NCBI GenBank assembly: GCA_041483895.1
Contig: JBGPGO010000007.1
Span: 131,378-195,377 of the forward strand
Reading direction: 5' to 3'
Source: Fimbriimonadia bacterium
Lineage (GTDB): Bacteria; Armatimonadota; Fimbriimonadia; Fimbriimonadales; JABRVX01
Length of the DNA: 64,000 nt
The translations under genes and the position numbers were made by a program. This document shows positions 1 to 64,000 of this stretch, piece by piece; the first letter of the stretch is position 1; each line of letters begins with the position of its first letter. The notes beneath the pieces are model-generated. The model saw nothing but the letters and a program-made list of their open reading frames with translations. It searched no databases and was not told the origin of the DNA.

Positions 1-1
1 G

Positions 2-1030
2 TTCGGAACCTATGTCAATCCATATGTGACGAATTTCTTCGCGGCAATTGTGCCTTGGGAATCGATCCGAATGCTGTTCGTGGGCGAGTACGGCATTATC
101 ACGCTTGGCGTCACCTACGCGATCGCATTGATCCTTCCGCTGGTCACGTTCTACTTTCTGGTCTTCGCGGTTCTGGAGGACAGCGGCTACCTGCCGCGCC
201 TCGCGATGCTGGTCGACCGGGTATTCAAGAAGCTAGGGCTCAACGGCCGCGCGGTGATTCCGATCGTGTTGGGATTCGGCTGCGATACGATGGCAACGAT
301 CGTGACGCGGATTCTGGAGACGAAGCGCGAACGGATCATCGCCACAGTTCTACTCAGCCTCACCATCCCCTGCTCCGCACAGCTCGCCGTAATCATGAGT
401 CTGCTGGCGATGCGGCCCGCGAAACTCCACCTGCTGGGTCTATCCATGGCTACGGGCCTGCTGGTTTGGGCATCCGTGCTGGTCATTGTTTTCTTGTTCG
501 CGGGATTCCTCGCCGCGCGCCTCACGCCGGGAAAAGCGACGCCCTTCTTCCTGGAGTTGCCGCCCATGCGCTGGCCGAGCTTTGCGAACGTTGTCGCAAA
601 GACGCTCTCACGGCTCCACTGGTATTTCCTGGAGGTCTTTCCGCTCTTTATCTGGGCGAGCGTGATGATCTGGATCGGCCAGATCACGGGCCTATTCGCG
701 ATCGTCGTCAACGGCCTAGAGCCGCTTGTCCGGTTCATCGGGCTGCCAAACGAAGCCGCGACGGCGTTTCTGTTCGGTTTCTTCCGAAGAGACTATGGAG
801 CGGCCGGGCTCATGAAGGTCGCGGGCGAAGGCGGCCTAACCGGCACGCAGATCGTGGTGGCATGCGTGACACTGACGCTTTTCCTGCCATGCGTGGCGCA
901 GTTTCTGATTGTGAAGAAAGAGCGCGGCTGGAAGATGGCGATCGGGATGGCTCTGACGACCTTCGTGGTGGCAATCTCCGTTGGCGCTGGATTGTCACGA
1001 CTTCTTGCCGTGTGGACATTATCACTGTGA
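2..1030 (+). CDS. feoB: Ferrous iron transporter FeoB, C-terminal polytopic membrane part (5' end outside window)
   Basis: Frame is open from nt 2 with no stop before the GTG at 26, so the gene enters from upstream. Multi-TM translation carries FeoB gate-region signatures (LEDSGYLPRLA, GLNGRAVIPIVLGFGCDTMA, RILETKRER). feoA lies downstream. Confidence 0.85.
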   Translation, partial: FGTYVNPYVTNFFAAIVPWESIRMLFVGEYGIITLGVTYAIALILPLVTFYFLVFAVLEDSGYLPRLAMLVDRVFKKLGLNGRAVIPIVLGFGCDTMATIVTRILETKRERIIATVLLSLTIPCSAQLAVIMSLLAMRPAKLHLLGLSMATGLLVWASVLVIVFLFAGFLAARLTPGKATPFFLELPPMRWPSFANVVAKTLSRLHWYFLEVFPLFIWASVMIWIGQITGLFAIVVNGLEPLVRFIGLPNEAATAFLFGFFRRDYGAAGLMKVAGEGGLTGTQIVVACVTLTLFLPCVAQFLIVKKERGWKMAIGMALTTFVVAISVGAGLSRLLAVWTLSL

Positions 1031-1043
1031 GGTCCGCTCCCGG

Positions 1044-1436
1044 ATGATGACCTGCGCAGGATGCGGCAGACAGTTCAGCGAAAGGGATGCGGACGCCGGC
1101 TGTCAGGGGTGCGGCGCGCACGGAGGCTGCCACCTGATCAAGTGCCCCTACTGCCACTACGAGCAGGCGGCGATGCCGAGATGGGTGGCCAAACTCAAGG
1201 ACCTGATGACCGGCAAGAAGGGCAACTTCACACCGCTTTACCAGAACCGCCCGGCGCCTGACCGGTCAGGAGACCCCGGAAGAACTTGCGACTCGGTCGG
1301 GAGACCGGTCGCATCCAGCGGACCGGTCGCATCGGGGGAGCCAGGCGAACTTGCGACTCGGTCAGGAGACCGGTCGCATCCAGAGCATCCAGAACGGTCG
1401 CATCCAGAGCATCCAGAACCGGAGATACCGGAATAG
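1044..1436 (+). CDS. Small cysteine-rich (zinc-ribbon-like) protein with repeat-encoded Pro/Glu/His tail, feo-associated
   Basis: ATG at 1044 lies 13 nt after the feoB stop. N-terminus is CxxC-x12-CxxC-x5-C-x4-CxxC (MMTCAGCGRQF...CQGCGAHGGCHLIKCPYCH). The stop TAG (1434-1436) overlaps the feoA GTG by 1 nt (TAGTG). Confidence 0.55.
   Translation: MMTCAGCGRQFSERDADAGCQGCGAHGGCHLIKCPYCHYEQAAMPRWVAKLKDLMTGKKGNFTPLYQNRPAPDRSGDPGRTCDSVGRPVASSGPVASGEPGELATRSGDRSHPEHPERSHPEHPEPEIPE
1261..1430. repeat. Nested tandem/direct repeats (37-bp unit x2 at 65-bp spacing; perfect 24-bp tandem x2; GACCGGTCGCATC x3)
   Basis: GAACTTGCGACTCGGTC(G/A)GGAGACCGGTCGCATCCAG occurs at 1282-1318 and 1347-1383. CGGTCGCATCCAGAGCATCCAGAA occurs at 1371-1394 and again at 1395-1418. 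The region lies inside the 3' part of ORF 1044-1436. Confidence 0.9.
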
Positions 1437-1654
1437 TGCGTCTCGATCAGCTTCCAAAAGGCGTCGAGGCGACGGTAACCGCTGTTTCGCAAGAAGACGG
1501 TCATTGGCGTAAGTTCATGGCATTCGGCATCCGTCCCGGCGCTCGAATCACGGTAACCCAGCGCTTTCCGGCGTTTGTCGTCCGAGCCGGCCACACGCAA
1601 GTGGCGATCGATCGACAGGCCGCCGCCCTTGTCACCGTCGAGCCTACCTGCTAG
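1436..1654 (+). CDS. feoA: FeoA-family small SH3-like iron transport protein
   Basis: GTG start at 1436. The 72-aa product VRLDQLPKGVEATVTAV...FGIRPGARITVTQRFPAFVVRAGHTQVAIDRQAAALVTVE matches the FeoA pattern. The long N-terminal extension in ORF 1286-1654 is repeat-derived. Confidence 0.75.
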   Translation: MRLDQLPKGVEATVTAVSQEDGHWRKFMAFGIRPGARITVTQRFPAFVVRAGHTQVAIDRQAAALVTVEPTC

Positions 1655-1662
1655 ACACCGCC

Positions 1663-1980
1663 TTATTCGGCGTCTCCGAGAACGTCCTGAACCCACGAAA
1701 GACCCTTCATCATGTTGGGGAAACCGCAACCGGTGAGGGTCAGGATCGCGGCGTGACGAATCTCCGCCGGCGAGGCCCCGGCCTCCAGCGCCTTCCGGAC
1801 TTGACTATGAGTTCCGCCTTCCAGCCCGGCGGCGATAGCGATGCCTATCTTGATCAGTTGCCGCGTCTTTCCATCGAGGGGTCCCGCCGCCGAAACGGCT
1901 TTGCCGAGCGAGCCGTATGCGTCCGAGATCTCCGGATACTGTCGCATGAATTCTTTGAATTGCTTTGGTACGTTGTCCAT
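1663..1980 (-). CDS. Carboxymuconolactone decarboxylase (AhpD-like) family protein
   Basis: The internal ATG at 1980 gives 105 aa: MDNVPKQFKEFMRQYPEISDAYGSLGKAV...GKTRQLIKIGIAIAAG...AEIRHAAILT, a typical CMD-family layout. The upstream 37 codons of ORF 1663-2091 look non-coding. Confidence 0.7.
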   Translation of the reverse strand: MDNVPKQFKEFMRQYPEISDAYGSLGKAVSAAGPLDGKTRQLIKIGIAIAAGLEGGTHSQVRKALEAGASPAEIRHAAILTLTGCGFPNMMKGLSWVQDVLGDAE

Positions 1981-2035
1981 AACTTGGGATGATACTACGC
2001 GCCAATCGGAAAAAGGGCTATGATTCGCGTCACAT

Positions 2036-2557
2036 ATGATCGAGGCATTTCTTCTCACGGGCGGCGGAGGAAAGCGGATGGGGAGGGACAAAGCCTCGCT
2101 TCCTATCGATGGTGTTCCGATGGCGGAGCGAATTGCGTTGGCTCTCGGCGGGCTGCCTGTGACGGTCCTGGGGAGGAGCGCTATCGAGGGCTTCGACTTC
2201 CTGCCGGACGCAGAGGAGTTTCAGGGCCCGGCTGTTGCGTTGAGCCGCGCGAAGCCTAAACGGGAACTGGTTTTCGTGGTCGCTTGCGACCTGCCGCGTT
2301 TCGACGCGCGCATCGTTGCCCTATTAGAATCCCATTTGGGCGGAAGTGAGGCAGCCGTTCCCTTGGTTGGGGGCAAGTTGCAGCCTTTGTGCGCCCTATA
2401 CCGCGAGCGCGCCTTTGAACGGTTAATCGGTTGCCGTTCGATGATGGCGTGGCTGGATCGACTGAACGTCGTTGCCGTCGAAGAGAGTGAGATTTGGAAG
2501 GAAGGCATTGACCCGGCGTCCCTCCGGGGCGCCAATAAGCCGTCCGAGTTGGGCTAG
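2036..2557 (+). CDS. mobA: Molybdenum cofactor guanylyltransferase (MobA-like NTP transferase)
   Basis: N-terminal LLTGGGGKRMGRDKASLPIDG matches the MobA signature (GG..RMG.DK). Size is 173 aa. Confidence 0.8.
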   Translation: MIEAFLLTGGGGKRMGRDKASLPIDGVPMAERIALALGGLPVTVLGRSAIEGFDFLPDAEEFQGPAVALSRAKPKRELVFVVACDLPRFDARIVALLESHLGGSEAAVPLVGGKLQPLCALYRERAFERLIGCRSMMAWLDRLNVVAVEESEIWKEGIDPASLRGANKPSELG

Positions 2558-3288
2558 CTTTGAACCGCCTCCGCCAGCGAATGTGGGTCAATGATTGCGA
2601 TGTGCTTGTTGTTCGTGCTGATAACCCGATCTTTCTGCCATCGCGACATCACGCGAATGGTCGTTTCTACCGTTGTTCCGGCCATCTCCGAAATGTCTTG
2701 GCGCGTGAGCGGGACGGCGATTTCCACGCCCGTACCAGTGTCGAGACCATACGAGTCCGCAAGAATGAGCAGCACCGCCGCGATCCGGCTTTCGACCCGG
2801 CCCGACGAAAGCCGAGACATCATGTCGTGGGCTCGACGCAACCGGGGACCGATGGCCCGCACCACCTGATCCTTCAGCCCCGCGCTGGCCTGATAGATCG
2901 GCTGCAATATTCTTGTCGGGATTTTCAAATACCACGTGTTCGTAGCCGCTATGGCATTGAGCGGAAAGGCGCGGCCCTCGATCGCCGCGAGCAGCCCAAA
3001 ACACTGGCCGGGTCCAAGCAGCTCCATCGCCACTTCCTGTCCTTTTGGAGAGTACTTTGTCATTTTCAGGAAACCCGCCCCAACAATCCCAACAACATCG
3101 GAGGGCGATCCGGCGGCCCAGAGCATCTCTCCTCGAACCGCGTAGGCCATGAACGAGTGATCGGCAAGCTCGGCCCGTTCGCGTTCCGTCAACGCATTCA
3201 GCAACGTGCATGCTTCCAAGGCCGCAAGGTTCGACGGCCTTTCCGGCACTTCACCGAAAGTGGTGCGGGCAGTTTCTCGTTTAGGCAT
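2554..3288 (-). CDS. Crp/Fnr-family transcriptional regulator, Dnr/NnrR-like (no N-terminal Cys cluster)
   Basis: A cNMP-binding-like beta-roll is followed by a C-terminal HTH (LTRQDISEMAGTTVETTIRVMSRWQ). The N-terminal region has only one Cys, so it is not an Fe-S FNR type. The gene overlaps the nnrS-like gene by 8 nt. Confidence 0.8.
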   Translation of the reverse strand: MPKRETARTTFGEVPERPSNLAALEACTLLNALTERERAELADHSFMAYAVRGEMLWAAGSPSDVVGIVGAGFLKMTKYSPKGQEVAMELLGPGQCFGLLAAIEGRAFPLNAIAATNTWYLKIPTRILQPIYQASAGLKDQVVRAIGPRLRRAHDMMSRLSSGRVESRIAAVLLILADSYGLDTGTGVEIAVPLTRQDISEMAGTTVETTIRVMSRWQKDRVISTNNKHIAIIDPHSLAEAVQS

Positions 3289-4612
3289 GAGAGAGTCTCC
3301 TCGATCTGAGCATCGGACGCGCGACGCACCACGCCCAAATGGCTATTGCCGTCAGTTCAATGAACCCCGTGATGCTCATTGGCGCGAACGCATGAGGAGT
3401 ATAGTCGCTCGCGACCTCCAGGACAACTCGCAGCGCATTGCCGAGATTGAGTAGTACAAATACGATCCAGAGGGACGGAGCGGCATTTTCGGTAATATCG
3501 TTCATCCGGGTGACGACGTGCATACTTACGCCGACGATCATCTGGGAGATGAAACCGACGGTCAGCGCGTGGCGAATCGCGCCGATAAAGGCGTGGGAGA
3601 AAGGCTGACCGATCAAGCGTAGGTGCAAGGGTTCCATCACCATAAGGAATCCGCTGACAATCAGCCAAATCATGGCCGCCCGGATGAATTTGTGCGATGG
3701 CAGCCTGGTCTCAAGCGCCTCGAACATCCGCGTGTTTGCAACCAGCACCATCGCGCCCAACGCGATCAGCGCGCCGCCTAGGAAATAAATATTTCCTGCA
3801 CCTGGCGCCATATCGCTGTCCATGTACCGCAGCCAACCCACCATCCTGCACAGCAAGCCGCCGTTCCACAGGGCGAAGCCAATGAGCCCCATGATGCGGG
3901 ACGGTTTGGCGGCGCCAAAACAGCTGTTCATCTTGACGAGGGCAACGCCGAAGATCATCATCGGCACAAAGCCTAGAAATTGCGCTTCTCGATAAGGAGG
4001 AAACCAGCGAGCGACGAACGCAATGCTCGCGGTCGGATCCACTTGGTGCGATAGCGCAAAGTAGAACGGCTCAGCAAGCGCGACGAGCATCCACCATCCG
4101 AGCGAGGCGAAGACGAACACCGTCTGCCATGTCAGTCCTTCGCCGGATTTGTGCCGCGTAATGCCGATTGTCGCGATGAAAAGGGCAACTCCTAATGCTT
4201 GCAAAACCGACGACAGGACGCCAACGGGCAGCCATACGGTCCGGTCGACGGCGACGAGCGGTTCGGCGGCGAAACGAAGTCCGATCCCGACGGCCAGCAG
4301 AACCAGAATCCAGGCGGCCAATCTATGGAACAACTCTGAACGTCCTATGCTCGGTGGGTGCTGCTGCAGCGCGAAACCGACGATGAAGAAGCCGACCCAT
4401 CCGTAAAGCTGGGAGTTCGCATGAGCGAGGACATATGGCGTCCAAACGCTCGCCGCATAGTTGCCCCGCATTGCGATCCCGAACAGAGCCACCGCGCCCA
4501 ATAGGCATCCGGCTGTGAGAGCGGCGAGCATGCCGCTGAGGAAGAACGGCCGGTAGATGGCGACGTTTGCGCGCGTATTCGGATTAATTGCCAGCGTGAT
4601 GGGCGTTCTCAA
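3281..4612 (-). CDS. NnrS-like polytopic membrane protein (about 12 TM)
   Basis: N-terminal YRPFFLSGMLAAL and ...LAHANSQLYGWVGFFIVGFALQ resemble NnrS-family motifs (RPFFL, H.HE..FG...GFLLTA). TTG start. Probably co-transcribed with the Crp-family gene. Confidence 0.55.
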   Translation of the reverse strand: MRTPITLAINPNTRANVAIYRPFFLSGMLAALTAGCLLGAVALFGIAMRGNYAASVWTPYVLAHANSQLYGWVGFFIVGFALQQHPPSIGRSELFHRLAAWILVLLAVGIGLRFAAEPLVAVDRTVWLPVGVLSSVLQALGVALFIATIGITRHKSGEGLTWQTVFVFASLGWWMLVALAEPFYFALSHQVDPTASIAFVARWFPPYREAQFLGFVPMMIFGVALVKMNSCFGAAKPSRIMGLIGFALWNGGLLCRMVGWLRYMDSDMAPGAGNIYFLGGALIALGAMVLVANTRMFEALETRLPSHKFIRAAMIWLIVSGFLMVMEPLHLRLIGQPFSHAFIGAIRHALTVGFISQMIVGVSMHVVTRMNDITENAAPSLWIVFVLLNLGNALRVVLEVASDYTPHAFAPMSITGFIELTAIAIWAWCVARPMLRSRRLSHA

Positions 4613-4764
4613 CCGAACATGGCCTCTCTGCGCCTTTTCGCGCTAAGAACCGTCAAGCCATTGAACATCGAACAAGACTCGATGACGGCAATGTTGGCCG
4701 GCCGATCAGGCGGCAAATCGTAAACTTCAGAATGAGTTTGCATCACACACCCCCAATCTTCATG

Positions 4765-6258
4765 TCACTTGGCCTCGGCCTGCGACTGATCCAGTGGTCC
4801 AGTCGGCTTCATCCCCCGCGTCATTCTCAGAATTACCAAATGCATCCAAACAAGGGAAATCAGAGCCAACATACTAAGGAATGCCCAGCAGGAAGTCCAA
4901 AGGCCGCTTGACTTCAACATGTACCCAAAGATGACGGGCAGGAAAAAGCCGCCGAGCCCGCCGATCACCCCGACCAGACCGCCAACGACCCCGACATCCT
5001 TGGGGAAATACTCTGGAATGTGCTTGTATACGGCAGCCATCCCGATTCCCATCGAGATACCGACAAGAAGCGCGAATATCGTAAAAATCCAGCGGTTCGC
5101 TTGGAAGTAAATTTGAGTCGTACCTCGCGCGAGAACTTCCCTCCGTTTCACCGTTTCCCCAATGGAAACGACAGGTTCCTGCCATGTCTGCAACTTCGGC
5201 AAGACAAGAAGCTGGTCATCGCGAAATCTAAGCGCTTGTGGAGGCCTTAGCGAGTAGGGTTTTTCACCAACCCTGACTTCGGACGCCGATACAAATGTGA
5301 CGGGTCCAGGCGAATCCGCCATCACCCCCTCGCCAGGCGAACTGATCTCCATCCTTGGCGCCGAAAGCAATAGAAATAGGACGACGCAAAAACTTAGCAC
5401 CCAATACATGGTCGTCCGCGCGCCGATCCTGTCCGAAATCCAACCGCCGAATGCACGGACCAACCCCGTGGGCAGGCTGAAACATGCCGCAAGAAATCCG
5501 GCGCCGGCAAGCGTCATGCCGTACACGTTTAGGTAATACGGGATGAGCCATTGTGAAAGAGCCACGAAGGCACCGAACAGCACAAAGTAGTACAGCCCAA
5601 AACGCCATACTCGAATGTCGCGCAGAGGGTGCAGCATCTGGCCGATTGTCTTTTGACCGGCCCCCTCAACTCGTTTTGGGATGGCCAGCAGGGCGAACAA
5701 AATCACAGTCGCCAGCAGCGCCCCCGCATAAATCTGGGGCAGCAACCGCCATGCGTCCACGTTCTGTCCATCCCGTGTGAGCGATTTCAACAATAAGGGC
5801 GCACCAATGCTCGTCAGAGCCGCTCCAATATTGCCGACGCCAAAAATCCCAAGCGCGGTGCCCTGTCTTTCCTTGGGAAACCAGACCGATGAATAAGCAA
5901 TTCCAACCGCGAAGGACGCGCCGCTCAACCCAAATGCCAATCCGCCGAGCATGAAGCCGGTGAAACTATTGGCGAAACCGGTCAAATACGCCCCAATGGC
6001 CGCAAGCAACATGACTCCAATGTAGACCGGCTTACCACCAAATCGGTCGGTGAGCATTCCAACCGGGAGGCGTAGAATCGATCCTGTCAAGACCGGTATC
6101 CCGATCAGCCAGCCCATTTGGCCCTTGTCCAAATGGAGAACCTGATGGTCAACGAGGAAGGTGATCAGCACGCCATACATTGTCCAGACGGCAAAGCAGA
6201 CGGTGAACGCGAATGTGTTCATGAAGAGGACGCGATTGGCCTGGCTTCGCTGGCTCAT
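4765..6258 (-). CDS. narK: MFS nitrate/nitrite transporter NarK/NasA type, with large loop insertion
   Basis: FMNTFAFTVCFAVWTMYG... and GWLIGIPVLTGSILRLPVGMLTDRFGGK are NarK-like, with 12 hydrophobic segments. Start chosen at ATG 6258 (MSQRSQ...). The longer ORF to 6306 would run through a regulatory palindrome. Confidence 0.8.
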   Translation of the reverse strand: MSQRSQANRVLFMNTFAFTVCFAVWTMYGVLITFLVDHQVLHLDKGQMGWLIGIPVLTGSILRLPVGMLTDRFGGKPVYIGVMLLAAIGAYLTGFANSFTGFMLGGLAFGLSGASFAVGIAYSSVWFPKERQGTALGIFGVGNIGAALTSIGAPLLLKSLTRDGQNVDAWRLLPQIYAGALLATVILFALLAIPKRVEGAGQKTIGQMLHPLRDIRVWRFGLYYFVLFGAFVALSQWLIPYYLNVYGMTLAGAGFLAACFSLPTGLVRAFGGWISDRIGARTTMYWVLSFCVVLFLLLSAPRMEISSPGEGVMADSPGPVTFVSASEVRVGEKPYSLRPPQALRFRDDQLLVLPKLQTWQEPVVSIGETVKRREVLARGTTQIYFQANRWIFTIFALLVGISMGIGMAAVYKHIPEYFPKDVGVVGGLVGVIGGLGGFFLPVIFGYMLKSSGLWTSCWAFLSMLALISLVWMHLVILRMTRGMKPTGPLDQSQAEAK

Positions 6259-6292
6259 GGCGCTATTGTCGACCCCGGCTGCAGAGACCGCT

Positions 6293-6306
6293 ATGATCAA
6301 GATCAT
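6293..6306 (-). promoter_or_regulatory. Candidate Crp/Fnr-type operator (ATGATCAAGATCAT; core TGAT-N4-ATCA)
   Basis: Inverted repeat ATGATC/GATCAT centred at 6299.5, which is 41.5 bp upstream of the narK ATG (6258). A -10-like GACAAT (complement of 6265-6270) sits between them. A Crp-family regulator is encoded 3 kb away. Confidence 0.4.
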
Positions 6307-6574
6307 ATTGCGTCGGCGGCCATGGCAATTCGCTCAGCAGTGCGTGACGTCGGGTTGGTCACCGGTTGTCTCCTCAACCGTAGATTTGTTACTTCGCGTC
6401 GAGGCCGCTATGACGTTCGTCATATCTTCGAAAAGGTTCCTCAGGGACAGCACGACCGGCTTGGTAGGTACCGCCCGTTATGGTCGTTGCCTCAGCAAGC
6501 GAATCCCCAATGAGGAGACCTCGTAGTAAGGGATTGAATCAACGCTCCTGAAACCTTCCAGTGGCACGATTTCT

Positions 6575-7831
6575 TTGGTAGAATGGGTCATGATCGGCAC
6601 AATTCTCGCGATCGCAACCTCAAGCTGCTTTTGTCAACTGCAGGGAGACGCGCTTCTCGACGACCTCTCGTACAAAGCGTTTCGCTATTTCTGGGAGCAG
6701 TCCAACGTCGCCACAGGTCTCACGAAGGACCGGGCGGCCAACCTCACCACGACCGATGGCTACAACGTGGCCAGCATCGCCGCAACGGGTTACTCCTTGG
6801 TAGCCTACGCGATCGGCGCGGATCGTGGCTGGATAGGGAAATCTTCCGCTCGGACCCGCGTCCGGCTCACGCTCCAATACTTGAACACCAGCGGGGCGAA
6901 AAAGAATGGCTGGTTTTACCACTTTGTCAACTGGCAGACCGGGCAGCGCGTTTGGAACAGCGAGGTTTCGTCCATCGACACGGCGATTCTGATTGCCGGA
7001 ATGTTGGTTGCGGAACGATACTTCGCCGACAGCCAAATTACAGCCAGCACGAATTCGATCTTAAAAGCAATCGACTGGCATTGGATGCTGACCGACGGCG
7101 GCGCGAAGCCCAATTCGCTTACGTTCTGTCATGGATGGACGCCCGAAAGCGGTTTCATACCATATCGCTGGGACACTTATTCGGAAGAGATGATGTTGTA
7201 TGTTCAAGCTTACGGCGCCTATCCGGCGTTACCGCTTGGTTGTTGGGCTGCGGTGTCAAAGCCGATGGTGACGTATGGCGGATATACTGTGATTTCCGGC
7301 GGACCGTTGTTCATGCACCAGATGTCCCATGGATTCTTGGATATCAAGGGGATAAAGCAAGGCTCGTACGACTATTGGGAGAATAGCAGGCAGGACACCT
7401 TGGCGAGTCGCCAATATTGCATCAACAATCCAAAGCATTACACTGGCTACGGTGCGAATTTTTGGGGACTTTCCGCAGGCGATACGCCGGACGGATACAT
7501 GGCGCTCGGCGCGCCAGGTTGGGGAAGCGATAACGGAACGATTATTCCGACGTCCGCGATCGCTAGCGTGATGTTCACCCCGACAGAAAGCAAGGCCGCT
7601 GCGGATTATATATACTCCTACCGGCCAGCTGCATATGGGCGATACGGCTTTAGCAACGGCATCAACCCATCGCGAAACTGGATCGATCCGGACGTGATTG
7701 GGATCGACCTTGGCATGATGCTCGTCGGCATCGCGAACTACAAGGATAATTTCGTTCACAAATGGTCGACAGCTCATCCCATCATCAAATCGGGAATCTT
7801 GCGCATGTTGTTGCTTACGAAAAAGTCGTAA
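6575..7831 (+). CDS. GH144-like (former DUF3131 / putative glucoamylase) endo-beta-1,2-glucanase family protein
   Basis: DDLSYKAFRYFWEQSNVATGLTKDR...ASIAATGYSLVAYAI...GWFYHF... recalls the PF10091/GH144 family. The TTG at 6575 or the ATG at 6590 could be the start. Confidence 0.6.
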   Translation: MVEWVMIGTILAIATSSCFCQLQGDALLDDLSYKAFRYFWEQSNVATGLTKDRAANLTTTDGYNVASIAATGYSLVAYAIGADRGWIGKSSARTRVRLTLQYLNTSGAKKNGWFYHFVNWQTGQRVWNSEVSSIDTAILIAGMLVAERYFADSQITASTNSILKAIDWHWMLTDGGAKPNSLTFCHGWTPESGFIPYRWDTYSEEMMLYVQAYGAYPALPLGCWAAVSKPMVTYGGYTVISGGPLFMHQMSHGFLDIKGIKQGSYDYWENSRQDTLASRQYCINNPKHYTGYGANFWGLSAGDTPDGYMALGAPGWGSDNGTIIPTSAIASVMFTPTESKAAADYIYSYRPAAYGRYGFSNGINPSRNWIDPDVIGIDLGMMLVGIANYKDNFVHKWSTAHPIIKSGILRMLLLTKKS

Positions 7832-8689
7832 TCACTTCAGCCCGCTGGTCACGAACCCGCGGACAAAATATCTCTGACCCAGCAGGAACAGTAGGATGAG
7901 CGGCAACATCACGAGCACAGAACCCGCCATGATTAAATGCCACTGCTCGCTGTTAAGAGTCTGATAGGATCGCAACCCTAATTCCAGCGTCTGTTTGTCA
8001 GGATCATTCAAATAGAGCAGCGGTCCAAGAAAATCGCGCCAGCTCCAGATGAAGGAGAAGAGCCCGACCGTTGCCAGCGCCGGGCCGGACAGCGGCATGA
8101 TCAATCGCCAGAAGATTGTAGAATGCGATGCGCCGTCCAGCATGGCGGCCTCTTCCAATTCGCGCGGGATGGTCGCAAAAAACTGGCGCAGCATGAAGAT
8201 GTTGAACGCGCCGCCACCCAGCCAAGACGGCACGATCAGCGGATAGAACGTATCCACCCAGTGTAGATATTTGTAGAGAACATAGGTGGGAATCATCGTG
8301 ACTATCCCTGGGAGCATCATGGTACTGAGCAATAGGATGAATAAGCGATCCCTTCCTCGAAAGCGTAACCGCGCAAAGGCGTATGCCGCGAGGCTGGAAG
8401 TGATCAGTGTGCCGATCGTGGAGAGTGTGGCAATCAGAGCGCTGTTGCGGAAGAGAAGGCTAAACTTCACGTTCGGGTTGTCCAGCACTTGTCGAAAATT
8501 GTCCCACGACGCCATCTTTGGCCAAGCCCAAGCCGATGTCGTCGCAATCTCCGCCGGTGTCTTATAGGCCGTCGAGAGCATGATGTAGAATGGCACCAGC
8601 ATGCCAACCGCGCCCGCGACAAGCACCAGCCACACGATAGCATGCGACGTCCGTTTCGCCGTCCGCGCTTTGCGGTCTAGAGAATTCAC
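7832..8689 (-). CDS. Carbohydrate ABC transporter permease (MalG-like)
   Basis: Six TM segments and an EAA loop (ELEEAAMLDGASHSTIFWRLIMPLSGPAL). A 4-nt overlap with the upstream gene indicates coupling. Confidence 0.85.
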   Translation of the reverse strand: MNSLDRKARTAKRTSHAIVWLVLVAGAVGMLVPFYIMLSTAYKTPAEIATTSAWAWPKMASWDNFRQVLDNPNVKFSLLFRNSALIATLSTIGTLITSSLAAYAFARLRFRGRDRLFILLLSTMMLPGIVTMIPTYVLYKYLHWVDTFYPLIVPSWLGGGAFNIFMLRQFFATIPRELEEAAMLDGASHSTIFWRLIMPLSGPALATVGLFSFIWSWRDFLGPLLYLNDPDKQTLELGLRSYQTLNSEQWHLIMAGSVLVMLPLILLFLLGQRYFVRGFVTSGLK

Positions 8690-11130
8690 TTCGAGTCCGC
8701 CTCATAATACACCCACTTGCTCAGTCGGAACTGCAGCAGCGTGAATATCAATATGATGACAAACAGCACCCAAGCGAGCGCGGAGGCGTACCCCATTCGA
8801 AGCCCGTCGAACGCCTGTCGGTACAGATGCAGCATATAGAACAGCGTCGCATCGTTGGGGCCGCCGCTCGTCATCACGAACGATTGCGTGAACACTTGAA
8901 AGCTGCCAATCACTCCCGTTACCAAGCAGAAGAACAGCGCCGGGCTAAGCAACGGGATCGTAACGGCTCGGAACCGTTTCAGTGCGCCCGCTCCATCTAC
9001 CACGGCCGCTTCGTAGTACTCCTGCGGAATATTCTGCAGCCCGGCCAATAGGATCACCATGCCGCCACCGATACCCCACAACGACATGATGATCAATCCG
9101 GTTAATGCCGTGCTCTCATTGCCTAACCAGTTGATCTGCTGTCCGGCAGGAGACAAAGGCCGCAAAAGCGACGCGAGTCCAAGAAAGTCGCCCTTTCCAT
9201 TTGCGCCATAGATGATTGTGTTCAGCAGGCCGCCTTCCGGTTGGAAAATCCGTCTCCAGATCAGCGATGCCGCCACCACGCTCGCAAGGGATGGCAAATA
9301 GTAAACGGCGCGAAATAATGCCATTCCTCGCACCTTCGCATTGAGCAGCAGCGCCAGCATCAGCGAGCCGAAAAGGCCAAGCGGGACGGCAACCAGGGTG
9401 TAAACGAAGGTCACTCGCAATGAAAGCCAGAACCGAGGATCGGCGGTGAGGGCATCGGCGTAGTTCGCCGCACCGCGCCATCTTGCGGGCTGAATGATGT
9501 CCCAATCGGCCATGCTCATGAAAAACGAAAGAGCCATCGGACCGAATGTGAACACAACGATCCCAATCAGCCATGGAGCGATGAACCAATACGCGCTGCG
9601 ATTCTCTCGCTTCTCGCGATTGGAGTACCGCACGCCTCGCTCCGGCCAATAGACCCACAGGAGGATCCCCGACGCCAGCAAGAGCCCACCCAGGATCGCG
9701 GGCCCCCATGCAAACGGGGGAAGGCGCTCCTGTTTTCGCAGCGCGTCGAGGCGGGCCTGGGCCTCCGCGGTTCCCTCGTGCAGCGCCTGCTGTGCCGACT
9801 TCGTGCCGAGCCAGATAGTATCCAGGCGAGAAGTGAGCAATCCGTACACTTCAGGCCAAGCGTCACCCGAGGGGGCGAAGTGCACATACGGGATCGCCTC
9901 GTCCGTCACGATCCGATGTGCGGGATAGCGCATTTCAACCGGTGTGTTCGGTCCCGGAATCCAAACGTCTGATAGGGCGATGCGGCGGATCGCCGGCTGG
10001 CCCAGCCCCGACTCCGCCAGGTTCTTCATCCCTTGCGGGCCGGCGAGCCATTGGACGAGCAGCCAGGCCTCCCAAGGGTGCTGGGTTGAGCTTGCGATGG
10101 AATAGCCGGAGCCGCCGGTCGGGAATCGCCTCGTCCCATCCTTGTATGCCGGAAAAAGAGTGATGTCGTAATCGAAAAATTCCTTCGTCCCGGGCTTCAG
10201 AAACTTGCGAAGGTTGGGAACTTCCCAAATTCCGGTCTGGTACATTGCCACCTTTTGCGATACGAACAGCATGGTGGCGTTGGTCTGCATCACGCTCGAC
10301 ATTTCAGTCGGGCTCGGCTCAAATCCGTACTTGAATATCAGGTCTGCCGCCAAACCGTACCCGCGCCGCATCGCGGGGCTATCGAATAGGATCTTGGTCG
10401 GGTTCTCATAATCATCGGTGAACCTTCCTCCCAATGAAAGTGAGAAGCAGTCCGCCGTCAGGCTCGGCCATCCGGGGCTGTATCCCCACTGAATCGTTTT
10501 GCCCTCTTGGTTCTTTTTGGTGAGCTGCCGCATAACCCATAGGAAATCCTTGTCCCGCAATTCCGGCCGCACCTTATCATCCCATGTCCAGCTTCCATCC
10601 GGATACGGAATCCCCGCTTCGTCAAACAGCCGCTTGTTGTAGTAGATCAGGCCGATGGGCGCGATGTCGCGAGGAAGAACGTACAGCCGGCCTTTCCGCC
10701 GGTGCGCGCGGACGATCGGTTCATAGTATTGTTTGATGTCGAATCCCGGTGTTTTCGCGATAAAACCGTCCAGGGGCAGCAGCGCCTTTCGCTTGGCGAA
10801 TTGCTGGAACCGCTCGAAGCCCATCATGAGGACGTCCGGTGCGACGTTGGCGGCATACTGTGCCAGCATCTTCTGCTGATACATACCGTAGTCCACGTTC
10901 TCCAGCTTCACTTTTATGTAGGGGTAGCGCTGTTCAAACTCCGCGATGGTCTTGCGTTGCACGCTCAGGGCTTGGTCGCCTTCCCAGGACGCCAATCGGA
11001 GGACGATTGGGTTCGGCGCCGCCACTCCATGGCCAGCTGCAAGCAAGAAAAGGAGGTAGATGACAGTCAGGCGGAACACTTTGCTTCGCGCGACATACGT
11101 CACGCGATTAAGGCTGGTTCCGTGCTTCAC
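8686..11130 (-). CDS. Fusion protein: extracellular sugar-binding protein (family 1 SBP) + MalF-like ABC permease
   Basis: The N-terminal ~480 aa have a signal peptide plus an SBP_bac_1-like sequence (LRLASWEGDQ...FEQRYPYIKVKLENVDYG...). This is followed by a TM anchor and a permease with an EAA loop (YYEAAVVDGAGALKRFRAVTIPLLSP). One uninterrupted ORF. Confidence 0.75.
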   Translation of the reverse strand: MKHGTSLNRVTYVARSKVFRLTVIYLLFLLAAGHGVAAPNPIVLRLASWEGDQALSVQRKTIAEFEQRYPYIKVKLENVDYGMYQQKMLAQYAANVAPDVLMMGFERFQQFAKRKALLPLDGFIAKTPGFDIKQYYEPIVRAHRRKGRLYVLPRDIAPIGLIYYNKRLFDEAGIPYPDGSWTWDDKVRPELRDKDFLWVMRQLTKKNQEGKTIQWGYSPGWPSLTADCFSLSLGGRFTDDYENPTKILFDSPAMRRGYGLAADLIFKYGFEPSPTEMSSVMQTNATMLFVSQKVAMYQTGIWEVPNLRKFLKPGTKEFFDYDITLFPAYKDGTRRFPTGGSGYSIASSTQHPWEAWLLVQWLAGPQGMKNLAESGLGQPAIRRIALSDVWIPGPNTPVEMRYPAHRIVTDEAIPYVHFAPSGDAWPEVYGLLTSRLDTIWLGTKSAQQALHEGTAEAQARLDALRKQERLPPFAWGPAILGGLLLASGILLWVYWPERGVRYSNREKRENRSAYWFIAPWLIGIVVFTFGPMALSFFMSMADWDIIQPARWRGAANYADALTADPRFWLSLRVTFVYTLVAVPLGLFGSLMLALLLNAKVRGMALFRAVYYLPSLASVVAASLIWRRIFQPEGGLLNTIIYGANGKGDFLGLASLLRPLSPAGQQINWLGNESTALTGLIIMSLWGIGGGMVILLAGLQNIPQEYYEAAVVDGAGALKRFRAVTIPLLSPALFFCLVTGVIGSFQVFTQSFVMTSGGPNDATLFYMLHLYRQAFDGLRMGYASALAWVLFVIILIFTLLQFRLSKWVYYEADSK

Positions 11131-13504
11131 AGCTCGTTGCCGATACGGAGTGGATTGCGCCGGAACCGGCAGAGGTCAGCAAATTTCCATCGAGCGGCTC
11201 GCCATCCACATGGAGTTGCAGCGCTTTCTCCAACCCGGTGATGTTGAATCGTATGTCGAACCGTTCTCCTCGGAATCGCCGCATCACGCGGTAGGTCTCC
11301 CAGGCGCCCGGCTCGATGAGCAGGCCTTTTCGAGTCGCCCGCACCCCGCACAGCCAATCGAGCGCGATCCGGTACATCCAGGCGGAAGAGCCCGTGTACC
11401 ATGTCCAGCCGGCTCTGCCCTCATTTGGCGAGTCAGGTCCATCCACGTTTCCTGGCATGACATAGGGTTCGGCGGCGTACCGCCCTGCATCCTCCGCCGC
11501 TCGGCAAGGCGGAGACATTGACCGGTAAATGGAGTAGGCGGTTTCCATTTCGCCCATCATGGCGAAGGCTTGAATCGCCCACGTGGAAGCATGGCTGTAC
11601 ACCCCGCCATTCTCCCGAAGTCCGGGCGCGTATCGCGTTATGTAGCCGAGGGACGGATCGACGGAGTCAAACGCCGGCGCGAGGAGCAGCGCCCCGTACG
11701 GCTTGACCAGACGTTCGCGGACCGACTCCATGGCTGTCCGTACCCGCTCCGGGGTACCGCTGCCGCTGATTGCGGCCCAGGTCTGCGGATTGAGGAAGAT
11801 GGAACCCTCTTTGCACTCGTGGCTGCCGAACGGCCTCCCGTCGTCGCGGAAACCGGCGACGTACCAATCGCCATCCCATCCGTGCTTGTTGATCGCTGTG
11901 AAGAGCTCTTCGTTTGCCAAATCGTAACCCGCAACGAGGTCGCAGCGCCCCAATTCTTTGAGCGTTGGAGTGAGCCGCCGAAGAATGTCGACAAGGAACA
12001 TCGCCAGCCAGACGCTTTCCCCTTTCCCGTCGATCCCCGCATGGCTGAGGCCGTCGTTCCAGTCGCCGGCTCCGATCAGCGGCAATCCCCGCGCCGATCG
12101 TCTTTCCAGAGCGCGATCGATGCCGCGCAGAACATGATCCAACACCGTTCCCTTCGCCCCGAATCGCTGTGTGGTTCTCGATAGGAAACGGCATGGTTCC
12201 TCGGCAAAGTCGAGGTCGTTCGACTCATCAAGATAGGCGAGGAATCCATAAGCGGGCCACAAACTGGTGTCGCTGTGGCGGCTTTCGGAGAATATCTCGG
12301 TACCCGGATGCCACCAGTGCCGGACACCGCCGTCTTCATACATGGCTTCCAGGTGCGTCCGCAACTGCTGCTTGGTCTTCTCCGGATGCAAGGAGCACCA
12401 AAGCAGGCTGTCTTGCAGTTGATCCCGGTACCCGTATGCGCCGCCCTGCTGATAGTAGCCGCATCGAGCCTGCAGGCGGCCGACAATCGTTTGATATTTC
12501 ATCCAGTGGTTGGTCAGTAGGTTCACGCCTTCGTCCGGAGTTTCGATGAACGTCTCTTGCAACAACCGACTCCAATGGTCCTTCAGCCGGTCCAATTCTC
12601 GCTGTGCCTGGCAGATCGTCCATCCCTCGCTCGCCTGCTCGGCCGCGGCACGGTCGGTTTCCGCTCCCAGCACAAATAAAAGAGTCTTCGTTTCGCCCGG
12701 TCCTAAACTCAATGGGACAATCACTGAGGCGATTGGGTCTTGCCACCGTGTTCCAGCACAGGAGGGATCTTGCCGTCGAAGCGAGTCGGGGTTTGCAAGG
12801 CTTCCACCCGGACCGATGAAGGAGGCTTTGCTGGTGTTCCACGCGACGGACTCCGCTCCCTTGACGGCGTGAAATGCGAATAGCTCGCAATCCTCCGGTT
12901 CCCGAATGTTCTCCTTCATCCCCGGGTGCTTCCAAGCCAAGCATCGATCGGATGCGCAGGAGGTTTCTATGAACAGCCGATGGAATTCCCGGTGCCATTC
13001 GCCGACAGCTCCCAGAAACCAATCGACATAGGAAGCGACGCGCAAGGAGCGCGTTTCGGCGCCAATGTTCGTCACCTCTAACAGCCAGAGTTCGCAGTTG
13101 GCTTCGAGAGGGACGAAGCAGGTCTGGCGGGACCGAATGCCGAACAGCTCACGCTCGAATATCGTGTACCCGAGCCCGTGGGTCACCGCTTCAATATCTG
13201 CCCGCAGCCGCGTCGGCCCCCAGGTTGTTGACCAAGGTGGGCCCGGCTGGTCGAGGTCCTGGAGGTAGATATAACGGCCGTAGGCGTCGGCAACCAGATC
13301 TTGCTCCCACCTGGTGATTCGGTGGAGCTGGCAATTGTCCAGCCAGGAGAACCCGCCTCCCGCCTGGCTCACGATGGCGGAATACCGTCCATTGCTGAGA
13401 ATATTGACCCAAGGCGTCGGGGTTCGGGGATCGGTGATAATGAACTCTCGGCCGTCTGGGGAGAAAAATCCGAATTCGTTGGGCATGACACCCTGGTGAG
13501 GCAT
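11108..13504 (-). CDS. GH94-family glycan phosphorylase (cellobiose / chitobiose / beta-1,2-oligoglucan phosphorylase-like)
   Basis: N-terminus FGFFSPDGREFIITDPRTPTPWVNILSNG and central QQGGAYGYRDQLQDS are GH94-like. Length is about 800 aa. The start is uncertain (ATG 13504, ATG 13486 or TTG 13564). Confidence 0.75.
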   Translation of the reverse strand: MPHQGVMPNEFGFFSPDGREFIITDPRTPTPWVNILSNGRYSAIVSQAGGGFSWLDNCQLHRITRWEQDLVADAYGRYIYLQDLDQPGPPWSTTWGPTRLRADIEAVTHGLGYTIFERELFGIRSRQTCFVPLEANCELWLLEVTNIGAETRSLRVASYVDWFLGAVGEWHREFHRLFIETSCASDRCLAWKHPGMKENIREPEDCELFAFHAVKGAESVAWNTSKASFIGPGGSLANPDSLRRQDPSCAGTRWQDPIASVIVPLSLGPGETKTLLFVLGAETDRAAAEQASEGWTICQAQRELDRLKDHWSRLLQETFIETPDEGVNLLTNHWMKYQTIVGRLQARCGYYQQGGAYGYRDQLQDSLLWCSLHPEKTKQQLRTHLEAMYEDGGVRHWWHPGTEIFSESRHSDTSLWPAYGFLAYLDESNDLDFAEEPCRFLSRTTQRFGAKGTVLDHVLRGIDRALERRSARGLPLIGAGDWNDGLSHAGIDGKGESVWLAMFLVDILRRLTPTLKELGRCDLVAGYDLANEELFTAINKHGWDGDWYVAGFRDDGRPFGSHECKEGSIFLNPQTWAAISGSGTPERVRTAMESVRERLVKPYGALLLAPAFDSVDPSLGYITRYAPGLRENGGVYSHASTWAIQAFAMMGEMETAYSIYRSMSPPCRAAEDAGRYAAEPYVMPGNVDGPDSPNEGRAGWTWYTGSSAWMYRIALDWLCGVRATRKGLLIEPGAWETYRVMRRFRGERFDIRFNITGLEKALQLHVDGEPLDGNLLTSAGSGAIHSVSATSCEARNQP

Positions 13505-13628
13505 TCGAGTCTCAATTCTTGGAGGAAGTTGGTCAATTCTACCAGAACTGAAACCTTTCTGCAACCCGCATTTTTCCTTAAGTCATAGAAAATACCTACC
13601 CCGAAAGGTTGCTGTGTGGCACAAGTTG

Positions 13629-13637
13629 TGATATCAT
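13629..13637 (+). promoter_or_regulatory. Candidate extended -10 promoter element (TGaTATCAT)
   Basis: TG-n-TATCAT lies 51 nt upstream of ATG 13688, in the divergent intergenic region between the GH94 operon and the secreted tandem-domain gene. Confidence 0.35.
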
Positions 13638-13648
13638 GAGGTAGCAAC

Positions 13649-13666
13649 TGCTGAAAGGCTTCAGCA
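13649..13666. promoter_or_regulatory. Candidate LacI-family operator palindrome TGCTGAA-aggc-TTCAGCA
   Basis: Perfect 7-bp inverted arms sit just downstream of the candidate -10. A LacI-family regulator is encoded at 16296-17330, and the related sequence TGCTGAAACCTTTCA lies at 17334-17348. Confidence 0.3.
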
Positions 13667-13687
13667 AAACATCAAAAAAATCGGAGC

Positions 13688-15406
13688 ATGAACGTCATGA
13701 AGACGCGTACCCTGCTTTGTGCGGCTGTTGGCATCTGTCTGGTGGCAACAGGCTCCGCGCAAAGGTTTTCATCAATCTACAAGTCCGAAAGGTACTTCAA
13801 CGACAACCCCTTATCGGTCCTCAAGTCGACCGACCAATATCCGAAAAGTTTGAAGATGGACGAAAGCAACCTCAATGTCAATATCAATCGGCACGTCTAT
13901 TACTTTTCGGAAGACGGCGGCGCCAATCCGTCGTTATTCAACAACACCGAGTATTGGAATATTTCAACGGATGTCACGATCAATCATGATCCTGTGGTTT
14001 ACCGGCAGGAAGCGGGAATCTACTTCAACTACAACGGTTGGGACGGCCAGATGATGGTGGCCTCCGACGGCGAAGTCGCTGTCTTCGGCTACATTCTTCC
14101 GTTCCACACATTCGGCAACATTTATACAGAAGGCACCACGATCCGAATCGGGATTCGCTATTTCAACGATCCCAATGACGGACTCAACAAGCTGGAGTAT
14201 TACGCCGGGAACAACAGCGTGGTGTACACACCCGGTAACACGGAACAGGGTTTGCTGGACGGCACGAAGCTAGGCTTCTACGCTCAGGACCGGGGCGATG
14301 CAGGCAACCCGACCGAGACTCACATTCGATTCAGCCACATCGTCGCGGGGTTAGATCCCGATCCGTTCGCCAATGTCCAGATCAACGAGAGAGTTTTCAA
14401 CGACACCCCGGGCAGTGTTTTGACAACAACGAACAGCTATCCGGACAGCATTCAGTTCGCCGAAACGGGACTCAACAATGGTCTCAATCGGCACCTTTGG
14501 TACTTCTCTCCGAACGGAGTTGACGCGAGTCTGTTCGGCAACACGGAGTATTGGAACGTCGCGATGGATGTGACAATCCAGCCGACGCCGAGCGGACCGA
14601 GACGCCAGGAAGCCGGCATGTACTTCAACTACAACGGCTGGGACGGCCAGTTCATGGTGGCCTCCGATGGGGAGATAGCCATATTTGGCTACATTCTGCC
14701 GTTCTACAAGTTCAAGACGACGTACGCGGTCGGCACGACGATCACCATAGGGATGCGCTACTTCAACGATCCCTGTGATGGCAAGAACAAGCTGGAATAC
14801 TACGCAGGCAACGAATCCAAGGTCGTCACACCGGACAACGGCGAACAAGGACTGTTGACCGGAACCAAATTGGGCGCGTATTGCCAGCATGGCGGCAGCC
14901 TGGCCGAGCCGCACGACGTGACCTCGACCTTTAGCCATATCGTCGGCGTCCACTGGTTCAATTCGACGGCCTCGTCAATCGGTGGCGCGGTATCGCTCGA
15001 CCTGTTCTCCGGCGATCCAAGCATACTTTCCGGTGAGCTCGAGCTCCGAGATCCGGACACCAATGCAGTTCTCAACACCTATGGCGTCACCCTGGAAAGC
15101 GATGGCACGTACACGGTTCCTTCCGTCGTTCCCGGCACATACGACGTCGCCTTCAAGCTGGACCACTTCCTAAGAGAAGTGAGTTCCTCGGTCGAAATTG
15201 GCGCCGGCTGCGCAACGGCGGACTTCAATCAAATCAACGGAGATGCGGACGGCAACAATCAGGTCGCCCTCCCGGACCTCAACCAACTGTTCATCAACTT
15301 CGCTTCCACCACCGAACCCGGTTCGGATCTGGATGGAAGCGGACAAGTGGACCTGGGAGACATCAATGCCGTCTTCCTGAACTTTGCCATGGTTGGAGCG
15401 CCTTAG
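13688..15406 (+). CDS. Secreted protein: 2x ~200-aa unrecognised domain + beta-sandwich + dockerin-like C-terminus
   Basis: Signal peptide (MKTRTLLCAAVGICLVATGSAQ). Internal duplication between aa ~34-233 and ~234-420, with shared blocks NRH.YYFS, TEYWN, RQEAG.YFNYNGWDGQ.MVASDGE.A.FGYILPF, RYFNDP.DG.NKLEYYAGN and FSHIV. C-terminal paired DxDGxxxVxxxDLN motifs. An alternative start is the ATG at 13697. Confidence 0.8.
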   Translation: MNVMKTRTLLCAAVGICLVATGSAQRFSSIYKSERYFNDNPLSVLKSTDQYPKSLKMDESNLNVNINRHVYYFSEDGGANPSLFNNTEYWNISTDVTINHDPVVYRQEAGIYFNYNGWDGQMMVASDGEVAVFGYILPFHTFGNIYTEGTTIRIGIRYFNDPNDGLNKLEYYAGNNSVVYTPGNTEQGLLDGTKLGFYAQDRGDAGNPTETHIRFSHIVAGLDPDPFANVQINERVFNDTPGSVLTTTNSYPDSIQFAETGLNNGLNRHLWYFSPNGVDASLFGNTEYWNVAMDVTIQPTPSGPRRQEAGMYFNYNGWDGQFMVASDGEIAIFGYILPFYKFKTTYAVGTTITIGMRYFNDPCDGKNKLEYYAGNESKVVTPDNGEQGLLTGTKLGAYCQHGGSLAEPHDVTSTFSHIVGVHWFNSTASSIGGAVSLDLFSGDPSILSGELELRDPDTNAVLNTYGVTLESDGTYTVPSVVPGTYDVAFKLDHFLREVSSSVEIGAGCATADFNQINGDADGNNQVALPDLNQLFINFASTTEPGSDLDGSGQVDLGDINAVFLNFAMVGAP

Positions 15407-15431
15407 GCGTCACCATACTTCGCTAGTGACT

Positions 15432-15468
15432 AGCCCCCGGCCATGAAGCAATGGCTGGGGGCTTTCTT
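15432..15468. terminator. Bidirectional hairpin terminator between convergent genes
   Basis: AGCCCCCGGCCAT-gaagca-ATGGCTGGGGGCT forms a 13-bp stem with one G-T pair, followed by TTCTT. It lies between the stop at 15406 (+) and the stop at 15533 (-). Confidence 0.6.
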
Positions 15469-15532
15469 GAGCCTGGAATACGAACGAACCCCGGCGGATA
15501 CCGCCGGGGTCGTCGGACCGGACGCTGCGAAT

Positions 15533-16279
15533 CTAGAATGGAAGGGAATTACAGAATGTGTCGAGCCAGGGAATCGATGTCGGCGAGCCGTTGATATCGT
15601 AGACCCATTGGCCGCGCGTGTATTGCCACATGTTTTCCGCATTATCCGGCTGGCAGGTCAGTCGGAGAGGGATGTTTTTCGAGTGGCCATCCATGAAGAG
15701 TGTGACCATGGAGCGATCATCACGGCGGCCGCCACCCCAGTTCGGGATGTTCCAACCGCCTTTTCCGTTGTAGAGATACTCAATCCATGGACCGTAGTCC
15801 GGGTACACGTCCTTGTTTTCCGCAACGACAATCGCTTTCGCCGGTTCGTGGACGGACCGAGCGGTGTAATTGGCCACGTCCTGCCAATTCCCGGTTTTGA
15901 AGAACGGTCTGTAGTAAAAGTAACCGCGATAGAAGCGTGGTTTTACCGGGTTTGTCATAACGGCTTGCTCATCGAAGATGCGCGCGCCCGGATTCAGAGG
16001 ATCCTTGAAAACTTCGGCGCTTTTCGCGTACGGCTGCAAACCGTGCTTCCAACTCCGGCGCCCGTCATCGTCTCGGATCTTGAACATGACGCCGTTCTGA
16101 TCGTCCACGTACATCTGAATTGCGGTGCCGATCTGCTTCATGTTCGAGATGGTAACTGTTCCCATCGCGGAAACCCGCGCGCTGGCAAACACTGGGAAAA
16201 GAATGGCTGCCAGAATGGCAATGATAGCGATTACCACGAGAAGCTCGATGAGAGTAAAGGCCTTTTTATTCAATTTCAT
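15533..16279 (-). CDS. Prepilin-type N-terminal cleavage/methylation domain protein, DUF1559-like pseudopilin
   Basis: N-terminus MKLNKKAFTLIELLVVIAIIAILAAILFPVF is a class III signal/methylation motif. The C-terminal part has the ...LFMDGHS... pattern seen in the DUF1559 family. Confidence 0.85.
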   Translation of the reverse strand: MKLNKKAFTLIELLVVIAIIAILAAILFPVFASARVSAMGTVTISNMKQIGTAIQMYVDDQNGVMFKIRDDDGRRSWKHGLQPYAKSAEVFKDPLNPGARIFDEQAVMTNPVKPRFYRGYFYYRPFFKTGNWQDVANYTARSVHEPAKAIVVAENKDVYPDYGPWIEYLYNGKGGWNIPNWGGGRRDDRSMVTLFMDGHSKNIPLRLTCQPDNAENMWQYTRGQWVYDINGSPTSIPWLDTFCNSLPF

Positions 16280-16295
16280 TCGATCACCTCAAGAC

Positions 16296-17330
16296 TTAGC
16301 TTGTATAAAGTTCGGGACGGCTGGTCGAGCCCCGCACGTCAATCGCGAGCGGGAAGACGACCTGCAAGTGGTCTACGGGTTGTTTATGAACAATCGAGGC
16401 CAGCAGGATGGTTGCCCGCCTCGCCATATCTCGAATCGGTTGACGAATACTGGTTAGTTTCGGGTCGACCCGATCGCATGAATCCGTGCTGTCAAACCCC
16501 ACGATTGACACGTCCTTGGGAACCGCCAGACCCAGTTCGCACAGTAGCCGCAGGCAGTTGAACGCCACGTCATCGGACCAGACAAAAAGCGCCGTCGGTC
16601 GGTCCTTGCGGTTCATCAAATCGATGAGCGCCCCAGTGTTCGAAGAAGGGGTTTCCATCGTGACAACCATCTCCGGATCGAACGGCAACGACGCCTCCTC
16701 AAGGGCGCTTCGAAAGCCATGCAGGCGATCCGTGGAACTCCGCGACCCGTGCGGTCCCCGAATCATACCAAGCCGCTTGTGCCCAAGTGAAATCAAGTGT
16801 TCGGCCGCCAGCCGGCCGCCAGAATAGTTATCGGCATCCACAAAGGGTACGTCCGGATCGTCGGTCCGCGTGAAAAACAGAACGCTCGGAAACTTGCGGT
16901 TCAACAGGTCCAGCTGTGTTTGATCGTCGACGTCTCGCAGAACCAAAGCGCCGTCCACACGGCCATCGGAGATCACATCGGCTTCGCTCCCCGCGCCGTT
17001 TACGGCTTTCGTGTGGAGCAGCAGGTCCATCCCAGTCTCCACGCATCCCTCGCACACGCCGTGCATCGCCTCGGCAATGAAATTCGACCACGATGAAAAG
17101 TAGGTGGCATACTGAAAAACGACGGCGATCGTATCGGTCTTCTGTTTCAAAAGCATCTTTGCCAACGCGTTGGGCCGATAGCCTAACTCGCGGGCGACCT
17201 CAATCACCCGTTCTTCCGTGCCGGCACTGATGCGCGCCTCTGTTGCCCTGCCGTTCAGGACGTAGCTGACGGTGACCTTGCTGACCCCGGCAAGGCGTGC
17301 CACATCCTCAATCGTATTTCTCTTCTCCAT
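16296..17330 (-). CDS. LacI-family transcriptional regulator
   Basis: N-terminal HTH TIEDVARLAGVSKVTVSYVLNG plus a periplasmic-binding-protein-like sugar-sensor domain. Size is 344 aa. Confidence 0.9.
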   Translation of the reverse strand: MEKRNTIEDVARLAGVSKVTVSYVLNGRATEARISAGTEERVIEVARELGYRPNALAKMLLKQKTDTIAVVFQYATYFSSWSNFIAEAMHGVCEGCVETGMDLLLHTKAVNGAGSEADVISDGRVDGALVLRDVDDQTQLDLLNRKFPSVLFFTRTDDPDVPFVDADNYSGGRLAAEHLISLGHKRLGMIRGPHGSRSSTDRLHGFRSALEEASLPFDPEMVVTMETPSSNTGALIDLMNRKDRPTALFVWSDDVAFNCLRLLCELGLAVPKDVSIVGFDSTDSCDRVDPKLTSIRQPIRDMARRATILLASIVHKQPVDHLQVVFPLAIDVRGSTSRPELYTS

Positions 17331-17499
17331 CGTTGCTGAAACCTTTCACCTAAAGTGTAACATACTGTCGGGTCGTGCCGTTATTCTCTGTAGCGATTCC
17401 GAATAAACACGTAATTATACCAGGCTATCTCCCGATAGTTACGAGATGGTCCTGGAGCTACAATCAGTGCTGAATGGTTTCAGTTTGGAGAATTGAGCG

Positions 17500-17700
17500 A
17501 TGAGAAAAGAAATTCCAGCGAAAACGATGGCAGTCATCGGCGTTTTGATCGTCGCCGTCTTGGGAATCCTCGTTTGGCAAGTTTTCTTCAAGTCGGGGCC
17601 TACGAGTCCAGCAGAGATCGGAATCGGCGCGCCTGCGCTTCCGGGTGGCGGCACCGTCTCTCCCGGCAGTGGCAGCAACCCGAACGGGTCTGGAAAGTAA
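17500..17700 (+). CDS. Small single-pass membrane protein (66 aa), Gly/Pro/Ser-rich tail
   Basis: ATG preceded by GGAG. One TM helix (MAVIGVLIVAVLGILVWQVFF). Sits upstream of the MoxR operon. No family recognised. Confidence 0.4.
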   Translation: MRKEIPAKTMAVIGVLIVAVLGILVWQVFFKSGPTSPAEIGIGAPALPGGGTVSPGSGSNPNGSGK

Positions 17701-17854
17701 AGCGAGTCAACCGGCCGTTACTATGGGCTTGGCCCTAGGCTCCTTGGCGGAGAGTCGTTCAATCGAATCTCCCATTCGGTTGGCACGGCACTTAACTTCG
17801 TTCGTCAAAGGTATTGTAGAATGCCGGGTATTGGTTGTAATCAGGGGAGGGGAC

Positions 17855-18868
17855 ATGGACGAGCAGGCTCACTTGGCGCAGTTAGACCAGATTCGACAGC
17901 AGTATGAGACGCTGCTCGAGGAAGTTCACAAAGTTATCATTGGCCAAGACGATGTTGTCCGCCATCTGGTGAGCGCGCTCTTTGCGAAGGGACATTGTAT
18001 CGTCATTGGCGTGCCCGGCCTTGCGAAAACCCTTCTTGTGAAAACCCTGGCCCAATGCCTTTCCTGGGACTTCAAACGCATTCAGTTCACTCCCGACCTG
18101 ATGCCCAGCGACATCATCGGCACGGAGATTCTGGACACCGACCCGGCAAGCGGCGGACGCTCTCTTCGTTTCGTCCGGGGTCCGGTCTTCGCCAATGTCA
18201 TCCTCGCTGACGAAATCAACCGCACTCCGCCGAAAACTCAAAGCGCCCTTCTGGAGGCGATGCAGGAGTATGCCGTTACCGTTGCGGGCCACACGATGCC
18301 GCTCGACCCGCCGTTCTTCGTCGTCGCCACGCAAAACCCGATCGAGCAGGAAGGCACCTATCCATTGCCCGAAGCCCAGCTTGACCGGTTTATGTACAGC
18401 CTCTACATCGATTACCCCACCGCCGAGGAAGAGGAAGCGATCGCCGAAAGCACGACGACGAACGAAGTGCCGGAAGCAGGGACCGTGTTCACCAAGGAGG
18501 AACTGCTGAACGCCCAGCGGTTGGTGCGTGAGATTCCCGTCTCGCCGCACGTAGTCAAATACGCCGTCTCCCTCGCCCGTGCCAGCCGGCCCGGTTCTCC
18601 GGAAGCGCCATCGATGATCAAGAAATACTCGCAATGGGGCGCCGGTCCGCGCGCCGCCCAATACCTGCTGCTGGGAGGCAAGGCATTTGCCGTCATGCAA
18701 GGCAAACCAACGCCGACCGCCGCCGACCTGCGCCAGATCGCCCCGCTGGTTCTGCGCCACCGAATCATCCCCAACTACGCCGCGGTTGCCGACGGAATCA
18801 CCGCCGCACACCTCGTCCAGGACCTTTTGCACAATGTGCGGGAGCCCGCGTATGCAACCGAAGGATGA
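17855..18868 (+). CDS. moxR: MoxR-family AAA+ ATPase
   Basis: ATG 17855 follows AGGGGAGGGGA. Walker A GVPGLAKT and Walker B VILADEINR. ...GQDDVVRHLVSALFAKGHCIVIG... is typical of MoxR (AAA_3). The upstream 70 codons of ORF 17645 have no support. Confidence 0.9.
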   Translation: MDEQAHLAQLDQIRQQYETLLEEVHKVIIGQDDVVRHLVSALFAKGHCIVIGVPGLAKTLLVKTLAQCLSWDFKRIQFTPDLMPSDIIGTEILDTDPASGGRSLRFVRGPVFANVILADEINRTPPKTQSALLEAMQEYAVTVAGHTMPLDPPFFVVATQNPIEQEGTYPLPEAQLDRFMYSLYIDYPTAEEEEAIAESTTTNEVPEAGTVFTKEELLNAQRLVREIPVSPHVVKYAVSLARASRPGSPEAPSMIKKYSQWGAGPRAAQYLLLGGKAFAVMQGKPTPTAADLRQIAPLVLRHRIIPNYAAVADGITAAHLVQDLLHNVREPAYATEG

Positions 18869-19787
18869 GATCCCCTCGACTTCGCTCGGGGCAGGTGGCA
18901 CTGGGCGGCGCTTCCTCCAACCCGCGGACCTAAAGCGTCTGCAAAATTTGCAGTTCGCCGCGAAATTGATCGTCGAGGGCTATTTCCAGGGCAAGCACCG
19001 CTCGCCCTATTACGACTTCTCTTCAGAATTCGCCGACTATCGCCCCTACACGCCGGGCGACGAAATCCGTGCCATTGATTGGAGGGCCTTCGCGCGCACG
19101 GATCGCTTCTATATCAAGCTGTATCGCAAAGAGACCGACATGAACTGCTGCGTCCTCGTGGACAAGAGCAATTCCATGGCATTTCGCGGCAGCTCGCCCC
19201 TTACGAAGCTCGAATATGCCAATTTCCTCGCGGCCGCCCTGTCCTATTTAATGATAATGCAGGGGGACAAGACCGGCCTGGCGCTCTGCGACGACAAAAT
19301 GTCCGGCTTCGTGCCCGCCGGCGGCACCATGCGAACGCTCCAGCAAATGCTGGTGACATTGGAGCGCGCCACCCCCGGCGGCCCGACGAAGCTCGCGGAA
19401 GGCCTTCGCGTGCTGTTCAGCCTGCTGAAGCGCAAGGGTCTTCTTGTCGTGATCTCCGATTTCCTGGACGACACGAGCGAGGTCTTTTCCGCCCTCAGCA
19501 TGTTCGCGCATAAGGGCTTTGCTATCTTGCTCTTTCACGTCCTGACCGATGACGAAATGAATCTTCCGCTGGTCAGCAACGCGTTGTTTCAAGACATGGA
19601 ATCGCCCGCGTCCGTTTCCGTGGAGCCGGAACCGATCCGTGCGGCCTATCAGGAGGAGATGCGCGGGTTCATTGCGGAGATGGAATCGAACGCGAAGGCA
19701 CGCAGAATGCACTACCAGCTTGCCACGACAGCCGAACCGTATACCAGAGCTCTCGAAGCCTATCTGACGGCAAGGGCCAGGCTATAA
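18852..19787 (+). CDS. DUF58-family protein (vWA-like, MoxR partner)
   Basis: FADYRPYTPGDEIRAIDWRAFARTDRFYIKLYRKE is the DUF58 signature. MIDAS-like VLVDKSNSM. Overlaps the moxR 3' end by 17 nt. Confidence 0.85.
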   Translation: MQPKDEIPSTSLGAGGTGRRFLQPADLKRLQNLQFAAKLIVEGYFQGKHRSPYYDFSSEFADYRPYTPGDEIRAIDWRAFARTDRFYIKLYRKETDMNCCVLVDKSNSMAFRGSSPLTKLEYANFLAAALSYLMIMQGDKTGLALCDDKMSGFVPAGGTMRTLQQMLVTLERATPGGPTKLAEGLRVLFSLLKRKGLLVVISDFLDDTSEVFSALSMFAHKGFAILLFHVLTDDEMNLPLVSNALFQDMESPASVSVEPEPIRAAYQEEMRGFIAEMESNAKARRMHYQLATTAEPYTRALEAYLTARARL

Positions 19788-21917
19788 ATGTTCTCGTTGC
19801 TAAACGCCGGCCTGTGGCCTTGGATTGCGGCAGCGTCCGTGCCGCTGGTGATCCATTTGTTGACCCGCCGTACTCGCAGACGGATGGACCTGCCGACGGT
19901 GAAGTTTCTGCAGCGCACGCTCGCCCATCAGAGCCGCATCTTTCGCTGGCGGCATTGGCTGCTGCTTGCCCTTCGCACGCTGGCGATTGCCGCGCTGGTT
20001 GTGGCCTTCCTGCGCCCAGCCTTGCTGAGTCCGTTGGCGGCGCAGGGTTTCGAGCGATCCGGCGTGGTTATCGTCCTCGATGTGAGCGAGAGCATGGCCT
20101 ACTCGTCCGGTGGTGTGAGCTCGCTGGCGAAAGCGAAAAGCCAGGCGCTCAGCGTTCTGCAAGACTTGCGGGCCGGCGACCATGCGAACATAGTTTTCTG
20201 CGGCGCTCAGCCAACATCCGCCCAGCCGTCGCCAACCACCGACATCGCCGCTCTTCAGACGAGCGTTCGTTCCATGGAAGCGACCGACGAACGGGCAGAC
20301 GCGGCGTCGGCAATCAATGTGGCGGTCGAGCAGTTGGGAAAGACAAATAGTCGGGCCAAGCGGCTCTATATCATCTCCGATTTCCAGCGAACCAACTGGT
20401 CGGATGTCAAGTTTGACGCGGTGCCCGCCGATGCGAGGGTGCTGTTCGTCAGCGTGGATTCGACCGCGCGCCAAAATGCCGGATTGACCGGTCTCAAAAT
20501 CCGCCCCTCAACTCCGTGCGTCGGCGAGCCGCTGACGGTGCAGGCCGAGGTATTCAACTCTTCCTCCTCGCCCCGCACGGTGCCGGTCACATTCACCCTA
20601 TCGGATCCCTCGGCTCCGCTCGGGACAGGCAGCCGCAACTTCTCGGACAGCGTTCAGCTCGCCCCCTATTCCAGCGGGAACGTTAGCCTGCCGCTCACCT
20701 TCGACGCGCCGCAGCGGATGGAGTGCACAGCCACGCTGCCGCAGGACAATCTGGCCGGCGATAACACACGGCGACTCGTCATCGATCTTGGCCGCATGGC
20801 AACCGTTTTGCTGATCACCGACGAGGACACCAACGCCACCACGAGCGCGGCCTACTATCTGGTTCGTGCCCTCCATCCGGACCCCGGTTCGGTCGCCGGC
20901 TTCCGGGTCTTGCCCGTCCATTCGAACGCGGTCAATAACCCGATGCTGAAGGCGGCGGACGCCGTGATGGTTTGCAATGCGCCGAGCATGCCGCCCGTCC
21001 AACTGGAGGTCCTCGCGAAGTATGCGGTCTCCGGCGGCAGCCTGGTCTGGTTTCTGTACGGCGACCGTGTGGCCGAGCAGATCAAGGGGCTGAGCGCCCA
21101 GTTGCCCAAGTCGGAACCCGCGCCGCTACAGGTGGAGGGGATCGCGAACGTCCAAAGCCGGGCCAAGGGATTTGTGACGCTATCCGAGGCGCGATACGAG
21201 AGCAAGCTGCTGAAGGCGTTTCGCGATCTCACTGCGTCAGATCTCGGCCATATCAAGTTCTACAAATTCAGCCTGACGAGCGAGGTGCAGCCGCGCGCTG
21301 AATTGCTGCTGAAATTTGAGGACGGGACGGCGGCGGCGGTCCGGTGCGGGGAGGGCAGCGGCAACCTGTTGCTTCTCAACATGTCCCCCGCGCCGTCCTG
21401 GAGCGACCTTGCAAGGCAACAGATATTTTTGCCGCTCATGCACGAATTTCTTAAAGGAATCCTCGCCAAAGATTCCGGTGCTTTGGAAGCGTTTCCCGGC
21501 GGCACGGCCTCCACCACGATTGAGCCGACATCCGCCACTCTTACGTGCGTCGATCCGCTTGGACAGGTAGTGCCGGTAACCATGGACAAGACGACCGGCT
21601 CCATCGTGATCGATCCGGCGCGTCGGGCGGGTATCTACCACTTGACCGCGGGCGCGCAAGAGGTGGCCGCTCTCGCCGTCAACCCGCACCCGGACGAGTC
21701 CGATCTCCGCTCAATTGATCCGCGCGAACTTGAGTCGCAGCGGGAGAAGTCCCGCTCCTATCTCACCGGCTCGACAGGCAATGACCCGGACGTCAGCGAT
21801 CTCGACAAGGGCACGCCGATCTGGCACTATCTGCTGATATTCGCGATTGCAGCACTGTTCGCGGAGCAGGCCGTTGGCCGCGTGGGCGTGCGATCGCGCA
21901 AGGGGAAGACGGCATGA
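19788..21917 (+). CDS. BatA-N-terminal-domain + vWA membrane protein
   Basis: N-terminus LWPWIAAASVPLVIHLLTRRTRRRMDLPTVKFL resembles the aerotolerance regulator N-terminal domain. MIDAS VIVLDVSESM. C-terminal TM helix. The ATG abuts the previous TAA. Confidence 0.8.
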   Translation: MFSLLNAGLWPWIAAASVPLVIHLLTRRTRRRMDLPTVKFLQRTLAHQSRIFRWRHWLLLALRTLAIAALVVAFLRPALLSPLAAQGFERSGVVIVLDVSESMAYSSGGVSSLAKAKSQALSVLQDLRAGDHANIVFCGAQPTSAQPSPTTDIAALQTSVRSMEATDERADAASAINVAVEQLGKTNSRAKRLYIISDFQRTNWSDVKFDAVPADARVLFVSVDSTARQNAGLTGLKIRPSTPCVGEPLTVQAEVFNSSSSPRTVPVTFTLSDPSAPLGTGSRNFSDSVQLAPYSSGNVSLPLTFDAPQRMECTATLPQDNLAGDNTRRLVIDLGRMATVLLITDEDTNATTSAAYYLVRALHPDPGSVAGFRVLPVHSNAVNNPMLKAADAVMVCNAPSMPPVQLEVLAKYAVSGGSLVWFLYGDRVAEQIKGLSAQLPKSEPAPLQVEGIANVQSRAKGFVTLSEARYESKLLKAFRDLTASDLGHIKFYKFSLTSEVQPRAELLLKFEDGTAAAVRCGEGSGNLLLLNMSPAPSWSDLARQQIFLPLMHEFLKGILAKDSGALEAFPGGTASTTIEPTSATLTCVDPLGQVVPVTMDKTTGSIVIDPARRAGIYHLTAGAQEVAALAVNPHPDESDLRSIDPRELESQREKSRSYLTGSTGNDPDVSDLDKGTPIWHYLLIFAIAALFAEQAVGRVGVRSRKGKTA

Positions 21918-24124
21918 GCTTCTCCCCCATCTTCCCCCTTCTGCAGGTGATCGTATTTGGTTTGATCGCTGTCGGCATTGCGTTTGCGCTGTATCGAAGG
22001 GATGAAAGAGTCGGCCCGCGCTCGCTCGTACTCGCCGTTCTGCGCGCGGTCGCGGTAGCGGGGATCTTCATGCTGCTGCTGAACCCAATTCTCTCGCGCC
22101 CGGAAGACCAGCCGACCGGCAAGCCGCCGCTGATGGTGCTGGTGGATACGTCTCACAGCATGGCGGTCAAGGATGTCGGGACTGGCAGTCGCTTCGATGC
22201 GGCAAAGCGTCAGGTTTTCGACAACCAGCCCCTCCTCCGCGCCCTGTCGCGCAAATACACGCCGATCTTTTTCCGATTGGATTCCGATGCCACGAGACAA
22301 GACCCGACTGCGCTGGATAAGCTGGAGAATCCCGATGGTACGCGGACGTGCATCGGCGAGGGCATCGCGCATGCCCTCAGCGCCGCGGGGGATTCGCGCA
22401 TGGGTGGCATCTTGCTGCTTTCCGACGGGCGCAACAACGGCGACCTCAGCCCCGCCGATATCGCCAAGCAGGCCAAAATGCGAAAGTTTCCGGTCTTCAC
22501 CGTCTGCCTCGGTCAAAAGTCGAACACGAAAGACGTTGGCGTCGCCGTCCGACGATCGCAGGTGTACGCCGCCCCGGATCAGGAGGTGACGATTGACGCG
22601 GACATCACCTGCAGCGGATACGGGTCTGCGCAGGCTCAGGTCCAGCTCCTCCGGGACGGCAAGCTGATGGCAAATCGGACGGTGGGGATCAGCGACAGCG
22701 CCCATTCCAACGTCAGCTTTCCCGTCAAGGAGTCGCAAAAGGGTCTTTATCGGTATTCCATTGTTGTCCAGAAGCTGCCGGGCGAGGTGATTGCCAGCAA
22801 CAACAGGGCCTCCGCCCTTGTCAACGTGCTCAAAGCCAACACCCGAGTCCTGGTCCTCGAAGGCAGGCCGACCTGGGACGCCAAGTTCCTGATCCAGGCG
22901 CTCCACTCCGATCCGAGCGTGCAATTGGATGCGATCTTCAAGCTGACCGACACTCGGTTCTTTGCGGTGCGCGCCGCCGAGACCGGCGAGACTACCTCCG
23001 CAAGCATGAAGATGCCCACCTCCCCCGCCGAGCTTGCGAAATATGACGTGATCATCATCGGCAAGGGGTTTGAGGAGTTCTTTACCGACGCGACCGCCGA
23101 TTCGATCCGCACCTACGTTACGGAAAGCGGCGGCAATCTAATTTTGTTCCGGGGTAAGGCGGAGGATCGTTCGACGACCCTCGCATCGTTGGAGCCCGTG
23201 ACATGGAGCGACGATCAGGTGCGCGATTTCCGCATGAAGCTGACCGCCGACGGACTCACGAATCCGGCCTTCACATTCAATGGCGAGGGCGATTCTGAAA
23301 CCATTGTCCAGGCCCTCCCGACGCTGATCTCCGCGACAAGGGTGGAGAAGGAGAAGGCGCTCTCGGTGGTCCTTGCCCGCGCAAACGGCGTTGCGAACGC
23401 CGGCCAGCCGAACAAAGAGATGGCGGTGCTGGCGTATCAGGACTTCGGCACGGGTCTCGTGGTTTCACTCATCGGCCAGGGGCTCTGGCGATGGGCTCTG
23501 CTACCGCCGGAGCTGGCCAAGTACTCGAAATGTTATAGCGATTTTTGGACCCAGCTCATTCGGTGGCTGGTCAGTCGCTCCGACTTCCTGCCGGGCCAAA
23601 ACGTCTCGCTGAAAACCGACCACCTGAACTATTCCCCCGGCGAGGCCGTCAACCTGATGGCCTTCGTCCGCGGAAAGAAGCCGGACTCGCTGGCGCCTGT
23701 CTCGATCACGGGCCCGGACGGCCAGCCGGTGAAGGTGTCGCTCAGCAAGGCGGGCGGCAAACAGGCGGATTTCCTCGGAGTTTTCCGGCCAAAGGCGCCG
23801 GGCGACTACATCGCGACGCTGGCGACGCAGACCCGGAGCGGGGGCCAGATCACCGTCCCGTTCGCGGTGTTTGAGCGGCGCGAAGAGGACCTGAATACGT
23901 CGGCCGATCCGGGGCTGATGCGACAGATCGCGATGGCCGGCGGCGGCGAAGAGCTGACGCTTGACCAATTGAACGGTCTGCCGGCCAAATTAAAGGAAGC
24001 GCAGGCCCTGCTTGTGACGAAAACGGAGCCGCAAAGCGCCTGGGATCGATGGTGGGTGCTGGCAATCATCCTTGGTATCCTCAGCGCGGAATGGATCCTG
24101 CGGCGAAGAATGGGTATGGTGTAA
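21914..24124 (+). CDS. Membrane vWA-domain protein with GATase1-like C-terminal region (BatB-like)
   Basis: Two N-terminal TM helices, MIDAS LMVLVDTSHSM, a VLVLEGRPTWDAKFL block and a C-terminal TM helix (WWVLAIILGILSAEWIL). ATGA overlap with the upstream gene. Confidence 0.75.
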   Translation: MSFSPIFPLLQVIVFGLIAVGIAFALYRRDERVGPRSLVLAVLRAVAVAGIFMLLLNPILSRPEDQPTGKPPLMVLVDTSHSMAVKDVGTGSRFDAAKRQVFDNQPLLRALSRKYTPIFFRLDSDATRQDPTALDKLENPDGTRTCIGEGIAHALSAAGDSRMGGILLLSDGRNNGDLSPADIAKQAKMRKFPVFTVCLGQKSNTKDVGVAVRRSQVYAAPDQEVTIDADITCSGYGSAQAQVQLLRDGKLMANRTVGISDSAHSNVSFPVKESQKGLYRYSIVVQKLPGEVIASNNRASALVNVLKANTRVLVLEGRPTWDAKFLIQALHSDPSVQLDAIFKLTDTRFFAVRAAETGETTSASMKMPTSPAELAKYDVIIIGKGFEEFFTDATADSIRTYVTESGGNLILFRGKAEDRSTTLASLEPVTWSDDQVRDFRMKLTADGLTNPAFTFNGEGDSETIVQALPTLISATRVEKEKALSVVLARANGVANAGQPNKEMAVLAYQDFGTGLVVSLIGQGLWRWALLPPELAKYSKCYSDFWTQLIRWLVSRSDFLPGQNVSLKTDHLNYSPGEAVNLMAFVRGKKPDSLAPVSITGPDGQPVKVSLSKAGGKQADFLGVFRPKAPGDYIATLATQTRSGGQITVPFAVFERREEDLNTSADPGLMRQIAMAGGGEELTLDQLNGLPAKLKEAQALLVTKTEPQSAWDRWWVLAIILGILSAEWILRRRMGMV

Positions 24125-24128
24125 TGCA

Positions 24129-26969
24129 ATGATCCGATCGCACGTTTTCCCTGTGACCAACCTCAGAGCGGCCCTCCTGAAGACCGCCGGCCGCATCCGC
24201 GAGACCACCGTCCGCGAGGCATCCTACGGACTCGCTTGGCGCTGGCTTGCCATGCTCGGCGGCCTGTTCCTTCTGGACCTGATGTTCGCATTGCCGGTCT
24301 GGCTGCGATGGGCGGGGCTGCTCGGGCAGGGATGGTTCGTGTATCGTGGCGTGCAGGAGATTCGCCGGTCGGGGCATCGTGCGAAATTGGAAGATCAGCG
24401 GGCGGCCCGCGTCGTCGAGGAGAGCCATCCGGAGCTGGATAACGCGCTGATCAATGCGGTGCAATTTGAAGACAAGATCGACGCCGCTCCTGAAGCGCAG
24501 GCCCCGTTGATGCGGCGCGAAATTGAACGGGCGGAGTCGGCGATTGCCGGCGTTTCGCTCGAGGAGACGGTGTCACGGGACGGGGAGCGGCGGTCCTTCC
24601 GAAAGATGGCGGGTTTCGCGGGCGTGTGGCTGCTTGTGGCGGTTCTGTTCCCTGGGGCGTTCTTTGCCGTCATGCCGCGTCTGTTCGCGCCATGGCTGGA
24701 CGATATCACTCCGCCGTTTTCATTGACCAAATTCGACGTGATGCCGCACGGCGCGTCGGTCCGATTCGGCGACCCGCTCACTTTGAACATCTCGGTCTCC
24801 GGCCCCATTCCGGACAACATCGTCTTGATGACCCGGACGAAGGATACCGATTGGCGCAGCGTGGCGCTTGAAAGCACCGAAGCAGGCCATTACGCGGTCA
24901 CGCTCGATTCGCTGCGAGAGGACACATGGTACTGCGCGCAGGGTGGCGGCGCGCGCAGCGCCCGATGGCTGGCGAAAGTGATCCTCCCGCCTACCGCCGA
25001 ATCCATCACGGCCTCCTACGTCTATCCGCGCTACGTCAACCGCCAATCCAACACGGAAACCGTCGGGGATGCGGGAATTCACGCTCTGTTCAACACGGAT
25101 GTTCGGCTGAAGATCAGCGCCAATCGCGACCTCAGCGGCGGCACGCTGACCCTGACCTTTGCGGACGGAGAGACCGAGCGCGTGGACGTGCTGGTCGATC
25201 CGAAAAGTCATCGCCAGGCGATCACAACGTTCCGCCTCACCCGCTCCGGCAAATTCACGTTGATGCTGGCCGGCGACGACAACCAGGTCAATCCGGAGGC
25301 GGCGAAGGGCAAGCTGACGGTCGAGCACGATCAGCATCCGACGGTTTGGATCGACGCGCCCGGCCAAGAGCTTCTCGTCACGCCGGAAATGAAACTCGCC
25401 ATCGGCGTGGAGGCCGAGGACGATGTCGGGGTTCAGACGCTGGAAATCCATCGCACGATCAACGACCTTGCGGACACGCAGGACATCCTCCACAATGGCC
25501 CGCCGCTCAAGAAGGTCGGCAGCCGGCTGGTGATGGACCTGGCCGATCTCGGCGTTCGGCCCGGAGACCAGATCACCTACTATGCCGCCGCCTACGACAA
25601 CGATCCGGGGCGGCCGAACTACGCCGAAACCGATCCGTACAAGCTGAAGGTGGTATCGAAAGAGGAGTATATCAAGGCGCTCAAGGATCAGCAGGACGCG
25701 GAGCGACTGAGCAAAGACATGCAGGACATTGTCGAAGCGACCCAGGAACTGGCCAAGCAGCAGCGCGAGCTCGCGGAAAAGATGCAGAAAATCAAGAACG
25801 AATTGGCCAAGAAGCCCGGCGATGCAGCCTTGCAAAAGCAGCTTCAGCAGGCACAGGCGGAACAGAAGGAATTGCAACAGGCCGCGCAAGAATTCGCCGA
25901 CCAGCTCAGCGCCTACGCCAAGTCGCCGAGCAACTCCGATTTGGAGGCCGCGTTGAAAAAGAAGATCGGCGAGATGTCTCAGAAGATCGGGCAGGCGGCG
26001 CAAGGGCCGATGCAGCAGGCACAGAGCGGGACCCCGGGCGAGGCCGCGGATGCCGCCAAGAAGGCCGCCGAAATGCTGAGCCAGGTGAACGGCCAGATGC
26101 AGCAGCAGGTGGCCAAGAGCATCCAGAATTTGGAAAAGGTCGCGCCGCTCTTTAATGACGTCGAGCGATTCAAAGAGCTTTTGACTCGCCAAGGACAACT
26201 CGTTCTGCAGGCGCGCCAATTCCAGGATCGCGCCGCCACCGATGCGACGGCCAAGGCGCGCATGGATCATATCGCCACGGAGCAGGAGCAGATTCGACAA
26301 GAGCTTCAACAGCTCCAACAGGATTTCCGCGCCCATGCCACCGCCGCGCAGAAAGATTTCCCCAAAGCCGCCGCGTCCGCGCGAAAGATCGCCGATGAGA
26401 TCGGCCGCCGGCAGATCGCCAATCTGATGCAGGCAGGGACAGACAAGTTCCACGAATACCAAGGACCGGAAGGATTCCAAAACGCCCAGCGCGCCCTCCA
26501 GGAGATGGAGGCGATGATGAGCAATTGCCAAGCATGTCAGAGCAATTGTGAAGGGGAGCTCGACATCGCGCTGGGCCGGAGCCTCGGCCAATCCGGCCTC
26601 GGCGACAGCCTCTCGCAGTGCATGGGAAACAGTCCCGGCACGGGGCAAGGGGGTGGCAACGCATCCGGCCGCGGCGGGATGGGTGGCGGGTCGGTGGGGC
26701 AGACCGGTGGCGGCTATACGATGCGCGGTCCGATGGCATATGTTCCGTCCGTTCGCAGCTTAGGCGGCGCGGCGGGCGTCAAGCGCGCAAAGAATCCAAA
26801 CGGGATGGCGCGAACGCCGGCGGAGCTTGCCCCCGACCATGTCGAGACCATGGGCTCCAATGTCAAGACGCCGCCAAAGGCATCCGACGCCGCGAATCGC
26901 GCATACCCGCCGGAATACCGCAAGATGATCAACGACTACTTCATCTCGGTCTCAAAGGAAAAGCGATGA
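24129..26969 (+). CDS. Large membrane-anchored protein, DUF4175-like, with long Q/A/K/E-rich coiled coil and Gly-rich tail
   Basis: The ATG at 24129 lies 4 nt after the previous stop. N-terminal TM pair (LAWRWLAMLGGLFLLDLMFALPVWL). The central beta-rich region is followed by ~250 aa of heptad-like Q/A/E/K sequence, then a GGGNASGRGGMGGGSVGQTGGG tail. Confidence 0.7.
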   Translation: MIRSHVFPVTNLRAALLKTAGRIRETTVREASYGLAWRWLAMLGGLFLLDLMFALPVWLRWAGLLGQGWFVYRGVQEIRRSGHRAKLEDQRAARVVEESHPELDNALINAVQFEDKIDAAPEAQAPLMRREIERAESAIAGVSLEETVSRDGERRSFRKMAGFAGVWLLVAVLFPGAFFAVMPRLFAPWLDDITPPFSLTKFDVMPHGASVRFGDPLTLNISVSGPIPDNIVLMTRTKDTDWRSVALESTEAGHYAVTLDSLREDTWYCAQGGGARSARWLAKVILPPTAESITASYVYPRYVNRQSNTETVGDAGIHALFNTDVRLKISANRDLSGGTLTLTFADGETERVDVLVDPKSHRQAITTFRLTRSGKFTLMLAGDDNQVNPEAAKGKLTVEHDQHPTVWIDAPGQELLVTPEMKLAIGVEAEDDVGVQTLEIHRTINDLADTQDILHNGPPLKKVGSRLVMDLADLGVRPGDQITYYAAAYDNDPGRPNYAETDPYKLKVVSKEEYIKALKDQQDAERLSKDMQDIVEATQELAKQQRELAEKMQKIKNELAKKPGDAALQKQLQQAQAEQKELQQAAQEFADQLSAYAKSPSNSDLEAALKKKIGEMSQKIGQAAQGPMQQAQSGTPGEAADAAKKAAEMLSQVNGQMQQQVAKSIQNLEKVAPLFNDVERFKELLTRQGQLVLQARQFQDRAATDATAKARMDHIATEQEQIRQELQQLQQDFRAHATAAQKDFPKAAASARKIADEIGRRQIANLMQAGTDKFHEYQGPEGFQNAQRALQEMEAMMSNCQACQSNCEGELDIALGRSLGQSGLGDSLSQCMGNSPGTGQGGGNASGRGGMGGGSVGQTGGGYTMRGPMAYVPSVRSLGGAAGVKRAKNPNGMARTPAELAPDHVETMGSNVKTPPKASDAANRAYPPEYRKMINDYFISVSKEKR

Positions 26970-27637
26970 AAAAGACTCAGCGACTTCTCGCCCTTGCCGT
27001 GTTCCTTCCCCTCCTCGTGATGGGGCATCCGGGACCGGGCGCCGTTCAGGAGGGCGACAAAGTTAAATGCGCCAACCTGACCTACGCGATGAACAAGACA
27101 TCGGTCTGCTTCAGCGATCGCTTCCTGCGCCGCCTGCAGCTTGAGACCAACATCCTGACGGAGCCGCGATTTATGAAGGCCCGCCTCGGAACCAATGAGG
27201 TGTTCGATTATCCGTTTTGCATCATGACGGGCGAGGGGGGCTTTTCGCTAACGCCGAAGGAGAGGATCAACCTCAAGTATTACGTCACGCATGGCGGATT
27301 CTTGCTGGCATCCGCGGGATGCTCCGATCCCGAATGGACCAAGTCGTTTCGCGGCGAGATGGCCCGGATCTTCCCGGATCTCAAACTTAAATCGATTCCG
27401 CTCACTCACCCGATCTATCACACCGTCTACGATATCAAATCCACCCAAACGATCCATGACCACCGCGGCGCGGTCTTGGAAGGCCTGTTTTACAACAACA
27501 AGATCGTCGTGCTCTTTTCCCAGGACGGCCTGAACGACACTTCCCATGCGGAGAACTGCTGCTGCTGTGGCGGTGATGAGCTGGATCAGGCGGAGTATTT
27601 CAACGTCAACATTCTCGGCTATGCGCTTCTCCACTAA
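26966..27637 (+). CDS. Secreted DUF4159-like protein
   Basis: ATGA overlap with the upstream stop. Signal peptide MKKTQRLLALAVFLPLLVMG. YPFCIMTGEGGFSLTPKERINLKYYVTHGGFLLASAGC and ...NILGYALL resemble DUF4159. The longer ORF from 26618 overlaps the previous gene out of frame. Confidence 0.7.
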   Translation: MKKTQRLLALAVFLPLLVMGHPGPGAVQEGDKVKCANLTYAMNKTSVCFSDRFLRRLQLETNILTEPRFMKARLGTNEVFDYPFCIMTGEGGFSLTPKERINLKYYVTHGGFLLASAGCSDPEWTKSFRGEMARIFPDLKLKSIPLTHPIYHTVYDIKSTQTIHDHRGAVLEGLFYNNKIVVLFSQDGLNDTSHAENCCCCGGDELDQAEYFNVNILGYALLH

Positions 27638-28958
27638 GCTCGGAATCGCTTTGTGCTTTCCGCTATCGGCCCTTGTCACTGGTATGGTATTGGAGGGCTG
27701 CGGATCCGGGATGCCGGAGCGGTTGACTCTGTTCGTGTCGGGAGATAGCAGAGGGTATTTAGAGCCGTGCGGCTGCCGGATCGATCAGGCCGGTGGACTG
27801 CCCGGCCGAGCAGTCGCGATCGAGAAGGCAGGGGTGGGGGAGAAGCTGGTGGTGGACGTTGGAAACCTGACATCTGGCAGCCGATCCTACGAGCTGCTCA
27901 AGATGCGCTACCTCTTGGAAGGAATGAAGGCGATCGGATACGACGCGGTCAACCTCGGCAAGAATGAGGCGCAACTCGATCGGGTGACGCTGAGCGACAT
28001 GATGTCCCATTCTGGGCTGCCGTTTTTGTCGGCGAATGTATTGGATAAGAAGGATAAGACCCCGATTGCCGACCGCTATCGGATCATCCGCCGCGGTGCG
28101 CTGCGGGTCGGCGTCACTGGAGTCACGGAATGTGAGGCGCGCGACGCCGGGCCGGGCATCGAGGTCCGGCCGCCGATTGAAGCGCTGGCCGATGTCATCC
28201 CCGACCTGAAGGGCAAGTGCGACTTCGTCGTCGTTCTTGCATTCGTTGACGAAGAAACCATCAAACAGATCGCGGAAAAGTTTCATGAAGTGGACTGCAT
28301 TCTCGGCGGCGACGTCCCGCAATCTTCGGGAACGGCCCAAACGATCAACCGCGCGATCGCGTTCAACGTCGTCGATCGCGGAAAGGTTTTGGGGCAGATC
28401 GATCTGGTGCGCAAGGGGGCCGGCTACTCGGTCGCATCATCCAAGGGGATAAGGATCGCGGCGGACAAAGTGAAGGGACCGCCCGCGATCGCCGACCTTC
28501 TCGCGCGATATAAAAATGAATTGCGCGAGCGAAGATTTGAATTGGCAAGCGCCGAAGGCATGGAGCGGATCGCCGGGCAAGAGACCACATCGGACGAGTT
28601 CGTCGGAGCGCAGGCCTGCCAGAGCTGCCACGCTTCATCTCTGCACGTCCTGCTTGCCTCCGCCCATAGTCACGCGCTCCAAACCCTGAAAGAGAAAAAG
28701 AGCGAATTCGATCCGGAATGCCTTCGCTGCCACACCGTCGGTTACGGTCTTTCCAGCGGCTACATAGACGAAAAGACGACGCCGCAACTGGCCGGAGTGC
28801 AATGCGAGAACTGCCACGGAAGAGCGAAAGAGCATATCGCAAAAGGGGTGAAAACGACGCTGAAGCCGGTGACCCCCGCAACCTGTGTAAACTGCCATGA
28901 TGAGGAGAACAGCGCGAACTTCCGCTTTGCCACCTTCTGGCCGAAGATCGCGCACTGA
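27621..28958 (+). CDS. Lipoprotein: degenerate calcineurin-like/5'-nucleotidase-like domain + C-terminal tetrahaem cytochrome c
   Basis: Lipobox VLEGC. N-terminal LTLFVSGDSRGYLEPCGC, VVDVGNLTSG and AVNLGKNEAQL occupy the positions of the metallophosphatase motifs. The C-terminus has four CxxCH motifs (CQSCH, CLRCH, CENCH, CVNCH). Confidence 0.75.
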   Translation: MRFSTKLGIALCFPLSALVTGMVLEGCGSGMPERLTLFVSGDSRGYLEPCGCRIDQAGGLPGRAVAIEKAGVGEKLVVDVGNLTSGSRSYELLKMRYLLEGMKAIGYDAVNLGKNEAQLDRVTLSDMMSHSGLPFLSANVLDKKDKTPIADRYRIIRRGALRVGVTGVTECEARDAGPGIEVRPPIEALADVIPDLKGKCDFVVVLAFVDEETIKQIAEKFHEVDCILGGDVPQSSGTAQTINRAIAFNVVDRGKVLGQIDLVRKGAGYSVASSKGIRIAADKVKGPPAIADLLARYKNELRERRFELASAEGMERIAGQETTSDEFVGAQACQSCHASSLHVLLASAHSHALQTLKEKKSEFDPECLRCHTVGYGLSSGYIDEKTTPQLAGVQCENCHGRAKEHIAKGVKTTLKPVTPATCVNCHDEENSANFRFATFWPKIAH

Positions 28959-28963
28959 TAGCC

Positions 28964-29740
28964 ATGAAAATGATACCGATTCTGTGCCTGTTCCTTGCTG
29001 CCGCCGCTACAGCCCAAGTTCACTGGGAGACTAGCTACGACCACGCCAAGCAGGTCGCCGATAAAGCCGGAAAGCCGCTCCTTGTTGACTTCGCGGCGTC
29101 CTGGTGCGGGCCATGCCGGATGATGGACGAGCAGACCTTTAGCAACGCGAGCGTGAAATCTCTTCTCGCACGAACCATCTGCCTTCGGCTCGATGTGGAT
29201 CAGCGCCCGCCGCTTGCCGCAAAGTTTGGCGTCAACTCCATCCCGCGCGTGGTCTTGCTGTCCACAACAGGCGTAACGATCATGGATATTCAGGGTTTTC
29301 ATGACGCACAGTCGTTTTCGCAGGAGCTCAGTCGTGCGCTGGGAGTGAAAGCCGATGCCGCCGCACCGACTGAATCCCCCGAGGCAGTTAAGGTGCGTGA
29401 GGCGCTGCGAAATGGCACGTTCAGGCGACTGAAAGCCAGCGATCCGAAAACCGCCGCGCGCGGATTGGATCTGCTCGTGGCACAGCTTGGGGTCTTTGAG
29501 GAAGCGCAATATCGTCCGATCGCGTCGCTGATCAAGAACGCGGGCAGGGATGCCATCCCCGCGCTCATCGCCGGGATGGGGCATAAGCATCTGGCGGTCC
29601 GCGTCGGCGCTTATCGGACGCTGCAGTCAATCCTTGGCGCCAAACGTGGCCTGCCGGTTTACAACCCGTGGGCGTCTGCCAAAGTTCGGCAGCAGCAGCT
29701 CGCCGCGTGGCAAAAATGGTGGCAGAATCAGAGCGGCTAA
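28964..29740 (+). CDS. Secreted thioredoxin-fold protein (WCGPC) with HEAT-like C-terminal repeats
   Basis: Signal peptide MKMIPILCLFLAAAATAQ. Canonical thioredoxin active site (LVDFAASWCGPCRMMD). C-terminus includes AIPALIAGMGHKHLAVRVGAYRTL. Confidence 0.8.
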   Translation: MKMIPILCLFLAAAATAQVHWETSYDHAKQVADKAGKPLLVDFAASWCGPCRMMDEQTFSNASVKSLLARTICLRLDVDQRPPLAAKFGVNSIPRVVLLSTTGVTIMDIQGFHDAQSFSQELSRALGVKADAAAPTESPEAVKVREALRNGTFRRLKASDPKTAARGLDLLVAQLGVFEEAQYRPIASLIKNAGRDAIPALIAGMGHKHLAVRVGAYRTLQSILGAKRGLPVYNPWASAKVRQQQLAAWQKWWQNQSG

Positions 29741-32193
29741 TCCGCATAGCCGCCATATCGTTGACCCTGCCGCATCATGATCTTTGCGATTGCCATATCC
29801 GCCGTGCCGAACTTGGACGGCTTTGACGATTCCAGTTTCCATCCACCCGACTGCCGGAACTTCGCGAGGTACTCCTTGGGCATCTGGCCGCGCATATCGT
29901 ATGGTGAGTAGTATGTTTGACTCCCCGCCATGGGCCGCCAGGACCAGTAATGCACCTCCGCCAAAGAGCGCGAATCGTTGAACAGGACAGGTCCGTCCTT
30001 TGTGAGTATCGTCATGCTGTCGTTCGCGGGGCCGCCGAACTGCAAAACGCGCATCCCGCCCAGATCGTCGACCCGCTTCATGTAGTCCTCTTCCGTTACG
30101 CAGATGACGCGCGCCGCCGCTCCGTGAAACTCCTGCCAAGACGGCTTGTCCAGCACGACGATGATCGGATCGCGGGCTTTGTCACCACCGAAGCAGGCGG
30201 TGAACACGGTTTGGAGAATCTCGCGTCGGTCGGCGTTCCCAGCGAGCGGTTTCCCCTCCGTCCCGTTCGGGGCAGGCGCCAGCGGGTTGGCGTCCTTTCC
30301 GTCCGGCGCTCCGTCTCCATCCGTGTCTTTCTTGCTTGGGTCCGAACCGAGGCGCTTCTCGATCCGGTCCGGCAGCCCGTCGCCGTCCGTATCTTGCCGC
30401 ATCTCTTTCAGCGATAGTGTGATTGGGGTCCGCAGTCCTTTGCTGACCGACTGCTGCAGCTTGCTGGACTTGCGGTACAGTTCCGACCGCCGTTCCGCCA
30501 CTAGGCCGGAATCCCGCAGCGCCGCCTGCACACGCTGCAATTCTAGCGCGTCGGTCTTGTTGGGCGGCGATAGGACTACGCTGTCTCCGTCCACCGAAAT
30601 CGTGCAGCTGCCCGCCTTGGGTCCACCGCCGTAGCTTGAATAGTTGGATCCCGCGACGTACTGTTTGCCGGAGAACAGAAACTCTTGCCATTTGCCTTCC
30701 CGTTCCCGCGCGAGCCAGAGGTCCATCGCGTTCCCCAATCTGGGACAGACGACAACCACCCATCGGTTGCCGTCGGGCGAGAGATTGGAAGCGACGGGTG
30801 ATAGCGTGCCGGTTGGAGCGTCTTTTTCGCCATGAAAAACCGGTAGTTCGAATTCGCCGAGCGCGATCGTGCCGTTGGAGTCTGATTTGAAGGCGGTCAG
30901 ATTCCCGGTGGCAACGAGACCTTGCCGGGCGGTGGCGCGGGCCTCATCCGACGCGTCCGGGCTGGTGGCGATCTCTCCCAGCGCTTCCATTCCGGCTTTC
31001 GTGCCCTTCCTCGCGATCGCGGCGGCGCATTTGGAAAGGAGAAGCGCGGCCATGCCCTTTTGCTTGGGATTCGTTGTGTGCATTGCGCGTTTGGCGAAGT
31101 TCGCGATGGCTGCGTCCGCCGTGGGAAGGTCCATGATTTCCAGTACCCGCAAGGCAGCGTCGGCAGCCGGCGGCTTCGCAACGTCGAGAAATCCGGCAAG
31201 TGTGGGAACGGCGGCGTCTCCGAAAAGGCCGAGCGTCGAGAAGGCGTCGTTCGTCTCTTCTCGCAACGGCGGAATCTCGGTGGGAGATTCTACTTCCGCA
31301 CCGGGTGATGCGCCGGAGCGGCCCGCGTAGGACGAAAACCCTTCCGCAGAAATCTCCGGGCTCCCATCGATCTTCGCCTTTAGGGCGGCGATCTTGTCGG
31401 ATATCTTCTTCGGATCGGTCAGCCGCGATAGCTTCCAGGTCCCACTCTTGTAGGCCGCCTCCCCGCCGAAATAGTCCGCGAGCCGCACCATCAGCTCCTC
31501 CAGCCCAATGCGGTCCACCACTTTGAACTGCAGCATCGCGCGGTGGGTCTGCTGGCTATAGGCGCCGGAATAGGACCGACGGGAGGCTTCTCCATACATC
31601 AATGAAAGCACGCCGCCGCCTTCCTCCTCCGGCTTGGTTTCGCGGCCAAGGAGGTTTTGGCGAAGGGTCAGCAACTGTGGATCGGCATCAATTTTGATCT
31701 GCCAGGTTGAGCTCATGGCCGTCACCATCTGGCCGGCCGTCTCCGCGAAGATTCCAAATCCGGTGATCCCGTCCGGCGGCGACTTCTCTATCGCATGCAG
31801 CTCTTTTTCCGGGCCGAAGTACAGGAGAACATATTCCTTCCCCTGTTTCCAGGCAATCGGGGATTTCTTTGCGCACGTCTCTAGAACCTGCTGGACGGAC
31901 TGCGCTTGGGGCGTGTAGGCCGGCGTCCATTTAACTTCGTCGAGCGGCTTGGGCGCGAACACGACCCAGCAGCCGCCGGCCGATTGGGCCATCGCAGCCG
32001 CCAGAGACAGCGGCTCGCCCGTCCGGCCCGTGCCGACCCAGGACGAAATGTCGAACGGCCGGGACAGATCGGCGTCGTGCGAAACATTCTCTGCTGATGC
32101 ATTTGTGCCCGGCTTTGCCGCATGGCGGCAGGACGGCAACGCTAGCAGCAATACTATGATCGCAACCCAAAACTGGAATCGACTTCGCGACAT
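29737..32193 (-). CDS. Large secreted/lipoprotein with HEAT-like repeats and thrombospondin type-3-like Ca-binding repeats; function unknown
   Basis: Signal/lipobox-like MSRSRFQFWVAIIVLLLALPSC. DTDGDGLPDRIEKRLGSDPSKKDTDGDGAPDGKDANP is TSP3-like. Helical repeat region. RBS GAAGGAG upstream. 4-nt tail-to-tail overlap with the thioredoxin gene. Confidence 0.65.
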   Translation of the reverse strand: MSRSRFQFWVAIIVLLLALPSCRHAAKPGTNASAENVSHDADLSRPFDISSWVGTGRTGEPLSLAAAMAQSAGGCWVVFAPKPLDEVKWTPAYTPQAQSVQQVLETCAKKSPIAWKQGKEYVLLYFGPEKELHAIEKSPPDGITGFGIFAETAGQMVTAMSSTWQIKIDADPQLLTLRQNLLGRETKPEEEGGGVLSLMYGEASRRSYSGAYSQQTHRAMLQFKVVDRIGLEELMVRLADYFGGEAAYKSGTWKLSRLTDPKKISDKIAALKAKIDGSPEISAEGFSSYAGRSGASPGAEVESPTEIPPLREETNDAFSTLGLFGDAAVPTLAGFLDVAKPPAADAALRVLEIMDLPTADAAIANFAKRAMHTTNPKQKGMAALLLSKCAAAIARKGTKAGMEALGEIATSPDASDEARATARQGLVATGNLTAFKSDSNGTIALGEFELPVFHGEKDAPTGTLSPVASNLSPDGNRWVVVVCPRLGNAMDLWLAREREGKWQEFLFSGKQYVAGSNYSSYGGGPKAGSCTISVDGDSVVLSPPNKTDALELQRVQAALRDSGLVAERRSELYRKSSKLQQSVSKGLRTPITLSLKEMRQDTDGDGLPDRIEKRLGSDPSKKDTDGDGAPDGKDANPLAPAPNGTEGKPLAGNADRREILQTVFTACFGGDKARDPIIVVLDKPSWQEFHGAAARVICVTEEDYMKRVDDLGGMRVLQFGGPANDSMTILTKDGPVLFNDSRSLAEVHYWSWRPMAGSQTYYSPYDMRGQMPKEYLAKFRQSGGWKLESSKPSKFGTADMAIAKIMMRQGQRYGGYAD

Positions 32194-32325
32194 TTCCCCA
32201 CTCCTTCACCCGCCAAGAACGTAAGCTATTCTACGCTAAATGAGCCGTCTCGCTGACAACAACTTGAAGCGTGTCTGCTTTCCTCGGCTTCTAACCATGT
32301 CGCCCGACGAAATTTCAATTGCCGG

Positions 32326-32354
32326 TTGACACGCCGGATTCTTGATGCTATAAT
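32326..32354 (+). promoter_or_regulatory. Consensus sigma70-type promoter (TTGACA-17 nt-TATAAT)
   Basis: TTGACA at 32326-32331, an exact 17-nt spacer, and TATAAT at 32349-32354, seen directly in the sequence. It drives the leu leader. Confidence 0.7.
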
Positions 32355-32364
32355 GCTTCCCAAT

Positions 32365-32487
32365 ATGTTCTCTGGCGGAATCACAAGGATCGCGTTCAAG
32401 GGCCTCGACCGCATTGCGGCGGTTGAGGGCGTTTCGCTTGCGCTTATTCTTGGGCTTCCATTGGTCCTTATTCTTGGGCCAACCTAA
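32365..32487 (+). CDS. Candidate leu-operon leader peptide (40 aa, 7 alternating Leu codons)
   Basis: The ATG lies 10 nt after the -10 hexamer. Translation is MFSGGITRIAFKGLDRIAAVEGVSLALILGLPLVLILGPT*. The seven Leu in the last 16 codons are CTT x6 and TTG x1, interspersed with 2 Ile and 1 Val. A terminator follows the ORF. Confidence 0.6.
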   Translation: MFSGGITRIAFKGLDRIAAVEGVSLALILGLPLVLILGPT

Positions 32488-32519
32488 CGCCGGGAACAGC
32501 GCACAAATTTCACAACTTT

Positions 32520-32555
32520 AGGCCTCCCGGAAAACCGGGGGGCCTTTCCGATTTT
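32520..32555 (+). terminator. Rho-independent terminator/attenuator upstream of leuB
   Basis: GGCCTCCCGG-aaaa-CCGGGGGGCC forms a 10-bp stem with one G-U pair, followed by TTTCCGATTTT. It lies 33 nt after the leader stop and 205 nt before the leuB ATG. Confidence 0.7.
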
Positions 32556-32760
32556 GAGCGGCAAACGCGCCGACAGTGTCGTCGGCCTGACATCCCGCCT
32601 GCCCCGCCCGTCCCGAGCGAAGCCGAGGGAAGCGGAGCCGAGGGGATACCGGGAAACGAAAGGACGCGACATGGATAGGACTGGCGCAAGAGTGGTGATG
32701 GAGGCGACGCAATGGGCCGGCGAGCGCTGGGGCGGTCACCCATTCCGGGAGGCGCGGCGC

Positions 32761-33882
32761 ATGACCCACACGATAGCGGTTCTGCCCGGCGACGGTATCG
32801 GCCCGGAGGTGGTCGCCCAGGCCGTCTTGGCGCTCAAGGCGGTGGGCGTCCGATTTGGATTGGAGCTGCGATTTGACGAAGGGCTCGTCGGCGGGGCAGC
32901 CTTCGATGCGACGGGCCATCCTCTGCCGGACGCAACGTTGGAGCTTTGCCGCCGATCGGACGCTGTCATTCTTGGGGCGGTGGGCGGCACGAAATGGGAT
33001 GGACTCGATATGGAGCTGCGACCGGAAACTGGGGCGCTGCTACCCTTGCGCAAACAACTTGGGCTGTTCGCCAACCTGCGGCCCGCGCGGCTGTACGAAC
33101 CGTTGGCATCGGCTTCGCCGCTCAAGGCGGGCCATCGGTTCGATATCCTGATCGTTCGGGAGTTGACCGGCGGAATCTATTTTGGGAAAAAGGAACGGAC
33201 GGCCGGCGGCGCGATCGACGTCTGTTCCTATTCGGTGGAAGAGATCGAGCGAATCGTCCACGTTGGTTTTCGGGCGGCCCGAACGCGCGGACGAAAACTG
33301 TGTTCTGTGGACAAGGCCAACGTTTTGGAAACGTCGCGTCTCTGGCGAGAGGTCGTCGTTCGCATTTCGGCCGAGTATCCGGATGTCTCGGTGACCCACA
33401 TGCTGGTCGATAACTGCGCTATGCAACTGGTGCGCGATCCGAGCCAGTTCGATGTGATCGTCACGGACAATCTTTTTGGCGACATTTTGAGCGATGAGGC
33501 GGCAGCGATGACCGGCAGCTTAGGGATGCTTCCATCGGCCTCTCTCGGCGATGGAAGATTCGGCTTGTACGAACCGGTGCATGGATCGGCACCTGATATC
33601 GCCGGGAAGGACGTCGCCAATCCTATGGCCGCAATCCTTTGCACGGGGATGCTGCTGCGTCATTCTCTCGAATCTCCCGAAGCGGCGGATGCTGTCGATA
33701 AGGCTGTGATCGCGGCGTTGCATGACGGTTGGCGAACGGCAGACATTGCCGGCGACGGTAAGTTCATCGGTACAAAGGAGATGGGTGCAAGGGTCTTGGA
33801 AAAACTGGAATCGCGCTTCCCAATCCCTTCACAGTCGGACTGCGAAGGGATTGGGAAGTCGCACTGTAAAAGCGAGGACTGA
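32761..33882 (+). CDS. leuB: 3-isopropylmalate dehydrogenase, with ~20-aa C-terminal extension encoded by a palindromic element
   Basis: ATG 32761 follows [24 protein letters not shown]...[11 protein letters not shown]...GSAPDIAGK are IPMDH signatures. The 69 upstream codons of ORF 32554 cover the leader/terminator region. Confidence 0.9.
33826..33868. repeat. REP-like palindromic element, family A (21-bp arms, 1 mismatch)
   Basis: CTTCCCAATCCCTTCACAGTC-g-GACTGCGAAGGGATTGGGAAG lies within the last codons of leuB. Related copies are at 47828-47854 and 47946-47996. Confidence 0.85.
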
Positions 33883-33883
33883 T

Positions 33884-35422
33884 ATGGCAACACGCATTAC
33901 TATTTTTGATACCACACTGCGGGACGGGGAGCAGTCCCCTGGCGCCTCGCTCAACGTCGAGGAGAAGATCGAGATCGCGCGGCAACTCGAGCGGCTTGGC
34001 GTGGATGTCATCGAGGCCGGATTCCCGATCTCTTCGCCGGGAGATTTTCGCGCGGTGCAAGAGGTGTGCGCGGTGGTGAAAGAGGCGACGGTCTGCGGTC
34101 TGACTCGCGCCGTCGAAAAGGATATCGACGTCGCGGCGGAGGCTCTAAAAGGGGCGGTCCGTCCGCGAATCCATACGGGTCTCGGCGTTTCCGACAACCA
34201 CCTCCGCTACAAACTGCGAATGACCCGCGACGAGGCATTGGAGCACGGGATAAACGCGGTCCGCCATGCGCGGCGATACGTGGACGATGTGGAGTATTTC
34301 CTGGAAGATTCCGGCCGTGCGGATACGGACTATCTGTGCCGAGTCATCGAGGCCGTCATCGATGCCGGTGCGACCGTGATTAACATTCCTGACACCACCG
34401 GATTTACGACTCCCGACGAGTTCGGCGCGCGGATCCGGACGGTGCTGGAGCGCGTCCCAAACGTGGACAAGGCCGTCATCTCCGTGCACTGTCACAACGA
34501 TCTTGGCATGGCGGTGGCCAACTCGCTGGCCGGCGTCATGAACGGGGCCCGGCAGGTCGAATGCACGGTCAACGGCATCGGAGAACGCGCGGGAAACACG
34601 AGCCTGGAAGAGGTCGTGATGGCGATGAAGGTCCGGAGCGATCTGTTTGCGATGGAGACCGGCATCGTGACGCAAGAGATCTATAAGACGAGTCGCCTGG
34701 TCTCGAATCTCACGGGCATTCTGGTCCAGCCGAACAAGGCAATTGTTGGTTCGAACGCATTTGCCCATTCTTCCGGGATTCATCAGGACGGAGTCTTGAA
34801 AGAGCGCACGACGTATGAGATCATCGACCCGCGGGATGTGGGCATTCCTGAGAGCAAGATTCTCTTGACAGCGAGATCGGGACGGCATGCATTGCGCAGC
34901 CGCCTTGCCGACCTGGGCCACCAACTGGGCGAAGCGGAGGTGGACAAAGTTTATCAGCGCTTCCTCGAAGTTGCCGACAAAAAGAAGATGATTTTCGACG
35001 AGGACTTGGAAGCGATCGTCGCGGATGAGACTTCCAGTGTGCGAGTCACGTACGAGTTGGCTCATGTACAGGTCTCATGCGGCAGCGACAGCATTCCGAC
35101 GGCAACCGTCGAGCTTCTCGGGCCCGATGGCGATCGATTCGTCGATTCCGATCATGGCGCCGGACCGGTTGACGCCATCTACCGATCGATCAACCGGATC
35201 ATCGGCGTGGAGAATGAACTGATCGAGTTCTCCATCCAAGCCGTAACCGAAGGAATTGATGCCTTGGCCGAGGTCACGATTCGGATACGCCGCGGCAACG
35301 ACATATACACCGGCCGCGCCTCTCATTCTGACATCTGCGTCGCGAGCGCGAGGGCGTATATGCAGGCCCTCAATAAGCTGCTTGATCGCGTGGGCGCACC
35401 GGCTTTGGAGCCCGCCGTATGA
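33884..35422 (+). CDS. leuA: 2-isopropylmalate synthase
   Basis: The ATG at 33884 lies 1 nt after the leuB stop. [19 protein letters not shown]...[16 protein letters not shown]... are LeuA signatures, and a C-terminal regulatory domain is present. Confidence 0.92.
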
Positions 35423-36849
35423 AACCGAAAACGATGTTCGACAAGATATGGGATTCGCACGCGATCCCGGCCGAAGGGCGTGGGCATCCGCTGCTGTACA
35501 TCGACCGTCATCTGGTTCACGAGGTCACGTCGCCGCAAGCGTTCGATGGGCTGCGACTCCATGGGCGAAAGGTCCGTAGGCCGGACCTGACCGTCGCCAC
35601 GATGGACCACAACGTCCCGACGACGGACCGCCGACTACCAATAGCGGATCCGATTGGACGCAAGCAGCTTGAGGCGCTCGCCGCCAACTGCGCGGAGCAT
35701 GGCATTGCGCTGTTCGATCTGCACAGCCCGCGACAGGGCATCGTGCATGTGATCGGTCCCGAGCTCGGACTGACGCTTCCCGGCATGACGATTGTGTGCG
35801 GCGACAGTCACACGTCGAATCATGGCGCATTTGGCGCGCTGTCTTTTGGCATCGGCACGTCGGAGGTCGAACATGTGCTCGCGACCCAATGTCTTCCCCA
35901 ATCGAAACCGAAGACGATGGAGATTTGTGTCGATGGATCGCTGCCGCGTGGAGTGACGGCAAAGGATCTGATTCTCGGAATCATCGGCCAAATCGGCACG
36001 GACGGAGCGGCGGGTCATGTGATCGAATACACGGGTTCGGCGATTCGAGACCTTTCCATGGAAGGGCGGATGACCGTATGCAACATGTCGATCGAGGCCG
36101 GAGCGCGGGCGGGGATGATAGCGCCGGACGAGGTTACGTTCGACTACATCGAGGGCCGTCCCCGAGCACCGAAAGGGCAGCATTGGAAGGAAGCGCTCGA
36201 ATCTTGGCGCGGACTGCCGTCTGATCCAGGCTCGACGTTCGATCGAACGGTGGAAATCGATGCGGCGGATCTCGCGCCGTACGTCACATGGGGGACGAAC
36301 CCGAGCCAGGTCGAGCCGGTAGACGGATGCGTGCCGTTTCCCGACAGCTTTGCGACCCCACAGTCCCGGGAAGAGGCGCGGCGGGCGCTGGAATATATGG
36401 ACCTGGTTCCCGGCACGCCCATGCAAGATATCCCCCTCGATCGCGTCTTCATCGGCTCGTGTACCAACGGCCGGATCGAGGACCTACGGGCGGCCGCAGG
36501 TGTCGTGGCGGGGCTACGCGTCGCCGAAGGGGTTGTGGCGCTCGTCGTTCCCGGATCGCAAGACGTCAAACGGCAGGCGGAATCGGAAGGCCTCGATCGG
36601 GTGTTCATGGATGCGGGATTCCAATGGCGCGACGCCGGCTGCTCCATGTGTCTCGGCATGAACCCAGATACTCTTTCACCAGGACAACGGTGCGCTTCGA
36701 CTTCAAATCGGAACTTCGAGGGTAGGCAAGGCAGGGGCGGACGCACGCATTTGGTGAGTCCGGCAATGGCGGCGGCGGCGGCGATTTCGGGCCGATTTGT
36801 TGACATTCGAAAATTTGATTTAGGGAGGCTACAGTATGCAGTCGTTTGA
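35419..36849 (+). CDS. leuC: 3-isopropylmalate dehydratase large subunit
   Basis: [11 protein letters not shown]...[17 protein letters not shown]...GDSHT...CTNGRIEDL...CSMCLGMN are aconitase-family LeuC motifs. ATGA overlap with leuA. Confidence 0.92.
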
Positions 36850-37480
36850 CAAAATAACCGGTGTGGTTGCGCCGCTGAATCGGCCAAACATCGACACCGA
36901 TCAGATCGTGCCGAAGCAGTTCTTGAAGCGGGTGGAACGCACCGGCTTCGGACGCTTTCTCTTTCACGATTGGCGCTATCATCCCGACGGTTCTCCGCAG
37001 TCGGAGTTCGTGCTGAATCAGCGGGAGTATGAGGGCGCCGCCATCCTTGCGGCTGGCAAGAATTTCGGCACCGGCTCATCGCGGGAGCACGCGGCTTGGG
37101 CGCTCATGGATTACGGCTTTCGCGCCATCCTCGCGCCGTCGTTCGCGGATATCTTCTATAACAACTGCCTGCAGAACGGCATTCTGCCCGTCGTTTTGGA
37201 CGAGGAAGCGATAGAGCGGATTCACCATAACGCACAATCCGTTTCCGGTTATCGTCTAACGGTGGACCTCAACGAGCAGCGCGTGAGCGACAACAATGGG
37301 TTTGCCGCCGAATTTGAGATAAATCCGTTTCATCGCCATTGCCTGCTGAACGGCCTTGATGAAATCGCTTTGACGCTGGAATATGAGGACGCGATAGCCG
37401 CCTTCGAGCGTGGCCGCGCCGAGTGGTTGAACTCATCGGAGCCGGACGTGCGGGAGCAGCTCCACGAGGTCTACAACTAG
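36836..37480 (+). CDS. leuD: 3-isopropylmalate dehydratase small subunit
   Basis: [14 protein letters not shown]...[17 protein letters not shown]...FADIFYNN are LeuD motifs. 14-nt overlap with leuC. Confidence 0.92.
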
Positions 37481-37578
37481 CGGAAGCCGTTACCCCAGTT
37501 TAGGAAGCTCTGACTCTCGGGTTTTGGCGCTCAGAACCCAAAAATCCTACTAGGCAATGCCCCTTGGAGGAGTACCCG

Positions 37579-38349
37579 ATGAGCACCCAGACGCTGCCGA
37601 TCCGTCGATTGTCATCCCTATCACTGTTTTTCCCTGCCTATAATGAGGTCGAAAACCTAGAGCCGCTGGTCTCCGAAGCCGACAGTACCTTGCGCCGGGT
37701 GGCGGAAAAGTACGAAATCATCATCGTGGATGACGGCTCCACGGACGGCACCGGGGAGCTGGCCGACGAGCTGGCCGAGGAGTACACGAACGTCCGGGTG
37801 ATCCACAACCGACCCAATCGCGGCTATGGCGGCGCGCTCCAGGCCGGTTTTGAGGCGGCCAACAACGACTGGATCTTTTTCACAGACGGCGACCGGCAGT
37901 TCCACCTGGACGAGCTCGCCAACCTGGTCGCCGTGAGCCAGGGCGTGGATATGGTGCTCGGCTACCGGATGAAGCGGAGCGACCCGCCGCATCGGCTGCT
38001 CAACGCCCTTATGTATAAGACGATGATCCGGATCTTGTTTGGCCTAAAGTTGAGAGATATTGACTGCGCATACAAGCTGATCCATCGAAGAGTGTACGAC
38101 GCCATGGAATTGCGGAGTGAGGGCGCACTGATCTCGGCCGAGCTGCTGATCAAGGCGAATAAGATGGGCTACACCTTCACCCAGGTCGGCGTGCATCACT
38201 ATCCCCGCATCGCCGGAAAGCAGTCGGGCGCCAATCTGTCAGTGATACTCCGAATGTTCCGTGAGCTGTTCCGGATGCGCAAGAACCTGGCCACCTACAC
38301 CGGAAAGGCCGTGGTTTCTGTGGAGACGGATCGAGAGAGGGTGGCTTAG
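37579..38349 (+). CDS. Family 2 glycosyltransferase (polyprenyl-phosphate sugar synthase-like)
   Basis: ATG 37579 follows GGAGGAG. LSLFFPAYNEVENL...IIIVDDGSTDGT...FTDGDRQF are GT2 (DxD-type) motifs. Confidence 0.8.
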   Translation: MSTQTLPIRRLSSLSLFFPAYNEVENLEPLVSEADSTLRRVAEKYEIIIVDDGSTDGTGELADELAEEYTNVRVIHNRPNRGYGGALQAGFEAANNDWIFFTDGDRQFHLDELANLVAVSQGVDMVLGYRMKRSDPPHRLLNALMYKTMIRILFGLKLRDIDCAYKLIHRRVYDAMELRSEGALISAELLIKANKMGYTFTQVGVHHYPRIAGKQSGANLSVILRMFRELFRMRKNLATYTGKAVVSVETDRERVA

Positions 38350-39692
38350 TGCAACACGTTATCGTTGTCGGCGGAGGCTTTTCGGGTCTCGGTACCGCTT
38401 ATGAGCTCTTGAAGCGCGGCGTTCCTGTGTCGATCTATGAGGCGACGGACAGCCTGGGCGGGTTGGCGGGATCCTTCCCCGTCGGCGGTACGAGGCTGGA
38501 GAAGTTCTATCATCACTGGTTCAACAACGACACCACGGCCCTGCAATTGGTACACGAATTGGGGCTGGAAGATAATCTGATTCGGAAGAACAGCAACACC
38601 GGGACGTACTACGCGAACAGCATACATCGGCTTTCCGGTCCCAAGGACCTGCTGAAGTTTAAGCCGCTGCCTCTCATCGATCGCGTGCGATTGGGCAAGT
38701 TGGCATTGATGGCGCGCCGGGTTAACGACTGGCATGCGCTGGAGAAGATCACGGCGGAAGAATGGCTGATCCAGATGGCGGGGCGCAATGTGTACGACGT
38801 CATGTGGAAGCCGCTGCTGGTCGGCAAGTTTGGGGACTACTCCAACCAGGTGGCTGCGGTTTGGATATGGAACAAGCTGCGGCTTCGGGGAGGGTCGCGC
38901 GGCAAAGGGCAAAAAGAGGAGTTGTACTATCTTCGCGGGGGATTCCAACGCCTGACCAATGCGCTGGCGGAGAAGATTGTGGAGATGGGCGGGGAGATTC
39001 ATCTCCAATCACCCGTCGCCAAAGTGCGGACCGCCATGGATCAGGTGCGCGGGATCGAGCTGACGGATGGCAAGCGGGTGGATAGTGATACGCTTGTAAT
39101 TACGTTGGCGCCGGAATTGGCCCATGCGCTGCTGCAAGACCCGCCGACCAAGTTGGCGATGTCACTCAAATCGATTCCGTATCTGGCTGCGCAATGCGTG
39201 ATTCTGGAGATGGATCGCAGTCTCAGTTCCACCTACTGGCTTAATGTCAATGATATGGAAGCGCCATTTGTCGGCGTCATCGAGCACACGAACTTTGAGG
39301 AGTCGAGCGAGTACGAGGGACGTCATATCGCCTATCTCGGAAAGTACCTTCCCCGGACCGCCCGGCACTATACGATGGGCGAGGGGCCGGTGGTAAACGA
39401 GTATCTGGAGTATCTGCCGCGCATGTTCCCTGAGTTCGACCAAAGTTGGGTGCAGGATTGGCATGTGTGGCGGGCGGACTACGCGCAGCCGGTGGTGCTG
39501 CCGTTCTACCGCGACCTTGTGCCCCCCATGCGGACGGAAATCAATGGACTGTGGCTGTGCAACATGGCCCAGGTCTATCCGGAGGATCGAGGCACCAACT
39601 ACGCGCTCCAGTACGGCTATCGGTGCGCGCGTGAGATGGTGGAAGTCGCGCGGAAAACCGTATCCCATGACGTTCCGAACGTCAAGGGATAG
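38349..39692 (+). CDS. FAD/NAD(P)-dependent oxidoreductase (amine oxidase / phytoene desaturase fold)
   Basis: The GTG start overlaps the GT2 stop by 1 nt (TAGTG). The N-terminus has the dinucleotide-binding motif VIVVGGGFSGLGTAYELLKRGVPVSIYEATDSLGG. Confidence 0.7.
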   Translation: MQHVIVVGGGFSGLGTAYELLKRGVPVSIYEATDSLGGLAGSFPVGGTRLEKFYHHWFNNDTTALQLVHELGLEDNLIRKNSNTGTYYANSIHRLSGPKDLLKFKPLPLIDRVRLGKLALMARRVNDWHALEKITAEEWLIQMAGRNVYDVMWKPLLVGKFGDYSNQVAAVWIWNKLRLRGGSRGKGQKEELYYLRGGFQRLTNALAEKIVEMGGEIHLQSPVAKVRTAMDQVRGIELTDGKRVDSDTLVITLAPELAHALLQDPPTKLAMSLKSIPYLAAQCVILEMDRSLSSTYWLNVNDMEAPFVGVIEHTNFEESSEYEGRHIAYLGKYLPRTARHYTMGEGPVVNEYLEYLPRMFPEFDQSWVQDWHVWRADYAQPVVLPFYRDLVPPMRTEINGLWLCNMAQVYPEDRGTNYALQYGYRCAREMVEVARKTVSHDVPNVKG

Positions 39693-39697
39693 TTCCC

Positions 39698-40189
39698 ATG
39701 GCTTTCGATCCGGGTCTTGCCGTTGGGGAGCCTGCGCCTGTGTTTGGGTTGCCGGATCATGGTGGCGCTGTTCGCCAATTGGCTGACCTGTGTGGTCGTC
39801 ATGGATTGGTGGTCGTGTTTATTCGCTCCGCTGCCTGGTGTCCGTTTTGCAAAATGCAGTTAGCGCAGTTGGTTGCGGACTCCGATCGGATTGCGTTGGC
39901 CGGTTTGGGAATCGCGGCCGTTTCAAAGGATTCCGTGGACGTATTTCGGACTTTTGCCAACGCCGTTTGCGCGCCGTTTCCTCTGCTCTCCGATTCAGAA
40001 GGCCGGTTTATCCGTGAGGCCGGATTGCGCAACGAACAGATATCGATCGAACGGAGCATCTACGGCATTCCGTATACCGGTCTTTGGGTTCTCGACTCCT
40101 CCGGTATCATCCGCGAGAAGGAGTTTCAGGAGGACTATCGTTACCGGCCCCGGATTTTGGAATCTCTCCAGAAAATGGGAAAAATCTAG
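39698..40189 (+). CDS. Redoxin / AhpC-TSA family thiol peroxidase-like protein
   Basis: GEPAPVFGLPDHGG...LVVVFIRSAAWCPFCKMQL shows a thioredoxin-fold redoxin pattern with a WCPFC motif. Size is 163 aa. Confidence 0.65.
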   Translation: MAFDPGLAVGEPAPVFGLPDHGGAVRQLADLCGRHGLVVVFIRSAAWCPFCKMQLAQLVADSDRIALAGLGIAAVSKDSVDVFRTFANAVCAPFPLLSDSEGRFIREAGLRNEQISIERSIYGIPYTGLWVLDSSGIIREKEFQEDYRYRPRILESLQKMGKI

Positions 40190-41770
40190 CTATTGCTTTG
40201 CTCGCTGCTTCGTCAATGTTGAGATCAAATCGATCGCCGGAATGTGAATCCCAAATCGAAATTCCCCCGGGTTCTGCCGCCAGACAAAGAACGGTTCGAT
40301 GCAGTGGAACAGAGATTTGAACGATATCTCGACGTCGAACAGGTCCTTGCGATCCGGATCGTATTTGGTCAGCAGAGATACGTGGCTGCCGCCGACCGCG
40401 ACGTCCAATCGCGAATGCACGGTCCTGCGGCGCGCCGGCTCGTCAAAACGCAGCACCGGCGCACCCGTTATATATGTTTTGGCCAGCCCAAATGCAAATC
40501 GGAGCCGGTCGGAACGCTCCAACACGATTTCGCCGATCGGCCGCACCCACTCCAAATGTTGGCTATTATCATAACGGAACAATGCGCCATCACCGCGCAG
40601 ACGGAATGACAGCCAGGGAGTAAATTGCCACGATCCAATCGTTGCTGTGCCTTGCAGCGCCAGTCGATCAGACGCCCGATCCGACGGCTGCTCGCTCACC
40701 CGGCCCAACCGGACCGTTCCGGTGCCGAAGACCGATCCGATGCGGCCGTTCGCTTGGACACCGAACTCCCAATCCTTGCTAACGAACAGATCCTCTTCGA
40801 TGCGTGCGAATACAGGCAGATTGGAAGAGTTTTCGAAGAAAACTGACGCGCGAGCGGACTTCAACCGACGATCCTCTTCCTCGGGCGTCGGCACGTTTAC
40901 ATTATCGAGGTATGAATTGGTAAAGCGCTCCCCCTCTTCCGTATCCGGAAGGAACAGTGAGTCAGGTCGGTTCGGGGAAAGAAAGGAGTGAGCAAGAAGC
41001 TCACGGCGTTCCAGTGGCGCCAGTGTGAATGCGCCGATTTGCGCCAGCAGCTCGGTCTGCGGCGCCGGAGTAAACATGCTTCCCCAAGCGATGGAAACCC
41101 CTTGGTGCCGATTGAAACCGACCGCCGGAACGGAAAACTGATTCTCTACCTGGCGGAGAGAGAATCCAAACCAGGGAACGGTAACAATATTCTCATTGAA
41201 GAATCGAACCCTCGCGTCATAGATTCGGCCTTGCTCCCCAGGACGAATTCGCAGCTTTTTGAACCCGATGGAATAGTCCGGACGGATCAGGTTGCACGTG
41301 GTCGCTTCGCCGTCAAATGCCTGCCACTCCCCTTGATTGAGCTCCACACGCTTAGCGATAAATCGCGCTCCTTGAGCGACGATAACGGCGTTTTCCGCGA
41401 ACCCGTTGTGGTTGCCAAAGTCATACCAAAGATTTGTGGCGGTCATCGTGCCGATCGGATCGGTGACAAACACGCGGCCGCTCGCATGGATCACGGTCGT
41501 ATCGTCCTGCCAGGTCATCTCGTCCGCGGAGAACGTGTCGATCCCATACGTGGCAACGGCCTGTGACGCGACGTACCGATATCTCTTTTGCCGAACAATT
41601 GTAACGGACGAGGGGATTCCCCAATGCGACAGGGGGCCGAGTTTGACGGTCTGCGACGGGATCTCGGTCACCGTTATTTTGGCGTATCCAAGGTCGATCG
41701 GTTCTTGAGCGGAGCAATGCCCGGCGATGCCCGCACAGATCACCCAGGTCCAAAGATACCGGCATCGCAT
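40190..41770 (-). CDS. Outer-membrane LptD/OstA-like protein
   Basis: Signal peptide (WVICAGIAGHCSAQ). An N-terminal OstA-like segment (ADEMTWQDDTTVIHASGRVFVTDPIGTMTATNLWYDF..) is followed by alternating beta-strand-like sequence ending in an aromatic-rich C-terminus. The assignment is tentative. Confidence 0.4.
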   Translation of the reverse strand: MRCRYLWTWVICAGIAGHCSAQEPIDLGYAKITVTEIPSQTVKLGPLSHWGIPSSVTIVRQKRYRYVASQAVATYGIDTFSADEMTWQDDTTVIHASGRVFVTDPIGTMTATNLWYDFGNHNGFAENAVIVAQGARFIAKRVELNQGEWQAFDGEATTCNLIRPDYSIGFKKLRIRPGEQGRIYDARVRFFNENIVTVPWFGFSLRQVENQFSVPAVGFNRHQGVSIAWGSMFTPAPQTELLAQIGAFTLAPLERRELLAHSFLSPNRPDSLFLPDTEEGERFTNSYLDNVNVPTPEEEDRRLKSARASVFFENSSNLPVFARIEEDLFVSKDWEFGVQANGRIGSVFGTGTVRLGRVSEQPSDRASDRLALQGTATIGSWQFTPWLSFRLRGDGALFRYDNSQHLEWVRPIGEIVLERSDRLRFAFGLAKTYITGAPVLRFDEPARRRTVHSRLDVAVGGSHVSLLTKYDPDRKDLFDVEISFKSLFHCIEPFFVWRQNPGEFRFGIHIPAIDLISTLTKQRAKQ

Positions 41771-41809
41771 GCATCCTCGGTTCGAGGAACAGCTACGGGC
41801 TCCTGCCGT

Positions 41810-44245
41810 CTAGTCGTCTCCAACGAGATCGAAATTGCTAAAGACCGTATTGAGATCGGGAAGATTGACGACGCCGTCGCCATCGAGATCCGCGTTCTGG
41901 TCTTGGGTACCGAAGCTGGAGAACACGGAGTTCAAATCCTTCACGTCTACCCGGTTGTCGGCCACCTCCGCATTGCCGTTGCTCAACACGATGTTCAAGC
42001 CGGGATTGTTGTCGGGCTGATAATCGACTTCGAGTGTCCGACGCAGCCAGTGGGACGGCTTTACAGAAACCGTGAATCGGGTGACGGGGACGTCGAGATT
42101 CAGGACAAAGCGGCCCTCGTTGTCGAGCGGAACTGAATAGTCGTGGGAAGATTTGCCCAACGGCGTGACGGTCATATCAACGGATGATGGTCGCGCGCCA
42201 TGTTGGCTAAGACCTTGGAATTCCACGGCGCCTCTTACTGACATGATTTTCGTCGACTGAACAACTGGGTCAAACACTTCGACAAATTCCCAGCTCAATG
42301 GCGGCATGGTAAAGGTCAATTTTAGCGTGCTTCCACTATTGAATTTGATCCACTTCCCTCGCAGCCCTTTGTATGCCGCCTTGAGAATATCGTCAGGCAG
42401 GAAGAAATCGGAAGGGGTGATGTTTACAGTAACAGTTTTCGCGGTTTCGCTTGGGTTCCAGAAACAGAGGTATCCGTACTTTCCGTTCAACTTTGGCCGC
42501 AGATGGTACATGCCATCGACCCACTCACTCCCGAAATTGGAGGAGTTGGTTGGGTCGTAGCATCGCTTCGTGCTATCGTCAATTTGGGTGTAGGCTGTGT
42601 ACTCTTGGTTTTCTCTGAACCAGGCGACCCACTTCTTGCAAAGAGCCATTTCGGAGGCGGTGATACCATCGAGCGAGCCGCTAAACTCCAAATTGCAGTA
42701 CGAACCGACGATGGATGCCAGACTATATTCCAGCGCGTCCAACGCAGTCTCAATGCCAGGCAGATGCGCGGGCGTCGTACCCGTCCGGCCCCAATTCGGC
42801 ATCAATGCGTTCGTCCAACCGGTTCCGTTTCGTGTGGAATCCGCCGAGCGGTACCACCAACGCGGGTCCTGGCGACGCGGATCGTTGAGGCCGGCGAGAA
42901 TCCAATCCGTTTGCCAACCCATATCGTTGTAACCGAGCGTTGGTGTCGTGGAATAGCCGCGGTCCAGGACGATTTCGGGTCTCGCTGCTCGAAGCTGCTC
43001 GCAGGTCAGCTTCCAGTTCGCCAATTGACCCATCAATGCGGAGCCCGGAGCGTGGGGATGATCGATGGCCCAGCAATAGTCGCGCTCTACGACAAAGTCA
43101 AGTTTCAGAAAATCGGCTTGAGTCTCATTCACCCAGGACAGTATCTTATTGGTGATCGTTTGCTGCCAATCGGTTGCAAAGCAGTATGCCGGCATGCCGG
43201 GACTCCAGATGGCGCCTCCAGGGTTCAAGATTAGCCGACTTGGATCGATGTTTGGCGCACTGGGATCCGTAAGCGCGGGCGCAATCCAGAAGCCAAACTT
43301 CATTCCATTGTTCCGGATGTTCTGCGAACAGGCGCCGAGTCCGTGCGGAAACCCAAATATATCCAGCCCCCAAGAGCCGTATAAATTCTCCCAGCCGTCA
43401 TCCACGACAAAATAATCTGCGCCGAGCTGCTTGGCGGTGGGGGCGATACGGGCACAATCGTCCTCGGTGACATTCGTCTTGTACCCATACCAGGTGTTGT
43501 AGATCACCGGTCTGTTCATCCGTGAAGCATGCGCGAGGTATGTCCCCCAAAACAGTTGGAGACCAAATGCCGCCGTGTATTTGGTGCCCTTTGCCAAACA
43601 GAGAACAGCCTGTTCCGTGTGGTCCGTTTCTTGCTGTACCCGCATCGACGCGGTAATCGCGTTATTGGCGCGATCGCAGACTCCGGCGGGGCGAGGGAGG
43701 TTGCACTCCAAACCGATCGCATACCCCTGTCCCGCGACCGCGATGCCGTTGTCGTCCCAGACGCCAAACGAGCCGTTGACCACCGGCGATGTGATCGTTA
43801 GCTTTTCTACCAGAGCCGATTCCACCCGCTGCTTGGGCAGGAACTCGAACCACTTTGCGATCCAGGGCCGGTTGCCCTTGAATATCCGATAGTGGATCAC
43901 GAAGTTCAAACCGTTTTTCTCGGCGATCACCCGGACGTGCTTGGCTTCCACCTCATCTTCAACCTGAATATCTTGAATGGTCGAGCCGACGAGATCGACG
44001 GTTCCGGATGGAAGAGTGATCGTCCCTTCGCTGTTCTGCTGAGCGATCATCTCTTGACCCCGAATCTTCAATGAGGTAGTTATCAGGTCCAAGGACACGA
44101 CGCGGCTGCAGACGTCGTTCTCCATGGTGATTCCGGTAGTCCCAATCGTAACTTTGGCGTAGTCGCCGGAAAAGAAAGGATTGGAATTATAGGCCTGCGC
44201 CGTAGCGGTTACCAAGAGTGGCGTTAGCATCCAGAAACGAAACAA
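41810..44245 (-). CDS. Secreted alpha-galactosidase-like TIM-barrel glycosidase (GH36/GH27-like) with C-terminal beta-sandwich + dockerin-like module
   Basis: TTG start lies 7 nt after AAGGAG. Signal peptide MFRFWMLTPLLVTATAQA. YNTWYGY...YFVVDDGWEN...GMKFGFWIAP...DFLKLDFV are melibiase-type motifs. The C-terminus is ...VDVKDLNSVFSSFG...DLDGDGVVNLPDLNTVFSNF. Confidence 0.6.
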   Translation of the reverse strand: MFRFWMLTPLLVTATAQAYNSNPFFSGDYAKVTIGTTGITMENDVCSRVVSLDLITTSLKIRGQEMIAQQNSEGTITLPSGTVDLVGSTIQDIQVEDEVEAKHVRVIAEKNGLNFVIHYRIFKGNRPWIAKWFEFLPKQRVESALVEKLTITSPVVNGSFGVWDDNGIAVAGQGYAIGLECNLPRPAGVCDRANNAITASMRVQQETDHTEQAVLCLAKGTKYTAAFGLQLFWGTYLAHASRMNRPVIYNTWYGYKTNVTEDDCARIAPTAKQLGADYFVVDDGWENLYGSWGLDIFGFPHGLGACSQNIRNNGMKFGFWIAPALTDPSAPNIDPSRLILNPGGAIWSPGMPAYCFATDWQQTITNKILSWVNETQADFLKLDFVVERDYCWAIDHPHAPGSALMGQLANWKLTCEQLRAARPEIVLDRGYSTTPTLGYNDMGWQTDWILAGLNDPRRQDPRWWYRSADSTRNGTGWTNALMPNWGRTGTTPAHLPGIETALDALEYSLASIVGSYCNLEFSGSLDGITASEMALCKKWVAWFRENQEYTAYTQIDDSTKRCYDPTNSSNFGSEWVDGMYHLRPKLNGKYGYLCFWNPSETAKTVTVNITPSDFFLPDDILKAAYKGLRGKWIKFNSGSTLKLTFTMPPLSWEFVEVFDPVVQSTKIMSVRGAVEFQGLSQHGARPSSVDMTVTPLGKSSHDYSVPLDNEGRFVLNLDVPVTRFTVSVKPSHWLRRTLEVDYQPDNNPGLNIVLSNGNAEVADNRVDVKDLNSVFSSFGTQDQNADLDGDGVVNLPDLNTVFSNFDLVGDD

Positions 44246-44522
44246 TTCAACTCTCCTTAACGGTAGTCGGCAAACTGCCAGAGAACCTTGCGAGGTAATG
44301 ATATCACATAGTGGCCAATTTTGCCATCGTGTAAAGTCCGGTTGTCGCGGGCATCCGAGCGCGAATTGCCTGCATGGTTTGCCGGGCCGAAGTAGGAGAA
44401 CGGCAACCAGTTTTCCCGAACCGTTGGCAAAATCCCAGAAATCTCCCGGAAATTTCGGCAGGAAGTGGCGGGCCGCTAGAGAACCTCACTTTTCCTAGAA
44501 TCTAATCGAGGCAGGTCCGAAC

Positions 44523-47500
44523 ATGAGATTAATCGCAGTCACCGCAGCCCTACTCGCCGCCGGAATGGCCCTTTCGCAGGATCAGTTGGCGAAGAGTTTC
44601 CTCAATCCACCCGATTCCGCCAAGCCGCACACCTGGTGGCACTGGATGGACGGCAACATCACCAAGGAAGGTCTGACGGCCGACCTGGAGGCGATGAAGA
44701 AGGCCGGGATCGGCGGCGCGCAAATGTTCACAGTAGCCGTCGGTATTCCGCCGGGACCGGTCGGATACATGAGCGACAAGTGGCGGGAGATGGTCAAGCA
44801 TGCGGTGAAAGAGGCAGGCAGGCTTGGGATCGAACTGTGTATCCACAATTGCGCCGGTTGGTCAAGCAGCGGCGGTCCCTGGATCGATCCCGCGCACGCG
44901 ATGCAGCTGATCGCCTGGTCGGAGAAAGCAGTCCACGGCCCCATGCACTTCGATGACAAGTTGGCCATGCCGAAACCGCCCTATTCCTACAAAGTCATTG
45001 ACTATCACAAGGATATAGTCGTGCTCGCCTTCCCGACTCCCAAGCCGTTCAAGGTCGAGGGGTTGAACGGGAGGTCCGGCGCTTCCCGCGGACCGGACAA
45101 CCTGTATCCGGACGTAACCCCCGTTCCCGACGGAGTGGCAATTTCGCGCGAAAAGATTCTGGTAATCAGCGAGAAGATGGACGAGTCCGGCCGGCTGGTG
45201 TGGGACGTGCCCGATGGCGATTGGACGATTTTGCGAATCGGATACACCCCGACCGGCAAGGACAACCATCCCGCGCCGCCGGAGGGCGATGGGTTGGAAG
45301 TGGATAAGCTGAGCCGCGAGGCCCTCGACGTGCACTGGAACGGGATGATGGCGAAGATCATCGCCGACCTCGGGCCGCTTGCCGGCAAGGTGCTCAACAA
45401 CTCGCTCATCGACAGCTATGAGGTGGACAGCCAGAACTGGACGCCCAAAATGCGGGAGGAGTTTCAGCAACGGCGGGGATACGATCTTCTCACGTACCTG
45501 CCTGTCGTTTGTGGCAAGATTGTTGACAGCCATGAGATGAGCGAACGGTTCCTGTGGGACTTGCGGCGAACGATCGGCGACCTGTTCGCGGACAACTACT
45601 ACGCTTACTTCCGCGATCTCTGCCACAAGGCGGGGCTCAAATTTTCCACCGAGCCTTATGGCAATGGGACGTTTGACAACGCGCAGTGCGGCGGAATAGC
45701 CGACATCCCAATGGGCGAATTTTGGGTCGGCGGCGGGGCGATTGAAACGACAAAGCTTGCCTCCTCAATCGGCCACGTCTATGGCCATCCAGTTATCGGG
45801 GCGGAATCATTCACGGCGGACGACAACGTCGGCCGATATCTGGTTGAGCCGTATGGCATCAAGGCTCTGGGCGACAAGATCTTTTGCAACGGAATCAACC
45901 GTTATATTTTCCATAGATATGCGCACCAGCCGTGGATGAATTTGAAGCCGGGAATGACCATGGGCCCGTGGGGAATGCATCTGGACCGCACGGAGACATG
46001 GTGGGACGACGCATCCGCCTGGCTGAAGTACGTCGCGCGCTGCCAGTACCTGTTGCAGCAGGGCCACTTCGTGGCGGACGCGCTCTATTTCTATGGCGAA
46101 GGCGCCCCCAATGATCTTCCCTACGGTGATGCGCTGCTGCCGGCGATGCCGAAGGGATATGATTACGACGGCTGCGACGCCACGATCGTCATGAATCGCA
46201 TCACCGTCAAGAACGGGCGCATTGTTCTTCCCGACGGCACATCCTATTCCATCCTCATCCTGCCCGATTCGCAGTTCATGACCCCGCGGATGGCGCGAAG
46301 GGTCCGCGATTTGGTTCGGCAGGGTGCGGTCGTCTACGGTCCGAAGCCGACGATGTCGCCAAGTCTCAACGGATACCCAACCTGCGATGATGAGGTCGCG
46401 AAGATTGGCGACGAGGTTTGGGGGAAATTCAACGGGAAGACAGTGTTAATCGGCTCCTACGGAAGCGGGCGCGTCATCTGGGGCAAATCGCTCAACGAAG
46501 TCCTCACCGATTTGGGTGATGATCCGGATTTGCAATATCAGGGATTGAACGGCGGCGCGAATCTGGCGCATATCCATCGAAATATCGACGGCGCAGACGT
46601 CTATTTTGTTGCCAATCAGCAAAATCGCGCCGTGCGGGTTGATTGCAGCTTTCGTGTGGCGGGCAAGGCTCCTGAGCTTTGGTTTCCAGAAACGGGCAGG
46701 ACCATGCCGGCCCCGATCTATCGTCCCGACAAATATCGCACGTCGGTGACCATGAATCTCGGTCCCGTGGAGTCGGTCTTTGTTATTTTCCGAAAGGGTG
46801 ATTCGGCAGACCACTATCCGAACCTGACCTTTGTTCCGCAAGGACAGGAATCGGAGACGCCTCAAACCATCGTCATCAAGTCCGCCCGATATGGAACGGA
46901 GGACGGACGCGGGGTAGATGTGACGGCAAAGGTGCAGCAGATGGTGTCGGAAGGCCAATACGAGATTCACGCGACGAATGGCATGTTTGGCGATCCGGTG
47001 GTCAACGTTCAGAAGCGATTGGTCGTGCAGTACGAGCTGAATGGCAAGCCGATGGACAAGACGGTCCCCGAGAACGGGACAATCGCGATTCTCGTAACCA
47101 ACGACAATCCTTACACGTTCCCGGAATTTGATCTGATTCGGGACAGCAAAGGAATGGTTGCGGCGTTGCCGTGGAAAGCCGGGACGTTCGAGTGGACGCC
47201 ATTGGTAGCCGCACAAAAGAAGATACCGGTTGCGAACGATGCGGACGCTGTGAACATTGCTGGACCGTGGACAGTCAATTTCGCGAAAGGGTGGGGCGCG
47301 CCGCCGACGGTGCACTTTGCCGACCTGCATTCATGGCCAATGGATACGGATGATGGCGTAAAGTATTTTTCCGGCACCGCAACGTACATCAAGCAATTTT
47401 CGGTACCGGCAGCCATGATCGGCCAGGGCCGCTCCGTTTGGCTCGACCTTGGCAAAGTGAAGAACTTTGCGCGGGTTCGCGTGAACGGTAAGGATTTGGG

Positions 47501-47819
47501 GATTCTTTGGAAGCCGCCGTTCCGCGTCGAGGTGACCGGAATCGTGAAGGCCGGTTCCAACAATCTAGAGATTGCAATCACCAATCTGTGGCCGAACCGG
47601 CTGATTGGGGACGAGCAGCTTCCGCCGGACGTGGAGTGGGCGGGGGCGCGGCTGAAGGAGTGGCCCGACTGGCTGAAGAACGGCAAGCCTCGCCCAAAGA
47701 CCGGCCGGCTGGCGTTCACCACTTGGCACTTTTACAACAAGGATTCTCCGCTGTTGGAGTCGGGGTTGATCGGTCCGGTTGCGTTGCGATCAGCGCGGGT
47801 CTTGTCATTGAATCCGTAG
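44523..47819 (+). CDS. Large secreted glycoside hydrolase, GH106-like (alpha-L-rhamnosidase-type N-terminus, galactose-binding-like C-terminus)
   Basis: Signal peptide, then FLNPPDSAKPHTWWHWMDGNITKEGLTADLEAMKKAGIGG, which recalls the GH106/BT0986-type N-terminus. Size is 1098 aa. Confidence 0.55.
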   Translation: MRLIAVTAALLAAGMALSQDQLAKSFLNPPDSAKPHTWWHWMDGNITKEGLTADLEAMKKAGIGGAQMFTVAVGIPPGPVGYMSDKWREMVKHAVKEAGRLGIELCIHNCAGWSSSGGPWIDPAHAMQLIAWSEKAVHGPMHFDDKLAMPKPPYSYKVIDYHKDIVVLAFPTPKPFKVEGLNGRSGASRGPDNLYPDVTPVPDGVAISREKILVISEKMDESGRLVWDVPDGDWTILRIGYTPTGKDNHPAPPEGDGLEVDKLSREALDVHWNGMMAKIIADLGPLAGKVLNNSLIDSYEVDSQNWTPKMREEFQQRRGYDLLTYLPVVCGKIVDSHEMSERFLWDLRRTIGDLFADNYYAYFRDLCHKAGLKFSTEPYGNGTFDNAQCGGIADIPMGEFWVGGGAIETTKLASSIGHVYGHPVIGAESFTADDNVGRYLVEPYGIKALGDKIFCNGINRYIFHRYAHQPWMNLKPGMTMGPWGMHLDRTETWWDDASAWLKYVARCQYLLQQGHFVADALYFYGEGAPNDLPYGDALLPAMPKGYDYDGCDATIVMNRITVKNGRIVLPDGTSYSILILPDSQFMTPRMARRVRDLVRQGAVVYGPKPTMSPSLNGYPTCDDEVAKIGDEVWGKFNGKTVLIGSYGSGRVIWGKSLNEVLTDLGDDPDLQYQGLNGGANLAHIHRNIDGADVYFVANQQNRAVRVDCSFRVAGKAPELWFPETGRTMPAPIYRPDKYRTSVTMNLGPVESVFVIFRKGDSADHYPNLTFVPQGQESETPQTIVIKSARYGTEDGRGVDVTAKVQQMVSEGQYEIHATNGMFGDPVVNVQKRLVVQYELNGKPMDKTVPENGTIAILVTNDNPYTFPEFDLIRDSKGMVAALPWKAGTFEWTPLVAAQKKIPVANDADAVNIAGPWTVNFAKGWGAPPTVHFADLHSWPMDTDDGVKYFSGTATYIKQFSVPAAMIGQGRSVWLDLGKVKNFARVRVNGKDLGILWKPPFRVEVTGIVKAGSNNLEIAITNLWPNRLIGDEQLPPDVEWAGARLKEWPDWLKNGKPRPKTGRLAFTTWHFYNKDSPLLESGLIGPVALRSARVLSLNP

Positions 47820-47827
47820 GTTGCATC

Positions 47828-47854
47828 TCCCTTCATAGTACGACTATGAAGGGA
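47828..47854. repeat. REP-like palindrome, family A copy (12-bp arms, 3-nt loop)
   Basis: TCCCTTCATAGT-acg-ACTATGAAGGGA begins 9 nt after the stop of the GH106-like gene. Confidence 0.85.
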
Positions 47855-47945
47855 TGTTCCTATCTCTTTCCTCTCCCTCAACGCGGGTCTTGGTGTGAGC
47901 CAAATGCAAGGGACCGGCAAAACGACCCGCGTCTACTATGCCGAA

Positions 47946-47996
47946 ACTGTGAAGGGATGGGATTCACTTCGATACCTTCACAGTCGCACTGTGAAG
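47946..47996. repeat. REP-like family A cluster (half-site + full palindrome)
   Basis: ACTGTGAAGGGA...CCTTCACAGT-cgc-ACTGTGAAG shares the core CCTTCACAGT / ACTGTGAAGG with the element inside the leuB 3' end. Confidence 0.8.
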
Positions 47997-48004
47997 AGCA
48001 ATCG

Positions 48005-48898
48005 CTATTTTTCGCTCTTCGGGTTCGGTTTGCAGCCGCCTTCTCCGGTGGCGCGGACGTGGGCTTTGTGCTTATCCTCGATGCCCTTATACGCATACGG
48101 ATCGATGCCGGCGATAAGCACGATGTCGCGATTATCCGTGTTCGCGAAGTGCCTGCCTTCCTCTACCCGTCCCCAAGGGAGGAGCGACTCCGCGCTCATA
48201 TAATGGTTGACCAGCACTCGCCGATACCCGGCTGCCGCCCGATTCGGCTGCGAGCGATGGAGCAGATAGCCGTTGAAGAACAGAATGGTCCCCGCCTCGA
48301 CCTCCACCGGGATCTCATCCTTCTCCGAGTAGGGAAATCCAAAGGTTTCCTCGGCGCAGTCGAAGCGGCGGTCATCGTGCTCGTGCTGCGGCCACAGGAT
48401 GCCGTGCTTGTGCGATCCCGGGATGACCCAAAGGGTGCCGTTCTCGACGGTCGCATCGTCTAAGGCGATCCAAGCGCCGGTAAGTGACCGGTCGCGCGTT
48501 GGAATATAGACCTCATCCTGGTGCCATGCCTGTCCGGGCTTGCCTGCCGCCTTGATAAACAGCATGCTTTGCATGCACTTTACATTCGGGCCGATCGCCT
48601 TGGTCAAGACATCGCCGATGACCGGATGACCGAGATACTTGAACATGACCTGCGAAATCTTGTGCGGGAAATGGATGCAGAGGAAGCGCTTGAGGATGTC
48701 GTCCTCTCTGTCGCCCGCCTCGGTCGGGACGAAGCCGTGATAGTCGCCGTAGTCTCCCCGGCAGATTTGGGTCGCATCTTTTCGCAACTCCTTAATTTCT
48801 TCTATGCTCAGGGCGCCGGGCACCGCGAGGAAGCCGCTTTCGCGGAAGAAAGCGATGTCATTATCGGTGATCGTCGGGTAGGCGTGTGTTGTTGGCAT
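48005..48898 (-). CDS. Phytanoyl-CoA dioxygenase (PhyH) family Fe(II)/2-oxoglutarate oxygenase
   Basis: FFRESGFLAVPGAL...WHQDEVYIPTRDRSLTGAWIALDDATVENGTLWVIPGSHK...HRS follow the PhyH-family HxD...H pattern. Confidence 0.8.
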   Translation of the reverse strand: MPTTHAYPTITDNDIAFFRESGFLAVPGALSIEEIKELRKDATQICRGDYGDYHGFVPTEAGDREDDILKRFLCIHFPHKISQVMFKYLGHPVIGDVLTKAIGPNVKCMQSMLFIKAAGKPGQAWHQDEVYIPTRDRSLTGAWIALDDATVENGTLWVIPGSHKHGILWPQHEHDDRRFDCAEETFGFPYSEKDEIPVEVEAGTILFFNGYLLHRSQPNRAAAGYRRVLVNHYMSAESLLPWGRVEEGRHFANTDNRDIVLIAGIDPYAYKGIEDKHKAHVRATGEGGCKPNPKSEK

Positions 48899-48930
48899 GT
48901 TGTTTCCTCATTCTATCACGAAAAGTTACT

Positions 48931-49042
48931 TTGTCATTCCGAGCCTGTCGAGGAATCCCTCTCTGGAGGCTATGTGATCTGACAGCGTTCGCTGAAGTCG
49001 AGAGGTTCTGAAAGAGATTCCCCGACAGGCTCGGAATGACAA
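48931..49042. repeat. MITE/REP-like element with 27-bp terminal inverted repeats (1 mismatch), family B
   Basis: TTGTCATTCCGAGCCTGTCGAGGAATC (48931-48957) pairs with GATTCCCCGACAGGCTCGGAATGACAA (49016-49042), with a 58-bp interior. It lies between the trpA stop and the PhyH start. Confidence 0.85.
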
Positions 49043-49073
49043 CTTCAACGTGTTCAGAATGACAGCTCCGTTA

Positions 49074-49847
49074 CTATTGAAGAAGTGCCCTTACAAACGC
49101 CTCTGCCTGTGCCGGTAGGTCGCCGGCCTCACGCATGTCGTGGAGGAACTGGACGAGAGCGCTGCCGACGACCGCGCCGTCGGCGAAGGCCTGAATGGCG
49201 CGAACATCGTCTACCGTGCGGATGCCAAAACCGACCACCGCAGGGGTCTGCGTCGCGGCTTCTACCTGTTCGACAAGGGCCTTCGTGTCATCGAGCGCTG
49301 CGGAACCGACGCCGGTGACCCCGGTTCGAGAGACGCAATAGACAAAACCCGTCGACAGCCGGCACGCCAATTCGATGCGATCCGGCGTGCTGGTGGGCGC
49401 GAGGAGAAAGATGGTGTCGAGTCCGGCGCCGTTCGCCGCCGTCTTCCACGGACCGGCCTCCTCAGGCGTGAGGTCGGTGACGATGACTCCGTCGGCGCCC
49501 GCCTCTTTCGCGCGGTTGGCAAACGCTTCCAGGCCGATGCGAAGAACCGGATTGTAGTAGGTCATCAGCACAATCGGCACATCGGTCTTCTCCCGTGTTT
49601 CGGCCAATTTATCAATGATCTGCCCCACGCGCACGCCACGATCGAGGGCCCGTTGGGAGCTTGCCTGGATGGTCGGTCCATCGGCTATCGGGTCGCTGAA
49701 CGGGATGCCGATCTCCACCGCGTCCGCTCCACCCTTGGCGAGCGACGCGACGATCTCCGGCAGTTGCGCGATATCCGGATCGCCGGCGGTGACGAAGCAG
49801 ATGAGGGATTTCTTTCCAGGCTGGGCGAGGCGTTCGAGTCGGGACAT
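49074..49847 (-). CDS. trpA: Tryptophan synthase alpha chain
   Basis: The ATG at 49847 gives MSRLERLAQPGKKSLICFVTAGDPD...VEIGIPFSDPIADGPTIQ...YYNP, a TrpA signature. No trpB is adjacent. Confidence 0.9.
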   Translation of the reverse strand: MSRLERLAQPGKKSLICFVTAGDPDIAQLPEIVASLAKGGADAVEIGIPFSDPIADGPTIQASSQRALDRGVRVGQIIDKLAETREKTDVPIVLMTYYNPVLRIGLEAFANRAKEAGADGVIVTDLTPEEAGPWKTAANGAGLDTIFLLAPTSTPDRIELACRLSTGFVYCVSRTGVTGVGSAALDDTKALVEQVEAATQTPAVVGFGIRTVDDVRAIQAFADGAVVGSALVQFLHDMREAGDLPAQAEAFVRALLQ

Positions 49848-49857
49848 GGGCTTCAGT

Positions 49858-50940
49858 TTACTCGGCAGCAAGCATATCCATGAGGCGGTCGTTGATAAAG
49901 AGCACATCGCGGCCCATTTGACGGCGTCTGAGCACTCCGATATCTTCCAGTTGAGATAAATATCTGGCAGCGGTGTTTCGCGAGGCTATTCCCGCGCGTT
50001 CCAATGTCGTTGACCGAATATATGGCAATTGGAAAACGAGATCGATTAGCTCGCGACTGTATCGGCGTCCCAACTTTTCCATTGCCAGTTCGCAGGTCTC
50101 CTTTATCGCTGCTCGAATTTGCTCCAAACGTCTGCGTGTCCCGGTGGCGGTTTCGCGAATCGCTTCCAACAAATAGAGAATCCAGGGTTCCCACATTTCC
50201 AGTTCCGTCACGTCTCGCAGATGGCGATAATATGCCGCACGATTTTCTAAGATGTAGTGACTCAAGTACAGCACAGGTACTTCAAGCAGTTTGTTCTGAA
50301 GCATCGTGAGAATATTTATCACCCTGCCGACTCGACCATTTCCATCCGGAAATGGGTGGATGGCTTCGAATTGATAATGCGCCACCGCCATTTTGATCAA
50401 TGGATCCACACCGTCGTCAATTGCGAGATAATCACAGAGGTTCTGTAGAAGGCTACTTATCAGGTCCTTTCCAAAGGGAGGCGTATAAACGATATCGCCT
50501 GATACGCTAGCGGCAAGTCTTGTTCCGGGGCCCGCGCGAAGATCGAATACGGGAGACTTAATGATCTTGGCCAACTCGATAATTAAGGACGTATCGATTG
50601 CGGGCTGCTGGTGCAACGTGCGATAGCCATGCCAGACCGCCTGCTCGTATCTAAGGACTTCCTTTGCTTGAGGACTTTTGGCATCGGTGTTGTCTGCCAG
50701 GGGAACGTATAAAGCATCGTTTGTGGTTACGACGTTTTCTATCTCGGAAGATAGTTTCGCCTCTTGAATTACGGCGGCTCTCAATAGAATGGATTGATTC
50801 GGGATGGACTGACCGAGGGTGTTCAACTCCGCGAGCGCCAAACGAGCCGGCAGTAGTTCGAGAAGAATCTGTTTTGTTACCACGTCCTTCGTCGGAGGCA
50901 ATGGCGGTAAATCGTTGTATGGTTCTTCGCGATCGAACAT
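49858..50940 (-). CDS. Fic-family AMPylase-type protein with N-terminal inhibitory motif and C-terminal wHTH-like domain
   Basis: Fic motif HPFPDGNGRVGR. An upstream SSEIEN matches (S/T)xxxE(G/N). Start taken at ATG 50940 (MFDREEPYNDLPPLPP), with a TTG at 50988 as the alternative. Confidence 0.85.
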   Translation of the reverse strand: MFDREEPYNDLPPLPPTKDVVTKQILLELLPARLALAELNTLGQSIPNQSILLRAAVIQEAKLSSEIENVVTTNDALYVPLADNTDAKSPQAKEVLRYEQAVWHGYRTLHQQPAIDTSLIIELAKIIKSPVFDLRAGPGTRLAASVSGDIVYTPPFGKDLISSLLQNLCDYLAIDDGVDPLIKMAVAHYQFEAIHPFPDGNGRVGRVINILTMLQNKLLEVPVLYLSHYILENRAAYYRHLRDVTELEMWEPWILYLLEAIRETATGTRRRLEQIRAAIKETCELAMEKLGRRYSRELIDLVFQLPYIRSTTLERAGIASRNTAARYLSQLEDIGVLRRRQMGRDVLFINDRLMDMLAAE

Positions 50941-51114
50941 GCACACAAAATACCTGGTTTTTTCAATCAAAGGGCGGAATCCGCGCAAATCTTAGGCATA
51001 TGCAAGTCAATCTGCCCAGAAAATACCTTGTTTTTGGGCAGATCGGTCCGGACATGCCCAGAACTTGGGCATGTTTCCATGCTTATGCACAGCAAATACT
51101 GGGTTTTTGGGCAC

Positions 51115-51143
51115 TTCAACCGAAAGGAGCCACCGAGTATAAT
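51115..51143 (+). promoter_or_regulatory. Candidate promoter TTCAAC-17 nt-TATAAT immediately upstream of the dCMP deaminase start
   Basis: The perfect TATAAT at 51138-51143 ends 10 nt before ATG 51154. -35-like TTCAAC at 51115-51120 with a 17-nt spacer. Confidence 0.4.
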
Positions 51144-51153
51144 CCCAGCCAAG

Positions 51154-51603
51154 ATGGACCGGCCAAGCTGGGATGCTTATTTCATGCGGATCGCCCACGA
51201 TGTTTCCACCCGGGCGACATGCCTGCGGAGGAAGGTCGGGGCGGTAATCGTGGCGGAAAAGCGGATTTTGACGACCGGTTACAACGGCGCGCCGCACGGC
51301 CTGCCCCACTGCACCGAGGTGGGCTGCAAGCTGGATAACGGACACTGCATCCGCACCCTGCACGCGGAGCAGAACGCCATCGCTCAGGCCGCGCTCTTCG
51401 GCGTCAGCTGTTTGGGTTCCGGTCTTTATGTCACTTGTCAGCCCTGCAACAACTGCGCCAAGATGATCATAAACGCCGGCATCAAGAAGGTGGTTTTCGA
51501 GGGCGATTATCCCGACCCGTTCGCCTTGGAGCTATTCGAGTTCGCCCAGGTGGAGCTGTTTCGGTACGGGGAAGACACTATTGAAAAGGTGCCGCTCGGA
51601 TGA
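51154..51603 (+). CDS. dCMP deaminase (ComEB/CDA-type zinc deaminase)
   Basis: RPSWDAYFMRIAHDVSTRATCLRRKVGAVIV...HAEQNAI...CQPCNNCAKMIINAGIKKVVF contains the HAE and PCxxC zinc motifs. Confidence 0.85.
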   Translation: MDRPSWDAYFMRIAHDVSTRATCLRRKVGAVIVAEKRILTTGYNGAPHGLPHCTEVGCKLDNGHCIRTLHAEQNAIAQAALFGVSCLGSGLYVTCQPCNNCAKMIINAGIKKVVFEGDYPDPFALELFEFAQVELFRYGEDTIEKVPLG

Positions 51604-52706
51604 TCGTCCAGATACTGATCATCGGCTTTGTCTCCCTACTGACCTCTCTGTTGCTGACCCCATTCGTCCGGAGGTGGGCGGTCGCAAAGGGGATCACGGA
51701 CGATCCGGCTGACCCGCGCCGCATGCACAAGACGGCGATGCCGCGTTGGGGCGGGCTGGCGATCGGCGCGGCTACCCTGGTTGGGGCGACGGTGGCCCGT
51801 TTTGGATTTGGTTTCGGTCAGGGACCGGAGAGCACGGCATTCGAGGGCGTTCTGCTGGTCGGGGTTGCGGTCCTCCTGATGGGGGCGCTCGACGATAAGC
51901 TCGACTTCTCGGCAGGCACTCAGGCAATCTTCCTCCTGCTTTGCGGCCTCGTCGTGCAGCTATTTGGGGTTCAAATCACCGGAGTCTCAAGACCTTGGCA
52001 TGGGCCAGGCGAATCGAATTGGTTCCCGCTCGGCAACTGGGCCTGGCCGGTCACCGCGATCTGGATGTTCGTCGTCTCCAAGACGATGGATACGATTGAT
52101 GGATTGGACGGCTTGGCTGCGGGGATTGCCGCTATTTCCGCCACAACGCTTGCCATCTTGGCCCTTCAATATCACCCGCCCATGGCAGCCGCGGCGGCGC
52201 TGGCGGCTGCGGTTTGTGGGGCCTGCATCGGGTTTTTGCGGCACAATTACAATCCGGCAAAAATCATCATGGGCACTGGGGGAGCGCAGTTCCTCGGGTT
52301 TACCTTGGCGGGTCTGAGCGTCATCGGGGCGTCCAAGACCGCGGCGGTGGTTACCGTCGGGATTCCCGTCCTGATCTTCGCAATTCCGATTTTCGACGCA
52401 TTTTTCGTGGTTTTTCGGCGCATTTTGCACCGACAACCGATATATAAGGCGGACAAACGCCACATTCACCATCACCTGATCAGCAAGGGACTTTCGCAAC
52501 GCCAGACGGTTCTGGTGCTGTATGCTGTTGCAATCGTCCTTTGCGCCACAGCGTTATGGATATTTGGGAAATCACGCGATGACAGACATTCAACCGGGCA
52601 GGTCGCCTCTTTCGGTACTAACAGTTTTCGGGACCCGGCCGGACGCCATCAAGATGGCGCCGGTTATCAAGGAGCTGGCGCGATTTCCCGATCAAGTACG
52701 GCTTAG
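51600..52706 (+). CDS. MraY/WecA-family polyprenyl-phosphate N-acetylhexosamine-1-phosphate transferase (GT4)
   Basis: Polytopic protein with ALDDKLDF and TMDTIDGLDGLAAG motifs. ATGA overlap with the upstream gene. The last ~40 codons overlap wecB out of frame. Confidence 0.8.
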   Translation: MIVQILIIGFVSLLTSLLLTPFVRRWAVAKGITDDPADPRRMHKTAMPRWGGLAIGAATLVGATVARFGFGFGQGPESTAFEGVLLVGVAVLLMGALDDKLDFSAGTQAIFLLLCGLVVQLFGVQITGVSRPWHGPGESNWFPLGNWAWPVTAIWMFVVSKTMDTIDGLDGLAAGIAAISATTLAILALQYHPPMAAAAALAAAVCGACIGFLRHNYNPAKIIMGTGGAQFLGFTLAGLSVIGASKTAAVVTVGIPVLIFAIPIFDAFFVVFRRILHRQPIYKADKRHIHHHLISKGLSQRQTVLVLYAVAIVLCATALWIFGKSRDDRHSTGQVASFGTNSFRDPAGRHQDGAGYQGAGAISRSSTA

Positions 52707-53733
52707 GCTGGTCTCCAGCGGCCAGCATCGAGAGATGCTGCGGCAAGTGATGGACACGTTCGAAATCGAGCCGGATATCGATTTGGACATCATGCAGCAT
52801 GGGCAGACGCTTGCGGGCATCCTCACTCGCTCGCTCAACGGTCTGTCCGAGGTTATTGCGGAGGGGAAGCCGGACCTTGTGATTGCCCAGGGTGACACAA
52901 GCACCACTTTCGCCGCCTCCCTCGCCTCCCATTATAATCGCACCAAGTTCGCCCATGTGGAGGCGGGGCTGCGCACCCACGATCTGTACAATCCGTTTCC
53001 GGAAGAGGCCAATCGCCGTCTGACCGCCCAGATTGCGGATTTCCACTTTGCGCCCACCGATCTTGCCCGCCGAAACCTGATTGCCGAGGGGATTTCAGAG
53101 GATCGAATCTGGGTCACCGGGAATACGGGGATTGACGCTGTGAAGATCGCGGCCAACCGAATTCCGGACGCGGCGACGGGCAGCCGAATGGTGCTGGTTA
53201 CCGCCCATCGCCGGGAAAACTGGGGAGAGCCGATGCGTGACATCTGCCGAGCCATTTTGCAGCTTCTCGATCGGTTCGAAGATATCGAGGTCGTGCTGCC
53301 GATGCACAAGAATCCCGATGTGCGGGCGATCCTTACCGACGAACTTGGGCATCATCCTCGCGTGAGTTTGACCGAACCGCCCGAATATGCGGAATTCGTG
53401 GCCCTTATGAAACGGGCGACTCTGATCCTCACCGACTCCGGTGGCGTGCAGGAAGAGGCGCCGGGGTTAGGGAAACCTGTGCTCGTGCTGCGAAAAACAA
53501 CGGAACGGCCGGAGGGTTTGGGCGCGGGCGTCGCTCGGCTGGTCGGCACCGATCCGGCGGCTATCCTTTCGGAGGCCTCGGAACTTCTCTCTTCGGAAAC
53601 GGCCTATCATCGCATGGCGCAGGCAGTCAACCCGTATGGCGATGGCCTTGCCTCGGCCCGAATACGGACCGCGATTTTCCAGGAATACAGCATCGCCTGC
53701 GATGCTGAACCGGTGGCGCAATGGCAATCATAG
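52579..53733 (+). CDS. wecB: UDP-N-acetylglucosamine 2-epimerase (non-hydrolysing)
   Basis: LSVLTVFGTRPDAIKMAPVIKEL...GDTSTTFAA...HVEAGLRT...TDSGGVQEEAP are WecB signatures. Confidence 0.9.
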   Translation: MTDIQPGRSPLSVLTVFGTRPDAIKMAPVIKELARFPDQVRLRLVSSGQHREMLRQVMDTFEIEPDIDLDIMQHGQTLAGILTRSLNGLSEVIAEGKPDLVIAQGDTSTTFAASLASHYNRTKFAHVEAGLRTHDLYNPFPEEANRRLTAQIADFHFAPTDLARRNLIAEGISEDRIWVTGNTGIDAVKIAANRIPDAATGSRMVLVTAHRRENWGEPMRDICRAILQLLDRFEDIEVVLPMHKNPDVRAILTDELGHHPRVSLTEPPEYAEFVALMKRATLILTDSGGVQEEAPGLGKPVLVLRKTTERPEGLGAGVARLVGTDPAAILSEASELLSSETAYHRMAQAVNPYGDGLASARIRTAIFQEYSIACDAEPVAQWQS

Positions 53734-54854
53734 ACACTCGCTCCTCTATGGGCTGGTTCGCGCCGCTGTGGAACGTGGTGTGGCGGGTTGCCATTGCCGT
53801 CGGCATCCTTTGGTTTTTATCCCGGATTCTCGGTGTTGTCGCGATGTTCTTGGTTTCCGGAGCCTTCGCCTACTTCGTCTGGCTCGGCGTCGGGTTCCTC
53901 ATCCGCCTGAACTGGGGTCCGTTCAACCACTGGGGCGGAAAAGTGAAGCGGGTGATTGCGTGCATCCTCTGCTACATATTGCTAATTCTCTTCCTCTGGT
54001 TTGTGGGGGTTCAGATCTCCAAGCCGGTGAAGCAGGGTTTTGCCACTCTGAAGGATAATTGGTCGAGCTACTCGGCAAGGTTTGCGGAGTACACGGCGGA
54101 CGCGACGGACTTTTATGAAAAGAATGTGCCGGAGCCGATTCGAAGTTTCCTTGGCGACTGGAGGCTGCATTTCTTCGACGAGCGCGCATCGGTCCCCGGG
54201 CAAGCTCCGCGTTCCCCGTTTGCATGGATTTCAACGGTCGTGGAGTTGGTGCTGGTGCCGGTCCTCGCATTCTTTTTCATCGTCGATGGCCGGTCCATCA
54301 AGAAGGAAGTTCTTGAGCTGATACCCAGAAATCGCGTCCGAAAAGCGCTCAAGATCTCCCAGGAAACAAACCAAGTGATGATCGCATACACCAAGAGTCA
54401 GGTCATTCTATGCGTACTTGCCGGACTGGTTACGTATGGCATCTTCTTGCTTCGCCCGGAATGGCGGCCGTATGCGGCGGTGGTAGGGATATATGCCGGA
54501 TTGACCCGCGCGATTCCCCTCGTTGGACCCATCATAGGCGGCATTCCCATCATTTTGCTCGCGGGGGTGTCATCCGGCAGCCCCGTTGTGGCGGCATGGG
54601 TCACCGGCGGCTTTACAGCCATGCACTTCTTGGAGAGCAAGGCCGTCTTCCCTCTCATCGTCGGGCATCGGGTGGAGATGCACGCGGTGCTTGTCATCAC
54701 ATCGCTTCTTGTCGCCTACGAATTCTTTGGAATTTTCGGGATGTTTTTCGGACCGCCGGTCGCCGCTATCGCGCGCAACGTGATCGTGGGATCGATACGC
54801 AAGCGGCGGAGCGTCGAGGCGAGGGTGACTCCGGAGCTTATGCGTGCCGGCTGA
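53721..54854 (+). CDS. AI-2E family transporter (PerM/UPF0118)
   Basis: A protein of about 8 TM helices with the ...LVLVPVLAFFFIVDGRSIKKEVLELIP... and ...IGGIPIILLA... patterns typical of this family. Confidence 0.75.
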   Translation: MAIIDTRSSMGWFAPLWNVVWRVAIAVGILWFLSRILGVVAMFLVSGAFAYFVWLGVGFLIRLNWGPFNHWGGKVKRVIACILCYILLILFLWFVGVQISKPVKQGFATLKDNWSSYSARFAEYTADATDFYEKNVPEPIRSFLGDWRLHFFDERASVPGQAPRSPFAWISTVVELVLVPVLAFFFIVDGRSIKKEVLELIPRNRVRKALKISQETNQVMIAYTKSQVILCVLAGLVTYGIFLLRPEWRPYAAVVGIYAGLTRAIPLVGPIIGGIPIILLAGVSSGSPVVAAWVTGGFTAMHFLESKAVFPLIVGHRVEMHAVLVITSLLVAYEFFGIFGMFFGPPVAAIARNVIVGSIRKRRSVEARVTPELMRAG

Positions 54855-54968
54855 CCACAATGCTCGTAGCAGCGGGTTCGATCCCCGGCCCCTTCCTCGG
54901 CCACCCACCCTCATACCCGCTGAATGGGGAGTTATGATGCGACACATGGATCCGCGACTACAAGGGGT

Positions 54969-55793
54969 ATGTTGATGGAGAGTTGGCTTGCGGCATCGCT
55001 GCTCGGACTGATTCAAGGTCTCACAGAATTTCTTCCCGTCTCGAGCTCCGCTCACCTTATCCTCGCCCGTGACTATTTTCACTGGTCGCTCGGCAGTGAG
55101 AACCTCGATCTCACTTTCGACGTAATGCTGCATCTAGGCACTATGCTGGCGGTCGTCGCCTATTTTCGCAAAGACATCTGGCGATTGTTGACCGGCCTTT
55201 TCTCTTCCGATCCCGAACGGCGGCCGGACAAGAAGATGGCGATCTACATTCTTCTGGCCACCATTCCGGCGGGCCTTTTCGGCGCGCTGTTCGAGCAAAA
55301 GATCGAGGATTATTTCCGATCGCGCGTGCCGGTCATCCTGATTTTCCTCGCGGTCATGGGAATCGTTATGTGGCTTGCCGACCGGTATGGAAAGAAAGCC
55401 CGGGACGAAGAGAGTGTCGGATTCGGGGATGCCATGTTGATTGGCATTGCGCAGGCGGCCGCGTTGATGCCCGGCGTGTCTCGATCGGGTGGGACGATCA
55501 CGATGGGCCTCTTTCTGGGGTTGAACCGAGCATCCGCCGCGCGGTTCAGCTTTCTGCTGTCTACGCCCGCCGTTATTGGGGCGGGACTTTGGAAGCTGAA
55601 GGACCTGCGGGGTATGCAATTGCCGCCCGGCGCCGGCCTGAATATGGTGATCGGCGTGATCGTATCCGCGATCGTTGGCTTTGCCACCATCGCGTTGCTT
55701 CTCCGGTTCCTGCGGGAGCGGACAGTGCTTGTCTTCACCGTCTACCGGGTCCTACTAGCCGTGGTCCTGTATTTTGCCTTGGTTGCTAGATAA
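54969..55793 (+). CDS. uppP: Undecaprenyl-diphosphate phosphatase
   Basis: LGLIQGLTEFLPVSSSAHLIL and ...PGVSRSGGTI... are BacA/UppP motifs. The start (ATG 54969 or 54975) is uncertain by 2 codons. Confidence 0.9.
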   Translation: MLMESWLAASLLGLIQGLTEFLPVSSSAHLILARDYFHWSLGSENLDLTFDVMLHLGTMLAVVAYFRKDIWRLLTGLFSSDPERRPDKKMAIYILLATIPAGLFGALFEQKIEDYFRSRVPVILIFLAVMGIVMWLADRYGKKARDEESVGFGDAMLIGIAQAAALMPGVSRSGGTITMGLFLGLNRASAARFSFLLSTPAVIGAGLWKLKDLRGMQLPPGAGLNMVIGVIVSAIVGFATIALLLRFLRERTVLVFTVYRVLLAVVLYFALVAR

Positions 55794-55821
55794 TCGCCCA
55801 GCGGGTTATAATATTAGAAGT

Positions 55822-56097
55822 ATGAAAAGTTACGATGAGGTAGTGGCGGCGGCTCGTAGCCTGCCGAAGGCCGATCAAGCAAGACTCTTGCGTGAACTGC
55901 AGGTTGAGTTGCACAATGAATCGGTTAGTCGCCGTGGCGGCCTTACAACCGACCATCCTCGAACACCCGAGCTGCAGGTCAATCCTAGGGCAAGTTGGCT
56001 GGATTACATGGGCATTGCACCATACCCCTTGGTAGGGATGGACGCGCAGGAATGGGTCACGAAACTGCGTGAAGAATCTGATCGAACCATTCCGTAA
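55822..56097 (+). CDS. Putative type II antitoxin (addiction-module-component-like)
   Basis: 91 aa. The N-terminus (EVVAAARSLPKADQARLLRELQVEL) resembles short antitoxin modules. The stop overlaps the downstream PIN-domain ATG (TAATG). Confidence 0.5.
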   Translation: MKSYDEVVAAARSLPKADQARLLRELQVELHNESVSRRGGLTTDHPRTPELQVNPRASWLDYMGIAPYPLVGMDAQEWVTKLREESDRTIP

Positions 56098-56537
56098 TGC
56101 AACCCTCCATGTTTGATGGCATCGATTCCATTTTGATAGACACCGCGCCTGTGACATACCTCATCGAAAGACATCCCACATACGAGGCGCTGGTAGCTGC
56201 GCTTTTTGCGTAGTTGGAGCAACGAGACATCCGTCACATTACGACACCCATCACATTGTATGAGTGCATTCGCGGGGTCGTTTCACAGGCCATTGAAAGC
56301 GAATTCGTCGCATTGTTGACTGACGGGCCGCAGACAGTCTTCACAGCAATTGATGTGGTTACATCTCTCAATGGGGCGAAGTTAGGCCAGAAGTATGGTT
56401 TGCGATTGCCCGATGCGATGCAAGCGGCTATCGCCATGGATACCGGCTGTCAAGCTATTCTGACGAACGATAAGGAGTTTAGGAAACTGCCCATGATCAA
56501 GTCTTTCGTTCTTGATGAACTGATGCAAAATCCTTAG
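56097..56537 (+). pseudogene. vapC: PIN-domain (VapC-like) toxin gene interrupted by an in-frame TAG at codon 39
   Basis: Conceptual translation is MQPSMFDGIDSILIDTAPVTYLIERHPTYEALVAALFA*LEQRDIRHITTPITLYE...LRLPDAMQAAIAMDTGCQAILTNDKEF. PIN motifs lie on both sides of the TAG (56211-56213) in the same frame. Confidence 0.7.
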
Positions 56538-57904
56538 TCCTGCCTTAATTCACGGAGCAAGCTGGGCGCGGCGTGGGGTGGTGGATTGTTCAGGCCCTTG
56601 AACTCCTCCTCAAACACGCCCCACAGATTGTCCTTGATGATATAGCTGGCATCGAAGACGCTGATGCCAAGGGTATTCTCGCGCGCCGCCCGGATCGCTT
56701 TGCGGAGCTGATCGGGAGTCTTGTAGTCGTTTAGGTAGATCGTCCCGTAGATAAACGCCGATGCTCCGGCCACTTCGACGGCTCGCTGACAGGCCCCGGC
56801 AACCGTCTGCAGCTTGTTGTCCGGCTGCTCGTATGGCTCGGCGGAGGAATAATATGCGCCGACGCAAAGAAAGTCCAAGAAATCGGCCTCGCCGGTAAAT
56901 CGCATCTCCGGTTCGGCATTCGGATACTGGACGGGTAGCAGGTCGCTCGCCCAGTTCACACCGACACTCTCATACTTATCATACCAAGCCCCGACATAAC
57001 ATCCGACGGGCACAGAGCTTCCGGCAGCGTACAGTTCTTGCCGGAGATCGCCGACAAAATCGCGGATGATGGAGGTTCGCAGAAGCTGATATTCCGGCCA
57101 GCGCGGACCCCGCCGTGGTGGTTCGCCATGCTTCAGCGGTGGGAGCAGAATGCTGCCCGGCCAGAACCCCGGCTCGCCAAATCTCCCGGTAAACGCCTGG
57201 TGCATCTCCGCGCTAAAGTCGCCACCAATGCCTTCGAAGCGAAGGCGGTCGTCCATCACCAGCCCATCCACGGGGTAGTTCTTCGCGACCTCAATCATAA
57301 TCGCCATCTCGCGCTTGCGGACGGCTTCATTAAGTGGATTCACGAAGAGAGGAATATTGCGCTTCGGCTGCTTGAGAACCGATTCAAGCTCTAGCCGGGC
57401 TACGCCATCTGTCCAATACGGAACCGCGACGATGGAAGCCCATTCCGGGTGATTCCAAATGTCGCCCGCACGATCGAATGACGAATGGCCCTCGCTGAAG
57501 ATGGCGAAGTTGGCGAGGCAGCGCAAGCCAACTGCGTGCGCCTCTCTTACCATCGTACCCAGGACGTCCATCCCCGCCGGCATCTGGATGCCCTTCCACG
57601 TGGTCATCTGTGTCGCGATGGCCGACGGATAGAGCGTATAGCCGACAATCGGCTTCGCGTCGATGATTACCTCGTTGAATCCCGCCTTTTTGGCATTGGC
57701 GCAGAATTCCTTGATTTTCTCCGGGTACACCAGCCAATACCAGTTCGCGGAAGCGTCGACCCAAATTTGGCGAGCCTCAAGACCGATTTTCTTGGCGCGC
57801 TGAAAAAGGGCGGGAGGCCCCTGTGAAAAACACTGGGTACCGACGAGCGCAGCCAGCGCCGACAAACCTAACGAGTACAGCCTGATGATGACCCTTCCCC
57901 ACAT
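56534..57904 (-). CDS. Glycosyl-hydrolase-like 10 (GHL10 / YngK / DUF187-like) secreted protein
   Basis: Signal peptide MWGRVIIRLYSLGLSALAALVGTQCFSQ. WVDASANWY...AKKAGFNEVIIDAKPIVGYTLYPS...REAHAVGLR follow a GHL10-type TIM-barrel pattern. Confidence 0.55.
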   Translation of the reverse strand: MWGRVIIRLYSLGLSALAALVGTQCFSQGPPALFQRAKKIGLEARQIWVDASANWYWLVYPEKIKEFCANAKKAGFNEVIIDAKPIVGYTLYPSAIATQMTTWKGIQMPAGMDVLGTMVREAHAVGLRCLANFAIFSEGHSSFDRAGDIWNHPEWASIVAVPYWTDGVARLELESVLKQPKRNIPLFVNPLNEAVRKREMAIMIEVAKNYPVDGLVMDDRLRFEGIGGDFSAEMHQAFTGRFGEPGFWPGSILLPPLKHGEPPRRGPRWPEYQLLRTSIIRDFVGDLRQELYAAGSSVPVGCYVGAWYDKYESVGVNWASDLLPVQYPNAEPEMRFTGEADFLDFLCVGAYYSSAEPYEQPDNKLQTVAGACQRAVEVAGASAFIYGTIYLNDYKTPDQLRKAIRAARENTLGISVFDASYIIKDNLWGVFEEEFKGLNNPPPHAAPSLLRELRQD

Positions 57905-58394
57905 TCTGTCTGGAGCCGCAATCGGCCGCCGGGTCCGACCGACCTGGATCGCGTGCATCGCCGCTTACTCCAGCCACTTCATTTTGGACCATTATCCGCA
58001 TCTGGAACCACTGCGCGAGTGGCCTATGTGGCAACGAACGCTATTTGGCTATTCGGATGCCGCCATAGCCATCATCATGCTTGCTCTGGTTATCCGATGG
58101 AATCGGGAGCGATGGCTGCCCATTGTTCTCTGTGCTTTTCTGGCCGATTGGCCGGACATTATGCGCTCCATTCCCGTCGTGTCTCCGTGGCTTATCGAAA
58201 TGCCGATATGGAAGCAGATGAACGACTTTCACAACAGCTTCCACGCGCAGACCGTATGCGCGACATGGTACACGGGACTCTGGGGACAGGTGTTGGTGAT
58301 ATGGATCTCCATGTGGCTATTGCGGCCCAAATCGAGGGATTCGCACCCTCAGCTCTTAGCGGTGGCGAAGCGTTCGACCGGAGATGGAACCTAG
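57885..58394 (+). CDS. Small polytopic membrane protein, possibly YdjM/DUF457-like metal-dependent hydrolase
   Basis: Four hydrophobic segments and a His-rich N-terminal pattern (PHILSG...SSHFILDHYPH). The assignment is weak. The 5' end overlaps the divergent upstream gene start by ~20 nt. Confidence 0.35.
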   Translation: MMTLPHILSGAAIGRRVRPTWIACIAAYSSHFILDHYPHLEPLREWPMWQRTLFGYSDAAIAIIMLALVIRWNRERWLPIVLCAFLADWPDIMRSIPVVSPWLIEMPIWKQMNDFHNSFHAQTVCATWYTGLWGQVLVIWISMWLLRPKSRDSHPQLLAVAKRSTGDGT

Positions 58395-61367
58395 CTGGCT
58401 CCGGCGCACAAATGCCGGCGCTTCGGCAAAGTCCGCCGAAACGTTAACTGTCACCGCAAGGGCGTCCGCAACCGTCCAATCCGCGGTAAGATTGCCGGCC
58501 GCCTCGACGATCGCCGCATCGCACTTCGATTTGAAGTCGTCGAAATATGTTTTGAGGAGCGCCATCGCCTTCTTGTCTCCCAGCAGCGGCGAGCCTTTTT
58601 TCGTGGCAAAATTGAACAGTTGCGCCGCCGTCTCGGCATTCCCCTTGAGCCACTCCGCCGCCGCGACGATGGCGACCTTCCGATATCGCCACGGACCCAA
58701 GTGCAGCCACTCCAGATCGCCGGGGATTCCCGACATCATCGATAGGGCGTCGTTCGGCCGTCCGCGGGCCAAGGCGACGTAGGAGCATGCGAACAGATAC
58801 GGTAGGCGAATGATCAGGGTTTCCGAATTTGCCAGCCACCGATAGGCTTTCTGGCAATGGGACTCGGCCAGCTCGACATTTTCTTGCAGCAGAGCCAATT
58901 CCGCGGCGCGTGAATAGGAGGAGCACGCCACGACGGCATCTTCCATCTCCTCCCCCATCGCGATCGCTTGCATGCACCATTCCGAAGACCGATCGTAGTT
59001 CCCCAAGATCATCTCGCAATCCACATACAGGTTGAGCGCCCAGTAGGCCACAGCCTGGTCCAGCTCCTCTATATCCGAAAGGTCGGTGTTGTCCAGGATT
59101 CGCTTGGCGTCTCTGGCATCCCCGCGAAGCAGCGACAGTTCCGCCATGCGAACCTGCGCTGCCGCAACGACACTGGCATCGCCGCACGACTTGGCGGCCT
59201 CGACCGCAATCCGCATGGATTCAACTGCCTCATCGATGCGGTTCTCCTCGGCATGAAACAGGCTTTCGTAATGCTTGTGTTGGAAGACCAGCAATGCTTC
59301 CCCGGTTTCTTCCGCCATGGCCGCAACTTCGCCGAGCAAGGAGAGCCGAAGGTCCGGTAGGAGCACGGAACCGACGGTCAGATAGGCAGAGGTTCTCCAG
59401 TTCTGAGCCAGCTCTCTCAGCAAGGCCAGGGCCTCCTCGATCGCCGCCCCAGCCTGATCTTCCTTGATATGAGTAGTCAGGCACAGAGCGCCGTACATGA
59501 ACAGGCAATGCGCTGTGTCCTCCGGTGGGCGATGGGTTCGAATCTTATCTAGATTTTCTTCCAACATCTTCCGGCTTTCGCTTAGCGGGAACGGAAGGTG
59601 GGGCAATCGGAGCTTCATGACTGCCGCAATGTAGTCCGCGATGAGCTTATCATCGTCCAATTCGAAGGCATACCGGCCGGCTGCCCGAATCTGGTCGGCG
59701 GCCCGGACCAACTTCTTCACGCCGCTTACCGTCAACCCGTCGAGTTCTCTGCCACAGATTTGCTCGATCAGATTCGTAAAGTACATGATATGCCGGCGCT
59801 TGAGCTCTTGGACCCGCTCATGGTCCTTTACTTTTCCCAGACCGTATTCCCGCAGGCTTTCCAACATGCTAAACCGCACTTCGCCGCCCAACTCCACTGT
59901 CCTCACCAGCGACTTATCGCGCAGCGCCGCCAGATCTTCCAGGATCTGATCGCACCCGGTAACCGCCTTGGCGGCTTCGATGGAGAAGGGTCCGTCCAGG
60001 ACGCTCAGCTCGCGAAAGTTGAGCTGCTGCGATTCCGTGAGACCATCGTAACTCCAATCGATGGCTGCCATCAGCGAGCGCTGCCGTTCCTCGACATCGC
60101 GGGCGCCGGTCGCCAAGAGGGCAAATCGGTCGTCGAGCCGCTCCAATATCTGCTTCGGCGTGAAAATTCGGGCTTGGGCGGCGGCAAGTTCGACGGCAAG
60201 GGGCAGACAATCGAGGCGGCGGCAGATCTCCTCGACAGTCCATCGCTGGTCGGCGCCGAGGCTGTAGGACGGCCGGGAGCGTTGGGCGGTGGCTTCGAAC
60301 AGGCGTACAGCATCGACCGTGTTGAGAACATCGACAACGTATTCATGTTCGCCCGTCAATTGAAGCAGTTCCCTGCTGGTCACGACCTGCTTGATCCCTT
60401 GGCAGCTTCGCATCAAGGCGGCAACCAGAGATGCCGTGGCCATCTGGTGCTCGAAGTTATCCCAGATGAGGAGCGATTCTTTGCCACATAGCCGTTCTGC
60501 CAAGGCTTCCACCGGATCACCCTCCGGAGCGCTCATGTGCATCGCCGCCATCGCGCGGGCGGCCAGTTCGGCGTTACCGGCATTTGGGGGAATGTGCGAT
60601 AGTGATACCCACCAAACACCGTGTTGGAAATGGGGCAGAACATCTTCCGCCGCTCGGGCGGCCAACCGGCTCTTGCCAACGCCCCCCGGTCCGGTGAGAG
60701 TAATTATGGGGGTTTCCGGTTTTCGGATCAGCTTCGCCAATCGCTCCACGTCTTCATCGCGACCGAGAAAAGTCGTCACGTCAACCGGTAGGTTGTTCGG
60801 TTGGACTTCCGGCGTGCGAAGCGGGGGGAAATCCAGAGGCTCTCCGGCCGTCTCCAATTGAAAGATGCGTTGCGCCTCGGCAACTCCAGGCAGCCGGTGC
60901 CTGCCCAAATCGCGCAATCGCCACCCGCTTGTTGTGTCCAGCAAGTTGGCGGTCGTATCGGAGACAAGGACTTGACCACCGTGGCCGGCCATCACCATCC
61001 GGGCCAATCGATTGACCGGAGGACCGTAGTAGTCGTTCGCTTCCGGAGTAAGAAAGCCGCTGTTGAGCGCCATTCGCACCCGGATCGGTTCCGGCGTGGG
61101 CCATTCGATACCCGCCAACTGCGCTTGAATCGTGGCTGCCGCCCGGGCCGCCGACTCGGGGCTGGAAAATGCCGCGAAGCAGCTATCGCCCCCGGTTTTT
61201 ACGATCTGTCCGTGTTCCCGTTCGATGACGGTCCGGAGAAGATCATCGTGAATAGACACCGCCTGCCGCATCGAGCCCAGGTATCTTTCCCACTTTTCGG
61301 TGCTGGCCTCAATATCGGTCATTAGCAAGGTTACGGTGCCGGTAGGTAAAGGTGATTGCACAGTCAA
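58356..61367 (-). CDS. Class III adenylate/guanylate cyclase domain + STAND (NB-ARC-like) P-loop NTPase + TPR-like C-terminal repeats
   Basis: N-terminus VTLLMTDIEASTEKWE...IVKTGGDSCFAAF...YYGPPVNRLARM carries the cyclase catalytic motifs. P-loop ITLTGPGGVGKSRLA. About 500 aa of helical repeats follow. Size is 1003 aa. Confidence 0.8.
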   Translation of the reverse strand: MTVQSPLPTGTVTLLMTDIEASTEKWERYLGSMRQAVSIHDDLLRTVIEREHGQIVKTGGDSCFAAFSSPESAARAAATIQAQLAGIEWPTPEPIRVRMALNSGFLTPEANDYYGPPVNRLARMVMAGHGGQVLVSDTTANLLDTTSGWRLRDLGRHRLPGVAEAQRIFQLETAGEPLDFPPLRTPEVQPNNLPVDVTTFLGRDEDVERLAKLIRKPETPIITLTGPGGVGKSRLAARAAEDVLPHFQHGVWWVSLSHIPPNAGNAELAARAMAAMHMSAPEGDPVEALAERLCGKESLLIWDNFEHQMATASLVAALMRSCQGIKQVVTSRELLQLTGEHEYVVDVLNTVDAVRLFEATAQRSRPSYSLGADQRWTVEEICRRLDCLPLAVELAAAQARIFTPKQILERLDDRFALLATGARDVEERQRSLMAAIDWSYDGLTESQQLNFRELSVLDGPFSIEAAKAVTGCDQILEDLAALRDKSLVRTVELGGEVRFSMLESLREYGLGKVKDHERVQELKRRHIMYFTNLIEQICGRELDGLTVSGVKKLVRAADQIRAAGRYAFELDDDKLIADYIAAVMKLRLPHLPFPLSESRKMLEENLDKIRTHRPPEDTAHCLFMYGALCLTTHIKEDQAGAAIEEALALLRELAQNWRTSAYLTVGSVLLPDLRLSLLGEVAAMAEETGEALLVFQHKHYESLFHAEENRIDEAVESMRIAVEAAKSCGDASVVAAAQVRMAELSLLRGDARDAKRILDNTDLSDIEELDQAVAYWALNLYVDCEMILGNYDRSSEWCMQAIAMGEEMEDAVVACSSYSRAAELALLQENVELAESHCQKAYRWLANSETLIIRLPYLFACSYVALARGRPNDALSMMSGIPGDLEWLHLGPWRYRKVAIVAAAEWLKGNAETAAQLFNFATKKGSPLLGDKKAMALLKTYFDDFKSKCDAAIVEAAGNLTADWTVADALAVTVNVSADFAEAPAFVRRSQLGSISGRTLRHR

Positions 61368-61554
61368 GTCAGTTTACCGCTCCGGCAGCCTGGCGGTTGC
61401 GACGGAACTTGGAACCTTTTAAGCCCGTTCACCATCATTACGAGTAGCAAAAACAGTCGCTCCGGGATATATTGGAGATGGCGAGCATATTCAGTGATTT
61501 AGACGAAGTGCACTGGCCCTATCTTTGCAGGGAGAGACCAGGAGGTTTCGCGAC

Positions 61555-63198
61555 ATGCGAATTCGAGCAGCAATTCTAGGTATTCTTGCTAGCGCCTTTG
61601 CCGTTGCGTCTGCTCAAACAACTATCCGAACGGTCTTTGGACCAAGCATTCAGGAGGTTGTGCCGGGTGAGATTCTGATCAAGTTTCGGCCCGGAGTGAC
61701 CTCACTCGACCAGAGCCGTTTGGCAGCCCAGCTCGGCGGGACCATTAGACCCTCCATTGGCGGCAACGGCTTTCAGAAGATCCTCCTCTCGAAGTTTGCC
61801 AACGTCGTAGGATTGGCCGATTATCTGAAGACATTGCCGGGAGTTGAAGTGGCAGAGACCAACGGCTATGTGTACGCAGCCTCGAATCCTAACGATCAGT
61901 ACTATCCTCAGCAATGGAACCTGCCAAAAATCAATTGGCCGACCGCCTATGCACAATATTGGGGGAAGTCCACCGTAATTATCGCCAGCGTCGACACGGG
62001 TGTTAATCCCAATCAGGAAGACCTGGTCGGCAAAGTACTGGCTGGGCGCGACTTCGTAAACAACGACGACAATCCGATGGATGACAACGGGCACGGGACA
62101 TTTGGCGCCGGCATTGCCGCCGCTTGGACGAACAATATGGTTGGCATTGCGGGGACCGCGCCCGGCGTGACTATTTTGGCTGTCAAGGTCTTGAACTCGG
62201 CCGGCCAGGGCACCTGGGAGAACCTGGCGGCAGGGATCGACTATGCTGTTGCCCACGGAGCGCAAATCATTAATATGAGCTTAGCCGGAGCGGGAGGCAA
62301 GGCCATCACTCAGACGGCGGTGGAAAACGCGGCCAATGCCGGTTGTATTCTGTCGGTCGCGGCCGGCAACGGGGGATCAACGACTCCGCAATACCCTGCC
62401 GCCTACGAGCAATGCATTGCCGTGGGAGGCACCGACCAGAACGATGCCCGATGGTCCGGTTCCAACTACAACGCGGGGATGAGTCAATGGGTTGACGTCG
62501 CCGCCCCTTCGGTAACCATTTGGGGCTGCCAATTGACGAACAACTATAACGCCGGCAACGGAACATCATACGCAACGCCGCAGGTGTCGGCGGAAGCCGC
62601 GCTACTTTACTCCGCGCTTACCGAGCCGAACCCGCAAACGCCGCGTTCGACATCCATTGCAGCACAGGTGAGGCAGATCATTGAAGCCAATGTGGTGGAT
62701 GTTGGGGCGTGGGTGATTAAGGGCCGCATCAATTTGGGCGCAGCGGTGAGTTCCGTTGTGAAAGTATGGCTGACCGGCACCGTGACGTTGGACAATCATG
62801 TCGCTCCCCAGACGATTCCAGTGACGGTCCAGGTGCTGCAACCGGGGACCGGCACAGTGGTGGAAACCGAGGTTTTCAACACAAACCCTGCGGGAAATTT
62901 TCAGGTGGCACTCAAGTTCACCGGTCTCAAAGACTTGCGATTTTCCTCAGGGGCGCAGTTCTTGGCGAGACGGTTGAACGGAGCGGCGCTGAATAGCTTT
63001 TCGCCGACGTTTGTCGATATCGAATTGCCCAACGGCGACGTGACGCACAACGGAGCCGTTGATACGTTTGACCTGAACAATGTGTTTATGGAATTTGGAA
63101 ATTCAGGCACCGATGCGGACCTCAATGGCGACGGAGTAGTGGACCTCAGGGACCTGACAAATGTATTTCTGTTCTATGGACTGACGGCGGACAGTTAG
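61555..63198 (+). CDS. Secreted subtilisin-like (S8) serine protease with C-terminal beta-sandwich + dockerin-like module
   Basis: ATG 61555 follows AGGAGG. Signal peptide MRIRAAILGILASAFAVASAQ. Catalytic triad contexts are VASVDTGV, GHGTFGAGIAAA and GTSYATPQVS. C-terminus is ...VDTFDLNNVFMEFG...DLNGDGVVDLRDLTNVF. Confidence 0.88.
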   Translation: MRIRAAILGILASAFAVASAQTTIRTVFGPSIQEVVPGEILIKFRPGVTSLDQSRLAAQLGGTIRPSIGGNGFQKILLSKFANVVGLADYLKTLPGVEVAETNGYVYAASNPNDQYYPQQWNLPKINWPTAYAQYWGKSTVIIASVDTGVNPNQEDLVGKVLAGRDFVNNDDNPMDDNGHGTFGAGIAAAWTNNMVGIAGTAPGVTILAVKVLNSAGQGTWENLAAGIDYAVAHGAQIINMSLAGAGGKAITQTAVENAANAGCILSVAAGNGGSTTPQYPAAYEQCIAVGGTDQNDARWSGSNYNAGMSQWVDVAAPSVTIWGCQLTNNYNAGNGTSYATPQVSAEAALLYSALTEPNPQTPRSTSIAAQVRQIIEANVVDVGAWVIKGRINLGAAVSSVVKVWLTGTVTLDNHVAPQTIPVTVQVLQPGTGTVVETEVFNTNPAGNFQVALKFTGLKDLRFSSGAQFLARRLNGAALNSFSPTFVDIELPNGDVTHNGAVDTFDLNNVFMEFGNSGTDADLNGDGVVDLRDLTNVFLFYGLTADS

Positions 63199-63200
63199 GT

Positions 63201-63302
63201 CGGGTAGCCGCAGGCTTTAGCCTGCTCTGAGATTTGGTCAGGTCGCCGCAGGCTTTAGCCTGCGCCTCGATTCGGACGCAAGCTAAAGCTTGCGGCTACC
63301 GG
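63201..63302. repeat. Cluster of three REP-like hairpins, family C (GCCGCAGGC-TTTA-GCCTGC), two direct and one inverted
   Basis: Copies at 63201-63225 and 63241-63264 are direct. The copy at 63277-63302 is inverted and carries paired G->A and C->T changes that keep its own hairpin (GCAAGC-taaa-GCTTGC). The cluster starts 3 nt after the S8 protease stop. Confidence 0.85.
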
Positions 63303-63511
63303 GCGAAGGTAGAATCGGTTTATGGCCACCCTGCGGCGTTTGTGATTTGCCCTAGGTGTTCGGAGCCGACAACAATATCTAGGGGGCCGTTCTCGGGTCG
63401 TACAATGGAGCCTCACGGCTCTCGCGGCGGACCGGACGCCACCAATTTATGTTCGGGGTTCCTGAACATCGGCGGTACACGGCGGTTGCGGGGTGGTATT
63501 CTATTTATGTT

Positions 63512-64000
63512 ATGAGTCGAATTACATGGTTAGCGATAGGGATTGGCGCGGTTGCTGGGGGCGCCTGGACGGCTTGGCGCGTCGGGAATACTTCCACGCC
63601 TGCAGGCGGCGACACTATCGATCAGATCATGGCGGCAGCGGAATTGGTCGTGCTGGATCCGAAATACACGGAACTGGATGTCAATGAGAAACCGGTTCCG
63701 TTGGCGCTAAAGCGAAAAGTGCTTGCCGACAATGCAAAAGTATTCGAAAAGGTTCGATCAGCCCTCCAAAATCCGACCTTTCGAACGAATCGCGATGAAA
63801 CAGACGTTCCCAAATTTGCCGCCGTACGCGAATTTGCCCGCCTGGTCGCCCGCAAGGAAGAGGTGGAGATCGAGGAGGGCAACGATCATGGCGCGATCGA
63901 AACACTTGCATTTGGGCTTCATCTTGCCAACGCAATGGAACGGGGCGCTCTTATTTCCGGCCTTGTTGGCATGGCGATTGAGTCGATCGTTTTGAAACCG
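63512..64000 (+). CDS. Membrane-anchored protein of unknown function (3' end outside window)
   Basis: The frame from ATG 63512 stays open to the window end (163 codons), so it is absent from the ORF track. N-terminal TM helix ITWLAIGIGAVAGGAWTAW. No family recognised. Confidence 0.5.
   Translation, partial: MSRITWLAIGIGAVAGGAWTAWRVGNTSTPAGGDTIDQIMAAAELVVLDPKYTELDVNEKPVPLALKRKVLADNAKVFEKVRSALQNPTFRTNRDETDVPKFAAVREFARLVARKEEVEIEEGNDHGAIETLAFGLHLANAMERGALISGLVGMAIESIVLKP

Follow-up and report, generated by a model that had tools for sequence, protein, structure and literature searches.

Three otherwise unrelated proteins encoded in the 64,000-nucleotide stretch of Fimbriimonadia DNA analyzed here (the window) end in a common C-terminal tail of ~145 aa. 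On sequence profiles and a predicted structure, this tail is a homolog of the cellulosomal XDoc dyad (X-module plus type II dockerin) across both of its parts. On balance, we lean toward reading it as a Ca-dependent docking tag of the XDoc type for one common receptor, probably cohesin-like and encoded elsewhere.

The three carriers (Table 1) begin with Sec-type signal peptides, read by eye from the sequence without a predictor score (MNVMKTRTLLCAAVGICLVATGSAQ; MFRFWMLTPLLVTATAQA; ...MRIRAAILGILASAFAVASAQ), and gene 3 may truly start at the ATG at 61555. No Pfam family matches the N-terminal part of gene 1, whose two repeats are 60% identical (E 8e-83); an AF2 model of repeat 1 (pLDDT 88) has PL7 alginate lyases and legume lectins as its top Foldseek matches. 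That gene 1 might be a mini-scaffoldin with tandem cohesins was ruled out, as its repeats are ConA-like jelly rolls and none of the top 50 Foldseek matches is a cohesin. Gene 2 matches Pfam Melibiase (1e-11), and its product is 100% identical to database protein P0234; its orthologs form seven clusters at 42–49% identity, all with the tail kept, and one member of an ortholog cluster is named alpha-galactosidase [Fimbriimonadia bacterium]. Gene 3 matches Peptidase_S8 (2e-41) and a Fervidolysin_NPro-like family (1e-7). The proteins terminate in ..VGAP, ..VGDD, and ..TADS.

Table 1. Positions in the window of the three tailed genes and of the parts of their products
Feature	Position	Strand	Description	Basis
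Gene 1	13688..15406	+	572 aa secreted protein: signal peptide, two tandem ConA-like domains, XDoc-like tail	ORF list
Gene 1 jelly-roll domains	13760-14353 and 14354-14950	+	Two tandem concanavalin-A-like domains, ~195 aa each	
Gene 1 X-module-like beta-sandwich	14969..15232	+	Motif GTYDVAFKLDHFLRE	Model residues 1-88
Gene 1 dockerin	15236..15403	+	Two F-hand repeats	Alignment A2, AF2 helices
Gene 1 putative Ca loop 1	15242-15277	+	DADGNNQVALPD	
Gene 1 putative Ca loop 2	15326-15361	+	DLDGSGQVDLGD	
Gene 2	41810..44245	-	811 aa secreted melibiase-like (alpha-galactosidase-like) glycosidase with XDoc-like tail	ORF, Pfam
Gene 2 X-module-like beta-sandwich	41981..42235	-	RGAVEFQGL...FTVSVKPSHWLRR...NIVLS	Alignments A1, A2; BLASTP to tail 1 5e-14
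Gene 2 dockerin	41813..41980	-	Loop 1 NAEVADNRVDVKD, degenerate; loop 2 DLDGDGVVNLPD, canonical	
Gene 3	61525..63198	+	557 aa secreted S8 subtilase with fervidolysin-type prodomain and XDoc-like tail	ORF, Pfam
Gene 3 X-module-like beta-sandwich	62752..63030	+		Alignments; BLASTP to tail 1 8e-9
Gene 3 dockerin	63031..63195	+	Loops DVTHNGAVDTFD, DLNGDGVVDLRD; helices DLNNVFMEF, DLTNVFLFY	

A first-pass annotation, made from the sequence alone, had proposed that a module of ~130–150 aa is shared by the C-termini of three unrelated secreted proteins. The three ORFs and all of the motif strings it quoted are found in the translations, and the proposal holds: the N-terminal parts differ, the tails share 24 invariant positions in an alignment of ~146 columns, and BLASTP recovers each pair (tail 1 vs 2, E 5e-14; tail 1 vs 3, E 8e-9; the third pair, 2e-11), E values that rule out chance likeness. 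The most divergent of the three X-modules is that of gene 3, in which LKDLRFSSGAQFLAR replaces GTYD.AFK.SHWLR. An HMM built from the three tails, which that annotation had suggested as a check, retrieved only these three when the window was translated in six frames; its next match had an E value of about 8.

The assignment to the XDoc dyad draws on both sequence and predicted structure. When profile A2 was run against the PDB with hmmsearch, the best matches were the XDoc chains 4u3s_B (2.3e-14) and 2b59_B (5.5e-13), then 3kcp_A, 5g5d_B, and 5k39_B (to 6e-11), with a weaker match to the type I dockerin 2y3n_B (1e-7). The XDoc alignments span profile positions 31–144, that is, the C-terminal half of the X-module, including its GTY..YL.R motif, and both dockerin repeats, so that sequence homology to solved XDocs reaches into both modules. 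The AF2 model of the gene 1 tail is confident (pLDDT 95.7 and above 90 throughout, pTM 0.86), with eight strands in residues 3–88 and only two helices, at 101–109 and 129–137. In Foldseek searches of the PDB with this model, the ten best matches are all XDoc-dyad chains (TMq 0.72–0.75, ~160 columns, rmsd 3.0–3.7 Å), and because the superposition takes in the whole dyad over ~160 columns, the relative placement of the two domains also matches; X-module and dockerin form one rigid unit in the predicted structure. Foldseek also returned the transthyretin-like domains of carboxypeptidases D/N (5aq0, 1qmu, 2nsm), and an Ig-like sandwich of the carboxypeptidase D domain II type lies directly N-terminal to the dockerin in the model. 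For the X-module of XDoc itself, a likeness to carboxypeptidase D domain II has been noted (PMC5141474). The first-pass description of a CarboxypepD_reg-like sandwich followed by dockerin-type repeats was right, and the profile matches and the structure prediction it had called for sharpen it to an XDoc dyad.

Within the dockerin half, the alignments show an internal repeat of two tandem ~22-residue loop-helix (F-hand) segments, and a 12-residue loop precedes each AF2 helix. The helices read PDLNQLFINF and GDINAVFLNF in gene 1, separated by an 8-residue linker, and DLNSVFSSF and DLNTVFSNF in gene 2. At the sequence level, Ca ligands occupy loop positions 1, 3, 5, 9, and 12; positions 1 and 12 are Asp in 143–144 of 144 dyads in both loops, and at positions 3 and 5 the residues are D/N and D. 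This pattern suggests that the tail binds Ca2+. Two Ca-binding repeats had been claimed for every tail, which stands for five of the six loops in the window, these being canonical or near-canonical, and fails for loop 1 of the glycosidase, NAEVADNRVDVKD, which is degenerate and has one extra residue inserted compared with its orthologs, where the loop reads NGDANGDN.

The tails align significantly with one another, as had been anticipated, but all of their matches to curated dockerin models fall below cutoff. Pfam Dockerin_1 (PF00404) touches only the gene 3 tail (residues 504–546, E 0.039, 14.6 bits against a cutoff of 22.9) and matches neither tail 1 nor tail 2, and it reaches E≤1e-5 in 41 of 83 family relatives (best 3e-17). 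NCBIfam dockerin_GC (NF041540) scores 24.5 bits (2.7e-5) on the gene 2 tail and 20.7 bits (4e-4) on the gene 3 tail, with no match to tail 1; a GC-type dockerin is ruled out, since all fall under the 29-bit cutoff. Pfam CarboxypepD_reg (PF13620) likewise finds tail 1 below its gathering threshold (2e-4, 22.1 bits; threshold 32.3) and leaves tails 2 and 3 unmatched; it is present at E≤1e-5 in 14 of 83 tail carriers, although these matches may lie outside the tail, as in P0058, where the match covers N-terminal residues 25–105. The ~146-position profile from alignment A2 picks up tails that the curated Pfam and NCBIfam cutoffs miss.

Beyond the window, the tail belongs to a family of 420 representatives (E≤1e-30), and all named sources are Armatimonadota. 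At least 377 genomic copies were confirmed as stretches in a genome scan, which used the tight alignment A4 and so counts the main subtype only, leaving out the short-linker subtype of the window. From 10 Armatimonadota MAGs we kept 78 loci, 3–14 per genome, which are minimum copy numbers for the ten best-matching genomes. The cargo is varied, with 76 Pfam families on 83 carriers, among them S8 peptidases, sedolisins, beta-propellers, beta-helices, and Ig domains. In 141 of 143 database proteins the dyad runs to the very last residue, and in 85/85 genomic copies it ends no more than 4 residues before the stop codon. Two other arrangements were seen: an RHS/Tox-REase-7 toxin has the dyad at its N-terminus, and P0054 consists of five tandem dyads in one protein.

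Such a strictly terminal tag on such diverse cargo would also be expected of a C-terminal sorting signal read, and perhaps cleaved, by an outer-membrane translocation or attachment machinery, comparable to the T9SS CTD, PEP-CTERM/exosortase, or LPXTG/sortase systems. Homologs of the gene 1 cargo domain do carry PEP-CTERM at the C-terminus in place of the tail, and prepilin-type genes recur beside tagged genes, including a pseudopilin-like gene in the window at 15533-16279. We nevertheless consider a sorting signal improbable. The tails contain neither a hydrophobic C-terminal helix with a basic cluster nor a PEP or LPXTG motif, and Pfam and NCBIfam scans with sorting-signal models (PEP-CTERM, T9SS CTD, LPXTG) matched none of them, NCBIfam giving only the sub-threshold dockerin_GC hits. 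Five dyads in tandem, and an N-terminal dyad on another protein, are disallowed for a terminal secretion signal. Cellulosomal dockerins, too, are mostly C-terminal and yet do not act in sorting. The 34 prepilin-like genes counted in about 1 Mb may moreover reflect no more than genomic background.

The two halves of the dyad evolve differently. In 85 dyads, paralogous or orthologous, the dockerin averages 0.87 identity against 0.52 for the X-module, a difference in which dockerin conservation is inflated by sampling, as the dyads were chosen by similarity to the query; the mean genome-specificity z is 3.9 for dockerin columns and -0.9 for X columns. Nine of the ten genomes contribute 80 copies, 78 of which have ..VTLFD..; the five copies of the tenth, MAG SKYG40, all have ..VSL[L/I/M]D.. 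instead, and four of these five show the change in both repeats (loop positions 9 and 11). The residue at helix position 17 is lineage-specific, being Phe in 6/6 window repeats and Leu in 14/14 repeats of the glycosidase orthologs. Judged from these sequences, conservation of the dockerin together with mirrored genome-specific changes is a sign of a shared binding partner, although gene conversion, with no partner at all, could also homogenize paralogs.

No receptor came to light in the places we searched. The statement that the window holds no cohesin partner was borne out at the level of sensitivity applied: the Pfam cohesin family PF00963 is absent from the 37 other window ORFs, and phmmer with a validated CipA cohesin (Coh7) found no match. 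Nor did the same query match the 78 related loci (~1.05 Mb, about 3% of those genomes); these are weak negatives, set by the sensitivity of Pfam or of a single query sequence. PDB sequence searches with 29740-32193 and 40193-41770 and an NCBIfam scan of six poorly annotated window ORFs gave no cohesin, and none lies near tagged genes L002/L003 in the one Pfam-annotated context, itself a weak test. Prepilin-like and LacI genes, probably genomic background, were the only recurrent neighbor families in the 1.05 Mb of flanks; the largest apparent neighbor "family", of 118 ORFs, was discarded as an artefact that arises antisense to the conserved tail.

The empty searches are what would be expected if the tail were an orphan dockerin, a Ca2+-stabilized dockerin-like module with no protein receptor that binds an envelope glycan (exopolysaccharide, LPS, or peptidoglycan-associated) or only adds stability or solubility. 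Orphan dockerins are widely seen outside cellulosome producers, and many dockerin-bearing genomes reportedly have no recognizable cohesins, a point made by Peer et al. in 2009. The X-module fold also resembles, at a TM of about 0.4, rhamnogalacturonan lyase domain II, DUF3823, and a putative carbohydrate-binding protein. We regard this explanation as fairly unlikely, given that the strongest homology is to the protein-binding XDoc and that helices near-invariant across cargo types (87% vs 52% in the X-module), with mirrored genome-specific changes, fit a specific protein interface and would not be expected of a stabilizing module. The same empty searches, and the five tandem dyads of P0054, could be taken to mean that tagged proteins self-assemble through dockerin-dockerin or X-dockerin contacts with no dedicated receptor; known dockerins bind cohesins, however, and homotypic binding is no established mode, making self-assembly a very remote prospect.

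Returning to a docking tag for a common receptor, several lines of evidence indirectly support the first-pass suggestion of a common anchoring or sorting route, whose receptor, as that annotation had said, is not seen: cellulosomes use XDoc to attach to the cell surface, diverse secreted proteins carry the tail obligately at the C-terminus, a PEP-CTERM anchor takes its place on cargo homologs, the dockerin half is homogenized within genomes, and genome-specific changes are mirrored in both repeats. We infer both the receptor, as to its existence and its nature, and the retention of cargo at the cell surface. We found nothing relevant in the literature on dockerins, cohesins, or XDocs of Armatimonadota. 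One cultured species of the phylum, reported to be without cohesin and dockerin domains (PMC11535203), counts against a docking reading, as do the empty, if weak, receptor searches, the sub-threshold scores with curated models, the short inter-repeat linker, and carriers that are enzymes instead of scaffoldins.

If the tail does act in docking, carriers would be exported by Sec via the N-terminal signal peptide, and the dockerin would fold around two Ca2+ ions. The dyad comprises an Ig-like X-module of ~85–90 residues, packed rigidly in the model on a two-repeat, putatively Ca2+-binding dockerin of ~55 residues. The exposed faces of the two near-identical helices (DLNxVFxxF in the six window repeats) would then dock the cargo, in the window a protease, a glycosidase, and a lectin/lyase-like protein, to the common receptor, which would probably be a cohesin-like module carried by a scaffold or a protein of the cell surface, with its gene elsewhere in the genome. 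The X-module would steady the dockerin and may widen the interface, as in clostridial type II complexes. More tentatively, Armatimonadota might possess a phylum-wide, undescribed XDoc-based display system, in which each genome uses a dockerin code of its own to dock many secreted enzymes and lectins, and even an RHS toxin, to a receptor on the diderm outer surface that is either a new fold or a cohesin beyond the reach of sequence models; such a system would parallel type II anchoring outside Firmicutes and outside cellulosomes.

Docking to a common receptor would be the way in which a widespread, barely cultured phylum displays a large share of its secreted proteins at the cell surface, and would tell how Armatimonadota hold hydrolases there. 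It would also mean that the X-module/type II dockerin system reaches past clostridial scaffoldins, as a general enzyme tag outside Firmicutes. For designer enzyme assemblies, an orthogonal high-affinity pair would become available in a compact XDoc whose linker is very short and whose specificity is new.

The closest known systems are the XDocs of CipA/ScaA and CipB from Clostridium thermocellum and of ScaA from Acetivibrio cellulolyticus (PDB 2b59, 5g5d, 5k39, 4u3s), which the tail resembles in its C-terminal two-part architecture, its fold, and its two F-hand Ca loops. Clostridial XDocs sit on cohesin-bearing scaffoldins, whereas the carriers here belong to a different phylum and are enzymes or lectin-like proteins, with at least 3–14 copies per genome in the ten genomes and no type II cohesin or SLH-anchored partner detected. 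The type II dockerin of CipB has a 23-residue inter-repeat linker with a small helix (PMC5141474), whereas the linker is about 13 residues in the main Armatimonadota subtype and 6–8 in the window tails, and the tail model has no middle helix. Type I dockerins (PF00404) are, like the tail, C-terminal tags that many different secreted enzymes of a genome share, and have a 22-residue Ca-binding segment in duplicate, in near-symmetric repeats compatible with a dual binding mode; a fused X-module, however, always precedes the dockerin of the tail, and the window tails score below the Pfam cutoff. The GC-type dockerin NF041540 shares a general likeness in its dockerin repeats and is the best NCBIfam match for two tails, below cutoff. 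In the hypothetical "planctosome" of freshwater Planctomycetes, proposed to be made up of surface-tethered enzyme complexes and for which cohesin modules have been found (PMC6461901), dockerins are likewise carried by peptidases and other proteins not involved in cellulolysis, in a phylum that is diderm and not part of Firmicutes; the present family differs in that no cohesin was found and in that the dockerin arrives as an XDoc dyad. PEP-CTERM/exosortase, finally, is unrelated to the tail in sequence and structure, being a short motif with a transmembrane helix and an Arg cluster, yet it too is a C-terminal tag on diverse secreted proteins, and its standing in for the tail on homologs of the gene 1 cargo domain suggests an equivalent role in surface retention.

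Three ORFs of the window (genes 1-3) end in the same domain pair. Their last ~145 residues (tails 1-3) can be aligned over ~146 columns, 24 of them invariant, and all three tail-vs-tail BLASTP comparisons were significant (E = 5e-14, 8e-9 and 2e-11), while an HMM built from the tails matched exactly three places in a six-frame translation of the window, the tails themselves. The N-terminal parts are unrelated to each other in Pfam: gene 2 carries Melibiase (1e-11), gene 3 carries Peptidase_S8 (2e-41) with a fervidolysin-type prodomain, and no Pfam family matched that of gene 1. A putative Sec-type signal peptide, read from the sequence by eye, opens all three proteins. These results uphold the first-pass annotation, which had described a common C-terminal module on three unrelated secreted proteins.

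Coordinates of the tagged genes and of other features in the window
Feature	Position	Strand	Length (aa)
Gene 1 ORF	13688-15406	+	572
Gene 1 cargo, tandem domains	13760-14950	+	
Gene 2 ORF, glycosidase	41810-44245	-	811
Gene 2 dockerin	41813-41980	-	
Gene 3 ORF, S8 protease	61525-63198	+	557
Genes of the putative glucan/cellodextrin cluster	6575-13564		
Glucoamylase-like gene	6575-7831		
Second permease	7832-8689		
Solute-binding/permease fusion ORF	8686-11130	-	814
GH94 phosphorylase gene	11108-13564		
Pseudopilin-like gene	15533-16279	-	
LacI regulator	16296-17330	-	
Bat-like operon with the cytochrome c gene after it	17645-28958	+	
Multihaem cytochrome c	27546-28958		
Thioredoxin-like protein	28964-29740		
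Thrombospondin-repeat ORF	29737-32193	-	818
ORF 40 bp downstream of glycosidase gene	40190-41770	-	526
STAND-type gene	58356-61367	-	1003

Adjoining gene 1 lies what looks like a glucan/cellodextrin utilisation cluster. One of its ORFs, in which SBP_bac_1 (ABC solute-binding) and BPD_transp_1 (permease) domains are fused, overlaps the GH94 gene by 23 bp and adjoins the second permease and the glucoamylase-like gene. Elsewhere in the window are an aerotolerance-type (Bat-like) operon (MoxR AAA_3 ATPase, DUF58, BatA/VWA, VWA, a 965-aa unknown, DUF4159), followed by the cytochrome and thioredoxin-like genes, and a STAND-type gene (adenylate/guanylate cyclase, NB-ARC/AAA_16, TPR) transcribed divergently from the S8 protease gene.

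The shared tail is homologous to XDoc, the X-module and type II dockerin unit that mediates cell-surface attachment in cellulosomes. The curated models scored all window tails below cutoff: Pfam CarboxypepD_reg gave 22.1 bits on tail 1 (cutoff 32.3), Pfam Dockerin_1 14.6 bits on the S8 tail (cutoff 22.9) and NCBIfam dockerin_GC 24.5 and 20.7 bits on tails 2 and 3 (cutoff 29). A profile of 13 aligned module sequences (A2), run against all PDB sequences, had as its top matches solved XDoc chains of cellulosomal scaffoldins, including A. cellulolyticus ScaA (4u3s_B, E 2.3e-14; 4wi0_B, 3.7e-14), C. thermocellum CipA/ScaA (2b59_B, 3kcp_A and 5g5d_B, 5.5e-13 to 5e-12) and CipB (5k39_B, 6e-11). The aligned stretch begins midway through the beta-sandwich, takes in the motif GTY..(I/F)K...(Y/W)L.R and extends over both dockerin repeats. 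For a type I dockerin (2y3n_B, 1e-7) and for calmodulins (about 1e-5), the match is confined to the dockerin part. The expected match to dockerin profiles was found for A2 against PDB dockerin and XDoc chains but not for the window tails at the Pfam and NCBIfam cutoffs. An AlphaFold2 model of tail 1 (pLDDT 95.7, pTM 0.86; eight strands, then two helices) pointed the same way: all of its best ten Foldseek PDB matches contain an XDoc dyad (E 3e-9 to 3e-6), with TMq 0.72-0.75 over about 160 columns, so the dyad superposes in full, relative domain placement included. Sandwich-only matches (among them carboxypeptidase D/N transthyretin-like, RG-lyase domain II, DUF3823 and CnaB) came further down, at TM about 0.4. 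As published, XDoc comprises an X-module of about 98 residues and seven strands that resembles carboxypeptidase D domain II, and a dockerin of two Ca-binding F-hands, the two meeting at an intimate, hydrophobic interface (Bras et al. 2016, PMC5141474). Taken with this definition, the profile matches and the superposition bear out the earlier description, a beta-sandwich with paired dockerin-like repeats, and sharpen it to an XDoc homologue.

EF-type ligands are conserved over 144 dyads, with Asp at positions 1 and 12 in 143-144 of them and the consensus D-x-(D/N)-G-D-N-x-V-(T/S)-L-x-D in loop 1 and D-L-(D/N)-G-D-(G/E)-x-V-x-L-x-D in loop 2. Of the six Ca loops in the window, five are canonical or close to it. 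The exception is loop 1 of the gene 2 dockerin, NAEVADNRVDVKD, which is degenerate, with a one-residue insertion and Asp-1 and Gly-4 lost, so this copy may be without its first binding face; the orthologues keep a canonical NGDxxGDN (as NGDANGDN) in all seven clusters. Together with the glycosidase orthologues and four database proteins (P0001-P0003, P0028), the window tails form a short-linker subtype, in which the linker between repeats is only 6-8 residues long, the PGDxNW insert that marks the main Armatimonadota subtype (Trp in 132/144) is missing, and the helices read DLNxVFxxF rather than DFGxLVxxFG.

When 1.84 billion representatives were searched exhaustively with the profile, there were 39,060 matches at E<=1e-3, 7,136 at <=1e-10 and 420 at <=1e-30, the weaker ones including sandwich-only or dockerin-only proteins such as giants with 20-58 sandwich repeats. 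All named sources are Armatimonadota (Fimbriimonadaceae, Chthonomonas, Chthonomonadia, bacterium HR16). A genome scan that took one assembly for each species and used main-subtype patterns only confirmed 377 stretches, from which 78 loci in ten MAGs (3-14 apiece) were kept. The dyad's last residue is the protein end in 141 of 143 retrieved full-dyad proteins, and a stop codon follows within 4 residues in 85/85 dyads at the 78 loci. The cargo is diverse, with 83 carriers spanning 76 Pfam families, among them S8 (7 proteins), pro-kumamolisin, WD40/PD40 propellers, sortilin/BNR, beta-helix and Ig domains. The tail could instead be a sorting or translocation signal, which we consider unlikely: in an RHS-repeat polymorphic toxin that ends in a Tox-REase-7 domain (P0117, 1708 aa), the dyad sits at the N-terminus (residues 70-215), and another protein (P0054, 1207 aa) is made up of five dyads in tandem, so a terminal secretion signal does not fit.

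The glycosidase tail is kept in seven orthologue clusters at 42-49% identity, one with a member annotated "alpha-galactosidase [Fimbriimonadia bacterium]", and is absent from a 37% homologue, indicating that it is modular; an NCBI protein matches the window glycosidase at 100% identity. The gene 1 cargo consists of two tandem ~195-aa domains, 60% identical to each other and without a match in Pfam or PDB sequences. The fold predicted for them is a ConA-like jelly roll, with PL7 alginate lyases and legume lectins as the nearest structures. Elsewhere the homologues have a single such domain followed by a PEP-CTERM sorting signal, so the same cargo bears a known surface-retention tag in other organisms and an XDoc tail here. 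These proteins therefore look like members of an uncharacterised family, lectin/lyase-like and located at the cell surface.

Within genomes, the dockerin half carries the signature expected of a shared partner. Across 85 dyads of ten related MAGs, the dockerin half averages 0.87 in pairwise identity vs 0.52 for the X half, a homogenisation to be read with the choice of dyads by similarity to the query and a possible contribution of gene conversion in mind. Column genome-specificity (mutual information vs permutation) gave mean z of 3.9 in dockerin columns and -0.9 in X columns. In MAG SKYG40, all five dyads (loci L010, L040, L042, L074 and L076) have Ser at position 9 in the loops of the two repeats, with Phe at position 11 replaced by Leu, Ile, Met or Thr, whereas 78 of the 80 copies from the nine other sampled genomes have Thr and Phe at all four such positions (..VSL(L/I/M)D.. 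vs ..VTLFD..). This is a genome-specific dockerin change, mirrored between repeats in four of the five; the first repeat of the fifth reads ..VSITD... In cellulosomal dockerins, repeat positions 10/11 and 17/18 govern cohesin contact and specificity, and the dual binding mode rests on the symmetry of the two repeats; by analogy, these roles may carry over to the Armatimonadota changes. The window tails fit the pattern of the 85 dyads. The glycosidase X half, at 25-41% identity to orthologues vs 20-22% to tails 1 and 3, tracks cargo orthology. The dockerin half of the glycosidase is equally similar to in-genome paralogues (46-47%) and orthologues (40-53%). At helix position 17, 6/6 window repeats have Phe and 14/14 orthologue repeats have Leu.

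As the first-pass annotation had noted, the window holds no evident cohesin: Pfam found none in the 37 other ORFs, PDB sequence searches nothing cohesin-like in the thrombospondin-repeat and 526-aa ORFs, and NCBIfam none in six poorly annotated ORFs. A phmmer search with CipA cohesin 7, validated against 1aoh_A (300 bits), had no match either in the window or across 1.05 Mb of flanking Armatimonadota sequence. These searches are low-powered. The flanks are only a few percent of each genome, and a 2026 preprint states that many ruminococcal cellulosomes have diverged so extensively that methods based on sequence homology miss them. The sole recurrent neighbours of tagged genes at the 78 loci, prepilin-like (34 ORFs/26 loci) and LacI (13/13 loci) genes, may be genomic background. 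Immediately downstream of gene 1 lie a LacI regulator and a pseudopilin-like protein with a prepilin-type N-methylation domain, a weak match to Verru_Chthon cassette protein D. The thrombospondin-repeat protein has one Pfam match, to a bacterial thrombospondin type 3 (Ca-binding) repeat around residues 600-640, and is weakly similar to CglD, MtsD and a biofilm-associated surface protein. It is a further predicted Ca-binding protein, possibly surface-located, and could be a candidate receptor. The 526-aa protein has a signal peptide and no match in Pfam, NCBIfam or PDB sequences, and by eye resembles an LptD/OstA-like outer-membrane protein.

On balance, we favor the tail as a Ca-dependent XDoc docking tag that brings diverse secreted proteins to one common putative receptor, probably cohesin-like. 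An orphan dockerin that binds a non-protein ligand or serves as a stabiliser is a doubtful alternative, and self-assembly of the tails is very improbable. NCBI already labels relatives as "dockerin type I domain-containing" or "carboxypeptidase regulatory-like domain-containing" proteins, which means that neither domain is new in itself. What appears to be new is the reading of the tail as an XDoc-type dyad, the fact that enzymes across a diderm phylum carry it as an obligate C-terminal tag and, from sequence comparison, candidate evidence for a genome-specific recognition code. In full-text literature searches, no account of a dockerin, XDoc or cohesin system from Armatimonadota came up, and in Fervidibacter sacchari cohesin and dockerin domains were reported absent (PMC11535203). 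Cohesin-dockerin systems outside cellulosomes have been put forward for other bacteria, one example being the "planctosome" (PMC6461901). Compared with clostridial XDoc, the window tail is without a predicted middle helix; in CipB the linker is 23 residues long and includes a small one (PMC5141474).

Follow-up and report, generated by a model that had tools for sequence, protein, structure and literature searches.

Beta-1,2-glucans occur in cyclic form in Brucella, Agrobacterium and rhizobia, and also among the osmoregulated periplasmic glucans; they matter for infection, symbiosis and osmoadaptation, and they are hard to detect. Among the closest described systems to the locus reported here are the SGL/SOGP gene clusters of the Nakajima group, which combine GH144 and GH94 enzymes with a LacI-type regulator and an ABC importer that has a Sopn-binding solute-binding protein (SBP) (PMC12102758, PMC11842490). 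In a 2025 review the ABC solute-binding protein is the sole beta-1,2-glucan binder listed for sgl clusters (PMC11842490), and some immune C-type lectins have been reported to recognise beta-1,2-glucans. No beta-1,2-glucan CBM or dedicated lectin was described in the literature that we searched, nor did those searches link GH144, beta-1,2-glucan, PEP-CTERM or surface glycan-binding proteins to a domain such as the one described below.

The window analysed here (the whole 64,000-nucleotide stretch, from a Fimbriimonadia bacterium of the Armatimonadota) holds a gene set like that of the SGL/SOGP clusters. A GH144-family gene (6575-7831, + strand; PF10091, the endo-beta-1,2-glucanase family, E=2.4e-58) encodes a product whose PDB matches included XCC2207 and the endo-beta-1,2-glucanase 5gzh. 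ABC sugar importer genes, assigned by Pfam, occupy 7832-11130 on the - strand (a permease at 7832-8689 and an SBP-permease fusion at 8686-11130), followed by a GH94 glycoside phosphorylase gene (11108-13564, - strand; PF17167, PF06165), and a LacI-family regulator was identified by Pfam at 16296-17330 (- strand), close to the gene studied here, as the preliminary description of this DNA had stated. The co-located GH144, GH94, importer and regulator by which a beta-1,2-glucan utilisation locus is recognised are all present, and the PDB matches of the GH144 and GH94 products suggest that the substrate is beta-1,2-glucan. Unlike the enzymes of the SGL/SOGP clusters, the window GH94 (818 aa) has the Cgs phosphorylase domain as its closest PDB match, and none of the chains that it matched was named 1,2-beta-oligoglucan phosphorylase. 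The domain that is our subject, a pseudopilin and a small protein of ~116 aa that accompany it in relatives were also not reported for those clusters in the literature searched. In the window the pseudopilin-like protein, with an N-terminal methylation motif (PF07963), is encoded at 15533-16279 (- strand), and a small ORF at 17500-17700 does not resemble the ~116-aa protein encoded in the canonical operons.

The gene of interest (13688-15406, + strand, from the ORF list) encodes a 572-aa two-repeat protein and lies divergently from the GH94 gene. It had been described as divergent from a GH94/ABC/GH144 operon, which holds for the GH94 and ABC genes on the - strand, but GH144 is on the + strand and so, strictly speaking, stands outside that operon. 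From N- to C-terminus the protein comprises a signal peptide, two tandem repeats of ~193 aa, an Ig-like domain and a dockerin-like tail. The signal peptide (MNVMKTRTLLCAAVGICLVATGSA/Q, aa 1-24, 13688-13759, + strand) was called by eye, and the claim that the protein is secreted stands to the extent that this signal-like sequence (read as MNVMKTRTLLCAAVGICLVATGSA/QRF) agrees with a domain start at residue ~27-45, after the signal peptide, in most of ~150 relatives. The small Ig-like beta-sandwich spacer (aa ~464-510, 15077-15217, + strand) is CarboxypepD_reg-like, matching PF13620 with E=2e-4 for the whole protein and 1.3e-5 for the fragment, both under the gathering score; PF13620 was also matched in 4 relatives. 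The tail (aa 514-565, 15227-15382, + strand) had been called a dockerin, and two DxDxxG..D Ca-loop/helix repeats can indeed be seen in it by eye, together with a weak PDB match to dockerin 2jnk (E=0.15), but it reached no Pfam dockerin score, with no match to PF00404 (Type I dockerin) in a Pfam scan. Visibly similar tails in 16 of 75 relatives do match PF00404 (best E 1.7e-8). The window protein has no PEP-CTERM anchor (TIGR02595: C-terminal VPEP motif, TM helix and basic cluster). Just past the stop codon RNAfold predicted a strong, terminator-like GC-rich hairpin followed by TTTCTT (15432-15463, + strand; dG -33.4 kcal/mol for the entire stretch 15407-15480), which was not called by a consensus terminator scan as its T-run is too short. 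A sigma-70 promoter scan, uninformative for this phylum, found nothing upstream of the gene. Orthologs at 56-58% identity are present in Fimbriimonadia/Fimbriimonadales MAGs.

The two repeats are clearly a tandem duplication, as had been proposed: local alignment of aa ~34-233 with aa ~234-420 (BLOSUM62) scored 596, compared to a mean of 36 (sd 7) and a maximum of 61 in 200 shuffled controls, and the repeats share ~61% identity in protein and 64% in DNA. By their HMM envelopes, repeat A spans aa 34-226 (13787-14365) and repeat B spans aa 234-425 (14387-14962), both on the + strand and within 12 nt of the boundaries first proposed, and all of the shared blocks that had been listed (NRH-YYFS, TEYWN, RQEAG-YFNYNGWDGQ-MVASDGE, RYFNDP, GEQGLL-GTKLG and FSHIV) were found in the protein. 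Of the 23 positions best conserved in the family, 22 have the same residue in both repeats, among them every polar one; the exception is A98, which is I in repeat B. Duplication in which the conserved positions are kept in the second copy is typical of multivalent binding modules.

A word-indexed homolog search with one repeat gave 4 relatives, but the family proved to be far larger by phmmer and profile searching. An exhaustive phmmer search gave 184 representatives at 50% identity (one phmmer hit, the 2073-aa repetitive protein P0046, was rejected as spurious since a short IRFHSV-like repeat alone was matched), and a profile search gave 888 clusters, a lower bound, all of them titled “hypothetical protein”. 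The domain, judged from these searches, is therefore not peculiar to the window gene: the family to which this gene belongs numbers at least 888 clusters. The preliminary description could not assign the repeats to any family, and our searches agree, with no curated-family match to them in Pfam, NCBIfam or PDB sequences: aa 34-425 of the window protein matched nothing in Pfam-A 2025 or NCBIfam r20, searching 41 domain sequences against Pfam even at E<=10 gave no recurrent family, and the PDB gave neither sequence nor profile matches. Among Pfam models, the CBM families and the legume lectin PF00139 did not match, nor did PL7, GH16, GH11 and GH12 even at E<=10. NCBIfam matches on 75+10 relatives were confined to PEP-CTERM or T9SS tails; NF038129, floc_PepA and others were thus dropped as identities for the domain because they align, below cut-off, to the C-terminal PEP-CTERM tail alone. 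A FabA/FAS dehydratase identity (E 0.016-0.7, aa 307-366) was likewise rejected as far under the cut-offs. On sequence grounds the ~195-aa repeat is a real, previously unannotated domain family.

A first AF2 model, from a 6-sequence alignment, had a pLDDT of 65 and gave unreliable fold matches, and it was replaced by a model of isolated repeat A from a 41-sequence alignment, with a pLDDT of 95 and pTM of 0.90, in which the domain is a discrete, independently folding module forming a 14-strand all-beta sandwich. Foldseek, run on this model as the preliminary description had suggested, returned ConA-like jelly-rolls only, and all of the matches were remote. The best were PL7 lyases (TMq 0.57-0.61, ~10% identity, rmsd ~5 A), the top TM-scores among PDB entries being those of 2z42, 1uai and 2zac (TMq 0.60-0.61 over ~190-210 columns). 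Legume lectins followed (TM 0.40-0.51, rmsd 8-10 A, ~10% identity, E ~1e-4, probability 1.0), and a single structure labelled as a CBM, 5ly8 (TMq 0.40), was among the best 50 matches. The predicted fold of the repeat is thus a concanavalin-A-like beta-sandwich, with remote matches to PL7 and legume lectins, in keeping with the lectin- or CBM-like fold guessed earlier from its composition. Across the family ~15 polar residues are near-invariant (numbered as in the window protein: R35, N38, D39, N67, H69, S74, D76, E108, E129, Y146, Y158, S177, Y198, Q200 and N217), with the two glutamates E108 and E129 kept in 115 and 110 of 118 domains respectively, and N-x-H and Y-x-Q pairs lying on beta-strands; H69 is replaced by Asp in 11 of the 118. 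This is more conserved polar residues than in most CBM families, and they resemble an active or metal site.

The domain is found alone, doubled or fused across the family, most commonly as one copy followed by a PEP-CTERM anchor. A PEP-CTERM pattern was found in 79 of 154 relatives, with TIGR02595 matches too, and other relatives end in dockerin-like (~16), T9SS (~7-10) or WGxxKxxYR (10) anchors. That such interchangeable surface anchors are carried by the same N-terminal domain suggests that it is displayed outside the cell. Tandem duplication has arisen in at least two lineages, the Fimbriimonadia and a T9SS-tailed group (P0013/15/16/21/30). In an Armatimonadota protein (P0098/P0154) the domain is fused to PF10091 (GH144) and a dockerin, a classical CBM architecture, and the gene adjoins LacI and is divergent from GH94; P0132 looks like a truncated second fusion of this kind.

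Gene neighbourhoods were compared for 30 non-redundant loci, each covering 5 kb or more of sequence, drawn via window-subfamily sequence patterns or top profile matches and so not random across the family. GH144 and/or GH94 lay within 10 kb of the domain gene in 26 of them, GH144 itself in 23. The named loci come from Armatimonadota/Fimbriimonadia, Phycisphaerales (Planctomycetota) and Verrucomicrobiota MAGs, and the others are untyped metagenome contigs. A recurrent order was found, with LacI divergent from an operon of GH144, the domain gene, GH94, a pseudopilin, the small protein, SBP and permeases, so that ABC importer homologs come after GH94 in these canonical operons; a LacI gene lies beside the domain locus in many relatives. 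Pseudopilin homologs are present in the loci L001-L006, with more distant ones in the canonical operons. In Verrucomicrobiota GH144 often forms a bare convergent pair with the domain gene. Four loci (L014, L017, L039 and L051) have neither GH144 nor GH94 within 10 kb, and three (L007, L045 and L046) have GH94 and ABC genes with no GH144 visible, a count limited by contig ends. The domain family is therefore tied to beta-1,2-glucan-degrading genes, though not universally.

A 14-bp motif, CTGAAACCTTTCAG, gave 5 matches in the window, each with 1 mismatch, compared to 0.38 expected, located at or just upstream of four locus genes and the small ORF beside LacI. One of these operator-like sites, the palindrome CTGAAAGGCTTCAG, lies 24-37 nt upstream of the domain-gene ATG (13651-13664, unstranded), a second is nearer to GH94 in the region between the two divergent genes (13548-13561, unstranded), and the others are at the GH144 gene (6548-6561) and by the LacI gene (17336-17349 and 17470-17483). 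In five related loci (L001-L004 and L006) a motif stands at a similar place, 32-45 nt upstream of the ortholog, suggesting that LacI may control the domain gene through this palindrome. The 26 loci, the GH144 fusion and the operator-like motif together tie the domain far more firmly to a glycan locus than the window by itself could.

Taken together, we propose that this family serves specifically as an accessory to the beta-1,2-glucan utilisation loci of bacteria, and that the domain probably supplies a new component, either sugar-binding or enzymatic, of a little-known pathway. On balance we favour the view that it is a non-catalytic, surface-displayed beta-1,2-glucan-binding module which works with GH144 and founds a new CBM or lectin family; we infer the glycan binding, the beta-1,2 specificity and the cooperation with GH144. 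The domain protein would catch linear or cyclic beta-1,2-glucan at the cell surface and hand it to the exported GH144 endo-glucanase, and the sophoro-oligosaccharides released would enter via the adjacent ABC system to be phosphorolysed by the cytoplasmic GH94. In the window protein the two tandem copies would give avidity, the Ig-like spacer would keep the repeats away from the cell and the dockerin-like tail would act as the tether, while in most relatives a single copy would be held by a PEP-CTERM or T9SS tail instead. The neighbouring LacI repressor may govern the whole set, including the monocistronic domain gene, via the shared palindrome.

That the domain is instead an enzyme of a new beta-jelly-roll family, working on beta-1,2-glucan in series with GH144 (by opening cyclic glucans, by exo-action, as a transglycosylase or by removing succinyl or phosphoglycerol groups), we consider unlikely, but the near-invariant polar residues, including the two glutamates, together with PL7 lyases (enzymes, not CBMs) as its closest folds make a catalytic role possible. 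The N-x-H, R-x-E and G-x-Y-x-Q strands of the domain recall the Q-x-H, R-x-E-x-R and G-x-Y-x-Q of PL7, though in a different order, the domain gene often sits inside the operon between GH144 and GH94, and natural fusions of two catalytic domains exist. Set against this, identical copies in tandem and attachment N-terminal to GH144 are CBM-like architectures, H69 is not universally kept, and the Pfam models for PL7, GH16, GH11 and GH12 are unmatched. Beta-1,2-glucan has no uronate, and so PL7-type beta-elimination on its backbone is chemically impossible; on this chemistry and the absent profile match membership of PL7 was dropped, and the resemblance is retained as a lead for an enzymatic role. 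In addition, GH144 is reported to cleave beta-1,2-glucans and hence an extra enzyme is not obviously needed (PMC12102758, PMC11842490). A bolder statement, to which we give a similarly low probability, is that the domain founds a new family of beta-1,2-glucan enzymes with a beta-jelly-roll fold, the first to lie outside the (alpha/alpha)6 “SGL clan”, which might for example trim or open cyclic or substituted glucans before GH144 via E108/E129. The alternative, novel as well, is that it is the first CBM/lectin family specific for beta-1,2-glucan.

It is less probable still that the domain binds protein, serving at the surface as a tether or partner subunit by which the secreted GH144 would be docked or regulated, and standing in for an anchoring or cohesin-like subunit. 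GH144 is the most constant neighbour, often in a bare convergent pair in Verrucomicrobiota, the P0098 fusion would fit Rosetta-stone logic for interacting proteins, and it is the domain protein that bears the anchor; but the ConA-like beta-sandwich with its lectin neighbours favours sugar binding, some GH144 partners carry anchors of their own (such as the T9SS tail of the L016 enzyme and the P0098 dockerin), and the three loci with GH94 and ABC genes lack a visible GH144, a point limited by contig ends. We regard it as very improbable that the domain is a general adhesin or surface domain of PVC/Armatimonadota envelopes without a particular part in glucan use, its association with the locus being due to sampling or hitch-hiking. 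Most members are small PEP-CTERM proteins, a poorly understood envelope class, and four loci have no GH neighbour; however, the association spans at least three named phyla with varied gene orders and anchors, the domain is fused to GH144 and shares a regulatory motif with the locus, and by a rough estimate that assumes one or two GH144 genes per genome, a random gene would lie within 10 kb of GH144 in ~1% of cases.

The domain is thus a testable candidate for the first beta-1,2-glucan-specific binding module, of use as a probe and in enzyme engineering, or for a new enzyme of the pathway; if our preferred reading of a binding module is true, a beta-1,2-glucan-specific CBM or lectin could help to detect a polymer that is otherwise difficult to trace. 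A domain that deserves a name is now defined for at least 888 clusters titled “hypothetical protein”, and one operon arrangement (GH144, the domain gene, GH94, the pseudopilin, the small protein and ABC genes) is seen to recur in phyla with poorly understood glycan uptake.

Beyond the SGL/SOGP clusters, several known systems offer comparisons. The domain shares its general fold class with the legume lectins and the concanavalin A superfamily, and its conserved Asp/Asn/Glu/His cluster could form a metal site as in those proteins, but the TM-scores are just 0.40-0.51, PF00139 is not matched, and this family is bacterial and anchored. The PL7 alginate/glucuronan lyases are jelly-rolls of similar size with the highest TM-scores, yet identity is ~10%, their Pfam model is unmatched and the domain occurs in the context of a neutral beta-glucan pathway rather than a uronate polymer. 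The SusE/SusF SGBPs of Bacteroidota PULs have no homology to the domain, and differ in that the anchors here are PEP-CTERM, dockerin or T9SS and not lipid, the importer is ABC and not SusC/D, and the hosts are Armatimonadota, Planctomycetota and Verrucomicrobiota; they are alike in being, as we propose for the domain protein, non-catalytic, surface-tethered and often multi-domain binders whose genes lie beside those of the endo-acting enzyme and importer of the same locus. From the beta-sandwich CBMs (families such as CBM4, 6, 11 and 35) the domain differs in having no Pfam CBM or PDB sequence match, in a best TM-score (0.61) that is to lyases, and in being mostly a stand-alone anchored protein and not an enzyme appendage. 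Location inside a carbohydrate-active enzyme is seen in P0098/P0154 and not in the window protein. Like these CBMs, however, it is a discrete secreted beta-sandwich of ~200 aa that occurs in tandem copies, stands N-terminal to a glycoside hydrolase in P0098 and is encoded within glycan-utilisation loci.

The 572-aa two-repeat protein is encoded by an ORF at 13688-15406 (+) and begins with a signal-like peptide (by eye), followed by repeat A (aa 34-226, nt 13787-14365, +) and repeat B (aa 234-425, nt 14387-14962, +), both delimited by HMM envelopes, a sub-threshold Pfam match to an Ig-like spacer of the CarboxypepD_reg type (aa ~464-510) and a C-terminal tail. Local alignment of aa ~34-233 with aa ~234-420 gave a BLOSUM62 score of 596, compared to a mean of 36 (sd 7, maximum 61) for 200 shuffles, and every sequence block quoted in the preliminary description was found, bearing out the tandem duplication proposed there. 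The repeats are about 61% identical in protein and 64% in DNA, and the duplication is, as judged from sequence, real and old. Window repeat A is slightly closer to repeat B (65-66%) than to repeat A (60-63%) of two orthologs (relative P0005 and that of locus L006), with the reverse for window repeat B; the duplication is therefore older than their split, and the two repeats may have changed places or become partly homogenised. The tail, described earlier as a dockerin, does have two Ca-loop/helix repeats and a weak resemblance to the dockerin of PDB 2jnk (E=0.15), but reached no score with the Pfam dockerin models, so that the assignment is borne out only in part; tails of visibly similar look in relatives matched PF00404. 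A strong hairpin and then TTTCTT lie directly 3' of the stop codon and so the gene looks monocistronic.

Pfam and NCBIfam scans of the protein gave no match across the repeats, a profile built from 41 sequences of the ~195-aa domain found nothing among PDB sequences, and the same 41 sequences searched against Pfam at E<=10 yielded no recurrent family, in agreement with the earlier statement that the domain could be assigned to no family. A word-indexed search using one repeat gave 4 relatives, exhaustive phmmer against 1.84 billion representatives gave 184 at E<=1e-3 and 65 at E<=1e-10, and a profile search of 5.8 billion clusters gave 888 at E<=1e-5. On these homology searches the domain is a real, sizeable and unannotated family. 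All members carrying a source name are called 'hypothetical protein', and the named sources are Fimbriimonadia, Armatimonadota, Verrucomicrobia and Ca. Polarisedimenticolia MAGs. NCBIfam 'PEP-CTERM family' assignments of relatives were rejected, their alignments being confined to the tail with scores below the cut-offs.

Most members have a signal peptide and then the domain at once, while a pattern-based tally of 154 sequences found varied C-terminal endings (PEP-CTERM in 79, dockerin-like in ~16, a WGxxKxxYR motif in 10, T9SS/FlgD-Ig-like in 7, other or truncated in 42). Scanned with Pfam, 75 members showed endings of the same kinds (Dockerin_1 16, PEP-CTERM 12, FlgD_ig 7, Por_Secre_tail 6). 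The motif-bearing members (about 10: P0004, P0077, P0079, P0080, P0089, P0109, P0114, P0131, P0147 and P0149) lack a PEP-CTERM end and share (S/T)TWGxxKxxYR at the very C-terminal end, which may serve for sorting or anchoring as a signal not yet recognised. The domain is also doubled in tandem in an unrelated subgroup with T9SS tails (P0013, P0015, P0016, P0021 and P0030). The short metagenome contig L019 carries two tandem family genes or domains (3-653 and 1034-1723), which adds another independent case of duplication.

Pfam assignments around the gene gave an MFS transporter (4765-6306, -), a PF10091 'Glycoamylase', which is GH144 (6575-7831, +), an ABC permease (7832-8689, -), a solute-binding protein (SBP)-permease fusion (8686-11130, -; one 814-aa ORF with SBP_bac_1 and BPD_transp_1), a GH94 divergent from the two-repeat gene (11108-13564, -), a pseudopilin-like protein (15533-16279, -; N-terminal methylation motif, weak SBP_bac_10/DUF1559) and a LacI regulator (16296-17330, -). 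Among the solved GH144 structures matched by the GH144 gene is the endo-beta-1,2-glucanase 5gzh, and from family knowledge (PMC12102758, PMC11842490) this is a predicted beta-1,2-glucan utilisation locus. No PDB chain named 1,2-beta-oligoglucan phosphorylase was among the GH94 matches at E<=1e-10, and this protein may belong to a GH94 subgroup, so far uncharacterised, whose substrates would be sophoro-oligosaccharides. Its translation probably begins downstream of the annotated TTG at 13564, as homology begins near residue 26. The SBP-permease fusion is also seen in the Fimbriimonadia loci L001 and L006. Between LacI and a MoxR-type ATPase gene (17645-18868) is a 66-aa ORF (17500-17700, +) that has a single hydrophobic helix and a tail rich in Gly, Pro and Ser.

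Orthologs in Fimbriimonadia/Fimbriimonadales MAGs are 56-58% identical to the window protein, in loci ordered LacI->pseudopilin->GH144->SBP-permease->permease->1034-aa protein->ortholog. In these closest relatives the place of GH94 is taken by the 1034-aa protein (L001:6767-9871, with an equivalent gene in L006), which has CBM11-like, F5/8 type C and six-hairpin glycosidase-like regions and could provide an alternative, hydrolytic route for imported or surface oligosaccharides. Loci were gathered by four routes: the orthologs, a genome scan with two short peptide patterns (8 loci), a metagenome scan with a single 9-residue pattern (29 loci) and exact look-ups (eleven further family members). 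A homolog of GH144, GH94 or both lay within 10 kb in all 8 genome-scan loci, whose titles name Fimbriimonadales (1), Phycisphaerales/Phycisphaeraceae (2), Verrucomicrobiota or Verrucomicrobiia (4) and 'Bifidobacterium' (1). In the last of these (L011, CAYHFK010000064.1, 'uncultured Bifidobacterium sp.') the domain/GH144 pair is Verrucomicrobia-like, and the contig is probably misbinned.

After collapsing loci whose domain proteins were at least 90% identical and requiring at least 5 kb of DNA, 30 loci were left for a census, and GH144 and/or GH94 lay within 10 kb in 26 of them (GH144 in 23), which upholds the suggested link to a glycan locus; neither was within 10 kb in L014, L017, L039 and L051. 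By a rough inference, about 1% of randomly chosen genes would have a GH144 within 10 kb, so the association is far beyond chance, in loci picked by window-subfamily similarity or top profile score and not randomly. On five short contigs (L029, L034, L037, L041, L042) GH144, GH94 or LacI was immediately adjacent.

A canonical operon, found in Phycisphaerales MAG loci and many untyped metagenome contigs, has LacI divergent from GH144->domain->GH94->pseudopilin->small protein->SBP->permease->permease, while a bare convergent pair (domain-> <-GH144) is usual in Verrucomicrobiota MAG loci and was seen on two untyped contigs. In the Armatimonadota protein P0098, which has an NCBI twin named 'glucoamylase family protein', the domain is fused N-terminally to GH144 with a dockerin tail, and the gene, with LacI beside it, runs divergently from those for pseudopilin and GH94. 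The pseudopilin-like protein is a conserved member of these loci (L015:9501-10674; also L007, L008, L020/21, L024, L031, L036, L043, L045 and L046), accompanied in the canonical operon by the ~116-aa small membrane-type protein, between GH94 and the SBP gene, to which the 66-aa ORF of the window has no similarity.

A palindrome-like 14-bp motif (consensus CTGAAACCTTTCAG) had 5 matches in the window, one mismatch each, where 0.38 were expected and none of 100 shuffles reached 5. Each site coincides with a gene start of the glucan locus or shortly precedes one: upstream of GH144 (6548-6561), at the GH94 end of the divergent region (13548-13561), 24-37 nt upstream of the ATG of the two-repeat gene (13651-13664), just upstream of the LacI ATG (17336-17349) and directly upstream of the 66-aa ORF (17470-17483). 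Loci L001-L004 and L006 keep a motif 32-45 nt ahead of the ortholog gene, and L001-L004 also have one immediately before LacI (L006 begins too near this gene to judge). The 14-bp motif is probably the LacI operator, and its distribution and retention in orthologous loci support, but do not prove, co-regulation by this protein.

Structure prediction was poor with 6 aligned sequences (pLDDT 65) and with 41 yielded a 14-strand all-beta sandwich (pLDDT 95, pTM 0.90). Foldseek against the PDB found no close structural relative, returning only remote ConA-like jelly-rolls (identity ~10%, best E-value 3.5e-5), including PL7 alginate lyases (TMq 0.57-0.61, rmsd ~5 A) and legume lectins (TM 0.40-0.51), which bears out the lectin/CBM-type fold class first suggested. 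This fold, the CBM-like architectures (tandem copies, N-terminal fusion to a GH), the interchangeable surface anchors, the constant GH144 partnership and the shared operator-like motif lead us to favour, by a modest degree of belief, a surface-displayed, non-catalytic beta-1,2-glucan-binding module. Such a module would capture beta-1,2-glucan, linear or cyclic, and make it available to the exported GH144; the ABC importer would then deliver the oligosaccharides to GH94 in the cytoplasm.

About 15 polar residues are near-invariant in the family, including E108 (115/118 domains) and E129 (110/118; window protein numbering), and as lyases are the nearest folds, the domain might instead be catalytic and define an enzyme family, which we regard as unlikely but worth bearing in mind. 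Less likely are a protein-protein tether for GH144, which we doubt more strongly, and a generic envelope protein, which we think very improbable.

By every testable membership criterion the domain falls outside existing Pfam, NCBIfam and PDB-represented CBM, lectin and PL7 families; it has the architecture of a CBM in being a discrete module that occurs in a CAZyme. The literature searched does not describe the domain and reports neither a CBM family nor a lectin family devoted to beta-1,2-glucan. CBM92 binds sophorose weakly (KD 882 uM for the whole three-site protein, compared to 202 uM for gentiobiose; PMC11039641), and a 2025 review lists the ABC solute-binding protein as the sole beta-1,2-glucan binder in sgl clusters (PMC11842490). 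We class the domain as a new lectin/CBM-like family with a probable new specificity, a specific and cheap-to-test lead for specialists in CAZyme and beta-1,2-glucan biology and not a paradigm change, and the proposed role of the beta-1,2-glucan-binding module would be functionally analogous to that of a SusE/F-type surface glycan-binding protein or a CBM.

Follow-up and report, generated by a model that had tools for sequence, protein, structure and literature searches.

The genes between positions 17500 and 29740 of the window (the whole 64,000-nucleotide stretch analysed here, positions 131,378-195,377 of the forward strand of contig JBGPGO010000007.1, assembly GCA_041483895.1, from a Fimbriimonadia bacterium) raise the question of whether a MoxR/vWA machine can be joined to a multihaem cytochrome and a periplasmic thioredoxin as one system, as a sequence-only reading had proposed. 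An ORF check of the stretch recovered all nine ORFs on the + strand and the seven tight junctions where that reading had placed them, together with every motif it had named (GVPGLAKT, ILADEINR, DKSNS, DVSES, DTSHS, four CxxCH and WCGPC). Eight of these genes, from MoxR to thioredoxin (17855-29740, +), form the conserved block. Within it, the MoxR and DUF58 genes overlap by 17 nt (18852/18868), the DUF58 gene abuts that of the BatA_N-vWA protein (19787/19788), ATGA overlaps link BatA_N-vWA to vWA2 (21914) and the DUF4175-like gene to DUF4159 (26966), 4 nt separate vWA2 from the DUF4175-like gene (24124/24129), DUF4159 and the cytochrome overlap by 17 nt (27621/27637), and 5 nt precede the thioredoxin (28958/28964). 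These junctions, with gaps of at most 5 nt, are counted as support for the explanation preferred below. Inside the block, a consensus scan gave no sigma-70-like match on the + strand, and terminator-like sites numbered 15, about the 13.3 expected by chance; internal promoters or terminators, which the earlier reading had named as evidence against a single unit, thus gave no signal above chance. The block is limited upstream by a divergent LacI gene (16296-17330, -) and downstream by a convergent 818-aa gene (29737-32193, -). A Shine-Dalgarno sequence, GGGGAGGGG, precedes the MoxR ATG, and TGTAGAAT (17815..17822, +), 33 nt 5' of the MoxR start and missing from the output of the consensus promoter scan, might tentatively be read as its extended -10 element.

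The first ORF (17500..17700, +) encodes 66 aa that include a single hydrophobic helix and end in a Gly/Pro/Ser tail, and is separated from MoxR by a 155-nt gap. It matched no Pfam or NCBIfam model, no homologue turned up in the genome and metagenome loci searched, and in the related Fimbriimonas locus (L165) the 98 nt between an upstream peptidase gene and MoxR contain no called gene. This ORF probably lies outside the conserved unit; of the block of eight to nine genes suggested earlier, the eight from MoxR to thioredoxin are conserved and the ninth must be dropped.

In terms of domain content, the first genes are Bat-like. The MoxR-type AAA+ ATPase (17855..18868, +; 337 aa, cytoplasmic; Pfam AAA_3 3e-62 and AAA_lid_2 6e-14) has a Walker A motif, GVPGLAKT, that is identical in 16/16 orthologues. 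The vWA-like DUF58 protein that follows (18852..19787, +, with an alternative start at ATG 18834; DUF58 1e-47, VWA_2 4e-8) carries the MIDAS motif DKSNS, and hydropathy revealed no hydrophobic or TM segment. The next protein (19788..21917, +) combines a BatA_N double-TM anchor, a vWA domain with MIDAS DVSES, a long periplasmic region and a C-terminal TM (BatA 8e-14, VWA_2 1e-12, TIGR02226 1e-13); its large domain would be located outside the cytoplasm, judging from the TM segments and the K/R distribution. These matches bear out the labels first given to the three genes. In the second vWA protein, vWA2 (21914..24124, +), a TM hairpin and a C-terminal TM accompany the MIDAS motif DTSHS; the Pfam scores for VWA and VWA_2 are weak (~2e-4, under cut-off). 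Each syntenic locus has a full-length orthologue (E 1e-75 to 1e-223), and these, like the DUF58 orthologues, keep DxSxS. The membrane-anchored 946-aa protein with a Q/A/E/K-rich central region (24129..26969, +) has an orthologue at every syntenic locus. It reaches only 16.5 bits on the Pfam DUF4175 model, whose cut-off is 27.3, and "DUF4175-like" is therefore the right wording. Each of the three vWA-type proteins has an intact MIDAS motif, and both MIDAS and Walker motifs are conserved in orthologues.

Conserved Cys residues were looked for in the BatA_N-vWA, vWA2 and DUF4175-like proteins and none was detected; among the operon products they are confined to DUF4159, the cytochrome and the thioredoxin. 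The DUF4159 protein (26966..27637, +; Pfam 4e-26, in keeping with its earlier label) is secreted and has a GATase1-like fold. Its CCCC loop (residues 198-201, nt 27557-27568) is shared by every operon orthologue and by 120/120 close homologues, and C48 and C119 are also invariant. In the AF2 model (pLDDT 85.8) the Cys loop is a lower-confidence coil. The best PDB match, 4i66, is without the CCCC motif, and the gene context of its relatives includes neither MoxR nor Trx. At this loop, longer and more distant members of DUF4159 have GC...CxxC.

The adjacent gene (27621..28958, +) encodes a lipoprotein-like protein in which a UshA-fold pseudo-phosphatase is combined with a c554-like tetrahaem domain, in agreement with the degenerate metallophosphatase and four CxxCH motifs recognized at the outset. 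Foldseek matches of the AF2 model (pLDDT 85.9) were 5'-nucleotidases, CD73 and SoxB, with the structures 2wdc and 4uwq among the hits; the metal-ligand positions are changed (DxH>DSR, GD>GN, GNHE>GKNE, GH>AF, GGH>GGD). The substrate-binding C-terminal domain is swapped for the tetrahaem domain (Cytochrome_C554, PF13435, 3e-13, 51 bits versus a cut-off of 20.8; profile match to c554 structure 1bvb, 6.5e-20). The CxxCH motifs start at nt 28617, 28719, 28803 and 28884; beside these four, only three further His are conserved (H349, H405, H445), and one haem may therefore lack a distal His. The N-terminal region matches NF041198 (UshA_like_PCGU) with 4e-77 and 259.8 bits over model positions 18-265, under the curated cut-off of 275. 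Its P49-C50-G51-C52 motif (nt 27765-27776) is invariant in alignment A1 (n=21 sequences), and the C52 position is TGA (Sec) in two paralogues, L022 and L059. The UshA-like family is listed among the CxU selenoproteins (PMC2398784; PMC13188914). We propose that the Cys-Gly-Cys pair occupies the former dimetal site of the 5'-nucleotidase fold. Paralogous cytochromes are found in other gene contexts, and these too are preceded by a vicinal-Cys protein (DUF1573/OS_HP2-like, CxC).

The last gene of the block (28964..29740, +) encodes the secreted thioredoxin (Thioredoxin_7 5e-17; Thioredoxin 1e-13), with W47-C-G-P-C51 at nt 29102-29116 and partial matches to TlpA, DsbE and the C-terminal domain of DsbD. 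Its HEAT-like tail, also anticipated, aligns repeatedly to HEAT_2 proteins of 1100-1400 aa encoded at the same position in Planctomycetota. Eleven of 58 downstream HEAT proteins are without a Trx domain, and 6 more are without CxxC. A Trx-HEAT gene is adjacent in 27/36 CCCC-DUF4159 loci and the cytochrome is present in 11/36; Trx-HEAT is thus the more constant partner. Moreover, a Trx domain adjoins at 25/25 cytochrome loci, versus 22/33 others (Fisher p=0.0013). The CxxC dipeptide ranges from CGPC (reducing-type) to CPYC (oxidising-type), so that electrons might flow in either direction.

The order MoxR-DUF58-BatA/vWA-vWA2-DUF4175-like-DUF4159-cytochrome(-Trx) recurs, with unrelated flanks, in Armatimonadota (L001, L165, L089, L090), Verrucomicrobiota (L003, L005, L006, L007, L009) and Planctomycetota (L008, L010-L015, L017, L020). 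In total, 16 genome loci (L001 and 15 of the 80 loci L003-L082), plus L165, and 29 metagenome loci have this order. The proposal had been staked beforehand on the cytochrome and thioredoxin genes being syntenic with MoxR-vWA in related genomes, and this synteny held across three phyla. The operon-linked cytochromes constitute one clade of 39 leaves, 35 of them linked, and none of the 61 unlinked paralogues belongs to it; of the other four leaves, two are at contig ends, where linkage is not readable, and two derive from one unlinked gene (L002/P0075), an orthologue that stands alone. In the operons, the cytochrome gene is always located between DUF4159 and the Trx-HEAT gene. Some Armatimonadota carry DUF4159 and the cytochrome as dispersed single genes, and about two-thirds of the CCCC-DUF4159 operons are without the cytochrome, which is therefore not essential to the core machine. 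The claim that cytochrome and thioredoxin are fused to the operon is accordingly upheld across phyla, but for the cytochrome it applies to only about one-third of subtype loci.

The convergent gene (29737..32193, -), whose end overlaps the Trx stop by 4 nt, encodes an 818-aa lipoprotein-like TSP3-repeat protein (TSP3_bac 6e-8). In two other Armatimonadota a homologue lies inside the operon, between vWA2 and the DUF4175-like gene: full-length in L001 (31% identity, E 5e-105), with a homologue at this place in L090 too. None was detected in L165 or outside Armatimonadota. The protein is a probable lineage-specific accessory component.

HMM searches placed none of the products in a characterised pathway, and no description of a MoxR-vWA, cytochrome and thioredoxin arrangement was found in the searchable literature. 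A close likeness is to the Bat/MoxR-proper operons of B. fragilis, Leptospira, Borrelia, Francisella and Riemerella, which share, in matching order as first suggested, MoxR AAA_3, DUF58 and BatA_N-anchored vWA membrane proteins with MIDAS. Bat operons have BatC/BatE-type TPR proteins, none of which was detected by Pfam in this block. In contrast, the block has a DUF4175-like protein, a Cys-rich secreted DUF4159, Trx-HEAT and a CGC/tetrahaem lipoprotein, which the searchable literature was not found to describe as Bat components. The lipoprotein shares with NF041198 (COG0737 UshA-like, CxU motif) the N-terminal UshA-like domain with PCG[C/U] and the Sec/Cys alternation of paralogues, but the clade described here has the Cys version and is linked to the MoxR operon. 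It shares its tetrahaem domain with cytochrome c554 of Nitrosomonas europaea (1bvb/1ft5), but here the domain is fused to a pseudo-phosphatase, probably lipid-anchored and in a context other than nitrification. The Sox system includes c-type haems, a periplasmic thioredoxin and a protein that presents one or more Cys on a flexible loop flanked by Gly. Together with the UshA-family fold, this makes the parts list of Sox thiosulfate oxidation (SoxB, SoxXA, SoxYZ, SoxW/S) alike by analogy only: the SoxB model, with a cut-off of 550, gives just 43 bits, the dimanganese ligands have disappeared, and no SoxY, SoxZ or SoxA homologue was detected among the block products with Pfam/NCBIfam. As in the DsbD/CcdA to TlpA, ResA and CcmG pathways, a secreted CxxC Trx-fold protein would serve a specific envelope client; the block is without DsbD or CcdA, however, and the candidate electron partner is the haem/CGC lipoprotein. 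We know of no donor role for such a lipoprotein in dedicated periplasmic thioredoxin pathways.

The explanation preferred here, to which we give about an even chance of being correct, is that 17855-29740 encodes one trans-envelope MoxR ("MoxR-proper"/Bat-like) system with a dedicated periplasmic thiol-haem relay. MoxR and DUF58 would act from the cytoplasm on three membrane-anchored proteins (BatA_N-vWA, vWA2 and DUF4175-like) whose large domains are predicted, from hydropathy and K/R counts only, to be periplasmic. This scaffold would carry a redox branch comprising DUF4159, with a putatively flexible CCCC loop, the cytochrome lipoprotein, and Trx-HEAT, whose HEAT-repeat tail may serve for docking. 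The haem domain would exchange electrons with a periplasmic cytochrome or quinol pool, and the CGC site could turn the one-electron chemistry of the haems into two-electron thiol/disulfide exchange. Together with the Trx CxxC, this site would hold the clustered Cys of DUF4159 in a defined redox state or cycle them, which makes DUF4159 the likely sensor or client. The MoxR/vWA machine would assemble or remodel the putative complex.

It is rather unlikely, in our judgement, that the Cys clusters instead handle a soft metal, such that the DUF4159 CCCC loop and CGC bind a thiophilic metal (Cu(I) or Fe, Zn, Hg, As), MoxR/vWA inserts it into or removes it from a periplasmic target, Trx only keeps the ligand Cys reduced, and the haems set the metal oxidation state. 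Known MoxR/vWA pairs (CoxD/E, NorQ/D, CobS/T, BchI/D) insert metals, and vicinal Cys runs are typical soft-metal ligands, as in MerT and the MerA C-terminus, which, with the intact MIDAS motifs and the GC...CxxC of distant DUF4159 proteins, favours such a role. Cys/Sec pairs, in turn, are usually catalytic redox residues and not structural metal ligands (PMC2398784), and at the loci examined neither the block nor its neighbours encode a metallochaperone, a metal transporter or a metalloenzyme target. The replacement of the second Cys of CGC by Sec in paralogues likewise speaks against a metal site, while the chaperone-like maturation of dedicated protein complexes by MoxR-family ATPases, as described in PMC3893208, speaks for one.

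Somewhat less probable again is an autonomous periplasmic oxidoreductase (acting on, e.g., peroxide, polysulfide, selenium compounds or in general disulfide exchange) formed by the cytochrome and Trx, which would share a promoter with MoxR-vWA and have no mechanistic link to it. The paralogues in other contexts, the solitary L002 orthologue and the many operons without the cytochrome fit this idea; the single clade at one exact position in three phyla, the fusion of Trx to a HEAT protein that stays with the operon even without the Trx domain, and the invariant Cys-rich protein encoded directly upstream do not. That the lipoprotein is a working periplasmic 5'-nucleotidase/phosphoesterase (UshA-like) or SoxB-like thiosulfohydrolase that carries haems is highly improbable: despite its sequence and fold likeness to UshA, CD73 and SoxB N-domains, this is largely refuted by the substituted metal-ligand and catalytic positions, the cytochrome in place of the substrate-binding domain and the SoxB score. 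Least credible of all is chance adjacency or an ORF-calling artefact, for which only the general frequency of compact bacterial gene spacing can be cited, and which is ruled out by the recurrence of the order at dozens of independent loci spread over three phyla.

As to the relay reading itself, it is supported by PMC3557215, which reports that reducing agents partly rescued the phenotype of a B. fragilis bat mutant and that Bat proteins were once proposed to act as reductants in the periplasm; a Leptospira bat deletion without an oxidative-stress phenotype counts against it (PMC3557215). The operons without the cytochrome, the downstream HEAT proteins without a Trx domain or CxxC, the mixed CxxC dipeptides and the dispersed single genes of some Armatimonadota also weigh against it. 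The DUF4159 CCCC loop, the cytochrome's Cys/Sec-equivalent CGC site and the associated TSP3 lipoprotein go beyond what the sequence-only reading had recognized, and the thiol/haem module offers a testable redox handle on the Bat-like MoxR/vWA operon family.

The nine plus-strand open reading frames that the sequence-only reading had placed between 17500 and 29740 were located exactly there, every motif it had quoted was found in the sequences, and the junctions were borne out as overlaps or gaps of at most 5 nt. A small transmembrane ORF (17500-17700; 66 aa) is followed, on the same strand, by genes for a MoxR ATPase (17855-18868; AAA_3, 3e-62; PF07726, 208.7 bits versus a cut-off of 27), a DUF58 protein directly after it with a 17-nt overlap (18852-19787; 1e-47; PF01882, 162.5 bits versus 23.4), a BatA_N-vWA protein (19788-21917; BatA 8e-14, VWA_2 1e-12; PF07584, 52.2 bits versus 25.9; VWA_2, 48.9 versus 27), a second vWA protein, vWA2 (21914-24124; weak match, about 2e-4), a DUF4175-like protein of 946 aa (24129-26969), a DUF4159 protein (26966-27637; 4e-26; PF13709, 92.1 bits versus 25.9), a tetrahaem cytochrome (27621-28958; Cytochrome_C554, 3e-13) and a thioredoxin with a HEAT-like tail, Trx-HEAT (28964-29740; Thioredoxin_7, 5e-17; PF13899, 62.1 bits versus 27; PF00085, 51.6 versus 23.5). 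The Pfam and NCBIfam searches confirmed the proposed assignments, those of vWA2 and the 946-aa protein weakly. The nearest protein matches bear the names Fimbriimonas, Fimbriimonadales and Armatimonadetes, which places the bacterium in Armatimonadota.

Two minus-strand genes delimit the block, a divergent one for a LacI-type regulator (16296-17330) and a convergent one of 818 aa (29737-32193). Internal promoters or terminators had been named as evidence against a single unit; the consensus scan detected no plus-strand promoter-like sites inside the block, and terminator-like sites occurred at chance level (15 found versus 13.3 expected after shuffling), such that nothing exceeded the shuffled expectation. 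For the small ORF, originally counted as the first gene, searches of genome and metagenome loci gave no homologues; in the related locus L165 only 98 nt, without a called gene, precede MoxR, and the element TGTAGAAT lies between the small ORF and MoxR (17815-17822). The unit was therefore taken to begin at MoxR. An Rfam scan detected no leader or riboswitch upstream of MoxR; its sole match in the window was a 6S RNA (RF00013; 63325-63498, plus strand; 46.9 bits versus a gathering score of 46.4).

Two other features of the window were recorded. An 814-aa ORF (8686-11130, minus strand), adjoining a GH94 phosphorylase gene (11108-13564), combines an SBP_bac_1 solute-binding domain (residues 58-369) with a BPD_transp_1 ABC permease (residues 585-806), and may represent an unusual fusion or two genes joined by the ORF lister. 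Right past the 818-aa gene, a leucine-biosynthesis-type cluster (32554-37480, plus strand; Iso_dh, HMGL-like/LeuA_dimer, Aconitase and Aconitase_C) is ordinary housekeeping context.

In terms of its first four genes, the block resembles the Bat/MoxR-proper operons. MoxR carries GVPGLAKT and ILADEINR with both Walker motifs intact, Walker A being identical in 16 of 16 orthologues, and the MIDAS motif DxSxS is retained in DUF58, BatA-vWA and vWA2 upon comparison with orthologues. The designation "DUF4175-like" held as a resemblance (E 0.0023, profile positions 218-338 only) and failed as family membership: the 946-aa protein scored 16.5 bits versus the 27.3 required by PF13779, and no match to TIGR02302 was found in NCBIfam. 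The canonical batA-E operon of B. fragilis encodes TPR-containing BatC/BatE-type and BatD-type proteins, whereas no TPR or BatD domain was detected by Pfam (E<=0.01) among the nine products, and BatC/BatE-type proteins are thus missing from the block; the locus is accordingly Bat-like rather than a canonical batA-E operon. Hydropathy and the distribution of Lys and Arg suggest that MoxR and DUF58 are cytoplasmic, that BatA-vWA and vWA2 begin with a transmembrane hairpin whose cytoplasmic loop is basic, expose a large domain on the outside and have a further transmembrane segment at the C-terminus, that the DUF4175-like protein is membrane-anchored, and that DUF4159, the cytochrome and the thioredoxin bear signal-peptide-like N-termini. 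No cysteines are conserved in BatA-vWA, vWA2 or the DUF4175-like protein.

According to a published account (PMC3557215), MoxR-DUF58-vWA ("Bat") operons are widespread, with mutant phenotypes in aerotolerance, virulence or the envelope, and with no established biochemical function. The same account relates that the partial rescue of a B. fragilis mutant by reducing agents led to the proposal of a periplasmic reducing role for Bat, and that deletion of bat in Leptospira gave no oxidative phenotype. MoxR ATPases are viewed, in another source (PMC3893208), as chaperone-like maturation factors of dedicated protein complexes.

The cytochrome (AF2 model, pLDDT 85.9) had been described as a degenerate metallophosphatase fold with four CxxCH motifs, and the structural and profile matches agree. 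Residues 1 to ~305 match the N-domains of 5'-nucleotidase, UshA, CD73 and SoxB (Foldseek, 3e-21 to 1e-17, with 3ive, 1ush, CD73 and 2wdc; profile, 1e-23), and residues 327-445 match cytochrome c554 (1bvb, 6.5e-20). The aligned dimetal and catalytic positions of the 5'-nucleotidases are substituted (DxH by DSR, GD by GN, GNHE by GKNE, GH by AF and GGH by GGD), and the c554-like tetrahaem domain stands in place of the C-terminal nucleotide-binding domain, the alignments stopping near residue 305. The c554 profile was passed (PF13435, 51.2 bits versus 20.8), and with the four CxxCH motifs haem attachment is predicted. Beyond the haem motifs, the only conserved His are H349, H405 and H445 in an alignment of 21 cytochrome sequences, which suggests that one of the four haems may lack a distal His, in a c554-like manner. 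The N-terminus reads LEGC27, and most homologues likewise have a Cys behind a hydrophobic segment, which would fit a lipoprotein.

Directly after the first metallophosphatase motif, following the first beta strand, lies P49-C50-G51-C52 (the CGC site), which, together with the four CxxCH motifs, is invariant in 21 of the 21 aligned homologues. In two unlinked paralogues, from an Eisenbacteria MAG and an unclassified MAG, the codon aligned to C52 is TGA (L022, about position 10019; L059, about 5510), and these are probable selenocysteine forms. Cys/Sec pairs are generally associated with redox catalysis in selenoproteins, and the presence of such a pair where the active site used to be points to the same kind of chemistry here. 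The PCG-TGA of both paralogues agrees with the CxU motif of a family of selenoproteins recorded in ocean metagenomes (PMC2398784; PMC13188914). The best NCBIfam match of the cytochrome itself was NF041198, "UshA-like (seleno)protein, PCGU" (4e-77; 259.8 bits versus a curated cut-off of 275), and its operon-linked relatives scored 199-247 bits; by profile score, it is a near-member below the cut-off, with an UshA fold rather than a working metallophosphatase.

The DUF4159 protein contains a second cysteine site, the C-terminal stretch N-C-C-C-C-G-G-D-E (the CCCC loop), the CCCC run of which is the same in every operon orthologue and in 120 of 120 close homologues. The AF2 model of the protein (pLDDT 85.8) shows a GATase1-like fold, in which the last strand is joined to the C-terminal helix by a lower-confidence coil that carries the CCCC. 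The sole strong PDB match was 4i66 (Hoch_4089; Foldseek E 1.2e-11, TM 0.66/0.73), which differs in having LACVPDG in place of the CCCC and no equivalent of C119. Myxococcota relatives of 4i66 adjoin a GATase1_like gene, with neither MoxR nor Trx present. A non-CCCC DUF4159 in a MoxR operon lacking Trx had been sought as a control; these relatives, whose surroundings differ altogether (DUF4159-GATase1_like), agree with the hypothesis and are not a stringent test of it. At E<=1e-30, a full HMMER search with DUF4159 retrieved 189 clusters from 1.84 billion representatives. Among the best 150 of the 189, CCCC occurred in 72 (69 short proteins and 3 long), and most of the longer proteins (n=43) carried GC...CxxC at the same loop; a Cys-bearing loop thus appears to be a wider family trait, of which CCCC is the operon-linked form, and a cysteine site may be a general feature of DUF4159. 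In the long proteins P0413-P0510 (400-900 aa), GC...CxxC was often seen at this position. In a plasmid collection, the sole match to DUF4159 was an unrelated gene standing by itself within a resistance region.

Conservation was analyzed from both ends of this gene pair. One genome per species was scanned with the cytochrome homologue alignment as query, which yielded at least 80 loci; the matches listed were all at or below 35% identity, close Armatimonadota relatives being obtained through protein look-ups, and the nine window proteins were searched against six-frame ORFs of these loci. The cytochrome directly follows DUF4159 in at least 15 loci, belonging to Verrucomicrobiota (L003, L005, L006, L007, L009), Planctomycetota (L008, L010-L015, L017, L020) and an unclassified MAG (L024), and the order MoxR-DUF58-BatA/vWA-vWA2-DUF4175-like-DUF4159 is complete in the linked loci wherever the contig extends far enough upstream. 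Within Armatimonadota, the identical block with other flanking genes was found in L001 (55% identity) and in L165, from Fimbriimonas sp. (65% identity). Synteny with the MoxR-vWA genes, on which the sequence-only reading had staked its proposal, holds for the cytochrome and thioredoxin across all three phyla. A ~315-aa conserved protein with a weak SIMPL/DUF541 match (cluster 14) was observed after Trx-HEAT in seven Planctomycetota loci (L008, L010-L014, L017; L010, 12385-13326) and in L024; the window has none.

The complementary scan of metagenomes, with the CCCC-DUF4159 family as query, gave 80 loci, of which 36 had at least 2.6 kb downstream of DUF4159 and were used for neighbor counts by iterated HMM searches. 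A Trx/HEAT-type gene alone follows in 19 loci, the cytochrome and then Trx/HEAT in 8, the cytochrome with Trx undetected in 3, and neither in 6, which are stand-alone DUF4159 genes. Trx-HEAT, adjacent in 27 of 36 loci versus 11 of 36 for the cytochrome, is thus the steadier partner, with the cytochrome inserted between it and DUF4159 in about one third of the loci. The downstream partners range from ~250 to 1400 aa, those of Planctomycetota matching HEAT_2 strongly (7e-33), whether or not a Thioredoxin_7 domain stands at the N-terminus. The 258-aa thioredoxin of the window is a short form, with WCGPC at residues 47-51 and a tail that repeatedly aligns with the HEAT regions of long forms; it falls below the TrxA equivalog cut-off (56.2 versus 96.8). 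Among 58 adjacent partners, 47 had a Trx-fold domain and 41 a CxxC, the dipeptide of which varies (CGPC, CGWC, CAPC, CPWC, CPYC and others). The Trx domain was present in 25 of 25 loci with the cytochrome versus 22 of 33 without it (Fisher p=0.0013).

Unlinked paralogues of the cytochrome, among the matches listed, occur mostly in Planctomycetota, and also in Acidobacteriota, Nitrospinota and further phyla. In at least 28 loci the paralogue is preceded by a ~400-aa DUF1573/OS_HP2-like protein with a conserved C-x-C-T; upstream of that protein, Wzy_C-type and GT4 transferase genes are frequent. OS_HP2 is among the UxC selenoprotein families (PMC2398784). The UshA-like cytochrome has, in either context, a vicinal-Cys protein encoded just upstream of it, which supports the CCCC loop of DUF4159 as its likely partner or client. 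The paralogue block seen in L016-L082 (for example L035, 5632-11407) comprises GT4 (WecA/MraY-like), Wzy_C O-antigen-ligase-like, DUF1573/OS_HP2-like and cytochrome genes, and is an envelope-glycan context; these being the real neighbors, the Trx7/PDZ selenoprotein NF041199 was rejected as one.

The convergent 818-aa gene encodes a TSP3-repeat lipoprotein-like product, a full-length homologue of which (31% identity, E 5e-105) lies inside the L001 operon, between vWA2 and the DUF4175-like gene, as it also does in L090. Among the loci examined, no homologue was detected in L165 or outside Armatimonadota. These positions suggest an extra lineage-specific component that was relocated in the window, and the protein is probably an Armatimonadota-specific accessory component.

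The genes from MoxR to the thioredoxin probably form one functional unit. Chance adjacency is scarcely credible beside an order retained across three phyla. It is rather improbable that the cytochrome and thioredoxin are an independent redox pair that merely hitch-hikes with the operon. Single isolated genes do occur away from any MoxR operon in some Armatimonadota, namely an orthologous cytochrome in L002 (51% identity) and orthologous CCCC-DUF4159 genes in L083, L084 and L093-L095 (56-61% identity), so that linkage to the operon is common and not obligatory. In a neighbor-joining tree of 102 cytochrome sequences, on the other hand, all 35 operon-linked cytochromes fell within one clade of 39 leaves, the remainder of which were two sequences at contig ends and two representing the one unlinked Armatimonadota gene (L002/P0075); the 61 other unlinked paralogues all lay outside it. 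An active phosphatase or SoxB-like enzyme, to which the fold would point, was rejected as very improbable because the metal ligands are lost, and the cytochrome reached 43.1 bits against the 550 required by the SoxB model TIGR04486; the likeness between this set of parts and the Sox system is no more than an analogy. Soft-metal handling by the CCCC and CGC sites would put the same invariant cysteines to another use, and is considered unlikely.

The favoured reading, to which we give about even weight overall, is a trans-envelope Bat-like MoxR/vWA complex that has its own periplasmic thiol-haem branch. In such a complex, the haems would exchange electrons with a periplasmic pool, the CGC site would tie haem electrons to dithiol/disulfide chemistry, and the CCCC loop of DUF4159 would be controlled by the CGC site and the CxxC of a thioredoxin docked on the scaffold through its HEAT region, with MoxR/DUF58 driving assembly or remodelling by ATP. 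This particular path through haems, CGC site, thioredoxin and CCCC loop is proposed tentatively, and the CxxC dipeptides, which span reducing to oxidising types, do not fix the direction of electron flow. More doubtful is the notion that the CGC (Cys/Sec) tetrahaem lipoprotein might be an unrecognised haem-to-thiol relay, leading straight from the periplasmic cytochrome pool to the thioredoxin and CCCC loop, independent of DsbD/CcdA or DsbB. If true, one large class of Bat-like MoxR/vWA machines, or more than one, would in essence be devices for thiol-redox work in the periplasm (or Cys carriers of a Sox-like kind), and the old "aerotolerance / reducing power" phenotype would have a molecular explanation.

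The original interpretation is supported, with the refinements described. Its claim that the Bat description omits a multihaem cytochrome and thioredoxin extension stood, full-text literature searches having found no account of a MoxR/vWA operon with a CCCC-bearing DUF4159, an UshA-like cytochrome and Trx-HEAT; DUF4159 was mentioned there only in the Pfam database article. The locus is a well-conserved, undescribed redox extension of a Bat-like operon, and does not constitute a new category of system. In this variant, common to Armatimonadota, Verrucomicrobiota and Planctomycetota, the machine bears a CCCC loop, a thioredoxin-HEAT protein and a tetrahaem pseudo-nucleotidase with a Cys/Sec site. 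These three cysteine-based parts offer concrete handles on the long-standing question of what the MoxR/vWA machine does, and the locus places the "UshA-like" selenoprotein family, a family without an assigned function, in a genomic context for the first time.
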